Made by a program: the position numbers and the translations under genes
IMG/VR virus record: IMGVR_UViG_3300042695_002264
Span: 106,519 to 170,518 of that record
DNA length: 64,000 bases
Origin: a virus
Reading direction: 5' to 3' (one strand)
Notes under the pieces: generated by a model
What the model was told of the DNA's origin: nothing
Databases searched by the model: none
What the model saw: the letters and a program-made list of their open reading frames with translations, nothing else
Shown: piece after piece, positions 1-64,000 of the stretch
Numbering within the stretch: position 1 is the first letter of the stretch
Layout: every line of letters begins with the position of its first letter

Positions 1-578
1 TTGTATGGTCTTGTTTCGGCTAGTTTCCTAACTTGATTGCGGCATTCTTCTTGAGGCCAAGAGCATAAATTAGGAACAATGGCCCATTTATCAGCTAATA
101 ATTTTCTATTATTGTCGCTTGGGGGCCAAGAGCTTGGAATATTTAAAAATGGTATTTCTAAATCATAATAATACGCAATATTTGCTTCATTTAATCTAAA
201 TAAAAAATCCATATCTTCTTGACCGCCGCCGACAAATCTTTCATCAAAAAACCCTACCCTTCTTATAGTTTCTTTATGTATGCCAAAAAAACCAAGAGCA
301 TATAGGCCAACCAGCCCATAGCCAGATCTAAGTAATTGAATTATTTTATAAAAACTTTTGGATGATTCTGGTCTAGCCTTATCCGATAAGAATATGCAAT
401 ATTCTGATTTAGAGCTTAAAATAGATTGATTCATCATCTCGGAATAACTTTTGGGGTTATTTGGAGTAAATAAATCAAAATTTATATCAGGGGTTGAGCG
501 TATTAATTCGTCCGCCAAATGTTGCCTATTGGAGTTAATTGTGCAAGAAAATAAAGTCTCGTTAAAAAAATTATTCAT
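1..578 (-). CDS. GT-A fold glycosyltransferase (GT2/GT7-like), 3'-truncated by window edge; not in the ORF track
   Basis: My manual translation from ATG at 578 (MNNFFNETLFSCTINS...) stays open to the window edge and contains GFFDERFVGGGQEDMDFLFRL, the typical GT2/GT7 C-terminal motif. Confidence 0.75.
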   Translation of the reverse strand, partial: MNNFFNETLFSCTINSNRQHLADELIRSTPDINFDLFTPNNPKSYSEMMNQSILSSKSEYCIFLSDKARPESSKSFYKIIQLLRSGYGLVGLYALGFFGIHKETIRRVGFFDERFVGGGQEDMDFLFRLNEANIAYYYDLEIPFLNIPSSWPPSDNNRKLLADKWAIVPNLCSWPQEECRNQVRKLAETRPY

Positions 579-1785
579 AAACTTTTATTTCTGGTAATGG
601 AATGATCCATTTGCCATTAAAATTTTTATTTCTTTTTATTATTTCATCAATAAAAGTATACGCAAAGCATAGGATATAGTCTGGCGGATCTGTATTTAAA
701 ATTTCAGAATTTACTATTGGTATATGATTATTTGGAGTAAAACATCCAACTTTTAAAGGCGCATCATCAATAATTAGTGGTATCTCAGACTTATTTATAT
801 TATAAAATGCCATAAGTGTATTTGCTTGGCCAGAAGCTCCATATCCATAAATTTTTTTATTTTCACTTTTGAGTCTAGATATCAAAGATTTAAGTTCAGC
901 GCCAAGAGACTTTACATTATCAGAATAATCAAGATATGTATTGATATCATAAAGTTTTAAATCAATCTCCTCTTTTTCTAAAGATGATACGCTATCTTTA
1001 ATTTCGTATGCTCCATTATGGCAAATATAATAGCGTACAGATCCGCCGTGTATGTCAATATGTTTAACATCGAATATTGATAAATCAAACTGATCCATTA
1101 AATATTTCATAGCTTTAAGGCTATAATAATACATATGCTCATGATATATGAAAGGAAATTGAAAATTTTTAATAATATTTCCAAGCCAATGTACCTCTAT
1201 AATCGCTACCCCTTCGCTAGATAATAATTTTTTAATTCCAAAAGTAACATCTTTAATATTTTCGATATGGGCAAAGCAGTTGCTGGCGCTTATAATATCT
1301 GCCGTTCCATGTTCAGAACTTATTTTATCTGCAAGGCTACTATTAAAGCATGTGTTATACAGTATAGTACCATCTGGTTGAAAGTTTTTTGCAACATTGC
1401 TTGGGTCTACGCCAATAATTTTTTCATACTGTGTGCCTATCAGATTGCCAAGCATAGAAAAATCATTGCAACCAATTTCAACTATATTTTTATTATTTTT
1501 TGCTGACTTATATTCATTTGCCATTTCACCAAAATGAATTTTAAGAGTATTTATTGATCCTGTTTTGTAGAAATAATCGCTAAATAAAACTTCTGGAGAA
1601 ATTACTTCATTCACTTGGACTAAAGAGCTTTCTGGGCAAAAAGAGACTGTTAGCGGATATTTAGATTCTGTTTTACATGACCCTTCATCTTTTAAAAATC
1701 CACCAGCCAATGCCGTATCGAAAGAAAAAAATGTTATTAAATTTTTTGATTCAGAAATTCTGCAATGATTATATTTTTTATACAT
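571..1785 (-). CDS. SAM-dependent NDP-hexose C-methyltransferase (TcaB9/NovU-like)
   Basis: Motifs YPLxVxFC..LVQ, FSDYFY, VEIGCND, IYHEHxYYYS, HGGSVR, GYGASG, IIPLP. Confidence 0.85.
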   Translation of the reverse strand: MYKKYNHCRISESKNLITFFSFDTALAGGFLKDEGSCKTESKYPLTVSFCPESSLVQVNEVISPEVLFSDYFYKTGSINTLKIHFGEMANEYKSAKNNKNIVEIGCNDFSMLGNLIGTQYEKIIGVDPSNVAKNFQPDGTILYNTCFNSSLADKISSEHGTADIISASNCFAHIENIKDVTFGIKKLLSSEGVAIIEVHWLGNIIKNFQFPFIYHEHMYYYSLKAMKYLMDQFDLSIFDVKHIDIHGGSVRYYICHNGAYEIKDSVSSLEKEEIDLKLYDINTYLDYSDNVKSLGAELKSLISRLKSENKKIYGYGASGQANTLMAFYNINKSEIPLIIDDAPLKVGCFTPNNHIPIVNSEILNTDPPDYILCFAYTFIDEIIKRNKNFNGKWIIPLPEIKVYE

Positions 1786-2578
1786 AGGATCCTAGTGATA
1801 TTTTTTGTCTAAATTGTTGAATTGAAATTCCTGCTTTTAACTGAAAGTTTTCTAAATTATTTTCATTTTTAAGTTCTTGTGGAAGCCTCTTCATTGAAGC
1901 AGAAGATGTGTGAAAAACAAAGGATTTATTTGAGCAAATATGTTTAAAGTTAAATCCGTGCAATTTCCATAGGTTGTAGGCAAACATATCATCGCGTCCG
2001 TACCCGCTACGAAAAGTCATATCCCATTCTCCAGAATATCCACCAATAGAGAGATAATCTTTGGATTTTACGCATATTGGGTGACAATATGATATGATCA
2101 TTTTGTCTTGATTGTAAAGATTGTTACTCCATTTGCCAATGAATACGTTGTAGGTTTCAATAGAAATTTCTGATTTTAAATCTGTATCCACAACAACGCA
2201 TGGGTTATTGCTGTAAAAATTTTCCACAAGCATACATGAAGATGATGCTGGGTAATTTTTTTCTATAATTTGAATCAGATCATCTGCAAAATCTAGACAA
2301 AAAAGCATATCATCATTGGTGTTTAAAAAATATTCAGAATTCTCTATAAATGGCTTTAAATAATCTATTGCCAATACGCCTCTGTTTTCTGGAACAGCAA
2401 CGAATGGTATTTTCAAATTTAAAAGAAAATCTATCGACTCTATATCGGCCTCATTTAAAACAACAGCAATCCCGTCTTTGCTAAAATCAAGGCTTTGCAT
2501 TATTGAAAAAATACAACCCTTTAAAAGATTTGGGTTATTCCAAGAGCATAATCCAACTAATAATCTTTTTTTATGCAT
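1778..2578 (-). CDS. Glycosyltransferase, GT2-like
   Basis: PENRG, LNTNDDM (DxD-like), IGGYS..GYGRDD; start placed at MHKKRLL, overlapping the upstream stop. Confidence 0.7.
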   Translation of the reverse strand: MHKKRLLVGLCSWNNPNLLKGCIFSIMQSLDFSKDGIAVVLNEADIESIDFLLNLKIPFVAVPENRGVLAIDYLKPFIENSEYFLNTNDDMLFCLDFADDLIQIIEKNYPASSSCMLVENFYSNNPCVVVDTDLKSEISIETYNVFIGKWSNNLYNQDKMIISYCHPICVKSKDYLSIGGYSGEWDMTFRSGYGRDDMFAYNLWKLHGFNFKHICSNKSFVFHTSSASMKRLPQELKNENNLENFQLKAGISIQQFRQKISLGSYV

Positions 2579-3329
2579 ATGTATCATTGTATATTGTTGG
2601 CGGCAATTGGCCAGATTTTTTATAAAAATCTTTATTAATTTCAACACAATTTTTTAAAGGATTCCAATTGTAAGAGCATGCGCCAAAATGTGCCTCTTGG
2701 TATTCTATTTTATTCTTGCTTCTCTCATTATTAAGCCAAGTCATATGTTTTACATGAATATTATTTTTAGGAATAATTATGCTAGAAAGCTGCTTATAAT
2801 CTACAGGCGCTCCATCTTTATTGCTATATAAAATATCATTATCCCAATAAAATTTATCAATAGTATAATTTTGATATGTTTTTTTGAATAATCTCGGCGG
2901 ACAAAAACCATCTATCCAAGATTTTTCATCAAATATATAATTTTTAAAATTAATTTTGGCCCAAGCAACCCAGCTAAAATCATCTCCATTTATAAAGTTT
3001 AGTAAACTTTCTATTTCTTTTTCTGTATAAAACTCATCTATATCTAAAATAAGAAACGTATCAGTGTTTGTATTTTGTTTTAAAAATTCCAATGGAACAT
3101 TTCTAGCATTATGTTCGTTTACAATATTTTCATTATTATGAAATATATGACTATCTGGAATAAACTTGCTAAGCTCGTCTAGGCACGGTTTATTGTTTTG
3201 TTTTTGAAAATTTTCGAATTGAAAGCTGGCACATGCAGTTGGTATATTAAAATTCTTCCAAGGAGATAGGCATGGCTGCACATACTCTTCAAGGGCGTAA
3301 GCTGACAGTATAATGGCTAAATTTCTCAT
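2571..3329 (-). CDS. Glycosyltransferase, GT-A fold
   Basis: EHNARN, LILDIDEFY (DxDE), PRLF, HVKH. Confidence 0.7.
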   Translation of the reverse strand: MRNLAIILSAYALEEYVQPCLSPWKNFNIPTACASFQFENFQKQNNKPCLDELSKFIPDSHIFHNNENIVNEHNARNVPLEFLKQNTNTDTFLILDIDEFYTEKEIESLLNFINGDDFSWVAWAKINFKNYIFDEKSWIDGFCPPRLFKKTYQNYTIDKFYWDNDILYSNKDGAPVDYKQLSSIIIPKNNIHVKHMTWLNNERSKNKIEYQEAHFGACSYNWNPLKNCVEINKDFYKKSGQLPPTIYNDTYA

Positions 3330-4117
3330 ATATCTAATCCATGTTTGAAGTATTCGTCTTTAAAATCAGACTCTTGAGTGTTTAATACAACATCTCTTCC
3401 ACTATAGCCTGACCATTCGTTTTGCCAAAAATTTTTATTAATCTCTCCTCGCCTGCTTAAATCTTGATATCCGTAGTGGATAACAAATGGTATTTGTAAT
3501 GTTTTTAGAATTTCTATTGGAGATTTATGTTTAAAGTCTGGATGATGTGTAATATTTATAGATTTGCACAAATTGCCCAGTTCGTCTATTAGCTCGCAAC
3601 CATCGCTTTTATCTTTATCAAATTTACCATCAGATCTTCTTGCAAAATTAACAATGCCTCTATGCATACCCTTTTTTCTATGGATATACCATTTTGTGCC
3701 TATATCTCTATAGTGATTTTTATCCTTATAAAGGTTAATAACGGGAATCATAAAAGCATATCCATCTAAAATTATATCTTTATTGACCTTGATAAAGTTT
3801 TTCCAAATATTTGGATCATTAATTCTTTCATCTCCGTCAAGTTGAACACATATATCATTTGAGCAATTTTGAAGGGCAATATTCTTTAGCTTTCCATCTT
3901 TAGCAAATGTTGTAGAATTTGCATCATAACTCATAAATACTTTAACTTTGCTATTGTTGTTTGCAATATTTTGTAATATGTCTTGTGTATTGTCTTCATT
4001 ATCAGGTATTGTGGCAATACAAATCTCGTCAGCTAATTGAGAAAAATTTTCTATAGCAGAATTTATATCAAACTTATTCTTTTCTATATTGAACGCTGTT
4101 GTATAAATTGATATCAT
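3326..4117 (-). CDS. Glycosyltransferase, GT2-like
   Basis: ADEICIA, KNIALQNC, QLDGDERI, VIHYGY; start placed at MISIYTT. Confidence 0.75.
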   Translation of the reverse strand: MISIYTTAFNIEKNKFDINSAIENFSQLADEICIATIPDNEDNTQDILQNIANNNSKVKVFMSYDANSTTFAKDGKLKNIALQNCSNDICVQLDGDERINDPNIWKNFIKVNKDIILDGYAFMIPVINLYKDKNHYRDIGTKWYIHRKKGMHRGIVNFARRSDGKFDKDKSDGCELIDELGNLCKSINITHHPDFKHKSPIEILKTLQIPFVIHYGYQDLSRRGEINKNFWQNEWSGYSGRDVVLNTQESDFKDEYFKHGLDI

Positions 4118-4119
4118 AA

Positions 4120-4908
4120 TTAATCCCAATACTTAAAAACATGCGCTTTCCATCCTTCAGGGACTATATTATCACATTTTTTTGTAGATAAAATTTCTTT
4201 CCATTGATCTTCTGAAAATGGATAGTATGTATGTTTCATCCTGACATCTCCCGATACTATGCTAACAACCTTTGTATCAGTTCTATGCCTCCATACTGTT
4301 CCATCTTTTTCTTGGCGTACGCTCCATTTGCCACAATCTGCAAAAATAGGATAATTTTTACCATTATGGCTTATATAAATAGATTTATATTTTAAATTAT
4401 TTTCTTTTATATAATTTTGGATACACTCCTCGGTCCATTTGATTTCACTCCATGGGCCTGGACCACCAATACTCTTTGGTATTTTATTGTAGAATGATGG
4501 ACTTATAAACTGAGCCCTTTCTGAATAGTTGCCATGTCCTTGGTTACCAGCAAGATCTATATAAGCGTACCTATCGTTTTCAATAAGTTTTACCATTGAT
4601 TCAATAAAATTATCATCAATTACTGCTAATTGAAGCTGGTCTACTTGTATATAGAATGCATAATCGGCAAAGGATTGAGCAAATAGCTGTATTGTTCCTG
4701 CGCCGCAACCATTATTTCGGCTATTAACTATAAGATCATCTATTAACCCATCCTGCTTGAACTTCTCTGAATATCTCTCGGAAGATCCATTATCTAAATA
4801 TGTAATTTTATAATCAAACTTAGAATTTGATCTTATACTATTTAATAAGTTTTTGGCTTCATCTGGCCTATTATAGTCAAGTATAAGATACTCAATAACA
4901 TATTTCAT
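4120..4908 (-). CDS. Glycosyltransferase, GT2-like
   Basis: LDYNRP, YLDNGS, NNGCGAG. Confidence 0.7.
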   Translation of the reverse strand: MKYVIEYLILDYNRPDEAKNLLNSIRSNSKFDYKITYLDNGSSERYSEKFKQDGLIDDLIVNSRNNGCGAGTIQLFAQSFADYAFYIQVDQLQLAVIDDNFIESMVKLIENDRYAYIDLAGNQGHGNYSERAQFISPSFYNKIPKSIGGPGPWSEIKWTEECIQNYIKENNLKYKSIYISHNGKNYPIFADCGKWSVRQEKDGTVWRHRTDTKVVSIVSGDVRMKHTYYPFSEDQWKEILSTKKCDNIVPEGWKAHVFKYWD

Positions 4909-5294
4909 GTAGTTATTTTTAATCCAGTTTTCTTTTCTAACTTCTTAATTCTTTCTTTTCGTTCTTTTTGAACTACTTCTGGATGTTTTGCGCCATGCCT
5001 CTTTGCGGAATAGTCTTTATAATATTTTTTTCTAATAGGATCATTAAACCCGCCACGCTTTTCGCTTAATTCCCTAGAATAGTCCTGAATATCTCCTATG
5101 GTGCCTCTCATTTTTCCAGTCTTCTCTATAAAAGAGTTTTCAGAAGAAATATTTGTATCTATAGAGGCATTTGGAGAGTAGTAAATTCTTCTTAATTTTT
5201 TTCCATTGTGATAATATTCATGAACGTCATTCATGCCCTGAACTATATCATGAACTTCGCCACTATCATCATCAATGTAAGAATATATTGGCAT
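4905..5294 (-). CDS. FmdB-like small regulatory protein (cysteine-less variant)
   Basis: N-terminus MPIYSY...GE...LRRIY resembles the FmdB zinc-ribbon MPxYxY start but lacks the Cys residues. Confidence 0.45.
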   Translation of the reverse strand: MPIYSYIDDDSGEVHDIVQGMNDVHEYYHNGKKLRRIYYSPNASIDTNISSENSFIEKTGKMRGTIGDIQDYSRELSEKRGGFNDPIRKKYYKDYSAKRHGAKHPEVVQKERKERIKKLEKKTGLKITT

Positions 5295-5515
5295 TATTTA
5301 TAGTCTTTGCTATTTCTTATAATTTCACACTTTGGGGTAACTCTTCTCCAAGAGCCATCTGGCATAATTTTATAAGATCTATCAGAGTGTTTAATAAGAT
5401 TTCCAGAGTTTTCTTTTAAGAAATCATTTCTAGTATGTTCAGCAAGTTTCTGCTTTAACTCCTCTTTATGCTTATTGTATTTTTGAATTTCTTTATTTTT
5501 ACTTTTTGATCCCAT
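5294..5515 (-). CDS. Hypothetical basic protein
   Basis: ORF fills the operon gap, with a TAATG stop/start overlap into the next gene. Confidence 0.55.
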   Translation of the reverse strand: MGSKSKNKEIQKYNKHKEELKQKLAEHTRNDFLKENSGNLIKHSDRSYKIMPDGSWRRVTPKCEIIRNSKDYK

Positions 5516-5516
5516 A

Positions 5517-6593
5517 TTATTTTATACTTTCTAGTATTTGACTGGTAGTTTTTTCCCAAGTAAATTCTTCTTGGAGTTTTAGCCCATTTTCATTTACAGG
5601 ATTAGATTTTACCTTTTCGATTGCTGCATCACATGCGTCAATAAATTCACTTGATGAAAAATCAAAAATATTACCTTGATTAAATGGCTGACCCTCTCTA
5701 AAGAAAATATTATCATATGCTGGAATTTTACCATTTGGAGTTACGCAAACAGAATTTTCTTCGTTCATCCAATCTTTATATCCATGAGCTTTTAGCCCAA
5801 CGCAATGCTTTCCAAGAGCAACAGAAGTGAATTCTGGTAACCCCCATGTTTCACCACCAGACATAGCAATTATAATGTGATTTGCATTTAAAAATTTATT
5901 ATAATCCGCGTTGTTGGGCATCCATGGCAGAAAATTGATATTAAAATAACTTTTACCCTCTAATGCCTGAGATATCATTGCGCTTTGATCTTCTGGCTTC
6001 AAGAAATTATTAAAAATGGCACAATTTAAATAAACATCATGCCTATTTCCATATTTTTTTGCCCATGCATTTAAAATTTTGAGGTGATGCTTTCTTTTTT
6101 CTAGTTTTCCAGCCAGACCAAAGCATATTCGATTGTCAGGATAGTTAATATTTTCAATTTTAAATGTATTTGAATCAAAACCAAGGGGTATGGCCTTACA
6201 ATTAATATCAAAATTAGAAAAAAGATTTGCGTAATGCTTTGATGGGACAAATACCATTTCTTGATTTTTCAAAATATTAAGCTCACGCGCAGTTGGGCTA
6301 TCCAACTCATAAAAAGTATAGAGATATTGTTTTTCTGAAACACTTTCTAGACTTCCGGTAATATGCCATAATTTTAGAACAGGATTCTTTTTAGAATGGG
6401 TTTCTTCTGATTTAATAGAGTTTGAAACAATCCAATTCACAAAATCATTTTCTGATTCAAGCATCGAATGATCAGGTTGACCTATATGAAATATAGATGG
6501 GTTTATTTGCTTTTTAAAAATCTCTCTAGCAATATTATTTGAACATTGACCCAAGCTAGTCTGATTGAATGGAAAATTTATAGCGAATTTCAT
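5517..6593 (-). CDS. Glycosyltransferase, GT4 (GT-B)
   Basis: VFVPSKH, IPLGFD, KLEKRK, MSGGETWGLP (E-x-W-G-L-P motif). Confidence 0.85.
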   Translation of the reverse strand: MKFAINFPFNQTSLGQCSNNIAREIFKKQINPSIFHIGQPDHSMLESENDFVNWIVSNSIKSEETHSKKNPVLKLWHITGSLESVSEKQYLYTFYELDSPTARELNILKNQEMVFVPSKHYANLFSNFDINCKAIPLGFDSNTFKIENINYPDNRICFGLAGKLEKRKHHLKILNAWAKKYGNRHDVYLNCAIFNNFLKPEDQSAMISQALEGKSYFNINFLPWMPNNADYNKFLNANHIIIAMSGGETWGLPEFTSVALGKHCVGLKAHGYKDWMNEENSVCVTPNGKIPAYDNIFFREGQPFNQGNIFDFSSSEFIDACDAAIEKVKSNPVNENGLKLQEEFTWEKTTSQILESIK

Positions 6594-6598
6594 AAACG

Positions 6599-6626
6599 AT
6601 AATATTTAAATGATTTGAAAAATCTA
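6599..6626 (-). promoter_or_regulatory. sigma70-like promoter TAGATT-N16-TATTAT, 5 nt before the GT4 ATG (leaderless)
   Basis: Read directly from sequence; lies just downstream of a terminator. Confidence 0.5.
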
Positions 6627-6635
6627 AAAAATAAA

Positions 6636-6656
6636 AGCCCAATTTTAGGTTGGGCT
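6636..6656 (-). terminator. Rho-independent terminator
   Basis: AGCCCAA-loop-TTGGGCT hairpin followed by a T-run on the minus strand, after the 6683-6973 gene. Confidence 0.75.
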
Positions 6657-6682
6657 CTTATTTGATTTATAGATAGTTAGAA

Positions 6683-6973
6683 TTAAAACGGAATATCGTC
6701 TTGATTATCTACCTCTTGAGAACTCTCTGACTGTTGTGGCTTTTTAGCCTTCGATTCAGGTTTAAGATCCTCCGATAGGTCGGAGAGTGTCAATCGGTAA
6801 TCAGGCTGGTTTGGCTTTGTCTTATTATTTTTAAAAATAAAAGCAGTATATTCGCCAGAACCAATCTTTACCTTTCCCGAAAGGAATTGTTTTCCATTTT
6901 TTTCTTTTTTCCAGAAGGCACCAACATCTGTTAGATCTGATGCATTATTACTTTTTTGCTTTGTATCGCTCAT
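6683..6973 (-). CDS. Small SSB-like / DUF736-like protein with DDIPF tail
   Basis: GAFWKK..GKQFLSG...NQPDYRL core; acidic tail ending in DDIPF (canonical SSB C-terminal peptide). Confidence 0.6.
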   Translation of the reverse strand: MSDTKQKSNNASDLTDVGAFWKKEKNGKQFLSGKVKIGSGEYTAFIFKNNKTKPNQPDYRLTLSDLSEDLKPESKAKKPQQSESSQEVDNQDDIPF

Positions 6974-6978
6974 AGTTT

Positions 6979-7578
6979 TTATACTATATCTAGATTTGAT
7001 GTAGATTTCAATTTATTTTTCAAAAATGAAATAAATTTGTCATGCCAGTTTACAACTGTCTGTGTAGAAACCCCAAAATGATCAGCTATTTCTTTGAAGG
7101 TTTTTACTTTATTGCCTTCAGTAAAATATCTCATTTTTATTACTTCCTTTGCTGTTTCGTCTGATGACATGCTGATTATATTTTTAATATGTGATAGTAT
7201 ATCATTATCTTTTGCCTGATATGAGGCCTCTTCATTAGAGTACTGATCAGCCAAATATTTTAAAACATCGCTGTCCATTGTTGATTCTTTTTTGTACTGA
7301 TTGCATGCATTGAGACATGCATAAGTTACAATATTACCAAGCCAAGTTGAAAACTTCGCGCCAAATGATGGATCGAATGTTTTAGCTGCTTGATAAATAA
7401 GCGAATCTTTTTGCTCCTCAACGTCTTTTGCAATAGTTGAAGTGTTATTATGAAAATACTTGTTATATATTTTGTAACATATTCCAGAATGCCTATCAAT
7501 AAGGATTGACAGTGCGTCCTGACTTGCTTGATTCCTTACCATGTCGGCCAGATCGTTATCTTGTAGTTTATTAATCAT
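6979..7578 (-). CDS. Phage RNA polymerase sigma factor (sigma70 family)
   Basis: Region 2 (IYQAAKTFDPSFGAKFSTWL) and region 4 HTH (VIKMRY..TFKEIADHFGVSTQTV); start placed at MINKLQ. Confidence 0.85.
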   Translation of the reverse strand: MINKLQDNDLADMVRNQASQDALSILIDRHSGICYKIYNKYFHNNTSTIAKDVEEQKDSLIYQAAKTFDPSFGAKFSTWLGNIVTYACLNACNQYKKESTMDSDVLKYLADQYSNEEASYQAKDNDILSHIKNIISMSSDETAKEVIKMRYFTEGNKVKTFKEIADHFGVSTQTVVNWHDKFISFLKNKLKSTSNLDIV

Positions 7579-7703
7579 AATGAATTTTATAAAAACGCCT
7601 AGCGTTTTTGCGGCCTTTGGCCGCATTTATTTTTTTGTTCTAACATAAATTAATATTTAACATGTTTTGTTTGAAAAAGCAATATATTTTTTTATTATCT
7701 GTC

Positions 7704-8084
7704 ATGGATATCTACTCAATACTCCTTATTTCAATAACAATATCAATGATTCTTTACTATGTGTATGAGACGAATGTTTTGTGGGAATATTTAAATAAAA
7801 TTTCTGATTTATTAAATTTTAATGGATCTAATAAGATTTTTTGCGGCATACTTTTGGTTAAGGCATATCCTAGCAGTGAAGAGCCAAACTATTTACAGTT
7901 TATTAATAAAATATATAATACTTTTACAACAAGACTACTATCGTGCCCAATATGTTTAGGATTTTGGATATGTCTAATCGCTGGTGTATTATCTGATATT
8001 ATTTTAGTGCCAACCTTTGCTTTTATTTCTCTAACAATGTATTACTTTATAAAAATTTTGACAAAACTATCTGCAAAAATATAA
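7704..8084 (+). CDS. Membrane protein, DUF1360-like (LLSCPICLGFW)
   Basis: Hydrophobic segments and a CxxC-xGFW motif; start placed at MDIYS, just after a TATTAT -10. Confidence 0.5.
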   Translation: MDIYSILLISITISMILYYVYETNVLWEYLNKISDLLNFNGSNKIFCGILLVKAYPSSEEPNYLQFINKIYNTFTTRLLSCPICLGFWICLIAGVLSDIILVPTFAFISLTMYYFIKILTKLSAKI

Positions 8085-8085
8085 T
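8058..8085 (+). promoter_or_regulatory. Consensus sigma70 promoter TTGACA-N16-TATAAT, 5 nt before ATG 8091
   Basis: Both hexamers are perfect consensus. Confidence 0.75.
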
Positions 8086-8090
8086 CCCTT

Positions 8091-8582
8091 ATGAAAAGCA
8101 TATCGTACTATAAACCAAATAGTCAAAACAAAGGTTCTGCTGCTCAATTTCAATTTGGAGCCAAAGAAAATGACTATGGCCTTTACCTTGGCATTGTTAA
8201 GCAATTCGGGTGGAATAGCCAATCGAAGCGCGGATCATTTTCTGAAAACTCAAAAAATCCACTAAAAAATAAAAAAATCAAGTTCAACAATACAGAGGCA
8301 TCTGCAATGTGTAGGGTGATAGAATCATCTTCTGAAAAATGGTCAACGGTGCATAAAAGTGAAACTAAAACCACCTCAATATCATTCTCTCACTATATCA
8401 AGGATGGCATAAAGTTGGGGTATGGCCTTTCTATAAGCGAAAAGGATGGAGAGGCATTCATGATTGGATTCAATAATGATGAAGGTTATTTACTTAAAGA
8501 ATTTTTAAAATCATATATTTTATTTACTTTCGATAAAAATAATGTTAATGATAGTGAAAATAAAAAACAATCAAATTTTTAA
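8091..8582 (+). CDS. Putative Whirly/PC4-like ssDNA-binding protein
   Basis: Apparent duplicated beta4-alpha pattern (YK..KGSAAQF ... KFNNTEAS ... GYGLSIS ... FNNDEGYLL). Confidence 0.4.
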   Translation: MKSISYYKPNSQNKGSAAQFQFGAKENDYGLYLGIVKQFGWNSQSKRGSFSENSKNPLKNKKIKFNNTEASAMCRVIESSSEKWSTVHKSETKTTSISFSHYIKDGIKLGYGLSISEKDGEAFMIGFNNDEGYLLKEFLKSYILFTFDKNNVNDSENKKQSNF

Positions 8583-10535
8583 ATGAGAAAAAAGCGAGTA
8601 CTTTTCCTTACAGACTATGCAGGTGTAAATACTGGATTTGGTAAAAATATAAAATTACTTTTAACGTATTTATATAAAACAAAAAAATACGAATTATTTC
8701 ATGCAGCTTGCGGTGTTGGTAGGGATAATCCAGAATTTCAAAAATTTCCTTGGAAAACTATAGGGGTAATACCAAATGATCAGTCTTTTATTAGCAGAAT
8801 GCAACAAGATCAGCATTTTGCCAGAATGGCCAGCTATGGAGAGCCAGAAATAGCTAAAATTGTAGAAGAAACAAAACCAGATGTTATTTTTGCTATACAA
8901 GACAGCTGGGGCGCATTATTCGTAGCAGATAAGCCATTTTTTAAAAAAATTCCGACAGTTTGCTGGATTACATTTGATAGCCTTCCTCTTCTTCCAGACA
9001 CCGTTGAAAAAGCCAGCAAGATAGCCAACTATTGGACATGGTCAGATTTTGCAGAAAATGAATTTCATAAACTTGGATTTGATCACGTAAAAACTCAATA
9101 TCCATTAACTAATACGGATAACTTTTATCCGCTTTCAGAAAATGAAGTGCTTACTATAAAGCAGCAGCATGGTATTGAGAAAGATTGTAAAATATTTGGT
9201 TTTGTATTCAGAAATCAATTGAGAAAACTAGTTGGTACATTAATATCTGGATATTCAGAATTTTTAAAGCAAAATCCAGAGATGTCTAAAAAAACAAAGC
9301 TTTTGCTGCATACGCATTTTGCAGAAGGGTGGGATATTATGAGATTTGCAAAGCAATATGGGGTTCCTGAAGAAAATATTTTATGCACCTATATTTGCAA
9401 AGAAACTTATAAATACTTCATTCTCCCATACGCTGGGCAAGATATAGAAAATCCAACAACCAAAAGAAAAACATTAATAACCACAAATGTCAGTATTGGC
9501 GTAACTGATTCGCAATTAAACGAAATATATAATATAATGGATGCCTACCTGCATCCTGCAACATCTGGCGCATGCGAAATACCAATTGTTGAGGCTGCAT
9601 TAGCTGAAAAAATAGTATCTACATGCGACTATTCATTTGGCTGGAATGTTGTAAATCATAATAAGGGGTGTATTCCTATGGATTATTCACTTTACAATGA
9701 ACCTCCAATGGGATCAAGTACTCAGTTTTTAAAATCTCAACCTTATCCATCATCCATATCAAAAATAATGAAAAAAATTTGCGAAATGAAGAAAGATCGC
9801 AAAAAAGAAATGGAAAGACATTCTAGAGAATGGGCATTAAAAAATTATTCAGTTTCTGTAAATGGTGAAAAAATAGAAAATTTTATAGATTCGCAAAAAT
9901 TTATCGAAGATGAGCAGGCATGGGTAGACAAAGAAGTTAAAAATATCAATCCAAAAGCACAAATTCAAAATATTGATGATGACTTGCAGTGGGTATTGCA
10001 GCTTTATAGTAAAATATTAGACACTAATCCTGACCTCAACGATGATGGTGTTAGACATTGGATGATGCAAATTGAAAGAGGAATGCCAAGACAAAATATT
10101 GAATTATATTTTAGAGATGTTGCTAATAAAGAATTGCAAAAAGAAAATCCACAAACATTGGATGTTTTATTTGACAGTAGCGATAAGTTGAATAAATTAA
10201 AAAGACTATTAATTGTACAGCCACAAAGTGCTGGAGATATTTTTATAGTAACATCATTACTTGAATCAATCAGGTCAAAATTTACTAAAGACAAATGGAA
10301 GATATATTTTGCATGCGAGCCTAAATTTTTTGAAATCTTAGCTGGTAATGAAAACATAGATAAAATTATCCCATACAATCAAATTATGGATAATCAAATA
10401 ATTATGGAAGGTCATGGAGATCACAATGGTTATGTTGATATTTGCTTAAATCCATACTTTTCAACACAGAAGTTATTAAATTATACTCATAACAGTTATA
10501 GCATTTCTCAATTCGATCACGAGTTTAAAAAATAA
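8583..10535 (+). CDS. Multidomain glycosyltransferase: GT4 + DUF4214-like helical domain + GT9 N-terminal domain
   Basis: TGFGK, FRNQLRK, YNIMDAYLHPATSGACEIPIVEA (GT4); QLYSKILD..DDGVRHW (DUF4214-like); LLIVQPQSAGDIFIVTSLL..NENIDKII (GT9 N-half). Confidence 0.8.
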   Translation: MRKKRVLFLTDYAGVNTGFGKNIKLLLTYLYKTKKYELFHAACGVGRDNPEFQKFPWKTIGVIPNDQSFISRMQQDQHFARMASYGEPEIAKIVEETKPDVIFAIQDSWGALFVADKPFFKKIPTVCWITFDSLPLLPDTVEKASKIANYWTWSDFAENEFHKLGFDHVKTQYPLTNTDNFYPLSENEVLTIKQQHGIEKDCKIFGFVFRNQLRKLVGTLISGYSEFLKQNPEMSKKTKLLLHTHFAEGWDIMRFAKQYGVPEENILCTYICKETYKYFILPYAGQDIENPTTKRKTLITTNVSIGVTDSQLNEIYNIMDAYLHPATSGACEIPIVEAALAEKIVSTCDYSFGWNVVNHNKGCIPMDYSLYNEPPMGSSTQFLKSQPYPSSISKIMKKICEMKKDRKKEMERHSREWALKNYSVSVNGEKIENFIDSQKFIEDEQAWVDKEVKNINPKAQIQNIDDDLQWVLQLYSKILDTNPDLNDDGVRHWMMQIERGMPRQNIELYFRDVANKELQKENPQTLDVLFDSSDKLNKLKRLLIVQPQSAGDIFIVTSLLESIRSKFTKDKWKIYFACEPKFFEILAGNENIDKIIPYNQIMDNQIIMEGHGDHNGYVDICLNPYFSTQKLLNYTHNSYSISQFDHEFKK

Positions 10536-10536
10536 T

Positions 10537-11760
10537 ATGTCACATCTATTAGAAACTTACAGCTTGCAAACTGGAGCAAAGGCATCAAAGCCTTTTATAA
10601 TTAAAAACTTTTTCCCAGTACCAAAAAAGTACATAACCATTCACAATTCTAGCGGAATGGGCGCAAAAAATTATGATCATTTTCAAGATGTAATTGATGA
10701 GATTTTAGTGAAGTTAAAAGACAATGGTATTGAAATTGTACAAATTGGTGGAGCAGAAGATCTAGCCCTCAATGGATGCGTTCATTTACATGGCAGAACA
10801 AATTATCACCAAACCGCATATATCATTCAAAATTCACTCCTTCATATTGGAAATGACAGTTTTCCCGTCCATATCGCATCTGCGGCGGACAGGCCCATTA
10901 TAGCTCTATATAGTATAACCACGCCAAGTATTGCTGGCCCATGCTTTAATTCAAAAGAAATAAATGACTATAAAGTTTTTTGCTTTTCTCCAGACTATAA
11001 AGGCAAAAAGCCATCCTTTAATCCCAACGAAAGTCCAAAAACAATAAATACAATAAATTTTGAAAATATTATTGAAGCAATTGAAAAGATATTAAATATC
11101 GATACTGGATATAATATAAAAACTATATTCAAAGGGGACAAATATCTTGCAAGAGTTATAGAATTTATTCCAGATACATTGCTTAGACCAGACTTTGCTG
11201 GCGGTAGTTTGATAAACATGAGAGTTGATCTGTGTAACGGCGATATTGATGAAAATTTAATATTTGCAAATTTAAAAAGTAGGAAGTTTAACATATTTTT
11301 AAAAAATTCTAAAAAAATTAAAAATTTGCATATATTGCCTATGTTAAAAGAAAATATTGCTAATATATTCATTGATGTTACTGATGAGGTGGTAGATATT
11401 GAATACATATCATCATTAGTAAATTATGGAATAAAACCAACAATATTATATACTGGAGAAGATGAAGATTATTTTAACGAAATTAAAATAAATTTAATAA
11501 ATTTTAATTTGAATTTTATAAAATACTCTCCACAAAAAATAAAAATAGAGGATATTGTAAAAAATAACAATATTGATAATATTATATTCAAAACAAATCG
11601 CCTCATTTTAAGTTCTGGAAAATTATACCTTTCCATAGCATCTTACTTAAATGGTCAAAGCTCAAACAGTAATTTTGAAAAATTAAACGAAATTAAAAAC
11701 TACAAAGATCTTGACAAAGAATTAGAATTCTGTTATCTTTATATCAAAGAAGATAAATAA
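10537..11760 (+). CDS. GT9 (heptosyltransferase-like) C-terminal domain fused to an unknown domain
   Basis: YITIH..AKNY..IVQIGG..HIGNDSFPVHIASA..PIIALY. Confidence 0.75.
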   Translation: MSHLLETYSLQTGAKASKPFIIKNFFPVPKKYITIHNSSGMGAKNYDHFQDVIDEILVKLKDNGIEIVQIGGAEDLALNGCVHLHGRTNYHQTAYIIQNSLLHIGNDSFPVHIASAADRPIIALYSITTPSIAGPCFNSKEINDYKVFCFSPDYKGKKPSFNPNESPKTINTINFENIIEAIEKILNIDTGYNIKTIFKGDKYLARVIEFIPDTLLRPDFAGGSLINMRVDLCNGDIDENLIFANLKSRKFNIFLKNSKKIKNLHILPMLKENIANIFIDVTDEVVDIEYISSLVNYGIKPTILYTGEDEDYFNEIKINLINFNLNFIKYSPQKIKIEDIVKNNNIDNIIFKTNRLILSSGKLYLSIASYLNGQSSNSNFEKLNEIKNYKDLDKELEFCYLYIKEDK

Positions 11761-11762
11761 TT

Positions 11763-12539
11763 ATGCCTAAAACATCTCAAAAAACAGAAACAGTCGTAGT
11801 CAATTCAGATAGCAATCCTACTGTAGATAGTGATTCGAAAATTTTTTCTAGAAATGAAAGTGGTCTTTTAAATAATACCAAATATAAATACAGCGACGAT
11901 GGAACAATTAACTGGAAATCCATGGTTAAACCAGAATTCTTAGTCCCAAACAAGGATAAATTTACAGCAACAACAGATTTTAATTCTATTGACGTAACCC
12001 AGCTCGACGACAGTCAGCTTTTAATCCTTCTTGGCGGCATTAAAGATGTTGCTTGCATAAGGGGATTCTCTTCCGTTGATTATGATGTTATTACTGCCAG
12101 ACAGGACTATGTTGCAGTTAAATGTAATATATCTTGGATTGCTAATTATGAAACTGGAATGATACCTGTAAAATTTTCAGCCTTAGCTGACGCCCATTTC
12201 GAGAATACGAGTGGTTTTGGTAATAAGTTTTTAATGGCAATTGCAGAAAATAGAGCGTTTATTCGCGCAGTTCGTAATTTTCTTAGAATTAATATTGTTG
12301 GCCAAGACGAAATCGATCCAAAAAAGAAAAATGAAATTATTGAAGAATCCCAACCAACAAATCCAGCTAGTGTTTTAAACAAAGTTATGTCTGAGGTGGG
12401 CTTGAGTTTTGAAACAATAAAGGCAAAGCTTGTAACTGAAAATGATCAAGATGCGGCTGAATGGAATGCAATTTCAGATATTCCCAAAAAACGAATATTT
12501 GAAATTATAGAGAGAATTAAAAGAAAAAATAAAAACTGA
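11763..12539 (+). CDS. Putative single-strand annealing protein (Rad52/Sak-like fold)
   Basis: FSALADA...MAIAENRAFIRAVRNFLRINIVGQDEI pattern; upstream TTGACA-N17-TATCTT at 11711-11739. Confidence 0.45.
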   Translation: MPKTSQKTETVVVNSDSNPTVDSDSKIFSRNESGLLNNTKYKYSDDGTINWKSMVKPEFLVPNKDKFTATTDFNSIDVTQLDDSQLLILLGGIKDVACIRGFSSVDYDVITARQDYVAVKCNISWIANYETGMIPVKFSALADAHFENTSGFGNKFLMAIAENRAFIRAVRNFLRINIVGQDEIDPKKKNEIIEESQPTNPASVLNKVMSEVGLSFETIKAKLVTENDQDAAEWNAISDIPKKRIFEIIERIKRKNKN

Positions 12540-12543
12540 CAAG

Positions 12544-13107
12544 TTATTCGCCTTCACTTGGCAAATCTGGCGGCTTCGAAAACGGTGAAGGCAAGAACAT
12601 AAAGCCATCACATGATTGAAAAAGTATTAAATCATTTGTTACGTGTCTTTGAATTTTAAATAAAGTATCATTAAATTCAAAAATAGAGCCGTCACCATCA
12701 AAGCTAGCAAGCGGATAGATACTCAGTATAGGGATCCTTAATGCAACTTGCCCAGACAATGTTTTTGATTGTTCGTCACTATATTCTTGCATAGATGGAT
12801 AATTTTCCCACCATTGATTGTTATAATTAAAATTTGCAGCAAATGGATTTCCATTATTAAAAAAAACTTCCAACCAAACCTTCCATAACGAATCGCTTGT
12901 AACTGGGATAGCAACATCCTTATTGGATATATTTAGAGTACTATCTGCTGACAAACCAATAAAAATATTAGAATTTGTATTGATATTGACAGTATTTAAT
13001 GTTGAAGAGCATATTGGCGCAAATGGTCCAATTTCAGCCCTTTCTGGATATTTTGTGCTGATCCCTGGCGAACCAAATGGCTCATTTTTTAATATAAAGT
13101 TGCTCAT
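12544..13107 (-). CDS. Hypothetical virion (tail tip) protein
   Basis: Last gene of the tail operon. Confidence 0.45.
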   Translation of the reverse strand: MSNFILKNEPFGSPGISTKYPERAEIGPFAPICSSTLNTVNINTNSNIFIGLSADSTLNISNKDVAIPVTSDSLWKVWLEVFFNNGNPFAANFNYNNQWWENYPSMQEYSDEQSKTLSGQVALRIPILSIYPLASFDGDGSIFEFNDTLFKIQRHVTNDLILFQSCDGFMFLPSPFSKPPDLPSEGE

Positions 13108-13113
13108 AATTAA

Positions 13114-14280
13114 TTATACAACATAGGAGTAATATTCCCTAAAAATATTTATATTAGAACCCAAGATCCCTGTTTTATAAAAATTATTACCAGAAATAGA
13201 ATAGAATGCTGAACCAGTAAAGCCTATATTTTGATTTGGTTGTTCTATCTGCTTGTATACTTCGATTTTTTTATTCTGCTCAAATATATTTGGGCTAACA
13301 TTCATTTTTCCACTATACAATTCGCCTGTTAGCAAAGCATTTTGCCCATCAATTATAAGAGACCAAGATCCGGTAAATGTATCTTGATAGCCATTTTGAT
13401 TAATATTATTACCTTCATATCCACTAATAAAAATATACGCTTCTGATGTTTCTTTATCAGTATTTTTGAAAGTAAGATCAAATATAAAAGATGATCTCAA
13501 TAATGAATTAGCTTCTGATATGGAAGTTGACGGATTAATACTCAATAATAAATCTTGTGTTGGAGATTTTTTATACCTAGATATAAACAAATTTCTTCCT
13601 ATAATTCCAGCATTTGTATGTAAAATTAATGGTATATAAGTATCAACAAATGGAAGTCTATCTTGTATTTGTTCGATATTAAAATTAAAAATTTGATTTT
13701 TATCTATTTTAATTCCAGTTTTCCAATCATTTACTCCAGATATTTGAAAATAAAGTGATTGAATATTATTATTAAAATTACTATTTCTGCCTATTTCTCC
13801 AGAATATAAAATGAATGGGCCATTGTTATTTTTATTTCCAGATATTGTAACTTGCACATTTTCAGTGGAAAAGCCTGAATTTTCATATATAAAATCTATA
13901 ATAGGTAATTCCCCATAAAAAAAGGTTTTAGGAAAAAAATCTTTACTATCCCAACTATATCCTGTTGTCCAATTAAATGAGAACCCACTGGCTTTTCCAA
14001 AATTTCCAGTTTTTGAATAAATGTATTGATCGTTTAAAAATATATTAAAATAATTTTCAGAATAATTTCCTGAAATATTTACAATACTTTGCGGCTGAAA
14101 AGAATAAATAAAATTATTTTCATCAAAAATTTTTCCACTAACAAAATTTATATTTAAATTTTGATTTGTATTGGTGACAATTTCAAAATTGCCACTCCAA
14201 TCATTTTGTTCATTATTCCAAAAAAAATTAAATATACAATTTTTTTGCGGATATATATAGTTTGTAAATCCAGTAATCAT
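13114..14280 (-). CDS. Putative tail tip/fibre protein, [ST]G-rich
   Basis: Beta-rich composition with many hydrophobic-[ST]-G triplets; position in tail operon. Confidence 0.45.
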   Translation of the reverse strand: MITGFTNYIYPQKNCIFNFFWNNEQNDWSGNFEIVTNTNQNLNINFVSGKIFDENNFIYSFQPQSIVNISGNYSENYFNIFLNDQYIYSKTGNFGKASGFSFNWTTGYSWDSKDFFPKTFFYGELPIIDFIYENSGFSTENVQVTISGNKNNNGPFILYSGEIGRNSNFNNNIQSLYFQISGVNDWKTGIKIDKNQIFNFNIEQIQDRLPFVDTYIPLILHTNAGIIGRNLFISRYKKSPTQDLLLSINPSTSISEANSLLRSSFIFDLTFKNTDKETSEAYIFISGYEGNNINQNGYQDTFTGSWSLIIDGQNALLTGELYSGKMNVSPNIFEQNKKIEVYKQIEQPNQNIGFTGSAFYSISGNNFYKTGILGSNINIFREYYSYVV

Positions 14281-16550
14281 GAAAATGTATTAGATGTATT
14301 GTTTCTTTTTGAAGAAGTTATTATCCTAAAAGATTTTGGACGTATAGGTATTTCTTTATATGAGTAAGAAACTCTAAGACCCCTGCTATCTAAAGATGCG
14401 CTTAAAGACTCTAAACCAGGGACAATTGGCAGGAAAAAACCATCACATTCCGCAGACAGAGTAGATAGCCATTTTTGACCATTTCCACCAATAGCCGCAG
14501 GAACTTCAAAAGAAGTAGATGGTTCATTTTCATTTGGCGTCACATCGGTTACGATAACACTGTGCGATAGCCCATAATCGCTATTGACTGGACCAGAAAA
14601 TCCCCAAGAATTTATAGCCTGAGCATATCCAGTTTGATTAGATGAGGAATATTCGCTTTTTATGGTTCTAATCGCTTTAAAGCTAGCAAGTGATGGCATA
14701 ACTACCTTTATTGACTTTCCATTACAATCAATAGAGTAAGATTTTCCTCTGGCATGCTCTAATCCTGGAGATAATTCTGCTGAATTTTCGGAACCATTAT
14801 TAATTACAACATCACGATTTGCATTAATTAAATTTGGAACAATATCTGCGCATTCATCAACTATATCAGGCTTGTCTTGAGGCGGAACAGGATCAAGTAT
14901 TGCATTTGGGTCCTCATAATCATAAACTTCTGTTAAGTCATTTGGATTTTCAGATTCAGATGCTGAAGTAATAGTAATATTATATCTTGGTCGCTTTACA
15001 AATATAATAACCTTTCCATCTTCTTCTATTTGCTTTCTTAATCTTTCCCCAGAAGATACGTAACCCCCAGACTCTTCATTGTTAGTAGTCGGTGCAACTA
15101 AAGTAACTGGAGTGCCTTCTTGGGGGAGGCTTTTTTGGTCATAAATTTGACATATTAAATCATGAGAAACTGTTTTAATACAATCTTCAACTGCCTGAGC
15201 AAAATCTGCCGCCTCAACATCTCCAGAAACATGCTCGCTTACACTGCGCCAATAGCCCTTTCTAACAATATTATTTTGATCTTCAAATGTGCTATTGTAT
15301 GGATTTTTGCCTCTCTGTGAAGGGGGTGGATTAAAAGAAGTTTGTATTTTTTTAAAATTAAACTCGTCTCCACCAGAGCCATTAAAATCGTAAGATTCAT
15401 CATAAGGATAATACAATTCTTGAGTATATTCCTTTGATTGAATATTATTATTCAAAGGATATGCCAAATAAAAATCACCATCTCCATCAATATTTAAATA
15501 TTTAAATATTGCATCTCGAAAATTAGTATTTTTTGAATCAAAATTAAAGTTTGTTGATAAAAAATTTCTCCATTTTGGATCTGTAAGATTTAAAGACATT
15601 TCAATTTTAGATAATACATTATAGCCTAATTTTCTATAGTCTCCATTTGTTAATGCATTATAAACTGATAATGATGGGCAAACTTTTTCTAAAACTTCAT
15701 TATCGGTTGGAAAATTTGGGTGAAGAATTGGAGAAATTGAAACATGCTTATTATCTGTAATATTTAACGCAGCTTCTTGGGTTTGTTTAGTTGGCCATCT
15801 TTCAAAAAACCAAGATGATTGAGAAGATACCCCATCTCTAGTCGCTCCATAATCAAGAGACAAAATCCCACAACCTCCTTGAGGAACATTAATTCTTATA
15901 GAGCCATTTTTTATAGCAACTATTTCATCTTTTCTCCAGTCCCACCACCATCCAATTCCCACATCTGAATAAATACCACCTAAAACACTTCTGTATGTTC
16001 CTTCATAAGAGCACCTTAAATTTTCAGAAATTTTAGGCGCACCAATTATAGCTAATGCTTGATTTGCATTATATGTGACATTGCTAGAGTCACATGGGTT
16101 TGATGACCACTCTTCCTGCCCCAAACCTCCAGCCGAATAGCCAGCCTGTCTTTGCACAACTATATTTAAATTTTTAACTCCAAAACTAAAACTAACTCTT
16201 CCCCTATCATAGCTCGCATTTACTGCTGGAACACTTACGGTTTTTGCTATATTAATTGGCCTTCCGCCAAGCCCTCTTCTAAATAAAACTATGCATTTTT
16301 GATCAAGAGTTATAGAATTATCTATATACTCATAAGTTGTTAAAAATTTTCCTTGTTCTTTATGCGTAGAATAAGAAATTAGCTGCCCAATAAATTCTAT
16401 ACCACCAATGCCGCCGATATTAGATCGATTAAATCCACGATCGCCCAATGTAGTAACTGATAATTTTGCTGGAGAATCGCTAACAGAAGCGCTTAAAGAT
16501 AGCGAAACTATATCTTTATTTGCTCCAATACTTCTTATTTGAATAGCCAT
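14277..16550 (-). CDS. Putative tail tip/hub protein
   Basis: 757 aa, downstream of tape measure; hub-like segment YRSVLGGIYSDVGIGWWWDW. Confidence 0.45.
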   Translation of the reverse strand: MAIQIRSIGANKDIVSLSLSASVSDSPAKLSVTTLGDRGFNRSNIGGIGGIEFIGQLISYSTHKEQGKFLTTYEYIDNSITLDQKCIVLFRRGLGGRPINIAKTVSVPAVNASYDRGRVSFSFGVKNLNIVVQRQAGYSAGGLGQEEWSSNPCDSSNVTYNANQALAIIGAPKISENLRCSYEGTYRSVLGGIYSDVGIGWWWDWRKDEIVAIKNGSIRINVPQGGCGILSLDYGATRDGVSSQSSWFFERWPTKQTQEAALNITDNKHVSISPILHPNFPTDNEVLEKVCPSLSVYNALTNGDYRKLGYNVLSKIEMSLNLTDPKWRNFLSTNFNFDSKNTNFRDAIFKYLNIDGDGDFYLAYPLNNNIQSKEYTQELYYPYDESYDFNGSGGDEFNFKKIQTSFNPPPSQRGKNPYNSTFEDQNNIVRKGYWRSVSEHVSGDVEAADFAQAVEDCIKTVSHDLICQIYDQKSLPQEGTPVTLVAPTTNNEESGGYVSSGERLRKQIEEDGKVIIFVKRPRYNITITSASESENPNDLTEVYDYEDPNAILDPVPPQDKPDIVDECADIVPNLINANRDVVINNGSENSAELSPGLEHARGKSYSIDCNGKSIKVVMPSLASFKAIRTIKSEYSSSNQTGYAQAINSWGFSGPVNSDYGLSHSVIVTDVTPNENEPSTSFEVPAAIGGNGQKWLSTLSAECDGFFLPIVPGLESLSASLDSRGLRVSYSYKEIPIRPKSFRIITSSKRNNTSNTFS

Positions 16551-16561
16551 AAATTGAAAAA

Positions 16562-18346
16562 TTACAGATTATAAATGATTACACCAGTATTGTAGGTTAT
16601 TATATCAATTTCATCGCTTTTTTCTACTTCTTGATAATCAAATCCAAGATAAAGCCTTTGCCCGTTTAGCCAAATCATGGATGTTTTTTTATTAAAATTA
16701 AATGGTACTAAAAAATAAGAACCAGAAGTGTTTTTAATATTATAAGTACCAAAGCCTAATGTATTTTTTTGAACTGTTAATACATTATAGTTTCCACTTA
16801 TATTTCTTAATATCGTATTGGTACCACTGTAATCAATTCCAGAATTTAAAAGTTGACCATTTAAAAAAACAAATGAATTATTAAAATTTAAACTTGATAT
16901 ATTATTGCCACTATTTATCTGCCCAGTCATTAACAGTTCAGATTTTGGCCAAAAATCAATAAGTGAATTATTTTGATTTATAAAACCATAATTTGAATTA
17001 CTAAATATTTTATTTCCAGAAATAAAGTAATCTTCTGATGGTAAATAGTTAATATTTCCACTTTGAATAAGCTCATCATATCCAGAAGATCTCGTTTGCA
17101 ATTGCCCATTATAGTATAATCCAGAAAAATCTTCGCCTATAATGCTATCATATCCATAAGAATTATCTGCATTAATATAATAAAGATTTGTGAAGTTTAT
17201 TCCCGCATCAATTCCAGAATATCCATATATTGATAAAATATCATTAGGATCGATATTAAATGATAAAGATATAGCATTTTGATAATTATAAATATATTCT
17301 GGCCGAGATACAAATGCGGAATTATTAGTAATTGAATATTCGATATAATAACCAGAATCATATTCAAATACATTTGTTCCAGTAAATACACTTGAGCAAA
17401 GTGAAAATAAATTTTGTCCACTAGAATATCCTAAAAAATAACCAGTAAAAACTTTTTGAGCGAATTGATTGAAAATCTCATTATTAAAATCTAAAAATGA
17501 TTCGTGTGTTGCAAAATATTCTCCACTACCAGTACTTAATACAATCTCATTCAGCACGCCACTTGATTGAGCAGAGCACTGTGTTATTTTTATAATATCG
17601 CCATTTAATATGCCAGTTTGTCCAGAGATAGCGCCAGTAATAGTATTTGAATTAATAGATGAAATAATGCCACTAACAAATTCATTTTCAAATATGGAAG
17701 AGCTTAAATAATCTGAATTGTAAATAAATATTTCAGCAACTTCAGCAGATAAAAATCTTCCAGATGGCAAGCTTTGACTTCCTCCAATATAATAATTATT
17801 TGATTTTTTAAAATTTTCATCAAGTGGAGCAAATATTTTTTGAAACGAATTAGATTCTGCATCAAATAAGCCCATTGAAATAGAATTCGATCCATTAATA
17901 GAAAAGCTTACAATTCCAGTTTTATTTGCTTTTAAGCTGTGGCATACAGTAATAGGCCCATAAATTTTATGAGCGTATTCAAAATATGGATAGCCAGCAT
18001 AGTTTATTCCAAAATTGATTCCGGAATCATAATTATAATTTGCAAAAAAAACATTGTCAGATTTTGCATTCCCTAATTTATACGCAAAAATAAAAGATAA
18101 AGAATCTCCACTAAAATAATTTAATTTGGCATAGCTTTGGCCATCAAAACTTGCAAATCCAGATTTCGTCCAAAAATTTCCAGAATTTACCAGCTGTAAT
18201 TGTTCAGCGCGACTTGTCCAGCTTTCGCTTGGAATATTAATTAGCCCAGATATTCCAGTATTAGAAAAATCAAAATAACCAACTATCTGCTCCGTAGATA
18301 GATTTTCATTTTTATCAAAAAAATATTTCATTGAATTTGCTGGCAT
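16562..18346 (-). CDS. Virion protein with LamG/concanavalin-like N-domain and NGQ repeats
   Basis: GYFDF..FDGQSY..YYIGG..EIFIYN (LamG-like); three YYNGQ/FLNGQ/WLNGQ..DY repeats; TAATG overlap supports the MPANS start. Confidence 0.55.
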   Translation of the reverse strand: MPANSMKYFFDKNENLSTEQIVGYFDFSNTGISGLINIPSESWTSRAEQLQLVNSGNFWTKSGFASFDGQSYAKLNYFSGDSLSFIFAYKLGNAKSDNVFFANYNYDSGINFGINYAGYPYFEYAHKIYGPITVCHSLKANKTGIVSFSINGSNSISMGLFDAESNSFQKIFAPLDENFKKSNNYYIGGSQSLPSGRFLSAEVAEIFIYNSDYLSSSIFENEFVSGIISSINSNTITGAISGQTGILNGDIIKITQCSAQSSGVLNEIVLSTGSGEYFATHESFLDFNNEIFNQFAQKVFTGYFLGYSSGQNLFSLCSSVFTGTNVFEYDSGYYIEYSITNNSAFVSRPEYIYNYQNAISLSFNIDPNDILSIYGYSGIDAGINFTNLYYINADNSYGYDSIIGEDFSGLYYNGQLQTRSSGYDELIQSGNINYLPSEDYFISGNKIFSNSNYGFINQNNSLIDFWPKSELLMTGQINSGNNISSLNFNNSFVFLNGQLLNSGIDYSGTNTILRNISGNYNVLTVQKNTLGFGTYNIKNTSGSYFLVPFNFNKKTSMIWLNGQRLYLGFDYQEVEKSDEIDIITYNTGVIIYNL

Positions 18347-19878
18347 TAGTTTTCCTCCCAAGTAATTTGAAATGATATTCTCCCATCAGAAGTTTCATTT
18401 GTGAATGTTTTAGTTTTTATAATTGTCATCGCGTATCTGTTAGCAATTGATTCTATATATGCTTTGGCTTTAGCAGAATTTCCAACCTCTACTTCCATTT
18501 GACCGTCAAACGATACAGTGGTTTTAGATCTATGCGTGCCATAAGCTGCCCAATCACTACAAAGTGGTTGTACAAATTCATATTGCTGCAATCCATATGT
18601 TTTAGTGACTGTATAGGAAATATTTTTTATGTAACAAGGCAAAGATGCATTTATTGGATTTATATCCCAAGATATTGAATAAGATAATGACCCATCTATC
18701 TGATTTTCAGATAGCGATTCTGAGCTTTGCTTGAAATGAGTAACATTAAAATCATTATTTAACCCAGTAATATTCTTACGAAATTCTTGCATTGGATTAA
18801 AAGAATTTTGGAAAAAGTTATTTACTTGCGCAAGTCTTTCTGTTGGATTTCCAACCCTACATCTTATATTAGAATTTAAAGATGCAGAATTTTCCGAATC
18901 ACCTCCATAACCAATATTATAAGTAGCTGTCGAATCTATATATATAATTGGACTATTATCATTATTGAATGTAACTGAAAATGAAATTTGCTTATTTGAT
19001 AAATCTTCATCTACGCCAGAGTTTACATAAATACTATTTAGATCTCCAGAATTTGTACATCCGCTATAAATATCAAAAGTTAAATTCCACAAGTTCAGAC
19101 TTTTATACCTATTTCTTATCAAATCCATTGATCCACTTATGCCAGCATTTAATGTTCCATTGATTGTTGCTGTGGAAAAATTAAATTTATCATACCCAAT
19201 ATCAACAGAATATCTTAATAATCCATTTCCCGTTTGTGACTGATCAATCGTATAATTTTCAATCCATTGACAGTTGCCATTCATTCTATCCATTGTTTCG
19301 GATATAGAATTTAATATTGGAAAAGATTGTTGATTTATTTTTATAAAAGCTGTGCTTGGAATATTTTTTAGTCCAGTTCTGGAGTAAACAAAATTTGTAG
19401 CATTTTTAATTGCTGGCAAGTTTGAATTAATACCAACAGCAGAAACCCTATGTGTAAGAGATAGCGTTCCGTCATTATTTTCAACAAATTCAAAAGAATC
19501 TTCCGGCTCTTTAACAAAAAATTGCCCACTAAAAATATCAGAATCAAATGCTTCAATTTCTACTGTATAAGGCAAAATAAAAGCATAGTTTGACTCATCA
19601 AAGTTTACACCCCTAATTAAAGCATAATCTGATTTAAAAATATCAGAACCATTTTCCTTAATCTGAAATCTTTTAAAATTTTGTGAAAAATTATTTATTA
19701 ATGCATTTTGCTTTCCAACCATTCCAGAATAATCAGTCCCGCACCCAACTATTTCACCTACAAGAGAAAATGATTTGTTTGAGCCCCACCACCCATCAAA
19801 TTCTTGAGAATATGAAACAAATGGCGTATATGAAACCCCACTAAAAGCATTTTTATTATTATACCAAATTTCGTTCAT
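18346..19878 (-). CDS. Distal tail-like protein, paralog of 19880-21436
   Basis: Follows the tape measure; repeated beta units ending in S(F/Y)S(V/I)(T/S)(F/W). Confidence 0.5.
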   Translation of the reverse strand: MNEIWYNNKNAFSGVSYTPFVSYSQEFDGWWGSNKSFSLVGEIVGCGTDYSGMVGKQNALINNFSQNFKRFQIKENGSDIFKSDYALIRGVNFDESNYAFILPYTVEIEAFDSDIFSGQFFVKEPEDSFEFVENNDGTLSLTHRVSAVGINSNLPAIKNATNFVYSRTGLKNIPSTAFIKINQQSFPILNSISETMDRMNGNCQWIENYTIDQSQTGNGLLRYSVDIGYDKFNFSTATINGTLNAGISGSMDLIRNRYKSLNLWNLTFDIYSGCTNSGDLNSIYVNSGVDEDLSNKQISFSVTFNNDNSPIIYIDSTATYNIGYGGDSENSASLNSNIRCRVGNPTERLAQVNNFFQNSFNPMQEFRKNITGLNNDFNVTHFKQSSESLSENQIDGSLSYSISWDINPINASLPCYIKNISYTVTKTYGLQQYEFVQPLCSDWAAYGTHRSKTTVSFDGQMEVEVGNSAKAKAYIESIANRYAMTIIKTKTFTNETSDGRISFQITWEEN

Positions 19879-19879
19879 A

Positions 19880-21436
19880 TTATGCTATAGTCGTTACATT
19901 ATAAGTTGCACTTCTGTCCATCGGACTTATAGATAAAGACTCATCTTGTTTTATTGCTGATGTTGAAATCCTCATATCCTCTGGAAACGAAACCAAATTT
20001 ACATTTTTTCCATATTTTCTATTTTTATTTATAGTTACTTCATAAAATGTTTTTTGATCATGCTGCTGCCTAACAATGCTATTATTTATATAATAATCAG
20101 TATAAATATTTACAGGATATTTTTCAGAAATTGACTCCTTCTCCTCTTCTATTCCGTTTGGATTATTATTTATAGTCTTGTTTGTATAAGATACGCTATA
20201 CTGAACTGTTCCATTGTACTTGCTAGAAGTAAATGTTTCATTGCTTTTATTTAATATGCCGCTAGAACTACAGCGGTTTGTATTTATTGATAAAAATCTA
20301 GAATATAAACTATTTATTTTTGACAATAATAATGATTCTTTTTGATTGTAGCCATAAATAGCATTATTATATTTTCTATCTGTATTTGGCACGCCATCAC
20401 CTTGAATAGACAGATTAGCTGTGCAGTTAATTAGGTAAGTATCGCCAAGATCGACAGATGTTTCAATAGACCAATCATACCTATTCTCTATAAATGGATT
20501 ATCCGTATAGACTGTTTCTAATTCAATTGTACCATTAAATCTATCTACGTTATATCCTTGGGTTATTGGAAAATTATTAAGAGATCCAGTCACATAATTA
20601 ACATAAAAATTCTGTGATCTTTGATAACAGTTAGGCTTTAATTCTGCTAGTTTATTTTTAACGGTTGTAAATTTAGGATCTTGATTGGCCTGTATCTGAA
20701 CAGATTCAGTAACTTCAGTAATTCCATTTTCATCTCTACGAAGTGAATATGAAAAATCAGCGTTTGATGAATCTCCGCTTATGTTTTTATCTAACCTTTC
20801 TGTAAAAGAAAAAATTTTATTTATTACATCAAAGCTTTCTTCGTAATATTTTTTTCCAGATAAAAAATTAGCATTCCCACTTATAAGATTAAATGGCACT
20901 TCTTTTCCAATAATTCCAGACGCAATATTTTTTGCTAATAAATCCGCGCTACCATACGCAAGCGCATTTTCAAAACTAAAACTCACACTATGTTCATAGC
21001 TATAATTATTGCTTGAATCAAGATCTAAAGAAAAATTTTCCGAAAAATCATTCATTAAATGAAGGGATAATCCTGTAAAATTTTGGAGACCAGTAAAATA
21101 ATTACCAGTCATATTATATAAATTACCCGTAGATAAAATTAAAATATCAGCCGTATATTCACCACGCCTTACCCAGTTTCCTTCATCTACATTAATATTT
21201 CTTATATATCCAGATCCAAAATTTATCCCATTTAAAACAATATCATCGCTAACTTTTGCCAAATTTATAAGGGCATATATTCCACTTGATACCCCACTTA
21301 CACCACTTGTGTTGTAAAAATCTGCAATTGTTCCACGTACAGTAAGATTTTTTTCAATACTATAAACAAAATTATCTCCTAAAAATTTAGGAGAATGTGA
21401 GTATGATAGTAATGCTGCATTATTAAAAGTTATCAT
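19880..21436 (-). CDS. Distal tail-like protein immediately after tape measure
   Basis: Synteny; same repeated architecture as 18346-19878. Confidence 0.5.
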   Translation of the reverse strand: MITFNNAALLSYSHSPKFLGDNFVYSIEKNLTVRGTIADFYNTSGVSGVSSGIYALINLAKVSDDIVLNGINFGSGYIRNINVDEGNWVRRGEYTADILILSTGNLYNMTGNYFTGLQNFTGLSLHLMNDFSENFSLDLDSSNNYSYEHSVSFSFENALAYGSADLLAKNIASGIIGKEVPFNLISGNANFLSGKKYYEESFDVINKIFSFTERLDKNISGDSSNADFSYSLRRDENGITEVTESVQIQANQDPKFTTVKNKLAELKPNCYQRSQNFYVNYVTGSLNNFPITQGYNVDRFNGTIELETVYTDNPFIENRYDWSIETSVDLGDTYLINCTANLSIQGDGVPNTDRKYNNAIYGYNQKESLLLSKINSLYSRFLSINTNRCSSSGILNKSNETFTSSKYNGTVQYSVSYTNKTINNNPNGIEEEKESISEKYPVNIYTDYYINNSIVRQQHDQKTFYEVTINKNRKYGKNVNLVSFPEDMRISTSAIKQDESLSISPMDRSATYNVTTIA

Positions 21437-24400
21437 TACTTAAGATTATTTTGCGCTTTTAATTGTTGCATTTTCGCACTGAATTCATCTAATATTCTTT
21501 GTTTTTCTGCTGTTAACTTAAGATCTAAATCCTCTCGTGTTAAACCGCCCAAAGTAAAAGATACTGGGCCAGGATTTATATTTATAGACGGGACAACTGA
21601 AGGGGAATCAGTCAAGCTTATTGGTTTTTCAAAATTAGATGGCTGCGGCTTATCTTTGCCAGACTTTTCTGCAGTAGTTGTGAAATATTCCAACATAGCT
21701 TGTACTGAACTTTCTATTAATTTGAAATTTGCAGCAGCTTGTTCTGCTGAAGTTGTAAGATCAAAAGCCATAGCGTTAACAATTGTTTCATATGCCTTAA
21801 AAGCTTCGCTTCGATCAGCAAATCCGCCAAGTTGCTGAAGTGCCTTTATAGCAGCCTCAACCTCTTTCGACGAACCTTCAAACTTGCCACCTTCCGGTAA
21901 AAATCTATTTTTTAAATAATCAATACCTAATTTGCTTGTGCCAGTAGCCTCCCCAACAGCCTGTTGGTTTAACATTCTTGCCCTGTTTTGATAATCTACT
22001 GGAAGCCCAAGATCAAAAGCCCTTTGCGCTGCGTTATTACCAGCCTGCCTCCTCACATTCATTACATCTGATCCAAATCTTGTAAATATCTCTTCTGGAG
22101 TGGCGCCCAAAGACAAAGCCTCTTTTATTCTTTCTTGTGATCTTCTGGCAACAAACTCATTTTGTCCAATTTCACCACCAAAAAAATCACTCTCTAATTG
22201 GCTAATCGCAGATTTGTTTTTATTATAGCTTAATAAGCTATCTATATCTTGAGACAGTTGCTGCGCTATTTTTTTAGAAGCATCCTTTATTGCTCCAGCC
22301 GCAAGGCTTCTAGTTTTTTCTGCTTGGCCTTTGATATTTATACCAACTTCATCGAAAACTTCTCCATATAATTCTGATAAAACCTTTTTAAAACCAGAAG
22401 ATTCTTCTATAGCTCTTGGGTCAATGTTTAATGTATCACTTATTAATTTTCCAAAATCTTTTTGTATTTGTTCTTTTCCGCCCAATTCTTTTAATCTAGT
22501 TTCTAAATCTGAATCTGTTAAGCCTTGAGTTATACCTGCATTTATTTGTTTTTTAAAAGCATCTCTAATATCTTTTGTCATTTCTCCAGAATATGTTTCT
22601 ATTGGTGGCTGCTTGCCTACCAGCATGCCTGGGGCATTTGGGCCAGAGCCAGATCTTCCAACAAACTCAAAAGCCCTTGCTATTATAGATCTTCTTTGTG
22701 TATTCAATAACTGCTCAACTGATACATCCGCTTGATTCCTGGCTGTTTGTTCTGCTTGTTTTTGTGTAATTTGACCAGAAACTTCCGTTAATCCTTGCAT
22801 TCCGCGCTCTTTAATTGCATTTGTAAATTTTTTAGCAGTTTCAGGATCAAAACTATTTAAATAATTTATATAATTTTGCTCTGCTTTTCTAAGCTCTGAC
22901 TGTGGAGCATTTTCTTCTAATAATCTAGTATATGTTTCGTAAGATGTTGCTAGCCCTTGAGTTTTTTCGTTAACCTTGGCCAATTCTTCGGTAGATTTTT
23001 CTGCTTTAGCCTGCAATTCTGGAAGATTTGTGTTTAATTGTTTTAATATATCTGTTAATCCTATTAGCCCGCCAGTAACCGCACCAAGTGCCGCGCCGAC
23101 TGCCGCTCCCTTTGGTCCAAATGCCATGCCAACCATTCCGCCAGTTCCAGCAAAAGATGCAATTTGGCCAGCGCCACTTACTGCAGATGCCCCAACCCTT
23201 CCGCCTTGTGTATTTTGCGGTATTGCGTTTGCAATTGTTTCTGCAATGATTGGCGCAGCAAATGCCGTTCCAATACCTGGTCTAAAGCCTTTTGCTGATG
23301 ATATTCCCCGTTGAAGAATGCCTGCACCTGACCTTCTAGCTGCACGTTGAGCTTGCGCCCTTTGCTCAATATCAAGCATGGCAGCATTATATCCAGACGA
23401 TCCTCTTTGTAGTGGGCCAGGCCCCATAGTTGACATTTTTTGAAGATTTGCTTTTTGTTGGGATATAGATTTCCTTTCAAGCTCAGCCCTTTGCTTATAC
23501 GTTTCCTTTAATTCATTTACATCTTTTTTTCCTAATTGAGAAATACTAGCAAACAATGCGATTTGCGCGGCAACTGCCCCAATAGATTTAGCAAAATCTG
23601 AAATACCGCCTTGGGCTTCACCTTCACTACCAACTGCAAAATTTGGAGTAAATCCGGTAGCATACATCCCCATACCTTTGCGCTCGCGCCCAATTGCATC
23701 TTTTAATCCATTAGGTTCGTCACGCGTGTTTGTTACTGCAACTGGATTTCCACTCTTATCAAAGTGCGCGCGAATTTGTGAAACTGGAACTCCACGATTT
23801 GTAGATGAAAAATTTGGTATAAAACCAGAAGCTTTTGATCTTGATAATTGTCCAGGTTTAATTTTTAATTTATTACTGATAAAAGCTTTTCTAGCAACAT
23901 CATTTATTAAATTTTGTTGATTCCCAATTTTTGCTTCGTAGTCTCCAGGAATATTATTAAATAATTTTCTTAATTTGTCATTTGGGTTAACAAAGTCAAT
24001 AATAGCACTTGATCCACCAGACCTTCCGGCCTGTGTAACAGCAGAATCTGTAGCCTGCGTCACGGCACTTTCAAATATATTACCAGCAATACTTCTAAAA
24101 GATCCATAATTTGCAAGCTGTTGTACTGATTTTATTCTAGCATTTGGAGAATAATTGCCGAAAATGCTTATAAATCGATTTGTAAAATCAATAACTTGAT
24201 CTCCTAATAATTTTTCTAACTGAGCATCTTCTGGTTTAACTTTGGCATTGTAACCACTTGATTTAAATCCTACTTTATAAGTTTTTCCATTTGGTGTTTT
24301 TTTATCTGTAATAAGGCCCTTTTGATCTGTATTGAAAAATCCTGTCTCATCTTTTATCCCAGCTTTTTCGCCATATATTAAACTTAAAGTACTAGTTTTG

Positions 24401-26478
24401 CCAAGATCAATAGTACTAGATGAACTTTTTCCCAGAGATGGTTTTTTTGCTGTGCCTAGTCTAGAATTAACAGCTTCAGCCGTAAATCTTTGACTTAATT
24501 GTGATCTAGAATATTGATTGCTTTGTATTGCCTCTTCTAATGAAATATTTGGTGGCAATTTTGTTTTTGCAAAATTTGGAATAAAACCAGAAGATGAAAT
24601 TTTACGAGCACCACTTGGCAACCCATACTTTGCTTTCATATCTTTGTTAAAGATAGCAGTTCCATCCCCACCAGCAAAATTTGGCACAACCCACTCTCCG
24701 GTATGTGCAGTTATTTTACCTTTCTTGCCTCCACCAAATGCAAAATTCGGAATAGTAACGGGCCTATCAGTTGCCGGATTTGCGCCACCAACTCTTGCAT
24801 TAATATTCGCTTGCTCAATTGATTCTGGTAAATATCCAGCAGCAGCAGTTTTTGTCTTTGTAGCTACAAACTGCCTTCCTCCTATTGTTTGTACCCCAAC
24901 AGATCCAGCAAGTGATTTAGATATCGATGCAGCAACAGAATTTTGCCTTTGCAAAGCTGCTGTCTGTTGTTGTATAACTGCCAAATATTCTTTGGCCGCA
25001 GTTGAAACAGAAACCTGCCCCTTTAAAATAGAATTATACAAACCGCTATTGTTTTGTAAAAATTTTGCTATATTTTGCTGAACCACCACCTGCTCTTTTC
25101 CTGCCTGATTTGTTCCCAAAATACTTTTAAAAGCCTCTGCTCCATACTTTGTAAACTCAGCTAATAACTTAACGATTATTGCCGTTGCTAAAGCGAGCCC
25201 AGGCCCAGCAATAAATTTACCAAGACCATCAATTACCCCTCTACCAATCTGACCACCAACGCTTTGCGAATCTGCATTTCCCACAGACTCTGTTAATAAA
25301 TTTGTTAAGTTTAAAACATTTCTAGCAGCATCTCCAAATAACCCCTCTCCAAGAGTTCCAGCAACTTTTTGAACATTTGCCAATGTTTTTGTTCCCAACG
25401 CAGATAACGTTTGATTTAACTGTTCATTTCTTTGAATGGCCTGATCGGTACTCGATAATGATGTTTTAAGCGCACGGTCGTAAATTGAATACTCCTTACC
25501 TAAATCACCTAAAGCAGCTTTTAAGATGTTAATCTGGAAAACGCCGCCAACCTGCTCTGCTACATAATTTTTTTGAGTAGCTCCAAGCGTATCATAAACT
25601 AATGCAAGCTCTTTTAAAAGTTGAATTTGTGTTTTTACCTGACCGCTTTCATCAGTTGCGCTAATTCCAAGACCGCCCAAAACCTCTTGAACTTTTTCTC
25701 GACCAAGTCTTGTAAAAATTGTTTTCAGTGAGTTTCCTATAACCGCACCTCCACGAGCAGTAATTTGCTGCGCAGTTGTCACTAAAGCTATCAATTCGTC
25801 AAAAGAAATTCCAGCATCGTCAGCAGAAGATCCAACACGACTCAATGCATTAGCCAAATCTGCAGAGCTAACAGCAAATGCGGCATCAACATTAGCCAGC
25901 TTATTTACAATTTCTGTCGCTTCCAATGTCGCACTCTGAAAAGAGTTCATTGTAGCAGTAAGAGCCGCAACACTTGCTGCAGCATCCAGACCACTTAAAC
26001 GAGTCAAGATTAGCGCTGCCTCAGTACGTTTTAATGTTTCTTCTACCCCAAGGCCCTGACGAGACAACTCTGTTGCTGCTTCTGCAACAACATCAAATGC
26101 TTGCGCTGTATTTCCAGCAATATCAAATAATGAGCTTCCAAAAGCCGCAAGATTTTTTTCTGACAAATTTAATATAACATTTATGTCTTGTAATTTTTTC
26201 TCTGTATTTACAAAACTCTGAAATAAAGACACTACTGCATTTTGTAATGCAAAAATACTTCCAGCAGCTGCGCCGAATGCAATAACACGAGCATTAGCAG
26301 CAGCCAAAGACTTATCAATTTCAGTTATTTGGCCGCTTAATTTTCCTAATGGTTGAGCGGCCCCCCTACCACCAGCCTGCACATCAATAACTAGTGGCTG
26401 CTTAGCAACTTGGTTTATCTGTTGCCTAAGCTTCGCTGTATTACCGCTAACATCTACGCTAATATTTGGGTTTGCCAT
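21436..26478 (-). CDS. Tail tape measure protein (TP901-type core) with internal cargo-like domains
   Basis: 1680 aa, Ala/Gly-rich; ELSRQGL...VDAAFAVSSADLANALSRVGSSA..GISFDEL..GNSLKTIFTRL core; hydrophobic glycine-zipper segments. Confidence 0.92.
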   Translation of the reverse strand: MANPNISVDVSGNTAKLRQQINQVAKQPLVIDVQAGGRGAAQPLGKLSGQITEIDKSLAAANARVIAFGAAAGSIFALQNAVVSLFQSFVNTEKKLQDINVILNLSEKNLAAFGSSLFDIAGNTAQAFDVVAEAATELSRQGLGVEETLKRTEAALILTRLSGLDAAASVAALTATMNSFQSATLEATEIVNKLANVDAAFAVSSADLANALSRVGSSADDAGISFDELIALVTTAQQITARGGAVIGNSLKTIFTRLGREKVQEVLGGLGISATDESGQVKTQIQLLKELALVYDTLGATQKNYVAEQVGGVFQINILKAALGDLGKEYSIYDRALKTSLSSTDQAIQRNEQLNQTLSALGTKTLANVQKVAGTLGEGLFGDAARNVLNLTNLLTESVGNADSQSVGGQIGRGVIDGLGKFIAGPGLALATAIIVKLLAEFTKYGAEAFKSILGTNQAGKEQVVVQQNIAKFLQNNSGLYNSILKGQVSVSTAAKEYLAVIQQQTAALQRQNSVAASISKSLAGSVGVQTIGGRQFVATKTKTAAAGYLPESIEQANINARVGGANPATDRPVTIPNFAFGGGKKGKITAHTGEWVVPNFAGGDGTAIFNKDMKAKYGLPSGARKISSSGFIPNFAKTKLPPNISLEEAIQSNQYSRSQLSQRFTAEAVNSRLGTAKKPSLGKSSSSTIDLGKTSTLSLIYGEKAGIKDETGFFNTDQKGLITDKKTPNGKTYKVGFKSSGYNAKVKPEDAQLEKLLGDQVIDFTNRFISIFGNYSPNARIKSVQQLANYGSFRSIAGNIFESAVTQATDSAVTQAGRSGGSSAIIDFVNPNDKLRKLFNNIPGDYEAKIGNQQNLINDVARKAFISNKLKIKPGQLSRSKASGFIPNFSSTNRGVPVSQIRAHFDKSGNPVAVTNTRDEPNGLKDAIGRERKGMGMYATGFTPNFAVGSEGEAQGGISDFAKSIGAVAAQIALFASISQLGKKDVNELKETYKQRAELERKSISQQKANLQKMSTMGPGPLQRGSSGYNAAMLDIEQRAQAQRAARRSGAGILQRGISSAKGFRPGIGTAFAAPIIAETIANAIPQNTQGGRVGASAVSGAGQIASFAGTGGMVGMAFGPKGAAVGAALGAVTGGLIGLTDILKQLNTNLPELQAKAEKSTEELAKVNEKTQGLATSYETYTRLLEENAPQSELRKAEQNYINYLNSFDPETAKKFTNAIKERGMQGLTEVSGQITQKQAEQTARNQADVSVEQLLNTQRRSIIARAFEFVGRSGSGPNAPGMLVGKQPPIETYSGEMTKDIRDAFKKQINAGITQGLTDSDLETRLKELGGKEQIQKDFGKLISDTLNIDPRAIEESSGFKKVLSELYGEVFDEVGINIKGQAEKTRSLAAGAIKDASKKIAQQLSQDIDSLLSYNKNKSAISQLESDFFGGEIGQNEFVARRSQERIKEALSLGATPEEIFTRFGSDVMNVRRQAGNNAAQRAFDLGLPVDYQNRARMLNQQAVGEATGTSKLGIDYLKNRFLPEGGKFEGSSKEVEAAIKALQQLGGFADRSEAFKAYETIVNAMAFDLTTSAEQAAANFKLIESSVQAMLEYFTTTAEKSGKDKPQPSNFEKPISLTDSPSVVPSININPGPVSFTLGGLTREDLDLKLTAEKQRILDEFSAKMQQLKAQNNLK

Positions 26479-26511
26479 GCCTTGTAATCCTTTTTCCTTC
26501 TATAAATTACA
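26479..26511 (-). promoter_or_regulatory. TGTAAT late-promoter motif plus conserved AAGGAAAAAGG leader
   Basis: TGTAAT-ttatag-AAGGAAAAAGG-ATTACAAGGC-ATG; near-copy at 28552-28584. Confidence 0.65.
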
Positions 26512-26553
26512 TTTTTTTAATACAAAATCGCATAAGCAAAAATGTAATAATTT

Positions 26554-27567
26554 TTATTTTTTTATTAAATCATAGATCCCCAAATCACCCCTCTGATTTG
26601 TTTCTTGTATAATTTTATCCCCAGATACCTCGCCACCACCAATGGCCTTAACTTCATCCCTATTTCCAAATAAAAATGAAGAGCTATTATCTGAGCCAGA
26701 TTTATTTTTTAATTTATTACGGGCATCTGACATTGTTTCTTTTTGCTTTTTAGACGCCTCAAACCAGTCAATTATTTTGTCTGGATCCTCATAAATGCTA
26801 TCTGGAATATTGCCATCTGAATTTTTGATAATATTTTGATAATACTTTCCAAAAATAAGCAAATCAGACTGATGTTTTGTCAAATCTATAGCACATTTTC
26901 CAAACACATCTTTTGGGTTTGATCCTGAAATATAAATAATATTTTGAAAAAGTGACGAGATAGCCAGCTGTTTAATTTTCTTTTCTGCGAAATCTGTTAA
27001 AAATTTATAGTAATAAATAGTTAATTCATCAACAAGCAAATCGTCAGATAATTCAAAATCATCTATCTGTTCAAAAAACCTTTTATTAAAATATTGATCT
27101 TTAAATACAAAATTTTGCAAAAAATAATCTACGGTTTTCTTGCTAGACCAATCTTCAGCAGTCATTACAATATAAGCACTTCTTTCATCTTTTAACTTCT
27201 TAAGACGATTTTCTTGCTCTTTAATCTGTTCTGATATTCTAGACTTATCAGATTCGTAAATTAGCTTTGATTGAGTTTTTTTTAACCTATCTATGGAAAT
27301 TTTAGTAGATTCAAGCGCACCCTCTTTTTCTTTTGTCCACCACCCATTATCATAAGCAGTTTGAATTTGCTCTTTTTCTGGAAAAATTCCATGATGTCTC
27401 GCCAGCTTTAAATTACCAGCATAATCATTTCTTATTCCAAGAAGTTCAAAATGATTTAAGTGCTTAAAATACGCTGGCTGTTTTTCACTAGAAATCAGCA
27501 CATATTTGCTATAGCCATTAGATATATCTTCTAATACGGCCAATAATATATCAATTTGGCCATCCAT
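26554..27567 (-). CDS. Putative tail assembly chaperone
   Basis: Lies between tail tube and tape measure; coiled-coil; paralog of the next gene. Confidence 0.5.
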   Translation of the reverse strand: MDGQIDILLAVLEDISNGYSKYVLISSEKQPAYFKHLNHFELLGIRNDYAGNLKLARHHGIFPEKEQIQTAYDNGWWTKEKEGALESTKISIDRLKKTQSKLIYESDKSRISEQIKEQENRLKKLKDERSAYIVMTAEDWSSKKTVDYFLQNFVFKDQYFNKRFFEQIDDFELSDDLLVDELTIYYYKFLTDFAEKKIKQLAISSLFQNIIYISGSNPKDVFGKCAIDLTKHQSDLLIFGKYYQNIIKNSDGNIPDSIYEDPDKIIDWFEASKKQKETMSDARNKLKNKSGSDNSSSFLFGNRDEVKAIGGGEVSGDKIIQETNQRGDLGIYDLIKK

Positions 27568-27580
27568 GGATTATTATATT

Positions 27581-28312
27581 TTAACTAGATTCTTTTTGTG
27601 ATGCAGAGTCAACCAAAACAAAATCTTGCCATTGATTAATTTTATTTAAAAACCATAAAGTTATTAAATAGTTAAATCTTTGACCAATTTTTACCAAATA
27701 GACATCATTTTCATCATCTAAATTTAAACCATCATACCAGTCTAATTTTTGATCAAAACTTGTGCCTTCAAAAAATTTTTCGTTTTCATTTTTATATGCC
27801 AGCTCTGTCAACCACCATTGAATCGACATATTTCTAGCTTTTGCCTCTGCTGTGTTTTCAAAAATATAAATCTGTTCAAGTTCAAATGTTTGTATATCTT
27901 TTTTAACTTGATCAATTTCCTCTTGCAGCCGTGCTTGTTTTACCGTCTGCTCTTCGTTTAATTCTGAAATTTGTTCAAGTTTATTTAATTCTATACTGTA
28001 TTCAAAAAATTTTTTCCTGGCATCGGTATATTGCTGAGCCTCTGATTCTGAAATTGTTCCACCCAAATTTTCTAAAATAGTATTCCATGCAGCTTTTGGT
28101 AAAAGCCCAGACTTCACAAAGCTTGCAAGTTGCTTTGCATATTCTATTTCGCCCATTTGCCTTAAAGAGCGCGAAGGTTTTAGGATATAAAATGTATTTT
28201 CTTCACCTTTTGGATTTTTAGCCTCAAAAGCATAAAGCCATTTTTTAGTATCAAAATCTGCTTTTATTTCGTTCTGATTTTGGTCGTTTTGGTTATCAAT
28301 ATTTTCACTCAT
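27581..28312 (-). CDS. Putative tail assembly chaperone
   Basis: Synteny; coiled-coil followed by TAE..FFE motif. Confidence 0.5.
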   Translation of the reverse strand: MSENIDNQNDQNQNEIKADFDTKKWLYAFEAKNPKGEENTFYILKPSRSLRQMGEIEYAKQLASFVKSGLLPKAAWNTILENLGGTISESEAQQYTDARKKFFEYSIELNKLEQISELNEEQTVKQARLQEEIDQVKKDIQTFELEQIYIFENTAEAKARNMSIQWWLTELAYKNENEKFFEGTSFDQKLDWYDGLNLDDENDVYLVKIGQRFNYLITLWFLNKINQWQDFVLVDSASQKESS

Positions 28313-28314
28313 AT

Positions 28315-28551
28315 TTACTTATTATTATCCTTATTAATTAAAACAAAATCAAAATTTTCTATCTCTTGTAGAATTTCTCTTATGCAGTTATTTCCATTAT
28401 CAAGAATTCTTTTTCTTATTTTTTGAAATTCTTCCTCAGACATTCGACCGTCAGCAACAATGTCTTCTAGACAGTATATAAAGAATAAAAAGAGACGAGT
28501 AACAGATTTTTTAATAAAACCTTTAATAAATTCTTTAATATCAAATTTCAC
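28315..28551 (-). CDS. Small hypothetical protein (candidate translational regulator)
   Basis: GTG start; basic helix KIRKRILD; preceded by the conserved leader. Confidence 0.55.
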   Translation of the reverse strand: MKFDIKEFIKGFIKKSVTRLFLFFIYCLEDIVADGRMSEEEFQKIRKRILDNGNNCIREILQEIENFDFVLINKDNNK

Positions 28552-28584
28552 CTTTATAAACCTTTTTCCTTAATAGGTATTACA
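28552..28584 (-). promoter_or_regulatory. TGTAAT late-promoter motif plus conserved AAGGAAAAAGG leader
   Basis: TGTAAT-acctatt-AAGGAAAAAGG-TTTATAAAG-GTG. Confidence 0.65.
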
Positions 28585-28596
28585 CTTAAAAAACAA

Positions 28597-28622
28597 AAAG
28601 GGCAGGATTTCTCCTGCCCTTT
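28597..28622 (-). terminator. Rho-independent terminator after tail tube gene
   Basis: AAAGGGCAGGA-GAAA-TCCTGCCCTTT perfect 11-bp stem followed by a T-rich tail. Confidence 0.9.
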
Positions 28623-28641
28623 ATTTGTTAAGTTTTATTGA

Positions 28642-29754
28642 TTAGCTTAATGCTGCCACTGGATAACTTCCAGATAAGAAAATACCGCGAACAGTATCTT
28701 CTGGTCCGCCAATTGGAACTTCGAAATCGGCACTTAATGTTGCATTTCCACCAATTGTTGTAGCAAGGGCTTGGCTTACCAATTTGGCGCCCTTTAGCGT
28801 AGCGCTCATAGCTACATCTCCTTGCCCAGAACAGTTGATTTTTTTCAATTTCAATGTTAAATCGTATGTTCCAGTTTGGCACAATAAATCAGAAACGCTA
28901 CCATTAGTTAAATCTCCAATTTCTGTTTCAACAGAAAGAGTTGCTGTAACAGGGAAATCAATTTCTCTTGCAAAAGAGAATCTACTGCCCAATTTATTGA
29001 TTGGCGTACGTGTTAAGTCAAAGCTCATAGAAGCGCTTTGAATTTTTAAGTCGCTTGCGGCAAAACCAACAACGCCAGTTAAATCAAGAGTTGCATCGCC
29101 TGGAAGTAGTGCCGTTGGTTGTGCTCCGTATGCATTTGTTTTATGTTGTGGCAAAACAAAGTACTGACCCGCAATAGACAATCCATTTTCAGGATTTACT
29201 GCAGGAACATCATTTGTTCCAGTAACATTTCCATAAATTTTTGTATTTAATGCCTCTAAGGCAACTGTTGCTGTAGGTATATCTCCAACGGCAACATCAA
29301 GCGTATAAGAAGTGATGAATGTATTTCCAATACCAACAACGCCGCTAACACTTCCAGCAAAACTAGAAGCATCACTTCCTTCAGATGTTACTAAAAGATA
29401 TAAATTTTTTTCATCTGTATTCTTTTGAAGAATATCTTTAATGCAAGATACTCCAGCTTGGTTACCAGTTGTTACCGTTAGCCCCAAAAATTTTTCATTA
29501 AGGCCATCTGTAACATAATAAGAAACGTTAGAAGTAACGGTTGGTGCTTCTGCATCAAGACGATCAATGAACGCCAAGTTACCAAATTGGTTGATGTCTG
29601 TTAAATTGCGTGTAAAATCTGAGTCAAAAGACTGTACACGGGTTAACTGTTTGATGTCGCTAGCGCCAGTTTGCATGATTCTAGCACCATTTGAGCCAGT
29701 TGTTTGGCTGGCAAAAACTCCTAGTGATTGATAAATAATTCGATTTCTGCTCAT
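28642..29754 (-). CDS. Major tail (tube) protein
   Basis: 370 aa, beta-rich, two tube-like halves (RVQS..INQFG / IQSA..INKLG..FPV); followed by a strong terminator; position before chaperones and tape measure. Confidence 0.7.
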   Translation of the reverse strand: MSRNRIIYQSLGVFASQTTGSNGARIMQTGASDIKQLTRVQSFDSDFTRNLTDINQFGNLAFIDRLDAEAPTVTSNVSYYVTDGLNEKFLGLTVTTGNQAGVSCIKDILQKNTDEKNLYLLVTSEGSDASSFAGSVSGVVGIGNTFITSYTLDVAVGDIPTATVALEALNTKIYGNVTGTNDVPAVNPENGLSIAGQYFVLPQHKTNAYGAQPTALLPGDATLDLTGVVGFAASDLKIQSASMSFDLTRTPINKLGSRFSFAREIDFPVTATLSVETEIGDLTNGSVSDLLCQTGTYDLTLKLKKINCSGQGDVAMSATLKGAKLVSQALATTIGGNATLSADFEVPIGGPEDTVRGIFLSGSYPVAALS

Positions 29755-29831
29755 ATTTTTATATTAATTTAAATTAAAGTATTACTCTTATATAATTACA
29801 TTTAAAAAGCATGAAAGGCACATTTTTTTTG

Positions 29832-30707
29832 TTATAATCTTGGCTGCCTCACATACTTCACTGTAAAATCAGCAAATCCACCATAGGCGTTATTTCCTAA
29901 AAGTTTATTAACAGAAGGTGCAAATCTGGATATTTTAACAGATTCAACTAGCGCCATTAGAGAGCCAGTCTGGCAATATTGTGAGTATAAATTATTAAAA
30001 TTATAATTTAATCCATTTTTATAATCACCATAAATATTAAAAGGCATATCTTTAGGATGTAGTACTGGAAAATATTTTCTTGCCATATCTGTGGCTATAG
30101 AAACGCCAGCATCTAGCAAATATGGCGAATCAGCCAAAAATATACATCTAATATCCAAAACAGTTTCATCTAATCCGCCAAATGCGAATGGTAAATTTTC
30201 TGTATATTGACTTTTTACAAAAATAGCTGGATATGTAACTTGGTCATGTTGAAGTGGCGTATTCGCAATATTTCCATAATTGTCCGTTGGCCTTACTGGA
30301 TATTTTGCCTCAAATATAAGCTCTTCGTCTTGAGATTCGTTATAATAAACATTATATTCTTTATAAGCATATGATAGTTTTAAGTTATTAAGATTTGAGG
30401 GGGCAGATCCATTAAATATTGTCCTGCCCATATCATAATCAATATAAAGCCCACTCGAACCTTTATTTATAATAACATTGCCAGCACTTACTCCAGATGG
30501 AATATTTGCCCCTATAACTGAGCTATCTGCAACAAATTGTCTATATGGACTAGAATAAATTTTTTTATCTGGAAAATTTGGATCTTCAGTTTGATACAAT
30601 TGCCCGCTATTAACATTTACAAACCCATTACCTTTATAAAGCATTTCATGATCTATAAAGAGCGTGAAGCTTGGTGCTATTCGATTTAAAAACTGTGGAG
30701 ACATCAT
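29832..30707 (-). CDS. Putative tail terminator/neck protein
   Basis: Synteny; YPAIFV..PFAFGG. Confidence 0.5.
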   Translation of the reverse strand: MMSPQFLNRIAPSFTLFIDHEMLYKGNGFVNVNSGQLYQTEDPNFPDKKIYSSPYRQFVADSSVIGANIPSGVSAGNVIINKGSSGLYIDYDMGRTIFNGSAPSNLNNLKLSYAYKEYNVYYNESQDEELIFEAKYPVRPTDNYGNIANTPLQHDQVTYPAIFVKSQYTENLPFAFGGLDETVLDIRCIFLADSPYLLDAGVSIATDMARKYFPVLHPKDMPFNIYGDYKNGLNYNFNNLYSQYCQTGSLMALVESVKISRFAPSVNKLLGNNAYGGFADFTVKYVRQPRL

Positions 30708-30711
30708 GCGA

Positions 30712-31302
30712 TTATAATTCCTTTAAATTTTTAATAAATTTTGTCCAAATTGGAGACCAGTATTTTGTTGTTCTATATATTGATCCTCTTACAGGACTTT
30801 TTGCTTGTATACCGCCGCCAGAACGTCCAAGCTTTTTAGATATAAAGTTTGAAAATCCAGAAATTCCGCGCTCAATAGATATTATCCATGACTTTCCAGA
30901 CTCCCATGGCATTCCAGCATTAGAGACATATTCATTATTTTTAATTTGATCTACTTGAAACTCAAGCACAAAACCATTATTGCCATTTTGACGCTCGCCA
31001 CTTTTGCGTAAAATTCTTATCTTTTGCTCTATAAAATTTACCCACTGATCTACCGGATTATCACCATTATCAAAACCTATAAAAGAAAATAGATTTCCAT
31101 ATCCACCCAAAGTACCAGACGAATTTGAAGACGATGAACCTCCTGCAATTTCTGCAGAAACTGGATGCGCTTTAAAATCATTTATAAGTTCAATTTTTGC
31201 GTTCGCTAGTTTTGTTTCCGCAACTGCACGCATTTGTTTTTGAACATTTGACGTTTTTAAAACTGCTAAATTTAAAAGTTTTGGATCGACAAGTTTTGGC
31301 AT
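30712..31302 (-). CDS. Putative neck/tail completion protein
   Basis: Synteny; SW..SIERG motif, basic protein. Confidence 0.45.
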   Translation of the reverse strand: MPKLVDPKLLNLAVLKTSNVQKQMRAVAETKLANAKIELINDFKAHPVSAEIAGGSSSSNSSGTLGGYGNLFSFIGFDNGDNPVDQWVNFIEQKIRILRKSGERQNGNNGFVLEFQVDQIKNNEYVSNAGMPWESGKSWIISIERGISGFSNFISKKLGRSGGGIQAKSPVRGSIYRTTKYWSPIWTKFIKNLKEL

Positions 31303-31745
31303 TATTGCATATCCCTTCTTTTTGCGTATATTGTATAAAAATTAATATCAAATAAACCATGTGGCTTTGGAACTCCAACTATTTCACATGGCAAATCATC
31401 AACATAAAAAGATTGATATCCACTTAAAAAATCATATGCATCTTTTTTCATTTTTAGCCTACATAATTGCCCAGGTAGTGGATTTTCAATTGGTAAATTT
31501 TCTTCTTTACGAGGGTCTAGCCACTGTATTCTCATTAAAAATGTTCCTGATACTGGTGTCGTATCATACTGCAAATTGGCACCCTGCTTATAGCCCCTAT
31601 ACGCTGAAATATAATCATCATTACTTATAATATCAATACGCTCTGGCATTTTATATATAATAACATTTCTTCCAAATGTATCATGCAAATTATTAAATTG
31701 CGAAGACATTTCTGCTTTTTCTGCAGCTGATAAAAAAGATGGCAT
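31302..31745 (-). CDS. Putative head-tail joining (stopper) protein
   Basis: Synteny and size; HDTFGRNVIIYK. Confidence 0.5.
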   Translation of the reverse strand: MPSFLSAAEKAEMSSQFNNLHDTFGRNVIIYKMPERIDIISNDDYISAYRGYKQGANLQYDTTPVSGTFLMRIQWLDPRKEENLPIENPLPGQLCRLKMKKDAYDFLSGYQSFYVDDLPCEIVGVPKPHGLFDINFYTIYAKRRDMQ

Positions 31746-31748
31746 AAA

Positions 31749-32297
31749 TTATAAACCAGGTTCGCTTCTTGGATAATACACGCTACGATTTGCTTCCGCC
31801 CAATAACCGCCATCGACAACATCAGTTCCATCAACCGATTGTGGTTTGGATTTTGATTTCAAGTATTGTTTTACCAAGTTATTGGCATTATCTTGAGCAT
31901 CCTTACGAAAACCTTGGTAAGTTCTGGCAAGCTCTGATCTATTAACTCTTGTTATTGTGGAATCGCCCTCTTTTAATGTAGTCCATGCGCCAATATTATA
32001 TGCACCAGAAAGGGCCATTTTAGCCTCTCTACCATAAAAAAATGTATCAAAATTAGCCTTATAAATTGATTGCTCTTGATTTCCCAATTGAGGCTCTATG
32101 CCAATACCAGTAACCTTTCCGGCATTAGAAAAATAAGGCGTTACTTGATAACATCCATCAATTTGATTATTCAAATAGCCAAGATTTGCAGGGTCTAAAA
32201 ACCAACCAACCAAATATGTGCTAGAATAATCGTCTCTGTCGCCCAAATCAGAAGAGACATTATTTACAAAATCATTTAACCATTTAGGGTATTGCAT
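31749..32297 (-). CDS. Putative head-tail adaptor
   Basis: Synteny; EGDSTITR..Y pattern; start placed at MQYPKW, 7 nt after TGTAAT. Confidence 0.5.
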   Translation of the reverse strand: MQYPKWLNDFVNNVSSDLGDRDDYSSTYLVGWFLDPANLGYLNNQIDGCYQVTPYFSNAGKVTGIGIEPQLGNQEQSIYKANFDTFFYGREAKMALSGAYNIGAWTTLKEGDSTITRVNRSELARTYQGFRKDAQDNANNLVKQYLKSKSKPQSVDGTDVVDGGYWAEANRSVYYPRSEPGL

Positions 32298-32339
32298 GTT
32301 ATTAATTACACGCAATCAGTGCTTAATTAATCTACAAAA

Positions 32340-32705
32340 TTAAGCGCCCTCTCTGAGTATTTTATGAACGTTTTTTGGTACCGATGATGGTACAGAGGCT
32401 GTATTTACCTGTCCGGATTTGAACGATGCCACATGTCTCAAAAATTCATTTACCAATCTTTCTTTTAAGATATGTGATTCAACGTCTGGTCTAAGCCCAA
32501 CATCTCTAGCATGATTTTGAAGATCAACTGGCAACATGTCATTTAATTTTGCAGTATATACCTCTAAATCCATAGTTCCATATTTTGACAAACCATCAGA
32601 TCCCCAAATTTGCTCTAGAGCAGTTGGCTTATTAGCAGCAATTTTTCCATCAATTTCAATATTTTGATTTAATGCTTCTTTAGATGTGTGTTTCTTTCTT
32701 GGCAT
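32340..32705 (-). CDS. Hypothetical protein
   Basis: Has its own promoter-like TAGAAT-N17-TATAAT (32725-32753) downstream of the capsid terminator. Confidence 0.55.
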   Translation of the reverse strand: MPRKKHTSKEALNQNIEIDGKIAANKPTALEQIWGSDGLSKYGTMDLEVYTAKLNDMLPVDLQNHARDVGLRPDVESHILKERLVNEFLRHVASFKSGQVNTASVPSSVPKNVHKILREGA

Positions 32706-32780
32706 AATATTATTTATTTAATTTATTATAATAATAGCCTAGGCACAATTCTAAATTAATATTTAATATAAAAAAAGAAA

Positions 32781-32802
32781 AAGCCCTGATTTCTCAGGGC
32801 TT
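32781..32802 (-). terminator. Rho-independent terminator after major capsid gene
   Basis: AAGCCCTGA-GAAA-TCAGGGCTT stem followed by a T-run. Confidence 0.88.
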
Positions 32803-32830
32803 AATCTTTGATTAACTTCTTGAACTTTGA

Positions 32831-33946
32831 TTAGACAATCAAGCCAACTACTGCGCGGCTGTCGAGACATACGCGACCTTCGCGTAGTTTCATGTACCAG
32901 CCCATCTTGTTTGCGCGAGCTTGGAACTGATCATCAACAAGCGTTTGAACTTGACCACCGTTGTCGTCGTATGTTTCAACTGGACGTAGGAAAGCTCCAC
33001 GAGCCATGTCGAAACCGACTAGGAGTTCGTCTGTTGCGTTTGCGAATTGTGCTCCACTTGTTCCGTCAGCTTTTGTGAATGATTTGCTTCCAGCGAAGAA
33101 GTCGAAGAGTTCATTGTATCTCTTACCTTCACCAAGTTCTAGCAATTCGTGAATTGTTACTCCGAAGATTTCAGATGTTCCAGCACTACGATAGATTTGG
33201 CTACGAACTTCATCAGGAAGAGCAACGTTACCAGCAGTTGTTCCAGCACCGCTACGGGTGTTAACTGGATTGTAAGCAAAGGCGCGAATTTGTCCTTTGA
33301 TTTCTGGGCTTACATATAGATCTGTAAGTCCAGCTGCTGATGCTGTTGATGTACCACCAAGATAGTCAGCATTGAAGCGGCTAATTAGTGTCCAGAGAGC
33401 GCTAAGATCATCAGGAATGAATGTTCCAGCTGTTGATGCGCGGAAAGCATGATTTCTTCCACTTGTTGATGCGTCTGCAAGAACTTTCATGATAACAGCC
33501 CATGCGTTGCGCTCTTGTTTTACTAAGAGTTGGTTAGCTGCGAATTCGATGTAGCGAGCTACAACGTTTAGGCGTGCTCTGCGAGCATAACGCTTGTCAA
33601 AGCTGATTGCGCTGTCGAGATCATATGTACGAAGTTTGATTTCGCTTGCTCCAGCAACTTCATTGGTTGGAAGACCGCCACCAACAGTTTGTGACCAGAT
33701 GGAAATGTCGCCATATCCTTGACCAAAAAGCGTGTCGATTGGGAATGAAGGAGAATCATCTTCGTTGTATGCTTCATCACGATAAATTTGAGCAGCTGAT
33801 CCAGCATGCATCAAAACTTCTTCAACAACTGGGCTTAAGAAGGCTGCGAAAGCTTCTTGAGCTTCAGCGGCTTCGACTTTATTGTTGGATGCCATAGCCT
33901 TGATTAGGGCTACTTGCTCTGGTGTATTTTTGAATTCGATTTTCAT
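32831..33946 (-). CDS. Major capsid protein (HK97 fold)
   Basis: 371 aa, downstream of protease/scaffold and decoration genes; LTDLYVSPE..IFGVTI; visibly distinct codon usage typical of high expression; strong terminator. Confidence 0.85.
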   Translation of the reverse strand: MKIEFKNTPEQVALIKAMASNNKVEAAEAQEAFAAFLSPVVEEVLMHAGSAAQIYRDEAYNEDDSPSFPIDTLFGQGYGDISIWSQTVGGGLPTNEVAGASEIKLRTYDLDSAISFDKRYARRARLNVVARYIEFAANQLLVKQERNAWAVIMKVLADASTSGRNHAFRASTAGTFIPDDLSALWTLISRFNADYLGGTSTASAAGLTDLYVSPEIKGQIRAFAYNPVNTRSGAGTTAGNVALPDEVRSQIYRSAGTSEIFGVTIHELLELGEGKRYNELFDFFAGSKSFTKADGTSGAQFANATDELLVGFDMARGAFLRPVETYDDNGGQVQTLVDDQFQARANKMGWYMKLREGRVCLDSRAVVGLIV

Positions 33947-33974
33947 ATTTTTAATTATTTATTCTCCTTTTAAA

Positions 33975-34514
33975 TTAGTTAAGATTGAACTCTAGAGGAG
34001 CATATCCTTGGTCATTTACTGGTCCTAGGAAGCGTCCGATTGCGTTTGCGGCCGTTGCTGCAACAACCTTAAGTGATCCGTCGCCAGCATCAGCGATTGC
34101 TGCGCCAGAGCCAAATGCTGGTGTTCCAACAATACCACTATAAAGAACAAAGCCCTTTGTTGCAACTGGAGCGGCTTGTCCGCTTACTGTTACATCCATT
34201 TCGGCTGCCTTACGTGGATCATAAATTAATGGGTACCCATTTTCGTCAACTGTGCGAACATCTTTGAGAAGCATTCCGAGAACGCTTGCTTTTGCTGTGC
34301 CAGATGGGGCTGCGGTTACGAGCCAAGGAACATTGAATGTTGCTGAAAGTGTACCATCAACAGATGATAGATTTTCAAGCGTTAGCTCGTCTTTTAGGTT
34401 TAGACCAGAACCAACAGCGGTAACAAATGTACCTTTGTTGGCTGTTGCTCCGTTATATGAGAAGAACGGAACAATGTCGTATTGATTGATTGCACGTAGA
34501 GGTTTGATATTCAT
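33975..34514 (-). CDS. Capsid decoration/cement protein
   Basis: Ala/Gly-rich, between scaffold and capsid; GMLL..V..GQAAPVATKG..AIGRFL. Confidence 0.65.
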   Translation of the reverse strand: MNIKPLRAINQYDIVPFFSYNGATANKGTFVTAVGSGLNLKDELTLENLSSVDGTLSATFNVPWLVTAAPSGTAKASVLGMLLKDVRTVDENGYPLIYDPRKAAEMDVTVSGQAAPVATKGFVLYSGIVGTPAFGSGAAIADAGDGSLKVVAATAANAIGRFLGPVNDQGYAPLEFNLN

Positions 34515-34571
34515 AGTGTTTTATTTTTTCTTAGTATATATTACAGTTAAATTTTATTTTTTTCCTAAATT

Positions 34572-35273
34572 TTATCTATTTAATTTAATTTTGATGTTAT
34601 CTCCGCTAAATGCAGCAGCCATACGATCTTTTAAAGACTCTACTGCACCCGCAGCATTGGCTACATCATTTTTTACAGAAGCTTCGGAAACAGCCTCGGC
34701 AACAACTTCTTCTGCCTTAGCTTCTTCTTTTACTTCTTCGGTTACAACAGTTGTTTCTTCAGCGACAGTTTCTTCGCTTGCTTTGGCCATTTTCATTTTT
34801 TCTTCTTCGTTTTTCATCATCTTTTCGGCCATTTGTTTTTTATAAGCTTTGCTCTTAGCAGAAGCTAATGTGGAAAATTTCTTGAACCATTTTTGAAAAT
34901 CTTCTTCGCTAGCAATAGCTTTTAGATCTTCAGCAATAATTTCACGATCTTCATCTGCAAGATCATATTCTGAATCGATTGTTGCCATGCGAGCTTGAAA
35001 TACTTCTTCAGCTTCTTTAGCGGCGATTTGATTTTTAAGTTCATTTAGAGCTGTTTCTGAATCTTCTTTTGATTTCTTAAGCTCATCTAGTTGTGCTTGC
35101 AATTGGGCAATTTGTTCGCCAAGATTTGTTGCAAGAACTTGCTTTTCATCGGCTTCTTTTTTCCATACTTCAGAATTTTCTGCAATTTTTTCAGCGATAA
35201 AGTCAGTTATTGCTGAAGCTGAAAGTTCTTTCATAGAATCTTCATTAATGTCTTTGATGTCTGTTATTTTCAT
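34572..35273 (-). CDS. Nested in-frame scaffolding protein (233 aa)
   Basis: Internal TGTAAT (35302-35307) and AT-rich leader before an in-frame ATG (MKITDIK). Confidence 0.5.
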   Translation of the reverse strand: MKITDIKDINEDSMKELSASAITDFIAEKIAENSEVWKKEADEKQVLATNLGEQIAQLQAQLDELKKSKEDSETALNELKNQIAAKEAEEVFQARMATIDSEYDLADEDREIIAEDLKAIASEEDFQKWFKKFSTLASAKSKAYKKQMAEKMMKNEEEKMKMAKASEETVAEETTVVTEEVKEEAKAEEVVAEAVSEASVKNDVANAAGAVESLKDRMAAAFSGDNIKIKLNR

Positions 35274-36164
35274 AATTAAATTAATTGATGCTTCCTGAGT
35301 TATTACATTTTCTAATTGAATTTTATCACATTTTTTTTCATCCTCTTCAGATCCAACCTTTACAAGTTTTAAATCTACAGAGTCTTCTCCAGAATTGTCT
35401 GTTGTAATAATGCCTTTAACTTCTGCTGCTGGAGTTTCAGTCAATCCAATGCCAAGGCTTAAAATAGTATCGCCTTGCAAGTTTAAATATACTGGATTGC
35501 CTTCTTCGTCAGCACCATTACCGCCAAATGTTTTCAATCTGGCTTTTAATTCATTAACGGCTTCGCCATCTACAATTTCACACTCTTTAAGATATTTAGA
35601 TCCTTTAGCAATATTAAATTCTTTAAATGCAACTTCCCACGAGGCAGAAATTGAACCAAATTTATCTGAAGTAGCATCTCCAGATTCTGATACAACATCG
35701 GCAAAGTCAGGATTGACTGCCCTCCAAACAATCCCAGACAAAACAACATTAAATACCTTACCTTCTGAAGCAAGTTCGCGCGCAGTTGCTTCAGCTATTG
35801 GCTGATCATCAGGAAAAGAAGAAAATCCATAATCAGTAATACATCCAACTACATTTTTTCTTTCATGCTCGATATTTATATACTTTCCTTTGAAACTTTT
35901 AGCAATTGCAATGCCTTTCTCGCCAGAAATCATATGTCCATTTTTATTGCCAAGATTTGGGGTATAGGCATTAAAAGCTACCCCAAGAATATCGTAACTA
36001 GATTCAAAATCAAAATCTTTTGGAAGAAGATTTTTTAACTTATCCGCACTTGCTTTGGCAATATATTGTAAATCTTCCTTATCCATAGATACTGCTTTGA
36101 TTTGAATGCTATCAAAGCGAATATGGAATGGATACTCTTCTAATTTTTTACTTTTTTTTGCCAT
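34572..36164 (-). CDS. Prohead protease-scaffold fusion
   Basis: NKNGH, INIEH..VVG, SASWE (protease His/Ser) followed by an acidic coiled-coil; start placed at MAKKSKK. Confidence 0.75.
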   Translation of the reverse strand: MAKKSKKLEEYPFHIRFDSIQIKAVSMDKEDLQYIAKASADKLKNLLPKDFDFESSYDILGVAFNAYTPNLGNKNGHMISGEKGIAIAKSFKGKYINIEHERKNVVGCITDYGFSSFPDDQPIAEATARELASEGKVFNVVLSGIVWRAVNPDFADVVSESGDATSDKFGSISASWEVAFKEFNIAKGSKYLKECEIVDGEAVNELKARLKTFGGNGADEEGNPVYLNLQGDTILSLGIGLTETPAAEVKGIITTDNSGEDSVDLKLVKVGSEEDEKKCDKIQLENVITQEASINLIMKITDIKDINEDSMKELSASAITDFIAEKIAENSEVWKKEADEKQVLATNLGEQIAQLQAQLDELKKSKEDSETALNELKNQIAAKEAEEVFQARMATIDSEYDLADEDREIIAEDLKAIASEEDFQKWFKKFSTLASAKSKAYKKQMAEKMMKNEEEKMKMAKASEETVAEETTVVTEEVKEEAKAEEVVAEAVSEASVKNDVANAAGAVESLKDRMAAAFSGDNIKIKLNR

Positions 36165-36165
36165 A

Positions 36166-36468
36166 TTAATTTTGTTGTGTAATTGCACACCAGTATCGAC
36201 TGCTTCCGCTAGATATTGCACGGACCTCTCCCATTGGAGACGTAGAAAAAACTGGAGCGGCATAGCCAGATCCACTCAATACAATATCGTAAAATGGAAC
36301 GCCTTGATCGATAAAAAATGGGCTCCTATATTGTAATCTGATAGTTCCAGAAGCATTTCCAAAAGCGCTAAATAAGTTTTCACGACTCCGACCAATTTCT
36401 GCCCATTGACCAGTAAATGGAGCCTGCTGTCCTGTTAAAAGATGTATTGTGTTTAAGAAATCGCTCAT
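36166..36468 (-). CDS. Small virion protein
   Basis: Own TGTAAT at 36483-36488; TAAT-ATG coupling to the protease gene. Confidence 0.55.
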   Translation of the reverse strand: MSDFLNTIHLLTGQQAPFTGQWAEIGRSRENLFSAFGNASGTIRLQYRSPFFIDQGVPFYDIVLSGSGYAAPVFSTSPMGEVRAISSGSSRYWCAITQQN

Positions 36469-36539
36469 AATATTATTTATTTATTACACATTTTAAAAAG
36501 AAATTCCAAATTTGGACTAAATAAAAATTTTTATAATTA

Positions 36540-37193
36540 TTACCATGTAATCCAATGCGACCAAATTCCACTTCTATTATTGTATGATGCGACTGCAGTT
36601 CCAGTTCCCCAAATTAAATCATTTAGACTACTACCACAATTAGTTCCATCAAATCCAGCACCAATAGACCCACTAGAATTCGACCAAGCGCATGCAAGCT
36701 GAGAGGTATTATAAATACCATGTCCACCAGGGCTACCAAGCATCACCCTTCTTGGGGAATATCCAGATGTAGCAGTGTCAATCGGGCCAGTAGGGTTATA
36801 AAGTATGGGGGTAGTCCAATACACAGCAGCTCTTATATCAAGAGCGTCTCTTTGAACTAAAAGCCCGCCCATTGGAATATTCAAACCAAGCATATTTGTT
36901 GTTGCGATAGATCTATATACAGATCTAAAAACACAAACCCAGCCTCTAGATTCATAATAATCTGGCTCAAATTCTAAAAGCACAGCAGAAGACATACTTC
37001 CAGATCTAAAAAAGTATCTACCACTTCTATATCTTAACTGCATAGCCTCAGATGGGCTAGAAAGAGGCTTGCCGGGCGTGATCCCCTTATTGAATTTATC
37101 CATTATTATAAATGGCTTCATAGAGCCACCTAATGCACCATTATGCAATCCATTATTTAACGAGCCGCTTAGCTTTGCCAATAGACTGCTCAT
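36540..37193 (-). CDS. Hypothetical virion/fibre-tip protein
   Basis: ORF in structural operon. Confidence 0.45.
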   Translation of the reverse strand: MSSLLAKLSGSLNNGLHNGALGGSMKPFIIMDKFNKGITPGKPLSSPSEAMQLRYRSGRYFFRSGSMSSAVLLEFEPDYYESRGWVCVFRSVYRSIATTNMLGLNIPMGGLLVQRDALDIRAAVYWTTPILYNPTGPIDTATSGYSPRRVMLGSPGGHGIYNTSQLACAWSNSSGSIGAGFDGTNCGSSLNDLIWGTGTAVASYNNRSGIWSHWITW

Positions 37194-37198
37194 ATAGT

Positions 37199-37654
37199 TT
37201 AATAATTTTCAGCAATAACAGTAACTGTAATCTGGCCATTAAGACCCAAATTATTCATATATCTTGCAACTAACTGGGCTCCTGATTCAACAGGATAATA
37301 TCTTTTGCCAGCACTGTCTATTGGATATGCCGGAGATCCACTAGCAGAAAGAACATCTATTGGCGGTGTTGCTCCAGAGCCTGCCATTGGCGGAATACTA
37401 AGGGTTGTAAATGGATGTATTGCTGTTGGCTCATTTCTATTTGCGCCAGAAATAGCAAACTGCATCGGTATTGTCAATGCAGCAGGAGCGACGGCACCAG
37501 TTACTGTAGCGATAACGTTTATTGATTTAACCAAACTGTCATCATTACCAGCTGTAAAAATAGTTTTATAAATTCCACTTTCTCCAAAAGCAGTAAATGT
37601 CTGTCCAGCGTTTATTATTTCTTTAGTTAAAAAAAGTGATGTTTGTTTTGCCAT
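37199..37654 (-). CDS. Fibre-associated virion protein
   Basis: TIFTAG..S.VKSIN...V.AENY beta-sandwich-like pattern. Confidence 0.5.
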   Translation of the reverse strand: MAKQTSLFLTKEIINAGQTFTAFGESGIYKTIFTAGNDDSLVKSINVIATVTGAVAPAALTIPMQFAISGANRNEPTAIHPFTTLSIPPMAGSGATPPIDVLSASGSPAYPIDSAGKRYYPVESGAQLVARYMNNLGLNGQITVTVIAENY

Positions 37655-37671
37655 ATTATATAATCCTTACA

Positions 37672-39111
37672 TTAAATATATCTTAAAATAACTAAATTTC
37701 TAATAGTTTCATTTTCTGCTTGTTGCGCTGCTTCTTGCTCTGGGGTTATTGTAACTAATCTACCACTATTAATATTCAATGTTTTTGTATTATTGCTGTA
37801 ATATAATCTACCCTCTTGGTACGGAATATTCGTGTCAGAGTTCGGAATAAAATCAATTGTATTAAAATTTCCACTCGTATATTTGACTGTTATGGTTTGT
37901 GATGGGTAACCATCTTTGCTAATCTCTATTCCGCTTACGCCATCTATATTCACTGCACCATATGAATTATTTAAACTTGTAATTCCAGAATTTCCTGCCT
38001 CAATAAGTCCTGTCAAAAATCCAGAAAGATTATCTAAATATCCTGATATAATTTGAATACCAGTATTCAATGTAGAAGTTGCTTGTCCAGAAAAAATATC
38101 AAAAATATCTTTTGTTACTACATTTTTAACATAATTTGCTGAAGCAATTGCGCGACCCCCAAGAACAATATGTAAATTTGTAAGATTATTTAGCCCCCTA
38201 TAGATATCTATTCCAACAATTTGTCTTGGTAAAATATATTTATCTTGACCTATTAAATTAAAAGACGCAAATGTGCCAGTCGGCATTGTAAAATTTGTTA
38301 TTGTTGTTCGCGTATTAGATTTTGGATCACGATAATAAAATCTACCACTAAGCGGCTGCTGAATTGTTAATGGATCGCCATTTCCAATCGTACTAGATCC
38401 AGTTGATGCCGAATAAACACCCCATCTTGTAGCTATAAATTCATTTGGCAAATAATATTCCAGAACGGTTTCTCCAGTTATAGATCCATATTCCAAGAAA
38501 AAAGAAATGGCAGAATCTCCACTACTCATTATTACGCCATCGCTTACATTGGCTTCATTTATATCGTTATATCTCCCTCTTAAAGAAACTATTAAGTCTT
38601 CTGCCCCAGACAATCCAGAATATATATTCCATCCAATAATCGTATCACCGCTAATTGTAGTTTCTGGAATTACTCCAAAATTAAAAAACTCACCAGAATT
38701 TATCCAAAACGAAGTAACTGTTGTTTTGCTATTTGGATCGGTCAAACTTCTAGTATAAAAATCTCCAGTAAGTGGGCCAAATAATAGTTGACTTGGATTT
38801 GACGGATTTACATGCGTTGGTCCAAGACCACTTCTTCCTAAAGAAACGCTCCATCCAGTAACAATATATGATGATGCTGTATATTCCTCATATAATGACA
38901 TTCCAGTATATGGAAAAGATGCAAAATAACTTGGGGGCTGTAGGCCTATTTCGTATGGCAATACAATAAATGGATTTGCTCCAGGCACAGCCAATGGCCT
39001 TCCATCAATAAGTAAAGTTTCTTTCCAATCATCAACTGTCACATGGCTGCCGCTCATAAAAATAGAGGCAACATTCAGATGTGAACTAGATGTTTTAATT
39101 CTATTTTTCAT
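37672..39111 (-). CDS. Fibre-like virion protein with two tandem beta domains
   Basis: Two ~120-aa repeats (EEY..TGW..GDFY..IG.NIYSGL); ITSLNN..GAV fibre repeat; EGRLYY. Confidence 0.55.
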   Translation of the reverse strand: MKNRIKTSSSHLNVASIFMSGSHVTVDDWKETLLIDGRPLAVPGANPFIVLPYEIGLQPPSYFASFPYTGMSLYEEYTASSYIVTGWSVSLGRSGLGPTHVNPSNPSQLLFGPLTGDFYTRSLTDPNSKTTVTSFWINSGEFFNFGVIPETTISGDTIIGWNIYSGLSGAEDLIVSLRGRYNDINEANVSDGVIMSSGDSAISFFLEYGSITGETVLEYYLPNEFIATRWGVYSASTGSSTIGNGDPLTIQQPLSGRFYYRDPKSNTRTTITNFTMPTGTFASFNLIGQDKYILPRQIVGIDIYRGLNNLTNLHIVLGGRAIASANYVKNVVTKDIFDIFSGQATSTLNTGIQIISGYLDNLSGFLTGLIEAGNSGITSLNNSYGAVNIDGVSGIEISKDGYPSQTITVKYTSGNFNTIDFIPNSDTNIPYQEGRLYYSNNTKTLNINSGRLVTITPEQEAAQQAENETIRNLVILRYI

Positions 39112-40547
39112 TATTCAATATATGGAGAAACGCTAAAATTTGTGAAATTTAAGTTTGCAGTGAAAATAACATCATGAACGCCATCCAGACCATCCCCAGG
39201 ATCATTTCCAGAATATCCACTTGCCCATACATACAATCTTTCATCGTTTCCTCCGCTCAAAAAAATGTTATATTTATTTGTGCCACCAAAAAGATCTGAT
39301 TCGTCTTTTATATCAATTTGTAAATTTGTTGCACGTTGAGCCATGAAATATTTTTTACCATATATTCCAAAATTTTTTGCATCAAAACTTGCATCAAAAT
39401 CTGTAATATCATACCTAACGGCCATATAATTTATCTCGCCAAATAAAATTGTTCCCGTTTGAAGAAAAATTCCAGAATATGAAGTTTTTGGAACTTTCAA
39501 GGTTTTCATAATTTCCTTTCCAGATAAGAAAGCTTTCATATGCATATTTGTAGTAAATGTATTATCTACAGACCCACCAAAAGCAACAGCATATGGGTGT
39601 TTAAATGTTTGATTGTTAAAAATTCCATTTATTAATGAAGACCCTGTTACATTAACAAAATTACTTCCAGTATTATTTACAAAAGTCGAAAAACTATTTT
39701 GTAAATATCTAGAATCAACTGAATTAAAAGTATTTATGCCAGTATTTCCCTGCAACCTATTGCGATCTCCATCAATTAAACATGATGTATTTTGATTAAT
39801 TATATTCTCGTTGCCAATATAATTAATATTTAAATTATTACCTGCAAAAAACTGATTAACGCCCCAGCCTCTACCCGTATATCCAACAAAAATACTGTTT
39901 AATCCAGTAACGGTGTTTAGATTAATATCTGAAGTTCCAATCAAAGAAACTGGATTTCCTTGAAGTCCATTTATTGAATTTACCCCAGAAAATGCTGCTT
40001 GACCTGCATCAATAAAAATTGATTGGCCTGTAACAGTAACTTGAGCGCCATTTCTGCCAATTAAAGATATGTTACCAGTGGCATTGTTTAATTTTCCTAT
40101 ACCAGAATTACGAATTGTTAATAAAGTTTTATTAGAATTATATACTGTTTCTATACTATTTGCCCCAGTAATAGAAATCCCACTAATGGCCAATGTGGAT
40201 AAATTAATTGGCCAAACATCAACATTTCCATATCCAGAAATATTCTGAAAGCTAAATCCTCCTCCAGCACCGCCAGAAGATCCAATATAAATTGTGTTTC
40301 CGCTTACTCTCGTATAAATTCCGCTTACTCCAGTGACAGAAACATTTCCAGCCAATCCGCCCAAAGATTGAACAAAATTTCCATTTTCGCCATTTAGTGC
40401 GAAAAATAACGTATTTCCAATAGGAACAGATTTTAATCCAGAAACTCCACTTAAATTGCTATAATTTGGATATAAAGGATCTCCGTATGTTTTAACTAAG
40501 CCAGAAATATCTGGGTGAAGTTGTGAAGCGCGAATTAATGTTCTCAT
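39111..40547 (-). CDS. Fibre protein with VxSLxG..GxV repeats
   Basis: [34 protein letters not shown] repeats. Confidence 0.6.
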
Positions 40548-42439
40548 TTTTTAGCGTGATAAAGAATTGCAGCTTCGTCTTGTCCAATTTCGTGATGTGC
40601 AGCAATATCAAAAATTTCTTTTGAAATATTATTTTTTGTCACATCTTGAACTGGATTTTCAATATATTGATTGGCTTTATTTTTCCATTCAGATTTTTCT
40701 TCTGAAGAAATAATTATATTAGCTATATCAGAAGATATTTTTTTCTGTGATTGGTTTAATTTTTTAATTTTATATTTCTTCTTTAGCGTTTCAGAAATTA
40801 AATTTTCTAATTCATCTTTTTCTTTTAATACAGAGGCGATAAGAGTAGTACTAAATTTGTAAGACGCAACAGATCTCTGACCAGCTGGAGTAATTTTTTG
40901 CGTTGTTTGTTTTGTCGATATACCCGATGGCCTTCCAGATTGTTCTACGCCCTGCTTTGGATTTAATAATGGTGCATAAAATCCTTGCTCTTTTTCTGAA
41001 ATCATTTCCTTTTGAGACTCTTCAAGCTCGTAAGGCTCTGGCAATACATTAGTATTAATTGCAGATATTGCATCTTTTGGGGAAATTGCTCCAAGCTCAA
41101 GAAGTCTAGTATATACCCTAGAAAGCACAGCCGAATCATTTCTAAAATTATGTGTTTTCCATTTTGGAACAGGAACAGACTTAAAATTCATAGTTTTTGC
41201 TATATCACGAATTTGTGGCTCTAAAAATTTATTCATGAATTCGTGTCTTGCAAATTCAAGTCTTTTAAAGAAAGCATCCATTTTGGCGCTAGCATTTGCA
41301 TATTTATCATCGCCAAAAATAATATTATTTAAGCCAAGTCGAATATCTCTATCTACAATTTCGTATTTTTTTGGATCAAGAATATCGCCAATTTGTGGAA
41401 TTACGAATTGTGCTTTTGTTGTATAATCCGCTATTAAAACTCTTCCAACGCTACCATTTTCAAAAATTTTACGAAGCACTTCCTGGCTTTTTTGGCTTGG
41501 TGGCCCAAGCTGTTCATCGCCTTGAGTAATTAATAATACAGCTTGTTGAATTGTTCTAGAAATAGCCATATCAACCTTTTTAAGCTCAAGCTTCCAGTTT
41601 ATATCCTCTAATACAGGGAATCCCATCGGAACAGCCAATGGCTCATAATCCTGCTTTTTATAAAAAATACTAACAAGACGCTCAGAGTCCAAAGAAATTT
41701 CCAAAGACTGATTTCCATTTTTTATATTTCTAAGCTCTGGTATTGTAGATGCTATTTTCTTATCTTCTTCATTGCTTGGTCTTAATAGGGCACCAATCTC
41801 AAAAGAATTTAGTCTTTTTCTATATATTGGCGCAGTAAAGCTAGAAGAAGCTAATACTTGTATATCATATGGATTTAATATAATATATTTAAGTGGCACC
41901 TTCAATGCAGCTTCCGCAATATTCATTTGTTGAAGTTTTCGCAAACTTTCTCTTGGAAATTCTCCAAATAGTTTATATACAAAAACATTTCCACTACGAA
42001 AATATTCTCGAAAAAACATATCGGTTAACTGCCACAAATTAATTTTTTCAGCCCAAATATTAAAAAAGTTTCTTGACTCTTTGTTTCCGCCAGAAAATGT
42101 AATTTCTGAGATTGCAAATTCTGTCATTAAGTCAATTGTGTTTCTAAAAATTGGCACATTCCAATATGCCTTTTGACACAATAAAATAGTATCTTGCAAT
42201 GAGATATTTGTAGCATATCTACTGCTATTTTTTTCATATAAAAATGGAGCAACGCCAGCTTCAAGATTAGCAAATCTTTGAATTCTGGTTATGCTACCAG
42301 CAGAATTTGACCTTGAGCCTCTCTCTGGAGTCGTATCGCAAGAGCCAATTAGCTTATCATAATCATCCAAGCTAGCTGTTAATGGCTCCGAAATCTCCCT
42401 TTTGCTCTTTTTAGACCTTGTACCTTTTTTAGATATCAT
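40544..42439 (-). CDS. Portal protein
   Basis: Adjacent to terminase; [38 protein letters not shown]. Confidence 0.85.
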
Positions 42440-42495
42440 ATGCAGTTATTTATTACAGTAATGTATTCTGAAATTCATTTTATTTAAAAATTAAA

Positions 42496-44400
42496 TTAAA
42501 TTAGAGTTGGTATAAACTGTTCTCTTTTAATTTGAACATGGGTTTTGATTAATTCAAAATAACACTTTACGCCCCAGTTTCCTAATAATAGGGTGCTATA
42601 GTTATCTTTTCTAGGTTTATTATTTGCCGTTGAAGTTCTGGCCGATCTTGGAAGGTCAAAGCTTTGATGACCTCTGGAGGTTGATGTTACCTCAATATTT
42701 GCACACTGTTCTTTTGTTGAAATAATAATATCATCCTGAAGTTCAATAAATTCTCTTATTGATAATTTTCTATTATCTTCTTTAGAGTCGCCCTCTATAA
42801 CGCCAGATCCATGAGGAAATACTAATTTTAATGGAATTCTTAAATTAAACATATAAGACATATATTCTGGATGATTGCTCGCGCGAGAAGCAAACCATAT
42901 TTTTTTATGATCAATGCATGACTGCAAATAAGAATTAGATCTCATAATCCAATCCGTGCTTGGCGTTTGTCTAATGCACATGCATCCCATGTCTGGACTA
43001 TATTGTTTTTTTGCTTTAATAAGCATATCCACTTGATCCTGACCATCTTTAGTAGAATCCCATTCTGTTATATATGTTATTTTCTTATTTGCACCTTTAA
43101 ACAATTCGCTTTCATTGCATGCATCAATTATTGTATCTATGTTTGAAGAGTCTGCTATAATTAAAACCGTATTAAAATGCGTTAATACATAATAGATATA
43201 TTTTATGTGGTCCTGTAAATCTGCGCCAATTCTTTGATAGCCATGTACCAAAACCCCTTCTTCTTTTTCTTCATCAATCTCTATAACCGACATTGCAAAA
43301 AAGTCTGATGATGCACTTTTTGAATAATTTGGGTCAATTGATAATATATATTTTTTTAAAGGATCACCAGTAACTTTAGAATGTGGATATTCACCATCTG
43401 GAATGGTACATTCATTCATTTTACGCATGGAAAAATATCCATCGCCACCATCACGAAATTGTGCGCCATATTCGCGTTGAAATGAATCTTCTGATATACT
43501 TGCTCTTTGTGACTGAATAAACTCTCGGTTTAATATGGTTGCTGGTATAGCTTCCCATCCCATTTGTGATATAAAATAAGTTGGCCTTTCCTCTTCCTTA
43601 TTATTCATCGTCAAAATATCTGGACGTTCTACAAAATCATTCCAGTCAGAGTACATTTTATATAAATGCTGAAATTGATAAGATGCAGATGACAAGCAAA
43701 TCATTTGCGCGGCATTTTCAAAAATCATTTTATTATTAGGATGTAATGTGCCAGCTTTAATTAGCTCGTCCTCTAATTTTCTAACTTTAATTCTAAACGC
43801 AGCATCTCTTGGTGAAGACAGGAATGGTGCTAATACATCATTAATCATCTGTGGAGATAATAGCAAAACCTCATCAAGGATAAGAACGTCACAGCGCATA
43901 CCTCGCGTATCTTCAGAAAGTGGAATGGCGCATATATATCCACCATTAACGTCCCATTGAAATTTATCGTTTCTTAAATATGGTTTTTTGTCAAAGCATG
44001 ATCTTGCAAGCTGAGCTTCTTCTGTGTTTAATAGCCTTACAATTTCTTCAAAAATTCTACGGCTTGTTCTAAAATTCGCTGAAGCAATAACAATTCTAGT
44101 ACCAGGCTCAAATATGCATTTTAATATACAATACCAACCAGCTAAAGTAGATTTCCCACCACCACGACTAAAAATAAGCATGCAATTATTCTTTTCAAAC
44201 ATTGCATTTATATGCATAACCTGCATAGGCTCCATATTAATACCAAGAATTAATTGTGATGTAAATCCAATATTATGGCGCAAAAATTTTGCTAAAGTTA
44301 TTTTAGCCGTTCTATCATCAAGCTCTCCATGAAGATTTAGCAGTTCTTTATTTACATCTGCTATATCTTTTACTGGTTGATTTCCTGCCCAAATTGCCAT
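42496..44400 (-). CDS. terL: Terminase large subunit
   Basis: Walker A SRGGGKST, RG.R..LILDE (Walker B), FQREYGAQF, RNase H-like SIDP..SDFFA, RKD. Confidence 0.92.
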   Translation of the reverse strand: MAIWAGNQPVKDIADVNKELLNLHGELDDRTAKITLAKFLRHNIGFTSQLILGINMEPMQVMHINAMFEKNNCMLIFSRGGGKSTLAGWYCILKCIFEPGTRIVIASANFRTSRRIFEEIVRLLNTEEAQLARSCFDKKPYLRNDKFQWDVNGGYICAIPLSEDTRGMRCDVLILDEVLLLSPQMINDVLAPFLSSPRDAAFRIKVRKLEDELIKAGTLHPNNKMIFENAAQMICLSSASYQFQHLYKMYSDWNDFVERPDILTMNNKEEERPTYFISQMGWEAIPATILNREFIQSQRASISEDSFQREYGAQFRDGGDGYFSMRKMNECTIPDGEYPHSKVTGDPLKKYILSIDPNYSKSASSDFFAMSVIEIDEEKEEGVLVHGYQRIGADLQDHIKYIYYVLTHFNTVLIIADSSNIDTIIDACNESELFKGANKKITYITEWDSTKDGQDQVDMLIKAKKQYSPDMGCMCIRQTPSTDWIMRSNSYLQSCIDHKKIWFASRASNHPEYMSYMFNLRIPLKLVFPHGSGVIEGDSKEDNRKLSIREFIELQDDIIISTKEQCANIEVTSTSRGHQSFDLPRSARTSTANNKPRKDNYSTLLLGNWGVKCYFELIKTHVQIKREQFIPTLI

Positions 44401-44401
44401 A

Positions 44402-45322
44402 CTATATTATTTCTTTTTCAATGCAATATTGCAAATCTATTTTTTTAACTTCATCACCAAGGCCTAAAATTTTTAAAATTAAATCAGTCATATGCTTTCT
44501 GCCATCACAATATACAATTTGAAAACATTCATATTTTTTATATAAATCTCTAACCCGATGAAATATATACTCTGGGCTTGTTGCAAACCACCGTTTTTTA
44601 TTATAGGCCAAAGAGCTATATGATGCTTCGACCATTATAATAATATATCCATTATTATTTTGCGCTCTTAACAGTTCCCTTTCAAACCTTTCAAGGTTGG
44701 CACCAAAAGTTCCAAAAAAATCACTGAAACTTTTACGCTCAATAACAATTCTTGAAGCTGGAGATAATGCATAGTCGCCATAATCAAGCGCAACATTTAC
44801 TTTTCTCAAATCTTTTGCAAATTTTAAAGGTCTTTTTTCGCGGGTGTCAATTACTATTTGCTTTGCAGGTTTTGAATTAGTAGCTCGTATATCTAAATTA
44901 TAATAATCATATTTAGACTCTTTATTGCTTTTGATACATATTTCATTATAGTTAGCCGAGCATAATTTTTCTATAAACCTAATTGATGGTAAACAGCTTA
45001 CTGTTTGTACAAAAAATTCTGGTGGTGCATTTTTTAAATTTTTAATATCACAGTATTTTTTAATTTTTCCAGATATATAATCTAAAGCTTTTTCTTTACC
45101 AACTTTAGCAAGCCAAGATTTCATAGAAATTTTATCTTCAAAATCTGAAAGAAAATACTGCTCTACTGATTTGAAATGTATTTTTTTCTTGTTTGATAGG
45201 TCATGTCTGGGATAAAATTGTTCGAAATATCTTTTTTGAGATATCTTGTGTTGCTTTAAATGTTTTGAAAGCTCTATCACGCCACTAAATTTTTTAGTGC
45301 AAAATTCACATTTAAGTTCCAT
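44402..45322 (-). CDS. C2H2 zinc finger + ERCC4 (XPF/Mus81-type) nuclease
   Basis: C-x2-C-x12-H-x3-H at the N-terminus; IDTRE, LDYGDY, IERKS.SDF. Confidence 0.85.
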   Translation of the reverse strand: MELKCEFCTKKFSGVIELSKHLKQHKISQKRYFEQFYPRHDLSNKKKIHFKSVEQYFLSDFEDKISMKSWLAKVGKEKALDYISGKIKKYCDIKNLKNAPPEFFVQTVSCLPSIRFIEKLCSANYNEICIKSNKESKYDYYNLDIRATNSKPAKQIVIDTREKRPLKFAKDLRKVNVALDYGDYALSPASRIVIERKSFSDFFGTFGANLERFERELLRAQNNNGYIIIMVEASYSSLAYNKKRWFATSPEYIFHRVRDLYKKYECFQIVYCDGRKHMTDLILKILGLGDEVKKIDLQYCIEKEII

Positions 45323-45323
45323 A

Positions 45324-46436
45324 TTAACCCACCAATTCTTCTATTGTTGCTCCGCGAAGAAGAGCTTTTATTTCACTCATTGAATTAATACGACCAGCCT
45401 CCTCTTTTATTTTCATTTTTTCTAGATCAGCTAGGTGTATTGTTTTTTTTCTAAACTCTTCATCTTTCCAAGCTTGTACTAAATTTATAAGCTTTTCAAA
45501 TCCATCGCTTTTTTCTTCTAAGCGTTTATTTCTTTTTGTTGTTAAATCGTTATATAATTTTGTTTTAATATTTTCGCATGAATTAAGCTCAGTCTGCAGT
45601 ACATTTATAGCCTCGTTCATTTTCATAGAAATTTCTCCTGCGGCCATGGTTGCGCGCAGAGATTCTATTCGCCTTTGAATTTCAGCCGCTCTTACAATTT
45701 GATTGCACAAAGTAATAAATTGATCCAAATCTTCCTGTGTTAAATCTGGCTTATCATGAGTATATCGAATAAAAGCATCTTCAAAAAGATCTCGATCTCC
45801 TTGAATTTTATAAGTATTAATTTGATATATGAAGCGAAATATATTTAAATATTTTTTAAGCTGCTGCATTTCAAAAAGCTGTTGTTTTTTTAATACCTCT
45901 TCGTTATATCCATAATTTAAATATTTATTTACGCGTTCAATTGTTTGTTTTAAAGTTTTTGGTGGTTTATATTCAGAATCTATTAACTCTTCTGGATTAT
46001 AATTAATATTAACAATTTCTAGTTCGTCTTTTGGCTGCGGTATATTATCTCTTTTAATAGTATCTTTAATTTCTTCAATTTTTGCATTAATTGTTCTATA
46101 CTCTTGACTTAAATTGGTAAGAGCATCATTATTAAAAAGTTCTTTTGCTATCTCTAGCGCGCTTTTAACTCTAAAATTATTTTGTATATAAATAACCTGC
46201 TCTTCTGTTAAATCAATAAATCCTTTTAAAATAACCGTTCTTGTTTTAAATTTCAGCCCACTCTCTTTGCAGAAGGCTTTAATTGCCCTAGCTTCTTTTG
46301 TTTTTCCATCCAGAGCATCATTTTCAAAAACACTCTTGACAATGTTTGAAAGTTCAGGCTCCAAATCTACAGAAAAAAAATCAAGCACTTTCTTTTTGTG
46401 CTCTTCAGAAAGTTCAAAATTTACTGAATCAGACAT
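45324..46436 (-). CDS. Hypothetical helical protein, possible terminase small subunit
   Basis: HTH-like segment plus coiled-coil, upstream of terL. Confidence 0.35.
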   Translation of the reverse strand: MSDSVNFELSEEHKKKVLDFFSVDLEPELSNIVKSVFENDALDGKTKEARAIKAFCKESGLKFKTRTVILKGFIDLTEEQVIYIQNNFRVKSALEIAKELFNNDALTNLSQEYRTINAKIEEIKDTIKRDNIPQPKDELEIVNINYNPEELIDSEYKPPKTLKQTIERVNKYLNYGYNEEVLKKQQLFEMQQLKKYLNIFRFIYQINTYKIQGDRDLFEDAFIRYTHDKPDLTQEDLDQFITLCNQIVRAAEIQRRIESLRATMAAGEISMKMNEAINVLQTELNSCENIKTKLYNDLTTKRNKRLEEKSDGFEKLINLVQAWKDEEFRKKTIHLADLEKMKIKEEAGRINSMSEIKALLRGATIEELVG

Positions 46437-46437
46437 A

Positions 46438-47121
46438 TTACATTATCATTTCTTTGACAATTTTCTTTGCTTTTATTACAATCTGCGCTCTTATTTTTTT
46501 AACAAATTTATATCCAGTTTTTGTAGATCCATTTTTATAACCAAGCATTGTTATAACTTCTGTTTCTGGATATCCATCTACAAATAAATATGTATAAACC
46601 TTTTGCTGAACTGGCGTTAAAGATTTTAACATTTCGCTATGAACTTTTGGAACAAACGATTCAAAATCAAAACCGCTGGAATCTGATGCGCGAGCATCAA
46701 ACTCATTGCCCTCACCAAAAATTCTTTCATCATTTACGCTAACTGGCAACTTAACATCATAAGCATGTTTCTTTGTTTTCTCCCATTTTGCATAATCAGC
46801 ACATTTAGAAGATTGAACATTATATAATTTACAATTATTTCCGCCAGCATTATGTGGACAATTTAAGCATGGTCGGGCATAGTTAGAGTAATTATTTCTA
46901 ACAAGATTTATAATCTGATTTGTAATAACAGTATTTAGCCACGGAAGTAGCGCCATCTCTGGATTCCACTTTTCCCATTTTTTAAAAATATGCAGTCTTA
47001 ACTTTTGCTCTACATCATTAAAATCCATCCATGCAATGGATGTTAATTTCCACTGAGAACGTCTTTTAGCTATCTCTTGATTTATTATATCCAAGCAGGA
47101 CTCGAAAGATGGGCGTTCCAT
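46438..47121 (-). CDS. Divergent phage sigma factor with 4-Cys insert
   Basis: DVEQKLRLHIFKKW..WLNTVITNQIINLVR (region 2); LTPVQQKVY..GY.ETEV..LG (region 4). Confidence 0.7.
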   Translation of the reverse strand: MERPSFESCLDIINQEIAKRRSQWKLTSIAWMDFNDVEQKLRLHIFKKWEKWNPEMALLPWLNTVITNQIINLVRNNYSNYARPCLNCPHNAGGNNCKLYNVQSSKCADYAKWEKTKKHAYDVKLPVSVNDERIFGEGNEFDARASDSSGFDFESFVPKVHSEMLKSLTPVQQKVYTYLFVDGYPETEVITMLGYKNGSTKTGYKFVKKIRAQIVIKAKKIVKEMIM

Positions 47122-47123
47122 AC

Positions 47124-47597
47124 TTATTCTTCGTTATCTATCATATCAATATTATTTTGATAATTTCGACCTGACATCTTAGCTTCAGAAACAAAACTTT
47201 CAGGTAGTGTTTTTGCTATTTTTTTTCTTCCACGCTTTTGCTTCGCTGATTGCTTTATAGATGTAGATTGTTTTTTCTGGCTTGGCTCATCTGATACTAA
47301 ATCGCCAAGCCTAATTCCGTTGCTTTGATTATTTTTTTCTATATTTACATCAAGGCCACGCATTGAACTATAATCACCAATAATTTCAGGATCAAATACT
47401 TCATCCACATGATCAACGCTATCCTTTTTATTTACAGCGATTGGATTTGTTATATTAACTTGAAATTGATTTGATTTAATAATACTTGTTTGCGGTGCCA
47501 CAATAGAAAATGAAGACCCACAATGAGAACAAAATTTTGGTTTTTGAAATTGGTAAAGGTTTTTACCGCCACACTTTGGACAAAAATAACTTAACAT
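47124..47597 (-). CDS. Zinc-ribbon protein
   Basis: FCPKCG..KPKFCSHCG; preceded by TAGATT-N17-TAGAAT (47623-47651). Confidence 0.7.
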   Translation of the reverse strand: MLSYFCPKCGGKNLYQFQKPKFCSHCGSSFSIVAPQTSIIKSNQFQVNITNPIAVNKKDSVDHVDEVFDPEIIGDYSSMRGLDVNIEKNNQSNGIRLGDLVSDEPSQKKQSTSIKQSAKQKRGRKKIAKTLPESFVSEAKMSGRNYQNNIDMIDNEE

Positions 47598-47664
47598 AAT
47601 TAAAATAAATTTATTATGTATTATTCTACAAAATAATAGAATAAAAATCTAATTTTAATTTATT

Positions 47665-48516
47665 TTATAATTTTTGGCTTGGGCACCAGCTATCTTGATA
47701 AACTTGAGAAATGTTTGTGCTATGAGCTTTAGTTTTCTTTTCTTTTTCTTTTTCAGCTAATTTGATTGCATCTTCTTTTTTGCGCTCTGTTATTTTTTTA
47801 ACCACAAATTTGCAAAGCTCAGATCTTAAAATATCATCCTCTGTAAATTGAAAATGATGGATTCCCATCCTTTTTGATTCTTCGCATGAGAATAATTCAA
47901 CAATTTTATCAAAAGCACCCTGTTTATTAAATGGAAGATCTGACTGCGATGAATCTGCACATATAATCATTTTTGTAAATTTTCCAATTCTTGTAAGTAA
48001 TGTGGCAAACTCTGATAATGTGGCGTTTTGCATTTCGTCCATAAGCACTACCCTTGCTGCAAAACTCAGTCCACGACAAAAGTTAATAGGCTGATTTGTA
48101 ATTCTATTATCTGTTTTTAATCTTTTTATCTGATCAATTGGCAAAAGTTCTTCTAGCTTGTCAGCAAATGGCATCATATAGACATCATATTTAGATTGCA
48201 GATCGCCAGGCAAATATCCAAGCTTTGAATCGGCACTTTCTACAGCCGCTCTAACACATATAATATCAGAGACCTTTTTATCATTTAACATTTGAAGTGC
48301 GGCCCTAACAGCAATTAATGTTTTGGATGAGCCAGCTGGTCCACTTACAAAAACAATTCTGGCTTCTTTATTATTAATTAAATTAAAAAATTCTTTTTGC
48401 TTGCTAGTCCACTCCAACTCTCTTACTTTTAATTCAAAATCAATTTTGTCTCTTTGATATATTTTTGGACTTTTATCCTCAATACGTACCTTTTTACTTC
48501 TTTTTTGATGTGACAT
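47665..48516 (-). CDS. phoH: PhoH-family ATPase
   Basis: GPAGSSKT, R.AVE..LGYLPGD, RGLSF, DEMQN, LTRIG, QSDL, DILRS. Confidence 0.92.
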   Translation of the reverse strand: MSHQKRSKKVRIEDKSPKIYQRDKIDFELKVRELEWTSKQKEFFNLINNKEARIVFVSGPAGSSKTLIAVRAALQMLNDKKVSDIICVRAAVESADSKLGYLPGDLQSKYDVYMMPFADKLEELLPIDQIKRLKTDNRITNQPINFCRGLSFAARVVLMDEMQNATLSEFATLLTRIGKFTKMIICADSSQSDLPFNKQGAFDKIVELFSCEESKRMGIHHFQFTEDDILRSELCKFVVKKITERKKEDAIKLAEKEKEKKTKAHSTNISQVYQDSWCPSQKL

Positions 48517-48637
48517 ACGCTTAATAGCAATTACATTGTTTTAATTACAAATAATATCATTTTTCATTTAATTGAATAATTAATATTTAAATTTATAATA
48601 TAGGTGTATCGCGCTATAAGATCTGTAATATTTACCA
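48517..48637. promoter_or_regulatory. Divergent promoter region with back-to-back TGTAAT motifs
   Basis: Minus-strand TGTAAT at 48530-48535 and 48544-48549; plus-strand TGTAAT at 48624-48629, 8 nt before ATG. Confidence 0.6.
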
Positions 48638-49834
48638 ATGCCAACAAATTTTCAACAGTCAAAAGATGTTCTTCACCCATTAGCGTTTGAATTTATAAAT
48701 AAATGTAAAAATTTAAATGCCCAGCTCGATGCATCCGAAATAAATGCAATTGATTTTTTAACAAGGCAACTTTTACAAAACAATCTTTGGGATAAATTCA
48801 AAGCAATATACCCATTTGTTGGAAAAAGCTCACAAACACATTCTTTAAATTTAAAAAATTTACAGAGGCATACTATAGTGTGGTATAATCAAAATGATTT
48901 AAAACACGATAAATTTGGAGTTACAAATAGCAATATTGGATATGGCAACACTATGGTTGCCCCAAGCTGGTTTAGTGATAATGATATACATATATCAGTA
49001 TATAACTCGACGTATTGGCAAAACACAAATGATACCGCTCCAATAATAGGATCTTCACCCGCAAGTGACCCGACTAAGGGATGGATGCATACAATTTACT
49101 TAAGGTCATTAGCTCCTATTTTAAATTCACAAATAAATACATTATGGGACAGGGCACCAATCTTCACCTATTCCTGTGGTTATTCATCCAATTCATCAGT
49201 GAGATTTGCAGGAACAGATGGTTCAGAGTTTCAACATGTAGAAACGTATGGTTTTATTGTTGGTGTAAATGGCATAAAATGCTATGTGAATGGAAATTTA
49301 TATGGAAGACAGGGGGTAATTAACGATGTCTCAACGCAACCAATAAATCAAGTATCAACCAGAACTGTAAATGGAAATACCGCTCAAATACCAAACATAT
49401 CTCAATTTCCATTCTTGTTATTCACAAATGGCAGATTCACGTCTACTAATGGACAAGCAAGGGCAAATATAAGATTTGCAAGTATTGGATATGAATTAAC
49501 AGATCAAGAGAATAAAGTTTTATATAATATTATTCAAGAGTTCCAAAAAATACTTGGAAGAAGTGTTGAGCCAATAATATTAAAAACATTCCAGCAAAAT
49601 CTTATAGACCAATATTTAACATTAAATATTAAAATAAATAAAATTTTTATACAACCAACAAAGCCATATCGTGAATATTTAAATATTGAAATGCCACCAA
49701 AACAACAAAAGAAAATAAATGCGCTTTCAGCAAGCGTAGATATTTCAAGAATCGAAGTTTTCGGCCCAGTGCGGGTATTTTGCGCAGATACTTCAAAAAC
49801 AACCGTATCAATACAGTCTTTAGTAGAATTATAA
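48638..49834 (+). CDS. Virion protein, 'LWxKFxAxYPFVG' family
   Basis: Shares NLW.KF.A.YPFVG, H(I/L)S.Y and ANI.FASIGY.L with 52987-53853 and the ends of 56379-60164. Confidence 0.55.
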   Translation: MPTNFQQSKDVLHPLAFEFINKCKNLNAQLDASEINAIDFLTRQLLQNNLWDKFKAIYPFVGKSSQTHSLNLKNLQRHTIVWYNQNDLKHDKFGVTNSNIGYGNTMVAPSWFSDNDIHISVYNSTYWQNTNDTAPIIGSSPASDPTKGWMHTIYLRSLAPILNSQINTLWDRAPIFTYSCGYSSNSSVRFAGTDGSEFQHVETYGFIVGVNGIKCYVNGNLYGRQGVINDVSTQPINQVSTRTVNGNTAQIPNISQFPFLLFTNGRFTSTNGQARANIRFASIGYELTDQENKVLYNIIQEFQKILGRSVEPIILKTFQQNLIDQYLTLNIKINKIFIQPTKPYREYLNIEMPPKQQKKINALSASVDISRIEVFGPVRVFCADTSKTTVSIQSLVEL

Positions 49835-50953
49835 ATGAATATTTTAGTCAAACAATTTCAAGAATTTTATAAAGAACCACAAACCAAAGTGTGTGGAAAA
49901 TGGAATATTTCTATTTTAGATAGAAACGGTAACGAATCTTTTCCATTTGGAAAAGAAATGAAAAAAAATCTGATATTAAATCAAGGCTTAGATCTGTTAA
50001 TTGCTGGCAAATATTATGGCGAATATTCAATTTTTAACTGGAATACAATACCATCATTTTTAATTGGTGGCGCTGTATATGGAAACGGATTGCTGCCAGC
50101 AAATGAATCTGACATATCATTAACAAATGAAATTGCAGAAACTTCTATAATTAATGATGATTCTTGTAGCATTACAGATAATTATACGAACGGAACGCGC
50201 ACGTACAGAAAGGTATATGACTTTCCAACAATAGAGATTGGAGATCCGAATACTCAAATTAGTGAAGTTGGCCTATTTTCAAACTGGCGAAATAATAAAA
50301 CTCTTTTTTCAAAATTTCTTTTACCAAGAGTTTTGCGGCTAGATTATGGGCAATGGATTAGATTATTTTATGATTTTACAATTGGTTCGGATATGATTGT
50401 AACCCCAAATAATATTAATTTATCGTCAGGCAGTTTTAACGCGTCTGGTTTAATGAAATTATGCGGAAGATTTGATGATATATTTGGCAGTTTTGATGCG
50501 AATGGGAACCCTGTAATTGTTTTCGGAGATTCTCCTCGTGCTTCTTTTATACCATTTTATGAAAATTTTTGCGCCGAGATATCCACATGTCAAACAGAAT
50601 GTTTTGGAACCGCATATTTGTTAGCGCCAGGGATAAGCAACTTTAACGATACAAACACAAAAATCATATCCGAATGGATTGGCAATAGATTAGAAAAAAA
50701 TTTAAATACAATAAATCCATCAGAATATATAGATGGAAATTTTTATAGAGATATTGAATATATATTTGATTATAATAATCCAATTTATAATGAATTAACT
50801 GAAGGAATATTATTTACAGTCCTTCGTGGTTCTGATACTAGCCCAAGACAAAACACAATTGATGGGTGGTTGTGGAAATTTAATAATGGTCAAATTAAAC
50901 AATCATCAAAAAAAATTGTAATAGGATTAAGACAATCTATAAATAGAATATAA
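49835..50953 (+). CDS. Virion/fibre protein, paralog family B
   Basis: GKWNI..NLIL, KVYDF, SKF, RLFY, G.MKL.G shared with 50954 and 60232. Confidence 0.55.
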   Translation: MNILVKQFQEFYKEPQTKVCGKWNISILDRNGNESFPFGKEMKKNLILNQGLDLLIAGKYYGEYSIFNWNTIPSFLIGGAVYGNGLLPANESDISLTNEIAETSIINDDSCSITDNYTNGTRTYRKVYDFPTIEIGDPNTQISEVGLFSNWRNNKTLFSKFLLPRVLRLDYGQWIRLFYDFTIGSDMIVTPNNINLSSGSFNASGLMKLCGRFDDIFGSFDANGNPVIVFGDSPRASFIPFYENFCAEISTCQTECFGTAYLLAPGISNFNDTNTKIISEWIGNRLEKNLNTINPSEYIDGNFYRDIEYIFDYNNPIYNELTEGILFTVLRGSDTSPRQNTIDGWLWKFNNGQIKQSSKKIVIGLRQSINRI

Positions 50954-52990
50954 ATGAATACCGCGAATATAAATACATATTTTGGTGCAAAGTGGAATAT
51001 CGAAGTATGTAAGTCTGGTGAAAATGGTATAGAATCTTATTTTCCATTAGGTGAAAAACTTAAAAATAATATGATTCTAGATCATTGGCTAGAATCACTT
51101 ATTTATTTATATTCTCCTTCTGGTGGGGCAGTAAAGGCATATTGCGATAATGGGCTATCATTGGCAGGAATAACAAGAGGAGCAATGCATATAGGTGCAG
51201 GTTCCATCCCGCCAAACTATCAACAAACTGGATTACAAATTCCATTAAAATCAACTTCATATATAAGGCCATTTTTTAATCAATGCACGGGCATTTATTA
51301 TCCAGAATCAGGCATGGCCGTTATTAGTAAAAATTACGACTTTGGTATTGAAAATAATATAGTAACTTATTCAGAAGCTGGATTTCGGCCTGGCATTGCT
51401 GATGCGTTACCTACCGGAAAAAGAAATTGGCTATGGTCAAGATTTGTATTTACTAAAGAGACTGGAGTTTCTGGATATATATATGCAAACAGCGGAAGTA
51501 TGGGAATTACTGGAATGGATCTTAGCGGTGTATTTGTAGATAATAATCAGTATGATTTAAGAAAACCAACGGATCCACTTTATAATGGACTTAGTGGATT
51601 GCCATCATTTGAATTGGGATGGAGATATAACTGGCCAGAAAATTCTGGTATGTTTTTAATTGATCAAAGCGGCAGCACTACAGGTTTTGTTTATAACCCT
51701 AAAAATATTACAGAGCTAGTAACTGGATTTATAAGTGGATATTTAAGTGGCGGAAATTTTTATCCATTTACATTATCATCTTATCCAGCAGAATCAAGTG
51801 GACTTAGTGGAATTTATTTGCAAGATGGGATAACAAATACTTTATATTTTTCATCTGGTGGATTTAATGAATTTTCTGGATTCACTGGAAAATATTTTAA
51901 TACGAGTAGTGGATTTCAATACACTGGATTCGATCAAGGCTATTCTTTATACGGTAGTGGTTTTTATCCAACTAGCGGGATATTAACTGGTAGCATGACA
52001 GGAATTATTGGCTCAAGAAACGTACTAAAACTTGACGGGTATATTACAGGAACTATTGGATTTAAAAATATTACAAACCCAATAACTTTAAGCACAGGAG
52101 AATTTTTAAAATTAAGATATGATGTTTATATGCAGATACCTGCAATAGTTAACCCAATTTTAGTTACCGGCGACGATATAACTCATGGAGAATTTAACGG
52201 AAGCGGTCAATTAAAACTAATAGGCAAACAAACAAGCATGTTTGGCACAATCGATGGGGATGGAAAAGTTACCCCAGGTATTGGAATTTGGTGGCCACTT
52301 CATAGAACAAACTATTCAAAATATAGCCGAAGCCAATGGGATAATCTGGCGGAACCAAATGCTCACTTATCTGCATTAATGGTAGCAAGTGGAGTTAGCG
52401 GTGGTGGGGTAAATTTTAATGACTCTTTTCCAGAAACAAACACAACCTCTCCAATTGTTAGCGCGCAGCTTGATGATGAAATACGTTTTTGTGATACTCT
52501 TGAGCCAAAAATTGGAGACTGTGGAACCGGACTAAATAAACGATCTTATTTTGAAAAACGATACTATTCAAGCAAAGGATTAATGCAAAGCCCTTCATGG
52601 CCACTATACTCACATTCTGGTGTGCGCGTGTACAATTATATAGCGCATAACCGTCCATCTGCAATATGGCCAAAAAGCATAGATATTCAAATGATTTTTC
52701 CTGGACCTTATCCAAATCAAGATACTGGAATTAATGGTTTTTCTATATGTGGCGCATCAGAAGGAACGGTTTGCGGTGGAAGAACCATTGCGGATGGTCA
52801 AGGAAACGCATATAGACCCGAGCAATACATTAAGCCTACTTTATACGAAAATACAGGGGCGTATCTTGATTGCGGATTAACACTTCCATACTCTGCGTGG
52901 TATTATAAATTCAACAATCCACAAATGAAATATGAAGATCAAATAATTAATTTATATTTAACATTTTCTTTGGATAGAATAACTGTATGA
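50954..52990 (+). CDS. Virion/fibre protein, family B with SG-rich insert
   Basis: Family B motifs interrupted at about 51460-52070 by an SG/TG-rich module. Confidence 0.55.
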   Translation: MNTANINTYFGAKWNIEVCKSGENGIESYFPLGEKLKNNMILDHWLESLIYLYSPSGGAVKAYCDNGLSLAGITRGAMHIGAGSIPPNYQQTGLQIPLKSTSYIRPFFNQCTGIYYPESGMAVISKNYDFGIENNIVTYSEAGFRPGIADALPTGKRNWLWSRFVFTKETGVSGYIYANSGSMGITGMDLSGVFVDNNQYDLRKPTDPLYNGLSGLPSFELGWRYNWPENSGMFLIDQSGSTTGFVYNPKNITELVTGFISGYLSGGNFYPFTLSSYPAESSGLSGIYLQDGITNTLYFSSGGFNEFSGFTGKYFNTSSGFQYTGFDQGYSLYGSGFYPTSGILTGSMTGIIGSRNVLKLDGYITGTIGFKNITNPITLSTGEFLKLRYDVYMQIPAIVNPILVTGDDITHGEFNGSGQLKLIGKQTSMFGTIDGDGKVTPGIGIWWPLHRTNYSKYSRSQWDNLAEPNAHLSALMVASGVSGGGVNFNDSFPETNTTSPIVSAQLDDEIRFCDTLEPKIGDCGTGLNKRSYFEKRYYSSKGLMQSPSWPLYSHSGVRVYNYIAHNRPSAIWPKSIDIQMIFPGPYPNQDTGINGFSICGASEGTVCGGRTIADGQGNAYRPEQYIKPTLYENTGAYLDCGLTLPYSAWYYKFNNPQMKYEDQIINLYLTFSLDRITV

Positions 52991-53853
52991 TTATAGCCAA
53001 TCAAAGATCTTCTGAAAAGCATAAATTCATACTTGTAGCCAATCAGTATTTTTCGCTAATTAATAAGCCACGAAACCTTCCAACTTACCAAATAGGGGCA
53101 ATAACAGAATTGATAAACGCACTGTACGAATCAAATTTATGGGAAAAATTTGTTGCAGTATATCCATTCGTTGGCGATGGTAGTTCTGAAAAAAACAGTT
53201 TAAATTTAATAGATCCATATAAATATAAAATTAGCTGGAGCGGATCTATTATATTTAATAAATTTGGTATTAATGGAAATGGTGGGATAGGATTGACAGG
53301 AATTAAATTGGTTGATTTAAGCGATTTTACAAACGTTCATTTAAGCGCGTATACGCGCACAGCAATAACCAATACTATTGGGCGAGGAAGACTTATTGGG
53401 GCAAATACACAAAATAGACTTGTTGCCATAAGAGACGTTGGCGCGCTAGAAATAAATTATAATAAAGAAAATGGTATAGTTGGATTTGTTTATAATGTGC
53501 TAAACAATAGCGGTGGATTTGGTATGATTTATGAAAATATGTTAAATAATTCAATTTCTGGAAATGGCTTTTTAATAGCAAATAACAACAATAAAGAAAA
53601 AAAATACGCAAAATGTTATCTCAATGGTTCTATTTTTGGAGAGCAATTTCCATTACTTCCAACAGAAATACACACAGCAAACCAGAGAACGTTAACAATA
53701 TTTGGAGATGGGTATGAAAACCTAAACACATCACCACTACGAGCCAATATTGCATTTGCCAGTATTGGATACGGTCTTTCAGATAATGATATATTTAATT
53801 TTAATAAAATAGTACAATCTTTTCAGGTGGCAATGGATAGATCAGTAATGTAA
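52987..53853 (+). CDS. Virion protein, 'LWxKFxAxYPFVG' family
   Basis: Paralog of 48638-49834. Confidence 0.55.
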   Translation: MIIANQRSSEKHKFILVANQYFSLINKPRNLPTYQIGAITELINALYESNLWEKFVAVYPFVGDGSSEKNSLNLIDPYKYKISWSGSIIFNKFGINGNGGIGLTGIKLVDLSDFTNVHLSAYTRTAITNTIGRGRLIGANTQNRLVAIRDVGALEINYNKENGIVGFVYNVLNNSGGFGMIYENMLNNSISGNGFLIANNNNKEKKYAKCYLNGSIFGEQFPLLPTEIHTANQRTLTIFGDGYENLNTSPLRANIAFASIGYGLSDNDIFNFNKIVQSFQVAMDRSVM

Positions 53854-53861
53854 TAAAAATA

Positions 53862-56372
53862 ATGGCAAGCGTTTTTTCAATTGAGAGTATCAACCTAAAT
53901 GGCGATATATTAACCGCAAATAATGGCAGTTTATATATTAACAATAATTTAGTAAAAAATACATCTGGAATACAACTTTCAGATAGATTTTTTATAAAAG
54001 GCTATGCTCCGATATCATTTTACTCCAAATGGCCACAGCAAGGAGATTATTTAAATGAAACGTATTTGAATGATTTTTTTATGGCTACTGGAATGCTTGT
54101 AACATGCAGCCAGCCAAGTACCGGAAATCAAATATTTTGGGGTGGATTTTATCAACGCCCAGCATCATCATCAATAGATACAACTGTATTTGCAAACTTT
54201 GAATTACAACCAAAGCAAATCATACAGCATAACCCTATAAATTATAAAATTGAACGTGACAGAATTATAGGGCTAAATATATATAATGCACCCGAAGATA
54301 TGCGCTCTATCTCAATTCATTTGTTGGGATATTTTCCAGCAGCAGCTCATTTTGATAGGATGCCTAAGCAAATTAATTTTTATGCAAAAAATGCTCCTAT
54401 CTATGGAGACAGTATTCATGAAGAATATTCTCAATGGGATTCGCTATATACTGGTGTTGGAATATACTGCTCAACGACTGGAATTGACAAATTAACATAC
54501 ACCCAACTAATAACTGGATATATTAGTGGCGTAGCTCAAAATGAACCATTATATGTATTATCTAAAAGTTTAGCAAAACAAAAATGCGACCCATGCGATC
54601 CAGATATGGATTTTTCATCATGGAGTGGTTATTATTTAAATGAAAATAAAATAAATTTTCCAACAGGAAATAATTTTTCTGGACTATCTGGGCAAAATGG
54701 ATTTTCCAACACTTCTGGCTTTTCATATACAGGATTTCAAATATTAAACAATCAAACAATATTAAATGGAATATATAGCGGCTACGGAGATTCACTATTT
54801 GGATCTGGGGAAATGTTGCAAAGTATAGGATGGAGAAGTGGGGCTTTTATAGAGCCAATATCTGGATTTGTAAGCGGCTATACTGATCAATACGGCACAT
54901 TCAAACGCCTTTCCATTATTACCACTGGAGTTTCCGGCTCTGGGATAGATACTGGAATATTTAGGCTAGACTTAACTGGGTTTGTAATTGGATCAAGTGG
55001 TTACTTTATTAATGGTAAAAAATATTTTTTTCCATCAGATAGGCCAATTTCTTATAATATAGTTGGTTTCATGAGTGGCTATATGGATTCTATCGGTCGA
55101 TTTTCAGGTTTTCAAAATCTAAATATCATATCAGGATCAAGTGGATATTTTATAAATACACCATCCGATTATGTGCAAGTATTTTTTCCTACTGGAAACT
55201 CTTTCAATAACTTTATTGGTATGTATGGAATTTATACTGGTAGCGGATACTCATCATATCATACTGGATTTTCATTTCCTCTTGGAAGTGGATTTTCTGG
55301 AATTGACGGGCTGACATCGAATACTTATGGCATTATGACTGGCATAATTGGAGCAGCAAACATTTTCATTCCATTTTCTGGATTTTCTGGACGACCAAAT
55401 GTTGATATTGGTTTGGGCTTTGATTATAGCGGATTGCGAGGAGATTTATACAAGACTTCATTTTCTGGACAAAGCTATGATGGTTTTGGATATACTGGTC
55501 AATTAATTTCTATATTTGGAAAAAGAAATGTTTCTGGGAGGCAAGACATAACTGGCTTTGTTAGAACTGATGCAAAAATAAATTTTATACCCACAGCATC
55601 TTCACCAACAGTTTCTGGCATAAGTGGATACTATTTGGACAATAATATATATAGATTTCCAATAGGCCCATTCTATCCGCCATATTATGAATTTCCAAAA
55701 TTTGATGATAACCCTGCATTTACAAAGTACGGAAATAGTTATAGTGGATTCTATCCATTTGAAAGCGGGTTCAGCGGTTTTGGAGTTACTGGAATTAGAA
55801 AAGAATATATAATTGGGTTTATAAGTGGATACAAGGATGTATTTGAACAATTTTTCCAATTTACAGGACCAAGTGGCAGTAGCGGATTTATAACTGGAAG
55901 TCAAAAATTTTTCTTTCCATCCGGTTCGCAATTTTCTGGATTTTCTGGATTTTCTGGATTTGATAATAATTTAGGATTTTTATATTCAGGCTTTAGCTCA
56001 AATCCTTATAGAAATGAAAATTTTATTGGAGATATTTATTCCACATCTGGATCTGGAATAATCACTGGAATTGTTGGTTGGAGAAATGTTGAGTTTGTTA
56101 CAAAAGAATATGGTACTGGAATAATGACAGGCTTTATTGGTAGTAGAAATGCCCCATACTCTGGCATATTGACTGGAAATTTTTACCATAAAGATAAATT
56201 TAGCAATAAAATAATTGGACCAAAATTTGGTTTAAATACTGGACAATTATATAATGAATCATTTGGTATTGGATTTAAAGTTCCTTATGGAAATAGGGTA
56301 GGAATTGATTTGTACAATCCACTATCTGGAATATCAGACATAAATATAACTATGTTTGGTTACTATGAATAA
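53862..56372 (+). CDS. Fibre-like protein with large nested SG-rich insert
   Basis: Two domains similar to those of 37672-39111; the second is split by a ~550-aa repeat insert; TGTAAT 7 nt before ATG. Confidence 0.6.
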   Translation: MASVFSIESINLNGDILTANNGSLYINNNLVKNTSGIQLSDRFFIKGYAPISFYSKWPQQGDYLNETYLNDFFMATGMLVTCSQPSTGNQIFWGGFYQRPASSSIDTTVFANFELQPKQIIQHNPINYKIERDRIIGLNIYNAPEDMRSISIHLLGYFPAAAHFDRMPKQINFYAKNAPIYGDSIHEEYSQWDSLYTGVGIYCSTTGIDKLTYTQLITGYISGVAQNEPLYVLSKSLAKQKCDPCDPDMDFSSWSGYYLNENKINFPTGNNFSGLSGQNGFSNTSGFSYTGFQILNNQTILNGIYSGYGDSLFGSGEMLQSIGWRSGAFIEPISGFVSGYTDQYGTFKRLSIITTGVSGSGIDTGIFRLDLTGFVIGSSGYFINGKKYFFPSDRPISYNIVGFMSGYMDSIGRFSGFQNLNIISGSSGYFINTPSDYVQVFFPTGNSFNNFIGMYGIYTGSGYSSYHTGFSFPLGSGFSGIDGLTSNTYGIMTGIIGAANIFIPFSGFSGRPNVDIGLGFDYSGLRGDLYKTSFSGQSYDGFGYTGQLISIFGKRNVSGRQDITGFVRTDAKINFIPTASSPTVSGISGYYLDNNIYRFPIGPFYPPYYEFPKFDDNPAFTKYGNSYSGFYPFESGFSGFGVTGIRKEYIIGFISGYKDVFEQFFQFTGPSGSSGFITGSQKFFFPSGSQFSGFSGFSGFDNNLGFLYSGFSSNPYRNENFIGDIYSTSGSGIITGIVGWRNVEFVTKEYGTGIMTGFIGSRNAPYSGILTGNFYHKDKFSNKIIGPKFGLNTGQLYNESFGIGFKVPYGNRVGIDLYNPLSGISDINITMFGYYE
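55932..55958 (+). repeat. (TTTTCTGGA)x3 tandem repeat encoding FSGFSGFSG
   Basis: Read directly; degenerate copy near 58965. Confidence 0.8.
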
Positions 56373-56378
56373 TATGTT

Positions 56379-59300
56379 ATGCTATTTGAAGACATAAAGC
56401 ATCCACTTGTTAGCGATTTTTTAACTAGAATCAGTGGGTCTGGCTATACATATTTAAATACTGAGTCTTCTAGTAGAATAAATGATTTTGTTAAATATTT
56501 GGGATCCATCACTGCAGATAATGGTGACGATTTTGCTTTTTATCCCCTAAGGCAAGCGCAAAATATAGGAATAGGAAATCAGATATTTGGCATTGGATAT
56601 ATGGCATCTGGCACAAATATTGTTTTTCCCCAAAATATAAACTGGACAGAGTCTGGCATTTTACTAAATAGCATTAAAAATTGTGGTATTTTAAATTTTT
56701 CTGGCAAATTAAAAGATTCAAAATTTCAATTTAGAAAAAATGAAACTTCTATCTTTTATTTTTTAAAACATAATAGGCCTAAATATGAAACATCGTTATA
56801 TAGGGATGGACAAGTATGTCCATATTTTTGGTTCGATGATTCCTTAGATAATTTTGGCGTAATTGCTCCAGAATTTTCTACCAGCGATTTTAGAACAACC
56901 GGGACAACATACCTTTATGACGAAATATATGGTGGAGATAAAAAGGGCTACCAGATTGATTTTTCATCAGATGATCCAACAAAATATAATGTGTTTAATT
57001 CTAATACTGGAAGGGCGATAGGCACTGGTATAGCTCCATATGTACCACCAGCAGTTTCATTTTATGAAATGGACAATAATGAAAATAAATTTGTATGTAT
57101 TAACGCAGTAATACGAGAAAGCCAATATTCTATTAGATCATTTTTTGGCCGCGATTATAGAAGTTTAACTGGAAATTTTCCAAATCCATATCAATCTATT
57201 GAAGTTACTGATCCAAAAACTCAAGAAGTTTATATTGATAATTTTTTTCCAAGAAGAATGGTAATTGGCGCTGGCGTAAGAAACAAAAGCGCAGCTGGCT
57301 ATGATTTGGATGGCACAGATCATATATGTGCTGGAATTTTAATATTAAGAGGCGACTATAGCAATAAATCAAAAGATATTGCCGAAAATATGGCTGAGGC
57401 TATTGGTATAAAAATTCGCCCTCCTAAAAATTTGGATACAACATTTGCTTTTGGAAATATATTAAATGATAGATTTGCCTGTAGCGGATATATAGCATCA
57501 ATCAATTATTATGATTATACAAGTCCAGTTTTATACAAAACATATAGCGACTATTATGATATTGTAAACTTTACAGCTTCAATATACAGCGGATCATACA
57601 TTGACTATGGCCAATGGACATATAATGTGGTCAATAGCGTTACTGGAGAATTAAGATCGCCACAAATCGGTGATACAATTAATAATGATAGCAATATAAC
57701 TGGAATAGTAAATTTAATTGGCTTCCAAAATGGCATAACAGCTCCGTTTGGTGCATTTTATAATCAAGGAGTAATAGGTTTTGTTAGTGGATATGCTACA
57801 AAAATAAATAACGAATTTATCTTTAACAGATTCACAGAGCAGACAGAAAGTGGAGCGAGCGGTTTTTATAGATCAAATATCAGCGGTATAGCAACGGGGC
57901 AAATTTTCTTTCCACCAATAAGAAAAATATTTCAAGAATTAATTACTGGATATGTTAGTGGCATTAAAGACTCAGATAGTTTATTTACTCCCTTTGATTC
58001 TAGCTCCAACCTATATTCTAGTGGATATTATTATGGTGATCAAGTATATGCATACCCACAAATTGGCATTATACCGCAAAAAATAACTGGCTATATTAGC
58101 GGATTTTTATCTGAAAACGGAATATTCTCAGAATTTGATAAAAATTATTTGGATAGTTCTAGTGGATATTTTTATAGCGAAAATTCATACGAATTCTTGC
58201 CTAAAAAAACTATTACTAATTCTCCCGTAACAGGATTTTTAGTTGGAATGAAAAGCGGAGATTATTTTTCCGGATACTATCAAAATACACCAACTGACGG
58301 CTTGTACAGTGGATTTTTTATAGATAATGATTTTTCTAACCCAGCAGAAATAGAACCAGTTATTGAAATATATTTTCCAACAGGCTCTGGGTTGTTTTCT
58401 GGATTTAGCGGCATGTCCGGAATAGATGAGCGTCTTGGCTTTAATTTTACAGGATTTTTTCAGAACATATTTGATATAAATGGTGATCCGATTTTGGATG
58501 AGAGCGGAAATGCAATCATACTGTCATTTGATGGAAGTAGTGGATTTATTGATATTGGTGCTGGGCCATTTCCAAACACAAGAACAGCTTCATGCACCGG
58601 AATTATAGGGTCAAAGAATGTTTTAAATTTTTCTGGAAGTTTTGATGGCTTTAATAATATAGAAGTACCAGATATAAATTATGGATCTTCATATAGTGGA
58701 TTTTTCATTGAATCTAGTGGGTTTGTCGGTACAGGAAATTTTGGAAGTGGAATGTTTACAGGATTTATTGGATCTATAAATATACTTGAATACATCAACT
58801 TAACAGGATTTCAAGATAACTTAGATTTTCTTGCCGGAGGATTATTTACAGGATTTTCGTTTCCGCTTGGGTCTGGTTTTAGTGGATTATATGATAATCT
58901 TTCTGGAACTGGAATACAAACAGGATTTATTGGATCAAGATATTATCTTATGGAATCTGGATCTTTTTCTGGATTTTCTGGCTTTTCAGGATTTTCTGAT
59001 GCATTTTTAAATGAAATAAATATTGATTTTTCTTTTCAAAATGGAAGTGGATTTTCTGGACTATATTTTCAAGATTCTGGCTACGGTGTTATCTCTGGAT
59101 TAATTACTACCGGAAAATCTCCATTGCTATTTGGGGATCCATTATATTTCGTTCCTTCTATATTGGCAATATCATATGGTGGCAATTTTACGCAATTCAT
59201 AACTGGTGACTTTATTTTTACTGGCGTTATTCCAGATATTACTGGTATTAGATATTTATCTGGTGCTGTATTTACCTATGCAATTAATACAGGATCATTA

Positions 59301-60164
59301 ATAACTGGAGACATTTTTGTAACAGGAACGCACCCAGAAATAACCTCATTAAACTACTTTGCTACTACAGGCGAAGATATTATATTGTCTGGCTTTGATG
59401 GCAATGCACTTTCATATATATTTAGATTGGAAGCATATGAGGGGCAAAAGCTTGAAAGTGGAGTAAGGGTAGAAATTAATAAATTTATATCAGGATTAAA
59501 AACTGATGGTATATGGGATAGTATTACAGATTGCTGTTTGATGGCTGGACCAAGAACATTTTCTGGAGCTTTTGTTCCATTAAAAGGAAATAGCGGTATT
59601 GGTTATAACTTTATTAGTAGTGATTATAATCGCGCTAGCGGTTTAATTGGTGATGCATCATCAAAATATGTTGATTCTAATCGAAGCTTAAACATAGAAC
59701 CTTCAGGAAACCAACACTTGGCAGTTTATATAACTAAAACTGGATCGCCATCATTTAATCAGTACTATATCGGCGCTGGTGTTCAAAACGTAACTGGATC
59801 AAGCGCTATTTATGCTAGCGGTGCAGGTGCGCTTTTCCAAAAATCTAGAGCAAGTGGAATAGCTAATTATCAAAATTTTGGACCATCCACGGGCTTCATG
59901 GCGGTCTCAAGATTTAGCACGGGTATTTGGGCTGCAAGAAATACATATATATCAGAAACAGCCTTTGTTTATGTAGAAAGTGGGGCGCAACCAGCGAATG
60001 TGTATGTTTTTGCCAATAATAATACTGGCATTGGGGCTGGTATGCCAGAGGGTTATAGCGATGCAAGAATTGCCATTTATTCTATCGGCACGAATATTAA
60101 TATATTATCAAATTATGAAAATAGAGTTATTTCATACCTTAGTGGTATTAAGAAATATGTTTAA
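56379..60164 (+). CDS. Large fibre-like protein with terminal YPF-family domains and nested SG repeats
   Basis: Degenerate N-terminal and C-terminal (LKTDGIWD..HLAVY) family domains; central repeats. Confidence 0.6.
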   Translation: MLFEDIKHPLVSDFLTRISGSGYTYLNTESSSRINDFVKYLGSITADNGDDFAFYPLRQAQNIGIGNQIFGIGYMASGTNIVFPQNINWTESGILLNSIKNCGILNFSGKLKDSKFQFRKNETSIFYFLKHNRPKYETSLYRDGQVCPYFWFDDSLDNFGVIAPEFSTSDFRTTGTTYLYDEIYGGDKKGYQIDFSSDDPTKYNVFNSNTGRAIGTGIAPYVPPAVSFYEMDNNENKFVCINAVIRESQYSIRSFFGRDYRSLTGNFPNPYQSIEVTDPKTQEVYIDNFFPRRMVIGAGVRNKSAAGYDLDGTDHICAGILILRGDYSNKSKDIAENMAEAIGIKIRPPKNLDTTFAFGNILNDRFACSGYIASINYYDYTSPVLYKTYSDYYDIVNFTASIYSGSYIDYGQWTYNVVNSVTGELRSPQIGDTINNDSNITGIVNLIGFQNGITAPFGAFYNQGVIGFVSGYATKINNEFIFNRFTEQTESGASGFYRSNISGIATGQIFFPPIRKIFQELITGYVSGIKDSDSLFTPFDSSSNLYSSGYYYGDQVYAYPQIGIIPQKITGYISGFLSENGIFSEFDKNYLDSSSGYFYSENSYEFLPKKTITNSPVTGFLVGMKSGDYFSGYYQNTPTDGLYSGFFIDNDFSNPAEIEPVIEIYFPTGSGLFSGFSGMSGIDERLGFNFTGFFQNIFDINGDPILDESGNAIILSFDGSSGFIDIGAGPFPNTRTASCTGIIGSKNVLNFSGSFDGFNNIEVPDINYGSSYSGFFIESSGFVGTGNFGSGMFTGFIGSINILEYINLTGFQDNLDFLAGGLFTGFSFPLGSGFSGLYDNLSGTGIQTGFIGSRYYLMESGSFSGFSGFSGFSDAFLNEINIDFSFQNGSGFSGLYFQDSGYGVISGLITTGKSPLLFGDPLYFVPSILAISYGGNFTQFITGDFIFTGVIPDITGIRYLSGAVFTYAINTGSLITGDIFVTGTHPEITSLNYFATTGEDIILSGFDGNALSYIFRLEAYEGQKLESGVRVEINKFISGLKTDGIWDSITDCCLMAGPRTFSGAFVPLKGNSGIGYNFISSDYNRASGLIGDASSKYVDSNRSLNIEPSGNQHLAVYITKTGSPSFNQYYIGAGVQNVTGSSAIYASGAGALFQKSRASGIANYQNFGPSTGFMAVSRFSTGIWAARNTYISETAFVYVESGAQPANVYVFANNNTGIGAGMPEGYSDARIAIYSIGTNINILSNYENRVISYLSGIKKYV

Positions 60165-60231
60165 TTATTAATTAATAAAAAATTAAATTTTACAATATTA
60201 GAAATGTATATATAATAAGGGAAATAAAGTT

Positions 60232-61527
60232 ATGCCTCTAAATATTTTAAAAAAACGCCATATCGAAACAGAAATTGAGAATAACACTCATGTAGATGGT
60301 GAATGGAAAGTTGAGATTGTATGCCAAAATGGTGAAATTAAAAAGCCTCTTGGAGATAAATGGCGAAAAAACTTAATTCAAGATAGAGGATTGAATATAT
60401 TCAATGGCACGTATGGAAGTTTTAGCAGCAATGCTAATGCGAATACTAATTCAATATCAGCCTTTATAAGTTCGGCATATTTTGGAAATAGCAGTGCTGA
60501 TCCGTTTGCTACAGATAAAACATTTTTAACTAGCACAAACAATAATATATACTATACAAGAAGAAACACTCTAAACGTACCAGAAAATACAAATCCAAAC
60601 AGCGATGATTTAGTAACGGGGTCACGAACTTTTACAAAAGTATGGGATTTTGCATCTCTGGCTGCTGGCGAAACGCGCGATGTTAGAGAAATAGTGATTG
60701 CGGCCAATACTTATGATGGTTTTAATAATTCTACCGATCAAAGCAAGGGGACCCAAGGAACATTTACAACAAACATACCAGTAATTTCGCGCTTTATTCT
60801 TCCATCAACAGTAACTCTAACTGAATTTCAATTTTTAAGACTTTACTATTCAATAAAAGTAACAGTTCCAGCAATAGTTACGCCAGTTCCGATTACATTG
60901 TCAAATAACGGTTTTGATGGAACTGGTCAATTAAAATTAATAGGCCTATGGTCTAGTATATTTTCTGGAAATGGCCACTTATGGCAGCGCAGAAACTTTG
61001 GCACTTTGATTAACGTAGTTTCAACTCCACATACGCCATGGTCGCTAATCGGAAGAGATGGAATGGCAGCTTTACCGCTTAAAGGCAATTCAAATCCAAA
61101 TTTAAATTTTAATTTTCCAGCAGTTGGTGCTGATTTTTCAATATCGTATGCAAATGCGTTATATGATGCAACACAAACTGTACTCCATACTTCACCAGGC
61201 TGCTCTGTTAGTCCATCGTCAGCAGTTCAACAAACGGTTGTAAACCAGTCTGTGTCAAGAGAGGCTACTATGCTGTTTCAAGCAAATAACCCAAGCGTGA
61301 ATAGCCCACTTGCTGGATTTGTTTTCCTTCCTCGCGGTGAAGGCAATAATTTTACGGGAGGATCGACTCCAACTTTTACCGAAGCTCTTACTACAGATAC
61401 TGCTCTTGGAAGATACATGTGGTACTGGAGGTTCACAGACCCAACATTTACAAATCCAAGATCTGTAATTAAAGATGTCAACTATGGCCTTGTGGTTAAT
61501 TTGCGGCAAACAATTGCAAGAGGCTAA
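60232..61527 (+). CDS. Virion/fibre protein, paralog family B
   Basis: GEWKVE..NLIQ, KVWDF, SRF.LP, LRLYY, GQLKLIG. Confidence 0.55.
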   Translation: MPLNILKKRHIETEIENNTHVDGEWKVEIVCQNGEIKKPLGDKWRKNLIQDRGLNIFNGTYGSFSSNANANTNSISAFISSAYFGNSSADPFATDKTFLTSTNNNIYYTRRNTLNVPENTNPNSDDLVTGSRTFTKVWDFASLAAGETRDVREIVIAANTYDGFNNSTDQSKGTQGTFTTNIPVISRFILPSTVTLTEFQFLRLYYSIKVTVPAIVTPVPITLSNNGFDGTGQLKLIGLWSSIFSGNGHLWQRRNFGTLINVVSTPHTPWSLIGRDGMAALPLKGNSNPNLNFNFPAVGADFSISYANALYDATQTVLHTSPGCSVSPSSAVQQTVVNQSVSREATMLFQANNPSVNSPLAGFVFLPRGEGNNFTGGSTPTFTEALTTDTALGRYMWYWRFTDPTFTNPRSVIKDVNYGLVVNLRQTIARG

Positions 61528-62193
61528 TTATTTATCTAAAAATTTTAGTTTGATTTTGCCATTACTGTCTATTAATGCATAGCTAACTGGTAGGTCGCAT
61601 TGGGAGCCCAAGTTAACGCATTCAACCCAATCCACAGTTTTGTGTTCGGGCATATGGGTGTGGCCAAACACCACAGTACTGCATCCTAGATCGCGGCCAT
61701 GATGTGCAACCCGGCGCAACACTCTTTCAGCCGAAGAACGCCACGTTTTTATTTTTCGCTTGAGCTTGCGGGTGAATTTTTGCCCCTTGTCAATTTTTTG
61801 CAAGAAATAATATATTCCAGATGCTATTTCAGTGAGTACTGGCCGCATTTTAATAATATAATCCCAACGATCACCGTGGACAAAATAGAAACGCTTTCCA
61901 TTAATAACCTCAATGTGTTCGTGTTTAAAATCAAAACCTAATAGCGCACTAACAGTATCCAGATCGCGGTCATGATTACCCTTAATAAAAATGCATTTTT
62001 TATTTTTTGATAGTTTGCGCAATAATGATAATACTTTCCACTGACGTTTGCATAAACGATGAATATTGTACGAATCCAGCAAATCTCCACATATTATTAA
62101 ACTATCATACGTTTCCTCTTCAAGTATTTTTAAAACTAAATCTGCTTGGCATACAGGGCTGCCAAGATGTATGTCTGAAAGGCACAGTATCAT
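61528..62193 (-). CDS. Calcineurin-like metallophosphoesterase, LpxH (UDP-2,3-diacylglucosamine hydrolase)-like
   Basis: SDIHLG, CGDLLD, GNHD, VHGD, GHTH motifs. Confidence 0.85.
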   Translation of the reverse strand: MILCLSDIHLGSPVCQADLVLKILEEETYDSLIICGDLLDSYNIHRLCKRQWKVLSLLRKLSKNKKCIFIKGNHDRDLDTVSALLGFDFKHEHIEVINGKRFYFVHGDRWDYIIKMRPVLTEIASGIYYFLQKIDKGQKFTRKLKRKIKTWRSSAERVLRRVAHHGRDLGCSTVVFGHTHMPEHKTVDWVECVNLGSQCDLPVSYALIDSNGKIKLKFLDK

Positions 62194-62295
62194 AATGTTT
62201 TATATTATTTTTTTTATTTATTACTTTTTTACCTCACTTGATTACACTCTTCAATCATTTATAGCATATTACAATATAGAAACAAACAGTCCATG

Positions 62296-62401
62296 TATTT
62301 TTAATTCTTTTTTATTATAATATATGCTGATATTTACAAAGATCGATATATACCAGTCTATTAATAAAGCCATCCTTTATTTTTAATTCTTTTTTATTAT
62401 A
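62296..62401. repeat. 24-bp perfect direct repeat TATTTTTAATTCTTTTTTATTATA (62296-62319, 62378-62401)
   Basis: Read directly. Confidence 0.8.
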
Positions 62402-62590
62402 TATGGGTTGATTTTATTGGCGTTAGGATACCCTAACCACCCTGATAAGTAAAAGAAGGATAGATTTAAAAGTTGTAGAGTTTTAAAAATAGGCCCTAGC
62501 GACCAAAAGCTCAAACGCTTGTATGAATTTTTTTCAAAAATAGGGGGTACTTGTCAACAAAAAAAAGTTTTAAAAAAGATAAAAAATCCC

Positions 62591-62618
62591 TTGCTTTCTC
62601 GGTGATCTGTGGTAGAGT
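62591..62618 (+). promoter_or_regulatory. Early sigma70 promoter TTGCTT-N16-TAGAGT, extended -10
   Basis: A-tract upstream; 6 nt to ATG. Confidence 0.75.
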
Positions 62619-62624
62619 GTAGAC

Positions 62625-62810
62625 ATGAAGAAGAAATACTACACCAGCACAGAGATCCTTGAGTATGCGAATAAGAACAACGCAGCTTGCATCTCTGCAT
62701 CTGTGAGCCTGCGAGTGTTCCGCTACTGGACTAGCAAAGGTCAATACGAAGTGAAGTTCTACAGGGTAGAGCCTTGCGTGTGGGAGAAAAAAATCGTAAA
62801 AAAACCCTAA
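62625..62810 (+). CDS. Small leaderless early protein
   Basis: ATG 6 nt after the -10. Confidence 0.6.
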   Translation: MKKKYYTSTEILEYANKNNAACISASVSLRVFRYWTSKGQYEVKFYRVEPCVWEKKIVKKP

Positions 62811-62817
62811 AGATCCC

Positions 62818-62845
62818 TTGACTTTAATGACAGCTCTGATAGATT
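62818..62845 (+). promoter_or_regulatory. Early sigma70 promoter TTGACT-N16-TAGATT
   Basis: 6 nt to ATG 62852. Confidence 0.75.
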
Positions 62846-62851
62846 AAATAC

Positions 62852-63082
62852 ATGAATACATTCGAAGACTACATCAAACACAACGGCAAAGAATACTACC
62901 TCTGCACAGAGTATGCGTTCGATCACACTGATCAGTTGCAACTCTCTGGCTTTGTCTTGACTGATGAAGACGGCGAAGACATCTCGCAAGATGACTTCGA
63001 AGCGAACAAGGATCTTTACGATCATGTCTGCATGGTTCTTGCTAACGAAGATGCTACCTGCTACGGCGGCGCACCTTGCTAA
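62852..63082 (+). CDS. Small acidic leaderless early protein
   Basis: 18 D/E versus 3 K in 76 aa. Confidence 0.65.
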   Translation: MNTFEDYIKHNGKEYYLCTEYAFDHTDQLQLSGFVLTDEDGEDISQDDFEANKDLYDHVCMVLANEDATCYGGAPC

Positions 63083-63086
63083 CACT

Positions 63087-63173
63087 ATGACACACATCAT
63101 TATGACATACATTGCAGAGGCGCTTGCCGTGGTGCTTATCCTCCTGCTTGGCGTTGCGATTCTCTCGATCTAA
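63087..63173 (+). CDS. Possible 28-aa single-TM peptide
   Basis: MTHIIMTYIAEALAVVLILLLGVAILSI, starting 4 nt after the preceding stop. Confidence 0.4.
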   Translation: MTHIIMTYIAEALAVVLILLLGVAILSI

Positions 63174-63247
63174 GTTGTTCTAAATCAACGACTTACAACG
63201 GGCCACCCTGCGCGCGCGCGTAAGTCCTTGATAATGAGGCACTTACG
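63171..63247. repeat. Two 25-bp imperfect palindromes TAAGT-N15-ACTTA at 50-bp period, flanking a GC-rich core with (CG)5
   Basis: Copies at 63171-63195 and 63221-63245. Confidence 0.75.
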
Positions 63248-63299
63248 AATGTCAAGTAAAAAAGATAAAAAAAATTTCACACAATCGCAAAAAAATCCC

Positions 63300-63327
63300 T
63301 TGCTTTTTCGGTGGCCTGTGATACATT
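63300..63327 (+). promoter_or_regulatory. Early sigma70 promoter TTGCTT-N16-TACATT
   Basis: Near-copy of the 62581-62618 promoter; 6 nt to ATG. Confidence 0.75.
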
Positions 63328-63333
63328 GTATGT

Positions 63334-63681
63334 ATGAAAGATAAAGAAAACACCACGTTCAACGTCAACGGAACCCTTTGCACGCTCGTCGTCTCGGAAG
63401 ATCGGGAGGATGATTGCACGAAGCTTTGGCATGACCTCGTCAGCGTTGACACTGGCAAGGTCGTCGCAACCCTCGACTGGTCGCCCTACTCTTGCCCCTC
63501 TAATGAGGAAGTGCAGCAGATCATCGACCTCGGCCTGCCTAATGGCTTGCGTTGGGCTAACTCTCACCCTTCTTCTCGCTTCAACTTCGATAGCCTCATG
63601 CTGGCGAAATACCTCTCTGGCTACGAGCATCCCGATGGCGGCAAGATCGAACTGGTCTTCCGCGTTCGCTTGGCCGCATAA
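63334..63681 (+). CDS. Leaderless early protein
   Basis: ATG 6 nt after the -10. Confidence 0.65.
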   Translation: MKDKENTTFNVNGTLCTLVVSEDREDDCTKLWHDLVSVDTGKVVATLDWSPYSCPSNEEVQQIIDLGLPNGLRWANSHPSSRFNFDSLMLAKYLSGYEHPDGGKIELVFRVRLAA

Positions 63682-63689
63682 AAAAACTC

Positions 63690-63718
63690 TTGCGCTTCCA
63701 CTCAACATCCCATACTCT
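63690..63718 (+). promoter_or_regulatory. Early sigma70 promoter TTGCGC-N17-TACTCT
   Basis: 6 nt to ATG 63725. Confidence 0.65.
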
Positions 63719-63724
63719 AACAAT

Positions 63725-63934
63725 ATGAACAGCATCCACGACGACTACAACACGCAACCGCAATCCGACGAATACGCGACCGAGCACGAGGAAGTGCGCG
63801 GCACGTTCGCCGCCGAGCCTGCCGTTGAGCAGGAGCCGCAACCCTATGATGGGTTTGAGGGGCAGTGGGCTGTGGATGGGTCGGGCTTCGACGACCTCGC
63901 AGACTGGGGCGAGCAGGAGGGCTGGGACACGTAA
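63725..63934 (+). CDS. Very acidic 69-aa leaderless early protein
   Basis: Likely true start of the 63410-63934 ORF; 19 D/E versus 1 R. Confidence 0.65.
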   Translation: MNSIHDDYNTQPQSDEYATEHEEVRGTFAAEPAVEQEPQPYDGFEGQWAVDGSGFDDLADWGEQEGWDT

Positions 63935-64000
63935 GAGTGTCATAAACTTTCTCCGAACGTTTCGATGCGTGTCTCCATGACGCGGGAATAAACGATGAGG

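What the first reader, a model, noticed from the sequence alone, without database searches (positions are those of the whole stretch)
23635..24846. Tape measure protein divided by repeated [ST]GF[IT]PNF motifs: a polyprotein with cargo slots
Seen: SGFIPNFA (aa 630, nt 24568-24591), SGFIPNFS (aa 884, 23806-23829) and TGFTPNFA (aa 941, 23635-23658), plus partial copies AGYLPE, TIPNFA (24739) and GEWVVPNFA (24673). They bound compositionally distinct, globular-looking segments between the helical N-terminal core and the membrane-like C-terminal part. Known: tape measure proteins are ejected into the host and several are proteolytically processed. Inference: the motif is a cleavage or recognition signal, or a recombination anchor for swapping cargo domains, making the tail lumen a delivery route for effectors.
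Basis: partly seen in the sequence, partly recalled or inferred. Interest (0 to 1): 0.8.

Follow-up and report, generated by a model that had tools for sequence, protein, structure and literature searches.

The report
Conserved junction peptide fencing tape-measure modules
The tail "ruler" protein of this uncultured 170-kb phage carries a short peptide (G-F/Y-I/V-P-N-F) at each edge of its inserted modules; about a thousand related rulers share it, and it marks where related phages have swapped modules, but whether the protein is cut there or delivers enzymes is untested.

Summary
The 1680-aa tape measure protein (TMP, window 21436-26478, minus strand) has five PNF sites where 0.12 are expected. 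Three are full [ST]GF[IT]PNF copies at the stated coordinates.

The motif (consensus A-[AS]-x-G-[FY]-[IV]-P-N-F-A) forms both ends of a ~65-aa junction module. Two such modules (aa 573-637 and 884-948) bracket a 246-aa domain D.

A profile of the module finds 1237 protein clusters, mostly TMPs of 1400-4800 aa. They carry 1-12 strict motif copies, and the first lies at aa ~545-650 in full-length members.

A syntenic relative is 90-91% identical in DNA for 11 kb on each side. It differs only in the cassette between motifs 630 and 884: one module here, three there. Across 259 TMPs, 69% of ends of high-identity blocks lie within 10 aa of a motif (null 5-16%).

Motif codons vary, so the constraint acts on the protein. 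D has an invariant E..D..[DE]xK set but no fold or Pfam match. One motif-fenced module in relatives is a GNAT acetyltransferase.

Cleavage and effector delivery remain untested, and tandem motifs 17-22 aa apart argue against simple cleavage sites. The scan has noted this motif, and analogous junction modules, on other DNA. No paper or cultured phage was found.

The parts
21436..26478 (-). Tape measure protein gene, 1680 aa (P0001)
   Evidence: ORF; PF10145 E 1e-25; TIGR01760 E 5e-29; 11 PHROG TMP families
25267..26241 (-). TP901-type TMP core (aa 80-404). It belongs to the conserved N-terminal flank (aa 1-~560)
   Evidence: TIGR01760 match at aa 80-404. The N-terminal 640 aa are 84-95% identical in relatives whose cassettes differ
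24820..24843 (-). Decayed motif copy AAGYLPES (aa 546-553)
   Evidence: Aligns with AGGYIPNF / AAGYIPNFA of relatives
24568..24762 (-). Junction module J1 (aa 573-637). It starts with TIPNFA, contains VVPNFA and ends with SGFIPNFA
   Evidence: Alignment A5: 50 sequences, 78% mean column identity, 25 invariant columns. Aligns end to end with the J2-type profile (hhalign 99.6%; the profiles are not independent). Beta strands in the model
24568..24591 (-). Full motif SGFIPNFA (aa 630-637); left edge of the exchanged cassette
   Evidence: Identity with L009 stops at the last base of the motif. pLDDT below 50
23830..24567 (-). Domain D (aa 638-883): a family-wide 246-aa domain of unknown fold with invariant G799, E/D803, D828, D/E848 and K850
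   Evidence: Model pLDDT 89, pTM 0.73. No fold match. No Pfam match. Residue conservation. Found in 248 of 259 relatives
23806..23829 (-). Full motif SGFIPNFS (aa 884-891); right edge of the exchanged cassette
   Evidence: Identity with L009 resumes at window 23802, one codon after the window's motif and five codons after L009's
23635..23829 (-). Junction module J2 (aa 884-948) with the conserved core AVTNTRDEPNG. It ends with TGFTPNFA (nt 23635-23658)
   Evidence: Alignment A3. A profile of it finds 1237 protein clusters at E<=1e-3
21439..23634 (-). C-terminal part (aa 949-1680): glycine-rich hydrophobic stretches, then helical region. Conserved flank
   Evidence: 74-86% identical to P0006 and P0007 from aa 879 onward. 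Only weak Gly-zipper and Rz-like hits

Best explanation
The [AS]xG[FY][IV]PNF[A] peptide is the edge element of a ~65-85-aa junction module (J). In richer relatives it is also the stand-alone linker between modules. It belongs to a large clade of TP901-type tape measure proteins known only from uncultured phages.

This phage has the minimal layout: TMP core, then J1, then domain D, then J2, then a hydrophobic and helical C-terminal part.

Shown: the peptide is conserved at the protein level whatever the codons, and it occurs only in the TMP. In the monomer model it lies in low-confidence linkers. It marks the points where whole modules have been replaced, added or lost between closely related phages.

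Inferred: the motif most likely works as an uncleaved structural joint. It could be a strand that docks onto the junction module, onto the other chains of the TMP trimer, or onto the tail chaperone or tube. Such a joint would let folded modules be spliced into the extended ruler without breaking tail assembly. Within a genome the copies share about 20 nearly identical bases, so they also serve as recombination points, which makes the array a cassette system.

Domain D carries an invariant E..D..[DE]xK set and is probably an enzyme or metal-binding module that travels with the TMP.
For: - Chance is excluded and the coordinates are correct.
- Family-wide conservation: 120 of 120 listed homologues carry PNF/PEF sites. 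Of 139 further proteins added by the profile search, 138 carry 1-12 strict copies; the first copy lies at aa ~545-650 in full-length members. The consensus comes from 1261 sites.
- The PNF columns are invariant in a 46-sequence alignment at 30-50% identity.
- The constraint is on the protein: codons vary at every synonymous position.
- The motif occurs only in the TMP.
- Full copies have pLDDT below 50; partial copies are strands of a small beta module.
- J1 and J2 are one module type.
- Cassette exchange: the window and L009 are 90.5% and 91.1% identical in DNA over 11.9 and 11.2 kb. Only window 23803-24568 is replaced, by 1720 nt. The left junction is at the last base of motif 630-637. The right junction is one codon after the window's motif 884-891 and five codons after L009's.
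- Across the family, 69% of 157 internal ends of blocks at >=80% identity lie within 10 aa of a motif. Randomised positions give 5% over whole proteins and 16% within the array.
- 21 of 25 lineages have at least one junction at a motif.
- Tandem motifs every 17-22 aa (P0146, and within J1) suit a structural or binding repeat.
Against: - No experiment or structure shows what the motif binds, and only monomer models could be made.
- Junctions at domain edges would also arise from random recombination followed by selection. The clustering of breakpoints therefore does not prove that the motif DNA promotes recombination.
- Alignments run through any conserved motif, which biases block ends toward it.
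- A strictly conserved short peptide in disordered linkers at domain edges is also what a protease or self-cleavage site looks like.
- The PG-hydrolase domains of relatives sit in the TMP without this motif, so it is not a general requirement for inserting a domain.
Confidence: 0.55

Rival explanations
1. Polyprotein reading. The motif is a proteolytic or self-cleavage site. The TMP is cut there during tail maturation or after ejection, which frees D and, in relatives, GNAT and other modules as effectors in the host.
For: - Full copies lie in low-confidence linkers exactly at module edges.
- G, P, N and F are kept near-invariantly.
- At least one fenced module is an enzyme: GNAT, PF00583 at 24-34 bits against a cut-off of 20.7.
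- D has an invariant catalytic-looking residue set.
- From my own knowledge: TMPs of lambda, T5 and SPP1 are processed, and Asn-dependent self-cleavage is known in nodavirus and tetravirus capsids and in FlhB/YscU. This is an analogy only.
Against: - No other protein in the genome carries the motif, so the capsid maturation protease is not implied.
- Motif copies 22 aa apart inside the folded J1, and nine tandem copies 17-21 aa apart in P0146, would give useless 20-aa peptides.
- No relative encodes the modules as separate genes. All short hits are contig-end or frameshifted fragments.
- No protease-like domain was detected in the TMP.
Confidence: 0.2
2. The motif is only a DNA-level recombination anchor, a conserved linker sequence with no role in the protein.
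For: The exchange junction lies at the motif in the window/L009 pair. Within a genome the copies share about 17-20 identical bases.
Against: Across relatives all synonymous codons are used (GGN, CCN, ATH, AAY, TTY) while the amino acids stay fixed. The motif persists between TMPs that are only 30% identical, where DNA homology has been lost.
Confidence: 0.05
3. Domain D is a PD-(D/E)xK nuclease carried in the tail and injected ahead of the DNA. Other first readers of this stretch proposed this.
For: - In 87 D domains with 16% mean column identity, G799, E/D803, D828, D/E848 and K850 are 100% conserved.
- Their predicted placement matches the nuclease core order: helix, short strand, strand, then a following helix.
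- The only structural row that covers the C-terminal half of D over about 100 residues is the restriction enzyme Cfr10I, found in two separate searches.
Against: - The Cfr10I rows are at noise level: Z 3.0 and 2.6, rmsd 6.4 and 5.0 A.
- Nothing was found in Foldseek PDB or BFVD at E<0.1, and ESM Atlas gave TM<=0.35.
- There is no Pfam or PDB sequence match, even when all 87 members are scanned.
- The usual first and fourth strands are not in the canonical order.
Confidence: 0.3

Closest known systems
TP901-1-family tape measure proteins (PF10145 / TIGR01760)
   Same: The N-terminal core matches both models above their cut-offs. The gene lies in a tail module. The protein is long, with glycine-rich hydrophobic stretches and a helical C-terminal part.
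   Different: Neither model covers aa 545-960. No cultured phage in the 50,697-record collection matches that stretch.
TMPs with embedded enzyme domains: mycobacteriophage TM4 Rpf-like motif, T5 pb2 peptidase, SPbeta YomI lysins (from my own knowledge; SPbeta appears)
   Same: Folded modules are inserted in the ruler and presumably leave through the tail. Relatives of this TMP also carry VanY, glucosaminidase, lysozyme or SLT domains.
   Different: Those lysin domains are not fenced by a conserved peptide. Here a dedicated junction module and motif delimit an array of mostly unknown modules in mid-protein.
Recombination between conserved motifs in T-even tail-fibre adhesin genes (the 'His boxes'; Tetart, Desplats and Krisch 1998, recalled from memory) and the linker-sequence version of the modular theory of phage evolution
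   Same: Short conserved motifs flank variable domains, and exchange junctions fall at those motifs.
   Different: A different protein (a ruler, not a fibre) and a different motif. The protein-level role here is unknown.
Viral polyproteins and phage head proteins cut at short consensus sites, such as T4 and phiKZ prohead protease sites (from my own knowledge)
   Same: A short conserved peptide sits at every domain boundary.
   Different: No protease is identified, no other protein of the genome carries the motif, tandem copies lie 17-22 aa apart, and cleavage is untested.
Junction or connector modules in other giant TMPs noted earlier in this scan (glycine-flanked connectors linked there to the lambda gpH C-terminal region)
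   Same: The same logic applies: beads on a string, a conserved connector, and cassette swapping at the connector.
   Different: The sequence differs. Comparing this module with lambda gpH gave nothing: hhalign probability 0.2, and PF09718 and TIGR01541 found no candidates in the genome.

Membership tests
TP901-family tape measure protein (PF10145 / TIGR01760) | Match to the family core model above the curated cut-off | tested here: met
   PF10145: 91.3 bits against 33.2. TIGR01760: 101.5 bits against 28.8.
TP901-family tape measure protein (PF10145 / TIGR01760) | Position in a tail gene module and length suited to a ruler | tested here: inconclusive
   1680 aa, in a block of same-strand large ORFs that is syntenic in L009. 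None of the ten neighbours scanned in each of the two searches has a Pfam or PHROG match, so the module is inferred from order only.
PD-(D/E)xK nuclease superfamily (domain D) | Conserved acidic/acidic/Lys signature: E on a helix, D on a strand, (D/E)xK on the next strand | tested here: met
   E/D803, D828, D/E848 and K850 are 100% conserved in 87 sequences. Their secondary-structure placement fits.
PD-(D/E)xK nuclease superfamily (domain D) | Restriction-endonuclease-like alpha/beta fold | tested here: inconclusive
   Best rows overall have Z 3.5. Cfr10I scores only Z 2.6-3.0. Foldseek, BFVD and Atlas found nothing.
PD-(D/E)xK nuclease superfamily (domain D) | Sequence match to any catalogued nuclease family | tested here: not met
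   No Pfam family for P0001:637-890 at E<=1. No nuclease family among 87 members at E<=0.1 except one chance-level Nuc_N row at E 0.09. No PDB sequence match.
Lambda gpH C-terminal module (PF09718 / TIGR01541) | Detectable homology of the junction module to the lambda-type module | tested here: not met
   hhalign of A3 and A5 against lambda gpH gives probability 0.2. The family searches of the genome found no candidate. No Pfam hit for aa 540-640 or 885-960.
Proteolytically processed polyprotein | Cleavage at the repeated motif | not testable with these tools
   This needs virion or infection proteomics. The indirect search for natural split genes found only fragments.
GNAT acetyltransferase (module of relatives, not of this TMP) | Match to PF00583 above the cut-off, in a motif-bounded segment | tested here: met
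   P0156:1118-1292 scores 33.9 bits, P0165 25.5 and P0171 24.0, against a cut-off of 20.7. The cluster has 10 members of ~175 aa lying between two motifs.

The most novel reading that the evidence does not exclude
The motif is a processing signal, either self-cleavage at the invariant Asn or cutting by an unknown protease. It would release a string of ready-made enzymes (the D domain, GNAT and dozens of unknown modules) from the tape measure once it has been ejected into the host. That would make these siphophage-type tails a polymorphic effector-injection system whose cassettes are shuffled at the motif.
Probability: 0.15. Interest if true: 0.85.

Novelty: new variant of a known kind. Interest (0 to 1): 0.6.

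Why it matters
Tape measure proteins are usually treated as passive rulers that sometimes carry a lysin. Here a clade known only from metagenomes, with at least 1237 clusters at 50% identity, builds rulers of up to 4800 aa as beads on a string. The beads are joined by one strictly conserved peptide and a small junction module, and close relatives differ by whole cassettes exchanged at that peptide.

This gives a defined and testable handle on several questions:
- How folded domains are tolerated inside a tail tube.
- Whether tails deliver proteins other than lysins.
- How to engineer cargo into tape measures.

It also flags two uncatalogued and widespread protein modules: J, and D with its invariant E/D/[DE]xK set. 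Both deserve a family definition and a structure.

Tried and rejected
- **Chance or low complexity:** rejected.
- **General protease site shared with capsid proteins:** rejected. No other ORF in the 170-kb genome carries G[FY]xPNF.
- **Natural split genes at the motif:** P0253 and P0168 are cut by contig ends. P0261 and P0269 lie in frameshift-ridden assemblies in which the TMP is broken across frames. No evidence either way.
- **Homology of the junction module to the lambda gpH C-terminal region.** This was my own recollection of 'VHxGEfV', and earlier scan notes made the same link for other connectors. It is not supported. The by-eye resemblance of IPNFAFGG...AHTGEWVV to lambda's KFHFATGG...VHRGEFVF remains only a lead.
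- **Known fold for D:** Foldseek PDB and BFVD, VIA-align wide and second look, and ESM Atlas by shape and by features gave nothing above noise.
- **Pfam, NCBIfam or PHROG names for J, D and 89 other module types:** only GNAT, DUF7178 and PGDYG, one module type each.
- **Cultured relatives or literature:** no phage record matches aa 545-960. No paper contains GFIPNF, and 'tape measure' with PNF gives only unrelated hits.
- **Module arrays arising by recent tandem duplication:** only 16 of 586 segments have an intra-protein paralogue. Arrays are mostly built from different modules.
Full report
**Observation**

The finding lies in one ORF, window 21436-26478 on the minus strand, 1680 aa. Its N-terminal part is a TP901-type tape measure core: PF10145 at aa 124-312 (E 1e-25), TIGR01760 at aa 80-404 and eleven PHROG tape-measure families.

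- SGFIPNFA, aa 630-637, nt 24568-24591.
- SGFIPNFS, aa 884-891, nt 23806-23829.
- TGFTPNFA, aa 941-948, nt 23635-23658.
- The partial copies TIPNFA and EWVVPNFA.

From the protein's own composition, 0.12 PNF tripeptides and 0.0005 GF.PNF are expected; 5 and 3 are seen. 'AGYLPE' at aa 547-552 is a decayed copy, because relatives have AGGYIPNF or AAGYIPNFA at the aligned position.

In the window, in the whole 170,518-bp genome and in ten related loci, the motif occurs only in the tape-measure ORF. The genome is an IMG/VR virus record that CheckV rates as complete.

**What the pieces are**

A search with aa 540-1000 found 464 homologues, nearly all annotated as TP901 TMPs of 1000-2900 aa. Every one of the 120 listed carries PNF/PEF sites, nearly all of the form [AS]xG[FY][IV]PNF.

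Cutting these proteins at the motif and clustering the pieces gave two dominant kinds:
- A short module of about 57 aa. Both aa 602-636 and aa 891-947 of this protein fall in it.
- A domain of about 250 aa, called D here, which includes aa 637-890.

Profile comparison shows that aa 573-637 and aa 884-948 are the same junction module, J. It begins and ends with a PNF peptide (hhalign 99.6%; the two profiles share some sequences, so this is not an independent test). The 'VVPNF' copy is an internal strand of J1.

The layout of this protein is therefore core, J1, D, J2, then a glycine-rich hydrophobic and helical C-terminal part of 730 aa.

An AlphaFold model of aa 540-959, built from a 46-sequence alignment, has mean pLDDT 72. 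It places the three full motifs in stretches with pLDDT below 50 (local residues 91-99, 343-357 and 393-420). The two partial copies form strands of a small beta module.

**Size of the family**

A profile of J searched against 1.84 billion cluster representatives found 1237 proteins at E<=1e-3 and 879 at E<=1e-10. Almost all are 1400-4800 aa long, with up to 11 matched stretches each.

Among the 139 proteins this search added, 138 carry 1 to 12 strict motif copies. In full-length proteins the first copy lies at aa ~545-650. A tally of 1261 distinct sites gives the consensus A-[AS]-x-G-[FY]-[IV]-P-N-F-A.

No cultured phage among 50,697 records matches aa 545-960. No paper in the library contains the motif.

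The 586 inter-motif segments of 90 aa or more fall into 109 clusters. D accounts for 377 segments in 248 of 259 proteins. The remaining clusters are rare and variable.

Of 89 non-D module types, Pfam names only three:
- A GNAT acetyltransferase: 10 proteins, ~175 aa, PF00583 at 24-34 bits against a cut-off of 20.7.
- DUF7178.
- PGDYG.

Some relatives are extreme. P0153 has eleven different modules of 90-330 aa, each ending in GG[FL][IV]PNF. P0146 has nine tandem units of 17-21 aa, each ending in the motif. Recent internal duplication is rare, at 16 of 586 segments.

**Exchange at the motif**

P0007 is 95% identical to this TMP over aa 1-640 and 86% identical over aa 879-1680. Between those blocks it has three modules (212, 233 and 123 aa) where this phage has D alone.

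Its contig (L009) is syntenic with the window. The DNA comparison shows:
- Window 36453-24569 aligns at 90.5% identity over 11.9 kb.
- Window 23802-12583 aligns at 91.1% identity over 11.2 kb.
- Only window 23803-24568 is replaced, by 1720 nt.

Identity on the left ends at the last base of motif 630-637. On the right it resumes at window 23802, one codon after the window's motif 884-891 and five codons after L009's motif.

P0006, P0008, P0011, P0012 and P0014 show the same left break at aa 637-646. Their C-terminal identities range from 75% to 35%, so the N- and C-terminal flanks have different histories.

In an all-against-all comparison of the 259 TMPs, 157 de-duplicated internal ends of blocks with >=80% identity have a median distance of 4 aa from a PNF. 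69% lie within 10 aa. Random positions give 5% over the whole protein and 16% within the array, with a maximum of 23% in 200 randomisations.

A deliberately conservative collapse gives 25 independent lineages. 21 of them have at least one junction at a motif, and 37 of 63 junction classes lie within 10 aa.

Two caveats apply. Alignments extend through any conserved motif, which biases block ends toward it. Selection for intact domains would also place surviving junctions at domain edges.

**DNA or protein constraint**

Within one genome the copies share about 17-20 identical bases. That is enough for homology-assisted exchange.

Across relatives every synonymous codon is used (GGN, CCN, ATH, AAY, TTY) while the residues stay fixed. 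The motif also persists between TMPs only 30% identical. So the primary constraint is on the peptide. The role as a recombination junction is real but secondary.

**Domain D**

Modelled alone from 87 sequences, D is predicted confidently (pLDDT 89, pTM 0.73). It resembles nothing known:
- Foldseek PDB and BFVD: best E 0.1-0.3.
- VIA-align against 48,161 chains: best Z 3.5.
- ESM Atlas: TM <= 0.35.
- No Pfam or PDB sequence match, even when all 87 members are scanned.

Yet in that alignment, at 16% mean column identity, G799, E/D803, D828, D/E848 and K850 are 100% conserved. They lie on a helix, a short strand and a strand followed by a helix, which is the order of the PD-(D/E)xK signature.

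The restriction enzyme Cfr10I is the only structural row that spans this half of D. It appears in two searches, but only at noise level (Z 3.0 and 2.6).

I take D to be a probable enzyme or metal-binding module. Nuclease is the leading guess but unproven, at about 0.3.

**How the motif most likely works**

Shown: it is a module delimiter under protein-level selection, it is confined to the TMP, and it is the place where cassettes change.

Inferred: I favour an uncleaved structural joint, at 0.55. This would be a strand that docks on J, on the sister chains of the TMP trimer, or on the chaperone or tube, so that folded inserts do not interrupt assembly of the ruler. My reasons are:
- Copies occur 22 aa apart inside a folded module, and 17-21 aa apart in tandem arrays. 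Cutting there would make no sense.
- No other virion protein carries the motif.
- No split genes exist.

Cleavage (0.2) remains open. It is the reading that would matter most.

The 'tail lumen as effector route' idea has only indirect support: GNAT in ten relatives and D's residue set. The classical peptidoglycan hydrolases of relatives (VanY, glucosaminidase, lysozyme and SLT at aa ~1680-1990) sit in a different slot that the motif does not fence.

**Relation to earlier notes of this scan**

Other first readers noted the same motif, with the same nuclease idea, on this stretch and in two other genomes. Follow-up agents described analogous glycine-flanked connector modules in other giant TMPs and linked them to the lambda gpH C-terminal region.

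I tested that link for this module and found no support.

**Verdict**

The feature is real, widespread and uncatalogued. It is a new variant of the known theme of tape measures with embedded domains, and its modular exchange is clearly documented. The molecular role of the peptide is still unknown.

Noticed in passing
relatives P0039 aa 1680-1757, P0043 aa 1687-1760, P0048 aa 1862-1986, P0067 aa ~1735-1825: Four different peptidoglycan hydrolase families (VanY, glucosaminidase, phage lysozyme, SLT) occupy roughly the same late position in related TMPs. None is flanked by the PNF motif. This looks like a second, separate interchangeable slot. The window's own TMP has no such domain.
   Followed up: partly
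P0146 aa ~940-1130: Nine tandem units of 17-21 aa, each ending in A[KR]G[YH]xPNF[AV]. This is a pure array of the motif with no domains in between.
   Followed up: partly
P0153 (2307 aa, N-terminally incomplete): Eleven different modules of 90-330 aa are separated by GG[FL][IV]PNF. One contains LIEGNHRLAAINE, which by eye recalls ParB-like nuclease motifs. Another has PVDL...VEVK. Pfam finds nothing at E<=0.01.
   Followed up: no
window 12583-36453 and locus L009: The whole structural block is 90-91% identical in DNA to a 113.6-kb metagenome contig. Yet none of the large ORFs scanned around the TMP (ten in each of two searches) has any Pfam or PHROG match. This is a very divergent virion gene set.
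   Followed up: partly
window 22001-26000: G+C is 38.5% across the TMP gene against 30-32% in the flanking genes. This probably reflects its Gly/Ala-rich composition and was not examined further.
   Followed up: no
loci L011 and L012: In two ENA contigs the related TMP is broken into several ORFs by frameshifts, and D-domain pieces are readable in different frames. These look like assembly or sequencing errors rather than real split genes.
   Followed up: yes

Follow-up and report, generated by a model that had tools for sequence, protein, structure and literature searches.

The window analysed here is the right-hand 64 kb of an IMG/VR virus record of 170,518 bp, which is 100% complete by CheckV estimate. 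The locus of interest holds a single long open reading frame, on the minus strand, whose product has a match to Pfam PF10145 in its N-terminal part (aa 124-312; E 1e-25, 91.3 bits versus a cut-off of 33.2). Several PHROG tape-measure families match the N-terminal part as well, the best with an E-value of 1.8e-43. The protein is very long and largely helical and is encoded by a virus genome; judged by its sequence, it is a TP901-type phage tail tape measure protein (TMP). Searches of Pfam and NCBIfam reveal no recognisable muralytic domain in it, and the ten genes neighbouring the TMP gene have zero Pfam or PHROG matches.

Within this TMP, the initial annotation singled out a Lys-rich segment of 246 residues, bracketed exactly by two SGFIPNF heptads. 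The segment and both heptads lie precisely where they had been placed (Table 1). Its description as Lys-rich is true, although the enrichment is modest, with 10.6% lysine in the segment versus 7.1% in the whole protein. The module is basic, with a net charge of +15 and a pI of 9.9, and the same holds for its homologues, which have a median pI of 9.4 and are net positive in 111/122 cases.

Given that only 2.6e-6 extra exact copies of SGFIPNF are expected from the composition of the protein, the second heptad is not a chance event. Three further PNF motifs are found in the TMP, at aa 577, 599 and 945. In the model of aa 565-960, the first two are strands of a folded beta module, while the heptads at aa 634, 888 and 945 all fall in stretches with pLDDT <50, and hence look like exposed linkers. 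The small module that follows the downstream heptad is marked by an NP..G..V.NTRDEP motif, in which E921 is invariant and D920, P922, N911, P912 and N917 are near-invariant. Directly downstream of this central block, a hydropathy scan detects three hydrophobic Gly/Ala-rich stretches; a comparable one lies upstream of the block, at aa 415-446. A complex prediction of the 246-residue module with the downstream heptad peptide (aa 873-905) returned an ipSAE of 0.00, which is not evidence either way.

Table 1. Features of the tape measure protein gene and of its central block (positions in the window).
Feature	Position (nt)	Strand	Observations
Tape measure protein gene (P0001)	21436..26478	minus	Sole long ORF at the locus; 1680 aa
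Small beta-rich module, aa 565-626, with the first two PNF motifs (aa 577, 599)	24601..24786	minus	Strands, pLDDT about 80-85
Upstream SGFIPNF heptad, aa 630-636	24571..24591	minus	pLDDT <50 (model of aa 565-960); G, P, N invariant and F near-invariant in 41 relatives
246-residue module between the two SGFIPNF heptads, aa 638-883	23830..24567	minus	Coordinates verified; AlphaFold model; homologous modules in relatives
Conserved core, aa 785-870	23869..24126	minus	Core HMM; Glu helix, Asp bridge, short helix, ExK strand, Lys helix
E803 codon (GNIFE)	24070..24072	minus	E 137, D 15 of 152 copies; in model helix 154-172
D828 codon (IIDF)	23995..23997	minus	D in 146/152 copies; adjoins a one-residue beta bridge in the model
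E848-A-K850 codons (YEAK)	23929..23937	minus	Conserved in 152 core copies (see text); both in model strand 209-213
K864 codon	23887..23889	minus	Fifth conserved residue, added here; K 138, Q 11 of 152; in model helix 218-230
Downstream SGFIPNF heptad, aa 884-890	23809..23829	minus	pLDDT <50; G, P, N, F invariant in 41 relatives
Small module with the NP..G..V.NTRDEP motif, aa 891-944	23647..23808	minus	Beta hairpin, pLDDT about 61-63; motif conserved
Fifth PNF motif, aa 945-947	23638-23646	minus	After the aa 891-944 module; low-confidence stretch
Hydrophobic Gly/Ala-rich stretches, aa 958-984, 1068-1087, 1116-1146	23041..23607	minus	Hydropathy scan; directly downstream of the central block

Conservation and distribution of the module

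A word-indexed search with aa 570-960 as the query yielded 488 related proteins, and nearly all of the best 120 of these carry PF10145. Many relatives match just 17-20% of the query, at 63-90% identity; from the alignment and the shared motifs, the block matched in them appears to be the small module at aa 565-626. Stretches homologous to the 246-residue module are enclosed in the relatives by G[FY][IV]PNF motifs, usually 225-255 residues apart, and each of these TMPs has 4 to 10 G[FY]IPNF heptads, at module edges.

The module is found solely inside TMPs. When the segment alone was run with HMMER exhaustively against 1.84 billion representative proteins, 40 matches were obtained, 37 of which are longer than 1100 aa. 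The other three, of 619, 166 and 447 aa, resemble TMP fragments and contain PNF motifs, and no stand-alone homologue of the module is present among the 40. A tblastn search of GenBank phages gave no match and a search of one genome per prokaryote species gave no relative, while a search of IMG/VR gave 6 related loci. Residues 638-883 constitute a real, independently folding module, and the family of TMPs to which it belongs is known solely from metagenomes.

The nuclease assignment made in the initial annotation was built on three ordered motifs, GNIFE (E803), IIDF (D828) and GDYEAK (E848 and K850), all of which are indeed located at nt 23929-24084. As a bare pattern, E-x15-40-D-x10-30-[DE]-x-K is present in 57% of shuffled copies of the segment, so that it is weightless alone; it also occurs 9 times in the whole TMP. 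What leads us to read the four residues as a functional site is their conservation in relatives, and not the motif itself. An HMM of the core of ~85 residues (aa 785-870) recovers 152 copies in 147 of the 154 related TMPs, and in almost every TMP with the heptad block the core is present once and at a fixed place. The residues named beforehand are conserved: position 803 is acidic in 152/152 copies, D828 is kept in 146/152, position 848 is acidic in 149/152 (E in 87, D in 62), and K850 is kept in 151/152. To these four we add K864. Beside the five charged residues, G799 is invariant and F802 near-invariant in the core copies.

Two further sets of sequences give the same picture. In an alignment of 47 sequences, the invariant columns are G792, G799, F802, D828, K850 and K864, with E803 near-invariant. 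In an iterated profile of the full domain over the 154 TMPs, position 803 is E in 120 sequences and D in 4, D828 is found in 124/124, position 848 is E in 85 and D in 38, K850 is found in 123/123, and position 864 is K in 121 and Q in 2. Very few columns of this family are invariant or nearly so, and they include the four residues of the initial annotation; the ordered set of a helical E, a D and [D/E]-x-K that is looked for in PD-(D/E)xK enzymes is conserved in the 47-sequence, the 124-sequence and the 152-copy sets alike. Exchange of E for D at two acidic positions, next to an unchanging lysine, is typical for catalytic or metal-binding residues. The constellation of E803, D828, the acid at 848, K850 and K864 is probably a functional site, most simply a catalytic or metal-binding one.

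We also surveyed what lies between the heptads in the relatives. The slots hold unrelated modules, up to about ten per TMP. Two of them are GNAT acetyltransferases (P0135:1117-1294, with 33.9 bits versus the Pfam cut-off of 20.7, and P0143:1017-1193), two have weak P-loop matches below threshold, and most of the other slot modules have no family match. One separate slot family of 11 members (A5) has an invariant E, D, ExK and K, in motifs resembling YE, SSAVDGY, LEVK and NKF. Its nearest named neighbours by protein language model are all of the restriction-endonuclease (REase) fold, namely Tox-REase-7, Mrr_cat, Tox-REase-2, Tox-REase-5 and AHJR (scores of 0.77-0.81), which is a lead for an REase fold in A5 and nothing more; searches of Pfam, PHROG, PDB sequences and stand-alone proteins returned no match for this family. 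Homology between A5 and the 246-residue module was considered but is not supported, with an hhalign probability of 0.07-0.7% and an alignment limited to the ExK and Lys-helix stretch. Finally, some relatives contain lysozyme, SLT, VanY, glucosaminidase or GH19 domains, at around aa 1680-1990. Judging by full-length alignment over the region, these relatives appear to keep the module too.

Predicted fold and comparison with nucleases

An AlphaFold2 model of aa 638-883, computed with the 47-sequence alignment, has a mean pLDDT of 88.4 and a pTM of 0.71. In segment numbering (add 637 for TMP numbering), its N-terminal half consists of three short helices, followed by long strands at 52-68, 71-80 and 95-106 and a helix at 117-135. 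The conserved residues are on the elements that come after: helix 154-172 carries E803, and beyond it are a short helix (175-180) and a one-residue bridge at 192 (by DSSP) that adjoins D828; helix 197-202 is followed by strand 209-213, with E848 and K850, and by helix 218-230, with K864. E848 and K850 share a strand at positions i and i+2, so that their side chains face the same side. A second AlphaFold model, of aa 565-960, reproduces the elements of the module.

A restriction-endonuclease fold would call for a contiguous alpha-beta-beta-beta-alpha-beta core, in which the D opens strand 2 and ExK is on strand 3, and on this point the two models, which are predicted rather than solved structures, go against the initial annotation, for DSSP does not assign that order in either. 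In both, the Glu helix leads to the Asp without an intervening strand, an extra helix lies between the Asp and the ExK strand, and the three long strands sit N-terminal of the Glu helix instead. The stretch where strand 1 would fall is polar and of variable length across the family. Some relatives have compact variants of the module, and those of the P0143 (635-804) and P0100 (633-808) types show significant homology to the core. We also considered a circular permutation, in which the counterpart of the N-terminal strands would be the hairpin at the C-terminus of compact variants such as P0143:635-804. This was rejected, since an HMM of the N-terminal part misses the tails of those variants, and permuting the copies brings no gain in score over the native order (33.0 versus 34.1, 41.2 versus 40.4, and 21.0 versus 18.3 bits).

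Comparison with known structures and families gave no assignment for the module. Foldseek of the module model against the PDB gives nothing at E <= 0.001, the top rows being small GTPases with a TM of about 0.2, feature and shape searches of the ESM Atlas give nothing useful, and BFVD gives nothing. In these searches, the predicted structure matches no known fold. Likewise, the segment and 47 aligned homologues have no family match in Pfam, NCBIfam or PHROGs, and a profile search of PDB sequences gives just a chance match to plant lectins. The Pfam models Hjc and Mrr_cat find nothing in a six-frame translation of the whole 170-kb phage genome.

For a direct comparison, E. coli Mrr and YraN were taken from the annotated K-12 record, and 121 Mrr catalytic-domain sequences were aligned as a template. 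With the family or the core as the query, hhalign gives a probability of 0.2-0.3% against the Mrr alignment and YraN; because the diversity of the template is low (Neff 1.9), this is weak negative evidence. A seeming resemblance to Mrr and Hjc, in which FE is on the first helix and a Gly-rich run precedes the Asp, was dropped at an hhalign probability of <1% against the Mrr alignment and YraN. The spacings of 25 and 20 residues between the conserved positions are within the range for PD-(D/E)xK enzymes. Membership in this superfamily is not established by sequence, by profile or by predicted fold. Compared with PD-(D/E)xK nucleases of the compact Hjc/Mrr/YraN type, the module is alike in its basic charge and in the order of its conserved residues, with a helical acidic residue first, then an Asp that follows small and hydrophobic residues, and then a strand with [E/D]-x-K; it differs in that, in the model, strand 1 is absent and a helical insert separates the Asp from ExK, and in that it is confined to tape measure proteins.

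What the module may do

The reading that we tentatively put first is that the module is a divergent, non-canonical, metal-dependent nuclease-type (PD-(D/E)xK-like) hydrolase that is ejected with the TMP. E803 on its helix, D828 after a hydrophobic stretch, E848-x-K850 on a strand and K864 on the next helix would form the active site. Flexible linkers, in which the G[FY]IPNF heptads are embedded, would tether the module; it would pass down the tail together with the TMP upon ejection, and its target would be nucleic acid in the earliest phase of infection. We rank this reading first because E, D and [E/D]xK occur in a fitting helix and strand context, because the module is basic, and because sister slots hold enzymatic cargo. 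It is weakened by the missing strand, by the lack of any link through fold or profile, and by the distribution of the core, as a single copy at a fixed place is more in keeping with a core function in the TMP than with an accessory weapon. Of the nuclease domain proposed in the initial annotation, a conserved and probably catalytic module has survived, while the REase fold and an attack on host DNA or RNA stay at the level of motifs, with no profile link.

A role in the TMP itself, which is doubtful but comes next, could take several forms. The module could be a knot with a structural, oligomerising or metal-binding task, it could dock the tube, the hub or a chaperone, or it could organise the channel once the flanking hydrophobic segments have entered the membrane. 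On any of these views, the conserved charges would form salt bridges or a cation site. Of the 154 TMPs sharing the heptad block, 147 have the core, once and in a fixed place, which is what such a role would lead one to expect. It is also consistent with the strong conservation of the whole block at aa 565-960, which includes the invariant residues of the two small modules, with the hydrophobic Gly/Ala-rich stretches on both of its sides, and with a module that matches no known enzyme fold and that is TMP-only among the representative proteins. However, the apparent universality is partly a selection effect, as the relatives had been gathered by similarity to the central region (aa 570-960) itself, and five conserved charges that tolerate mere E/D or K/Q exchange would be unusual for a purely structural element. 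Moreover, three copies of a folded domain of 246 residues should not fit the lumen of the tail tube, so that a structural part in the assembled tail is not straightforward either.

It is unlikely that the TMP is a polyprotein with the module as its processing engine. The invariant PNF of the heptads would then mark sites of cleavage or release, for example by Asn cyclisation between N and F, and the E/D/K site would catalyse or assist the reaction and free the cargo. The heptads and the core always go together while the contents of the other slots vary (GNAT, weak P-loop-like matches, modules with no assignment), the core stays single per TMP even where slots are many, and heptads 3, 4 and 5 are in low-confidence linkers, as exposed sites would be. 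Acid-assisted self-cleavage at Asn-Xaa, including Asn-Phe, is known from virus capsid maturation, in the coat proteins of nodaviruses and tetraviruses. For the heptads, cleavage is a purely hypothetical event suggested by this analogy. Furthermore, PNF motifs 1 and 2 are strands in a folded mini-domain rather than linkers, no heptad is docked on the domain in the model of aa 565-960, and the module has zero matches to protease or lyase families.

A broader and decidedly improbable proposal sees the whole TMP as a modular delivery polyprotein. Its heptads would be sites of release or self-cleavage, the universal module, with its E-D-[E/D]xK-K site on a fold for which no match is known, would be a new enzyme with either the heptads or nucleic acid as its substrate, and the swappable effectors (GNAT, nuclease-like) of the variable slots would be fired through the tail into the cell before phage gene expression.

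The least probable of the listed readings, and quite a remote one, is that of an envelope-acting enzyme, a glycan or lipid hydrolase or lyase with acidic catalytic residues, as a counterpart of the muralytic motifs of other TMPs. Conserved Glu and Asp residues suit glycoside hydrolysis, whereas an invariant Lys two residues past an acid is not a feature of lysozyme-like sites. Although known enzymatic domains of TMPs are muralytic (PMC1796659) and the present TMP has no recognisable one, the module has no similarity to lysozyme-like or other hydrolase folds, and the wall-degrading domains of its relatives sit ~700-1000 residues downstream and coexist with the module, so that it does not stand in for them. 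What probability remains belongs to functions outside these readings.

TMPs are usually regarded as rulers that now and then bear a wall-degrading motif. In the present case, a domain seen nowhere else, with an enzymatic-looking conserved site, is kept by an entire clade of TMPs of uncultured phages. If catalytic, this domain would represent an additional class of enzyme delivered to the cell along with the DNA, ahead of phage gene expression, with a bearing on early host takeover and counter-defence, and the heptad would provide a sequence rule for finding such cargo in metagenomes. If it is structural, it would mark an undescribed conserved part of the ejection machinery.

Comparison with known systems

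In the literature that we searched, no TMP is reported to contain a domain of nuclease fold, and three known systems are instructive for comparison. The first is given by Asn-Xaa self-cleaving viral proteins, that is, the coat proteins of nodaviruses and tetraviruses and the asparagine peptide lyases of MEROPS. The heptads may be likened to these in having an invariant Asn followed by the Phe of PNF, where such proteins have Phe or Ala, in an exposed position with acidic residues nearby; the analogy concerns the heptads only, as neither they nor the module have any relation to these proteins in sequence or fold.

The second is the class of polyvalent proteins. Nucleases, too, are carried by such proteins. 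As described by Iyer et al. 2017 (PMC5512222), they are multi-domain proteins delivered with the virion, they are found in phages and conjugative elements, and they include GNATs and self-processing peptidases; that paper contains 0 mentions of tape measure proteins. The likeness lies in unrelated domains strung in one polypeptide, since the heptad slots of the TMP relatives hold GNAT and other modules. The differences are that the carrier here is a TMP, that a fixed G[FY]IPNF heptad separates the modules, and that the present TMP has one large slot. With respect to the several effector domains that define the class, this TMP has one large module and two mini-modules, and its relatives have up to about ten slots.

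The third comparison is with enzymatic motifs embedded in TMPs, which are established for peptidoglycan hydrolysis, as in the Rpf-like motif of mycobacteriophage TM4 (PMC1796659). The module resembles the TM4 motif and other muralytic TMP domains in being a functional module inside a TMP, presumably delivered by the tail at infection. Unlike them, it is not muralytic by any test that we applied, and it is located in the middle of the protein between repeated heptads, while the muralytic domains of its relatives are far downstream. Taken together, the locus fits the established picture of TMPs with functional modules inside them, and it includes an undescribed domain family and an undescribed heptad that delimits it.

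Composition of the module and its setting

Histidine and tryptophan each make up only 0.1% of the tape measure protein (TMP) P0001, and cysteine is absent from it; the module at aa 638-883 lacks His, Cys, Trp and Met altogether. Judging from this composition, any catalysis by the module would therefore have to depend on acidic and lysine residues. The central block is flanked on both sides by hydrophobic Gly/Ala-rich stretches, at aa 415-446 and within aa 958-1146, which look like membrane segments. For ten large genes examined on either side of the TMP, neither Pfam nor PHROG returned a match, and thus the virion module is very divergent.

Features of TMP P0001, its neighbourhood and a slot module of related TMPs
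Feature	Residues	Window	Strand	Remark
TMP P0001	1680 aa	21436-26478	minus	
Ten large neighbouring genes		13114-21436, 26554-33946	minus	
Hydrophobic Gly/Ala-rich stretch	415-446	25141-25236	minus	
Beta mini-domain	565-626	24601-24786	minus	holds PNF motifs one and two; well predicted by modelling
Small module, heptads four to five	891-944	23647-23808	minus	conserved NP..G..V.NTRDEP motif
Hydrophobic Gly/Ala-rich stretches	958-984, 1068-1087, 1116-1146	23041-23607	minus	
Module of the 11-member family	e.g. P0009:639-844			first slot of TMP

Small modules of the central block

In the small module at aa 891-944, which heptads four and five enclose, E921 of the conserved motif is invariant across 41 relatives. 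Many distant TMPs share with the aa 570-960 query a stretch of just 17-20% of its length, with 63-90% identity; this stretch appears to be the beta mini-domain.

Other modules of related TMPs

VanY, glucosaminidase, GH19 chitinase, phage lysozyme and SLT domains are all absent from TMP P0001; they occur in some TMPs of the family (P0042, P0060, P0068, P0072 and P0094), far downstream at about aa 1680-1990. Two metagenomic TMPs carry GNAT acetyltransferase modules (P0135:1117-1294 and P0143:1017-1193; Pfam Acetyltransf_1, 33.9 and 22.8 bits, respectively, against a cut-off of 20.7), both enclosed by G[FY]IPNF heptads and immediately following a homologue of the aa 638-883 module.

A further slot-module family has 11 members (P0008-P0012, P0049, P0076, P0093, P0137, P0144 and P0153), in which E, D, ExK and K are invariant, within motifs that resemble YE, SSAVDGY, LEVK and NKF. 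HMM searches with this family returned no match, and no stand-alone homologues were found. Its language-model neighbours, which serve as a lead only, are the Tox-REase and Mrr families (scores 0.77-0.81).

What the first reader, a model, noticed from the sequence alone, without database searches (positions are those of the whole stretch)
51460..59114. Russian-doll repeats: an SG-rich module inserted into itself and into three different proteins
The module has an opening half A (ITG[FY][IV]SG...SG[YF][YF]...FP) and a closing half B (FSG..GF...[YF][TS]GF...TG.IG.RN). In 56379 the order is A A A A B B B B (A at about 57768, 57939, 58083, 58227; B ending at about 58619, 58781, 58943, 59114). In 53862 it is AB, A(AB)B, A..(AB)..B across 54507-56150. 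In 50954 there is at least one AB. The halves balance like parentheses, which tandem duplication would not produce; this implies recursive insertion of the domain into its own loop. In 50954 and 53862 the insert splits a domain that is contiguous in the paralogs (49835/60232 and 37672). Inference: the chain runs out and back as an extensible antiparallel stalk whose length is set by nesting depth, possibly serving as a glycan scaffold.
Basis: partly seen in the sequence, partly recalled or inferred. Interest (0 to 1): 0.8.

Follow-up and report, generated by a model that had tools for sequence, protein, structure and literature searches.

The report
Self-nesting insert domain in phage fibre genes
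Three neighbouring tail-fibre-like genes of an uncultured 170-kb phage carry eleven copies of a new ~100-residue domain that sits inside loops of other proteins and of its own copies like Russian dolls, and related phages differ by whole copies, so it looks like a natural kit for building fibre projections of different size.

Summary

The module has three parts: A, a middle part (m) and a short closing strand (b). Whole modules sit at two sites, A|m and m|b.
- Across 62 proteins, A and m counts correlate at r=0.95.
- Gaps inside a module are either 19 residues or fewer, or about 100-residue multiples.
- Two proteins 87-89% identical differ by one clean 100-residue module exactly at A|m.

Nested self-insertion is therefore well supported at sequence level. 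Two covariation tests and a conservation-symmetry test did not confirm A1-B4 pairing. The glycan-scaffold idea is untested.

The family has no Pfam, PDB or GenBank-phage match, and only 22 clusters appear among 1.84 billion representatives.

The principle is published for cyanobacterial RNA polymerase Si3. This scan's earlier notes report self-nested barrels in other phage fibres on other DNA. I rate it a new variant of a known kind.

The parts
50954..52990 (+). Gene 50954 (678 aa). The host domain is shared with 49835 and 60232. It carries 2 modules, nested 2 deep.
51461..51559 (+). 50954 outer module, part A (aa 170-202, divergent).
51569..51718 (+). 50954 outer module, divergent middle part (aa 206-255). 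This is the 'beta0' type conserved in 13 family members.
51719..52021 (+). 50954 inner complete module (aa 256-356), inserted before the outer closing strand.
52034..52069 (+). 50954 outer closing strand (aa 361-372). The host domain resumes directly after it.
53862..56372 (+). Gene 53862 (836 aa), 5 modules: Amb | A(Amb)mb | Am(Amb)b.
54507..54836 (+). 53862 module 1, contiguous (aa 216-325).
54855..55034 (+). 53862 module 2, part A (aa 332-391). It has an internal partial duplication that orthologues show as an extra partial A.
55056..55361 (+). 53862 module 3 (aa 399-500), complete, inserted at the A|m site of module 2.
55368..55529 (+). 53862 module 2, part B (aa 503-556).
55545..55805 (+). 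53862 module 4, part A (aa 562-600) and middle part (aa 609-648) without its closing strand.
55806..56087 (+). 53862 module 5 (aa 649-742), complete, inserted at the m|b site of module 4.
56091..56150 (+). 53862 module 4 closing strand (aa 744-763).
56379..60164 (+). Gene 56379 (1261 aa), 4 modules nested 4 deep at the A|m site. The C-terminal aa 1006-1257 match phrog_17104.
57768..58379 (+). 56379 parts A1-A4 (aa 464-513, 522-560, 568-608, 616-667), with 7-8 aa linkers.
58383..59114 (+). 56379 parts B1-B4 (aa 669-747, 751-801, 804-855, 859-912), with 2-3 aa linkers. The last closing motif is degenerate.
49835..50953 (+). Paralogue of 50954 without any module. Its N-terminus matches phrog_4176, tail fibre protein.
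60232..61527 (+). Second paralogue of 50954 without any module.
37672..39111 (-). Paralogue of the 53862 host part without any module. It holds two copies of the ~65-aa subdomain, 16 aa apart.

Best explanation
The repeat unit is a previously undescribed insertional protein domain of about 90-110 residues, probably all-beta. It reads in three parts: A (about 40 aa, opening with an I-T-G-F-I-S-G type strand and ending F-F-P), a middle part m (about 40 aa rich in F-S-G-F-S-G and G-F motifs), and a short closing strand b (G-x-G-x-x-T-G-x-I-G-x-R-N type).

Its first and last strands are inferred to lie side by side. That would let the whole domain be plugged into a surface loop of another protein. 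It tolerates further whole copies of itself at two of its own loops: between A and m, and between m and b.

Repeated use of these two sockets gives bracket-like, sometimes branched, chains:
- gene 56379: A(A(A(AB)B)B)B
- gene 53862: AB, A(AB)B, Am(AB)b
- gene 50954: Am(AB)b

The chain passes outward through the A parts and returns through the B parts. N- and C-terminal host parts therefore stay together, and the modules form a projection from tail-fibre-like virion proteins.

Related phages gain, lose or exchange whole modules at these sockets. I infer that this tunes the reach, branching or number of binding surfaces of the fibres.

Shown: the token grammar, the two sites, whole-module indels, host-loop insertion, and restriction to a small phage clade. 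Inferred: the fold, the physical pairing of a split A with its B, the stalk shape, and the function.
For: (1) HMM order. AAAABBBB holds in the window protein and 16 of 16 homologues.

(2) Three-token parse.
- 19 of 62 proteins have zero errors, and 41 of 62 have one or none, at fixed thresholds.
- After iteration this is 18-20 and 44. With a post hoc model for the divergent middle part it is 21 and 46.
- The error-free words include 27-token words nested 4 deep (P0044, P0031).

(3) Token counts are A 296, m 279, b 264. r(A,m)=0.95 over 62 proteins with 1-10 modules, and the A-m difference is 0 in 41 of 62.

(4) Distances A->m and m->b fall at 19 aa or less, or at about 100, 140, 200-260, 310... 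aa, with almost nothing between.

(5) Direct whole-module events.
- P0046 and P0034 have flanks 87% and 89% identical and differ by one 100-aa module. It lies exactly after the outer A's F-F-P and before the outer middle part.
- P0034 and P0044 (65-68% identical) differ by a 196-aa two-module nest exactly between the middle part and the closing strand.
- P0025 and P0024 (64-66% identical) differ by three tandem modules at the same site.

(6) In the 50954 family the leading A run is 1, 2, 3 or 4 long. It is followed by 0, 1, 2 or 3 full B plus the split outer B, read by eye with the divergent middle part.

(7) The module occupies different host loops.
- After S-R-F-V-F in 50954, a point contiguous in 49835 and 60232.
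- At a second site of the same host domain in P0056 and P0062.
- In the unrelated hosts 53862 and 56379.

(8) Split modules score like contiguous ones: A 37.6 versus 35.7 bits, closing strand 15.1 versus 16.2.

(9) Linkers are short and uniform: A->A median 8, b->m 5, m->A 7.

(10) Precedent: HABAS/SBHM domains are recursively inserted into each other in cyanobacterial RNA polymerase Si3 (passages read in PMC11515920, PMC10895346 and PMC13114784).
Against: The pairing of a split A with its B is therefore inferred from sequence grammar only.

A coupling model trained on 111 contiguous A-B pairs (Neff 68) did not even rank the known adjacent pair A4-B1 first in the 56379 family.

A mirror-tree test ranked the nested pairing 3rd of 24, which is not significant.

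Per-unit conservation in the 56379 family is not palindromic. Values are A1 57, A2 55, A3 70, A4 71 and B1 57, B2 57, B3 63, B4 69. This fits a parallel pairing A1-B1..A4-B4 better than A1-B4..A4-B1 (four points only).

Doublet-preserving shuffles of the token words are often as grammatical as the real words (P 0.02-0.6).

At fixed thresholds 41-44 of 62 proteins have at least one parse error. Most are missed short closing strands or the divergent middle part. Some are real exceptions, such as the partial extra A in 6 orthologues of 53862.

Between distant relatives (P0052 versus 53862) token-level orthology is ambiguous.

The fibre function rests on one PHROG match of a paralogue and on gene neighbourhood.
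Confidence: 0.7

Rival explanations
1. Two independent repeat types. A and B are separate short repeats of a linear, probably trimeric, fibre shaft. Each expanded by its own tandem duplication, and there is no physical A-B pairing and no out-and-back path.
For: AAAABBBB can arise from two tandem expansions. Conservation per unit fits position-matched A(i)-B(i) better than a palindrome. The pairing tests were inconclusive. Doublet-preserving shuffles are often as grammatical as the real words.
Against: This reading does not explain the near 1:1:1 stoichiometry over 1-10 modules. It does not explain closing strands piling up after split middle parts in matching numbers, or the 100-aa quantised gaps. 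It does not explain single complete modules sitting in different host loops. In the 87-89% identical pair, the extra A and extra B are only about a third identical to their neighbours by eye, so they are not recent tandem copies.
Confidence: 0.1
2. Same nested chain path, but not autonomous globular domains. The ascending A segments and descending B segments of three chains intertwine into one long beta needle, as in the receptor-binding tip of the T4 long tail fibre gp37 (recalled, not read here). Each inserted unit would then lengthen the needle by one layer.
For: The out-and-back order, the short uniform linkers and the tail-fibre context fit this. The largest insertions sit at the turn, in A4 and B1 of 56379.
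Against: Branching: several modules in tandem inside one socket, and two sockets per module. Single modules also sit in side loops of a globular host domain. Both are hard to fit into one three-fold needle. There are no HxH metal-site motifs: 0 in 1200 module residues, and only 1 His.
Confidence: 0.15
3. One reading: the Ser/Thr-Gly-rich modules mainly serve as a scaffold for O-linked glycans on the virion. This can hold together with any of the structural readings.
For: The module regions have 10-12 [ST]G per 100 aa. The same window encodes a family-2 glycosyltransferase (4120-4908, minus strand), a second GT2-like gene (3-578) and a sugar C-methyltransferase (571-1785).
Against: There is no test of glycosylation. 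The conserved S and G sit in fixed positions next to aromatic residues, as expected for turns and strands of a fold rather than for free acceptor sites. The sugar genes lie 46 kb away and could serve DNA or host-surface modification.
Confidence: 0.1
4. Compositional artefact: a low-complexity G/S/F-rich region in which motif searches see patterns by chance.
For: The composition is biased. Four of the 22 representative hits (P0061, P0063, P0064, P0066) carry no A or B token and look spurious.
Against: Domain E-values reach 1e-17. The ordered motifs are conserved in homologues down to 36% identity. Indels are clean and module-sized.
Confidence: 0.02

Closest known systems
Si3 insertion of cyanobacterial RNA polymerase beta' (RpoC2): sandwich-barrel hybrid motif (SBHM) / HABAS domains recursively inserted into one another (PMC11515920, PMC10895346, PMC13114784; passages read)
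   Same: One small domain family acts as both host and insert. Several copies are made of distant chain segments. The nesting is multi-level (six levels reported) with branch points, and builds an elongated arm (150 A for eight copies). The whole array itself sits inside a loop of a host domain.
   Different: No sequence relationship was detected: there are no Pfam or PDB hits. The context is a virion fibre rather than an enzyme. Here two defined sockets recur, and close relatives differ by whole modules, so the nesting is evolutionarily active. The fold of this module is unknown.
Self-nested small beta-barrel domains in T4-like cyanophage and other phage fibre and baseplate proteins, as noted earlier by this scan on other DNA (AI notes e1-5829900, e1-5921908, e1-5326105, e1-6041063 and others)
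   Same: The domain size is about 100 residues, the grammar is bracket-like with branches, 'missing' last strands follow in reverse order at the end, and close relatives differ by whole copies, all in a phage fibre context.
   Different: Those are unchecked notes on other genomes. A sequence look-up with one of my modules found none of them. The AB profile reaches only 22 clusters in 1.84 billion representatives, so this is a separate, narrow sequence family. The proteins here are small (678-1261 aa), and the module is spread over three adjacent genes.
Needle domain of the T4 long-tail-fibre tip gp37
   Same: The chain runs out to a tip and back, so ascending and descending repeats appear in mirrored order in a receptor-binding fibre.
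   Different: The T4 needle is an intertwined trimer held by HxH iron sites. There are no HxH motifs here, and the branching and side-loop insertions do not fit a single needle.
Split domains of RTX adhesins that project ligand-binding domains from the fibre axis (PMC12077191, PMC10865825; search listing and abstracts only)
   Same: A fibre domain is interrupted in sequence so that inserted domains stick out sideways. This is a functional analogue for presenting binding surfaces.
   Different: In the RTX adhesins the inserts are different domains, not copies of the host domain. They are bacterial adhesins, not virion proteins, and recursion is not reported in what I saw.
Insertion domains in phage receptor-binding proteins and tailspikes (for example LKA1gp49 and KP34gp57; search listing only)
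   Same: A foreign domain is placed in a loop of a phage host-recognition protein.
   Different: These are single-level, heterotypic insertions.

Membership tests
Recursive homotypic domain insertion (architecture class exemplified by RNA polymerase Si3) | Host and insert belong to the same domain family. | tested here: met
   The same A, m and b HMMs hit inner and outer copies with similar scores.
Recursive homotypic domain insertion (architecture class exemplified by RNA polymerase Si3) | An inserted copy interrupts the sequence of the host copy, whose parts flank it, over more than one level. | tested here: met
   The token grammar reaches depth 5. Whole-module indels fall at the A|m and m|b sites.
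Recursive homotypic domain insertion (architecture class exemplified by RNA polymerase Si3) | The separated parts of a split copy reassemble into one fold in 3-D. | not testable with these tools
The sequence-only pairing tests were inconclusive.
SBHM / HABAS fold (CATH 2.40.50.100) | Sequence or structural similarity to the hybrid-motif barrel. | tested here: not met
   There are no Pfam hits even at E<=5 and no PDB sequence relatives. Structural similarity could not be tested.
Phage tail fibre / receptor-binding protein | Similarity to known fibre proteins and location among virion genes. | tested here: inconclusive
   Only paralogue 49835 matches phrog_4176 'tail fiber protein' (E 1.4e-9). 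The cluster lies beside PhoH, terminase and portal genes, and the tape measure is 22 kb away. The three module-bearing genes keep their order in a related virus contig. There is no direct evidence of virion location.
T4 gp37-type needle | HxH metal-binding repeats on the ascending and descending strands (feature recalled from memory). | tested here: not met
   There are 0 HxH motifs and 1 His in the 1200 module residues of the three genes.
Any curated protein family (Pfam, NCBIfam, PHROGs) for the module itself | Significant profile match over the module. | tested here: not met
   Searches found none. The phrog_17104 match lies in the C-terminal non-repeat part of 56379.

The most novel reading that the evidence does not exclude
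The module is a self-compatible 'plug and two sockets' building block. This phage lineage uses it as a generative grammar for virion appendages. Recombination adds, removes or swaps whole modules at two defined loops of any existing copy, so one ~100-residue domain yields stalks, forks and clusters of different depth on three different fibre proteins. Host range or adsorption would then be tuned by changing the tree, not the residues. On this reading it is an independent invention of recursive self-insertion, alongside RNA polymerase Si3 and the barrel trees this scan noted in other phage fibres, and such nesting would be a general design rule of phage host-contact organelles.
Probability: 0.35. 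Interest if true: 0.75.

Novelty: new variant of a known kind. Interest (0 to 1): 0.55.

Why it matters
Multi-level insertion of a domain into copies of itself is rare in the literature I could search. The main example is the Si3 arm of cyanobacterial RNA polymerase.

Here a different, unannotated domain family does the same thing in small, tractable phage fibre genes. It has two recurring insertion points, and natural relatives differ by exactly one, two or three modules, one pair at 87-89% identity. That offers three things:
- a compact natural series for asking how a fold tolerates being split and refolding around an insert;
- a possible template for engineering fibres or scaffolds of set length and branching;
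- a sequence rule (A, m, b tokens that must parse) that can flag such proteins where domain databases see nothing.

It also warns annotators that such regions are not simple tandem repeats.

Tried and rejected
No fold search could follow. The ESM Atlas holds the 53862 protein but no model, and gave no feature hits.

PDB sequence searches with the AB profile, both family alignments and 49835 gave only chance hits with E>0.09. Pfam at E<=5, NCBIfam at E<=1 and PHROGs gave nothing for the module.

The GenBank phage collection had no DNA or protein match to the region. The terminase has only 20-24% identical relatives, mostly Bacillus phages, so the lineage is uncultured.

Three tests of A-B pairing failed or were inconclusive:
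- The coupling (MI-APC, log-odds) model trained on 111 contiguous A-B pairs was uninformative. All scores were negative, and the true adjacent pair was not the best.
- The mirror-tree partial correlations ranked the nested pairing 3rd of 24 and the parallel pairing 6th.
- Per-unit conservation was not palindromic.

Token-by-token identity between P0052 and 53862 could not assign orthology of inner versus outer copies.

The IMG/VR scan returned 9 loci, none with the P0046/P0047 form. The metagenome scan with P0047 found nothing.

No module-free or shallower relative of 56379 turned up in the 693-2207 aa range. All 18 homologues of its N-terminal part carry the array (P0087 mapped). Shorter and longer proteins were not searched.

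Literature searches for this build in phage fibres found none. Supplements were not consulted.

Rejected readings: a compositional artefact, and recent tandem duplication, because DNA repeats are short and only 60-93% identical.

Full report
**Setting**

The window is the last 64 kb of a 170,518-bp IMG/VR virus record that CheckV rates complete. GC is about 0.32. It encodes a 1680-aa tape measure, a large terminase, a portal-like protein and PhoH on the minus strand.

A plus-strand run of seven genes covers 48638-61527. This run contains paralogue sets: 48638~52987, and 49835~50954~60232. The N-terminal part of 53862 resembles 37672. Only 49835 has a named match, phrog_4176 'tail fiber protein' (E 1.4e-9). 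The C-terminus of 56379 matches phrog_17104, of unknown function.

No region-wide DNA or protein match exists in the GenBank phage collection. The terminase has only 20-24% identical relatives.

**Checking the observation**

I then aligned nine A and nine B seed segments chosen by coordinates, built HMMs and iterated them on the window proteins plus 32 homologues of 56379.
- In 56379, A lies at aa 464-513, 522-560, 568-608 and 616-667, and B at aa 669-747, 751-801, 804-855 and 859-912.
- The order AAAABBBB holds in the window protein and in all 16 homologues P0004-P0019, down to 36-39% identity.
- 53862 reads A B A A B B A (weak B) A B b over aa 216-763.
- None of the module-free paralogues (49835, 60232, 37672, 39111, 48638, 52987) has a hit.

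**A three-part module with two sockets**

Reading the hits residue by residue showed a recurring pattern. A B that stops at HMM position 48-51 is followed at once by a new A. Later, after a complete B, an extra copy of only the last 16 positions of B appears.

I therefore split B into a middle part m (positions 1-38) and a closing strand b, and made separate HMMs. A module is A X m Y b, where X and Y are empty or hold whole modules.

At fixed score thresholds the window genes read as follows:
- 53862 = Amb A(Amb)mb Am(Amb)b
- 50954 = Am(Amb)b
- 56379 = AAAA mb mb mb m, with a degenerate last closing motif

Long words of relatives parse without any error. One example is the 27-token word of P0044 and P0031 at depth 4.

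Overall parse quality:
- 19 of 62 proteins parse with zero errors, and 41 of 62 with at most one.
- After iterating the HMMs this is 18-20 and 44.
- After adding a post hoc model for a divergent outer middle part, found in 13 members of the 50954 family plus one weak hit elsewhere, it is 21 and 46.
- By eye, with that divergent part and trailing closing strands counted, P0020, P0023, P0025, P0030 and P0035 also parse fully.
- A real exception is an extra partial A in six orthologues of 53862, an internal stutter of the outer A of module 2.

**Quantitative support**
- Token totals are A 296, m 279, b 264. Counts of A and m per protein correlate at r=0.95 over proteins with 1-10 modules and are equal in 41 of 62.
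- Inside a module, the distance from A to m and from m to b is either at most 19 aa, or clusters near 100, 140, 200-260, 310 aa and so on. Only three values lie between 20 and 94.
- Linkers are short and uniform: A->A median 8 (IQR 7-9), b->m 5, m->A 7, b->A 6.
- Split modules keep the same HMM scores as contiguous ones.
- Free shuffles of the tokens are almost never as grammatical (P<=0.003 for words of 12 or more tokens, with one exception). Doublet-preserving shuffles often are (P 0.02-0.6). That null already contains most of the grammar and cannot be rejected for most words.

**Direct events between relatives**

P0046 (937 aa) and P0034 (1040 aa) are 87% and 89% identical on either side of a single 100-aa difference. 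The difference is one complete module placed right after the F-F-P end of the outer A and before the outer middle part. The extra module is not a near copy of its neighbours, and its best match outside orthologues scores less than half of self. This is therefore a whole-module loss or exchange, not a fresh tandem duplication.

P0034 and P0044 (65-68% identical) differ by 196 aa reading A m (A m b) b, placed exactly between a middle part and its closing strand. P0025 and P0024 (64-66% identical) differ by three tandem modules at the same kind of site.

Module numbers by family:
- The 53862 family ranges from three plain tandem modules (P0052-P0055, 575-597 aa) to nine modules at depth 4 (P0044, P0031).
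- The 50954 family ranges from two modules (the window) to about ten (P0024). A leading run of 1, 2, 3 or 4 A is matched by 0, 1, 2 or 3 full B plus the split outer B.
- The 56379 family is fixed at four, with extra modules downstream in P0026, P0027, P0029 and P0087.

The three genes keep their order in a related 107-kb virus contig.

**Insertion into host proteins**

50954 aligns with 49835 and 60232 on both sides of aa 166-372. The paralogues run straight from the S-(K/R)-F-(L/I)-L-P stretch into the next conserved strand.

Two 43-44% identical orthologues (P0056, P0062) have only one compact module there. They carry a second, canonical module in another loop of the same host domain, near 50954 aa 474, which is absent from 50954, P0058, 49835 and 60232.

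For 53862, aa 47-207 align with 37672 aa 56-238 (z 13). The C-terminal aa 770-833 align with 37672 aa 254-319 (z 5.6) and also with aa 112-181 (z 9.3), because this ~65-aa subdomain is duplicated. The array thus replaces a 16-aa connection between two subdomain copies.

A single domain that can sit in several unrelated loops must have its two ends close together. This is the basis for inferring that the opening strand of A and the closing strand b are neighbours.

**What could not be shown**

Three sequence-only substitutes failed to settle it:
- a coupling model (uninformative);
- mirror-tree correlations (the nested pairing ranked 3rd of 24, and the adjacent A4-B1 pair was the strongest at 0.49);
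- per-unit conservation, which is not palindromic and, taken at face value, fits A(i)-B(i) better.

I count the last as evidence against, although it rests on four points. The fold is unknown. No Pfam, NCBIfam, PHROG or PDB relative of the module exists.

**Distribution**

A five-row AB profile from the window found 22 clusters at E<=0.001 among 1.84 billion 50%-identity representatives. Four of these carry no tokens and look spurious. All named members are 'hypothetical protein' from metagenomes.

**Comparison with what is known**

A 2026 survey of domain insertions reports that most are single-level, and gives a six-level recursive example in the Si3 region of Prochlorococcus RpoC2 (PMC13114784, passages).

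[quoted passage not shown] PMC10895346 describes eight SBHM copies, four of them built from distant chain segments, forming a 150-A arm (passages).

The principle is therefore published, for another fold and another kind of protein. My searches for it in phage fibres found nothing.

This scan's own earlier notes describe self-nested ~100-residue barrel domains in many phage fibre and baseplate proteins on other DNA, including closing strands that follow in reverse order. Those notes are unchecked. A sequence look-up with one of my modules did not connect to them.

I reached Si3 from the literature before reading those notes. The RTX-adhesin lead came from them, and I checked it only at the level of a search listing and abstracts.

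**Function**

I infer a projection on tail-fibre-like proteins whose size and branching are set by the module tree. It would serve reach or multivalent binding.

The glycan-scaffold idea remains open. The module is rich in [ST]G, and the window encodes a GT2 glycosyltransferase, a GT2-like protein and a sugar C-methyltransferase at 3-4908 on the minus strand. Nothing links these genes to the modules.

**Verdict**

It is a new variant of a known kind, of moderate interest.

Noticed in passing
window 3-4908 (-): A sugar-modification gene cluster sits at the start of the window. It holds an NDP-hexose-type C-methyltransferase (571-1785; PF08484, PF08421), a family-2 glycosyltransferase (4120-4908; PF00535), a weaker GT2 match at 2571-3329, and a GT2-like fragment at 3-578.
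   Followed up: partly
window 54139-54332 and 56169-56366 (53862 aa 93-157 and 770-835); 37672 aa 112-181 and 254-319: A ~65-aa subdomain (G-x-F-Y-x-R ... I-I-G-x-N-I-Y ... L-S-G ... G-x-Y) occurs twice in both 53862 and 37672. In 53862 the whole module array lies between the two copies.
   Followed up: partly
P0056 aa 404-499, P0062 aa 383-482 (relatives of gene 50954): A canonical module is inserted at a second loop of the host domain, near 50954 aa 474. It is absent from the window gene.
   Followed up: partly
window 51700-51712 and 52063-52075: An exact 13-nt direct repeat, coding K-N-I-T both times, flanks the stretch made of the inner module plus the outer closing strand of gene 50954. 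The spacing is 363 nt. It could be a footprint of the insertion event or chance; I estimate a handful of such 13-mers by chance in this AT-rich region (family D6).
   Followed up: no
window 55932-55961 and 58965-58994: Perfect or near-perfect 9-nt tandem triplets (TTTTCTGGA x3) encode F-S-G-F-S-G-F-S-G at the start of some B parts. They are possible slippage sites (family D1).
   Followed up: no
window 48638-49834 and 52987-53853: Genes 48638 and 52987 are paralogues, 30% identical over 304 aa, and are interleaved with the module-bearing genes. They have no family match.
   Followed up: no
window 59190-59350 (56379 aa ~938-990): Just after the module array, 56379 has a different short duplicated motif (I-T-G-D-hydrophobic-x-x-T-G ... 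P-[DE]-I-T). P0026 has a 98-aa G/Y/S-rich stretch at the same place.
   Followed up: no
window 39111-40547 (-): Gene 39111 has a weak, sub-threshold Pfam match to a beta-helical trimerisation domain (PF21930, E 0.033). It also shows weak similarity to 56379 aa 805-1099.
   Followed up: no
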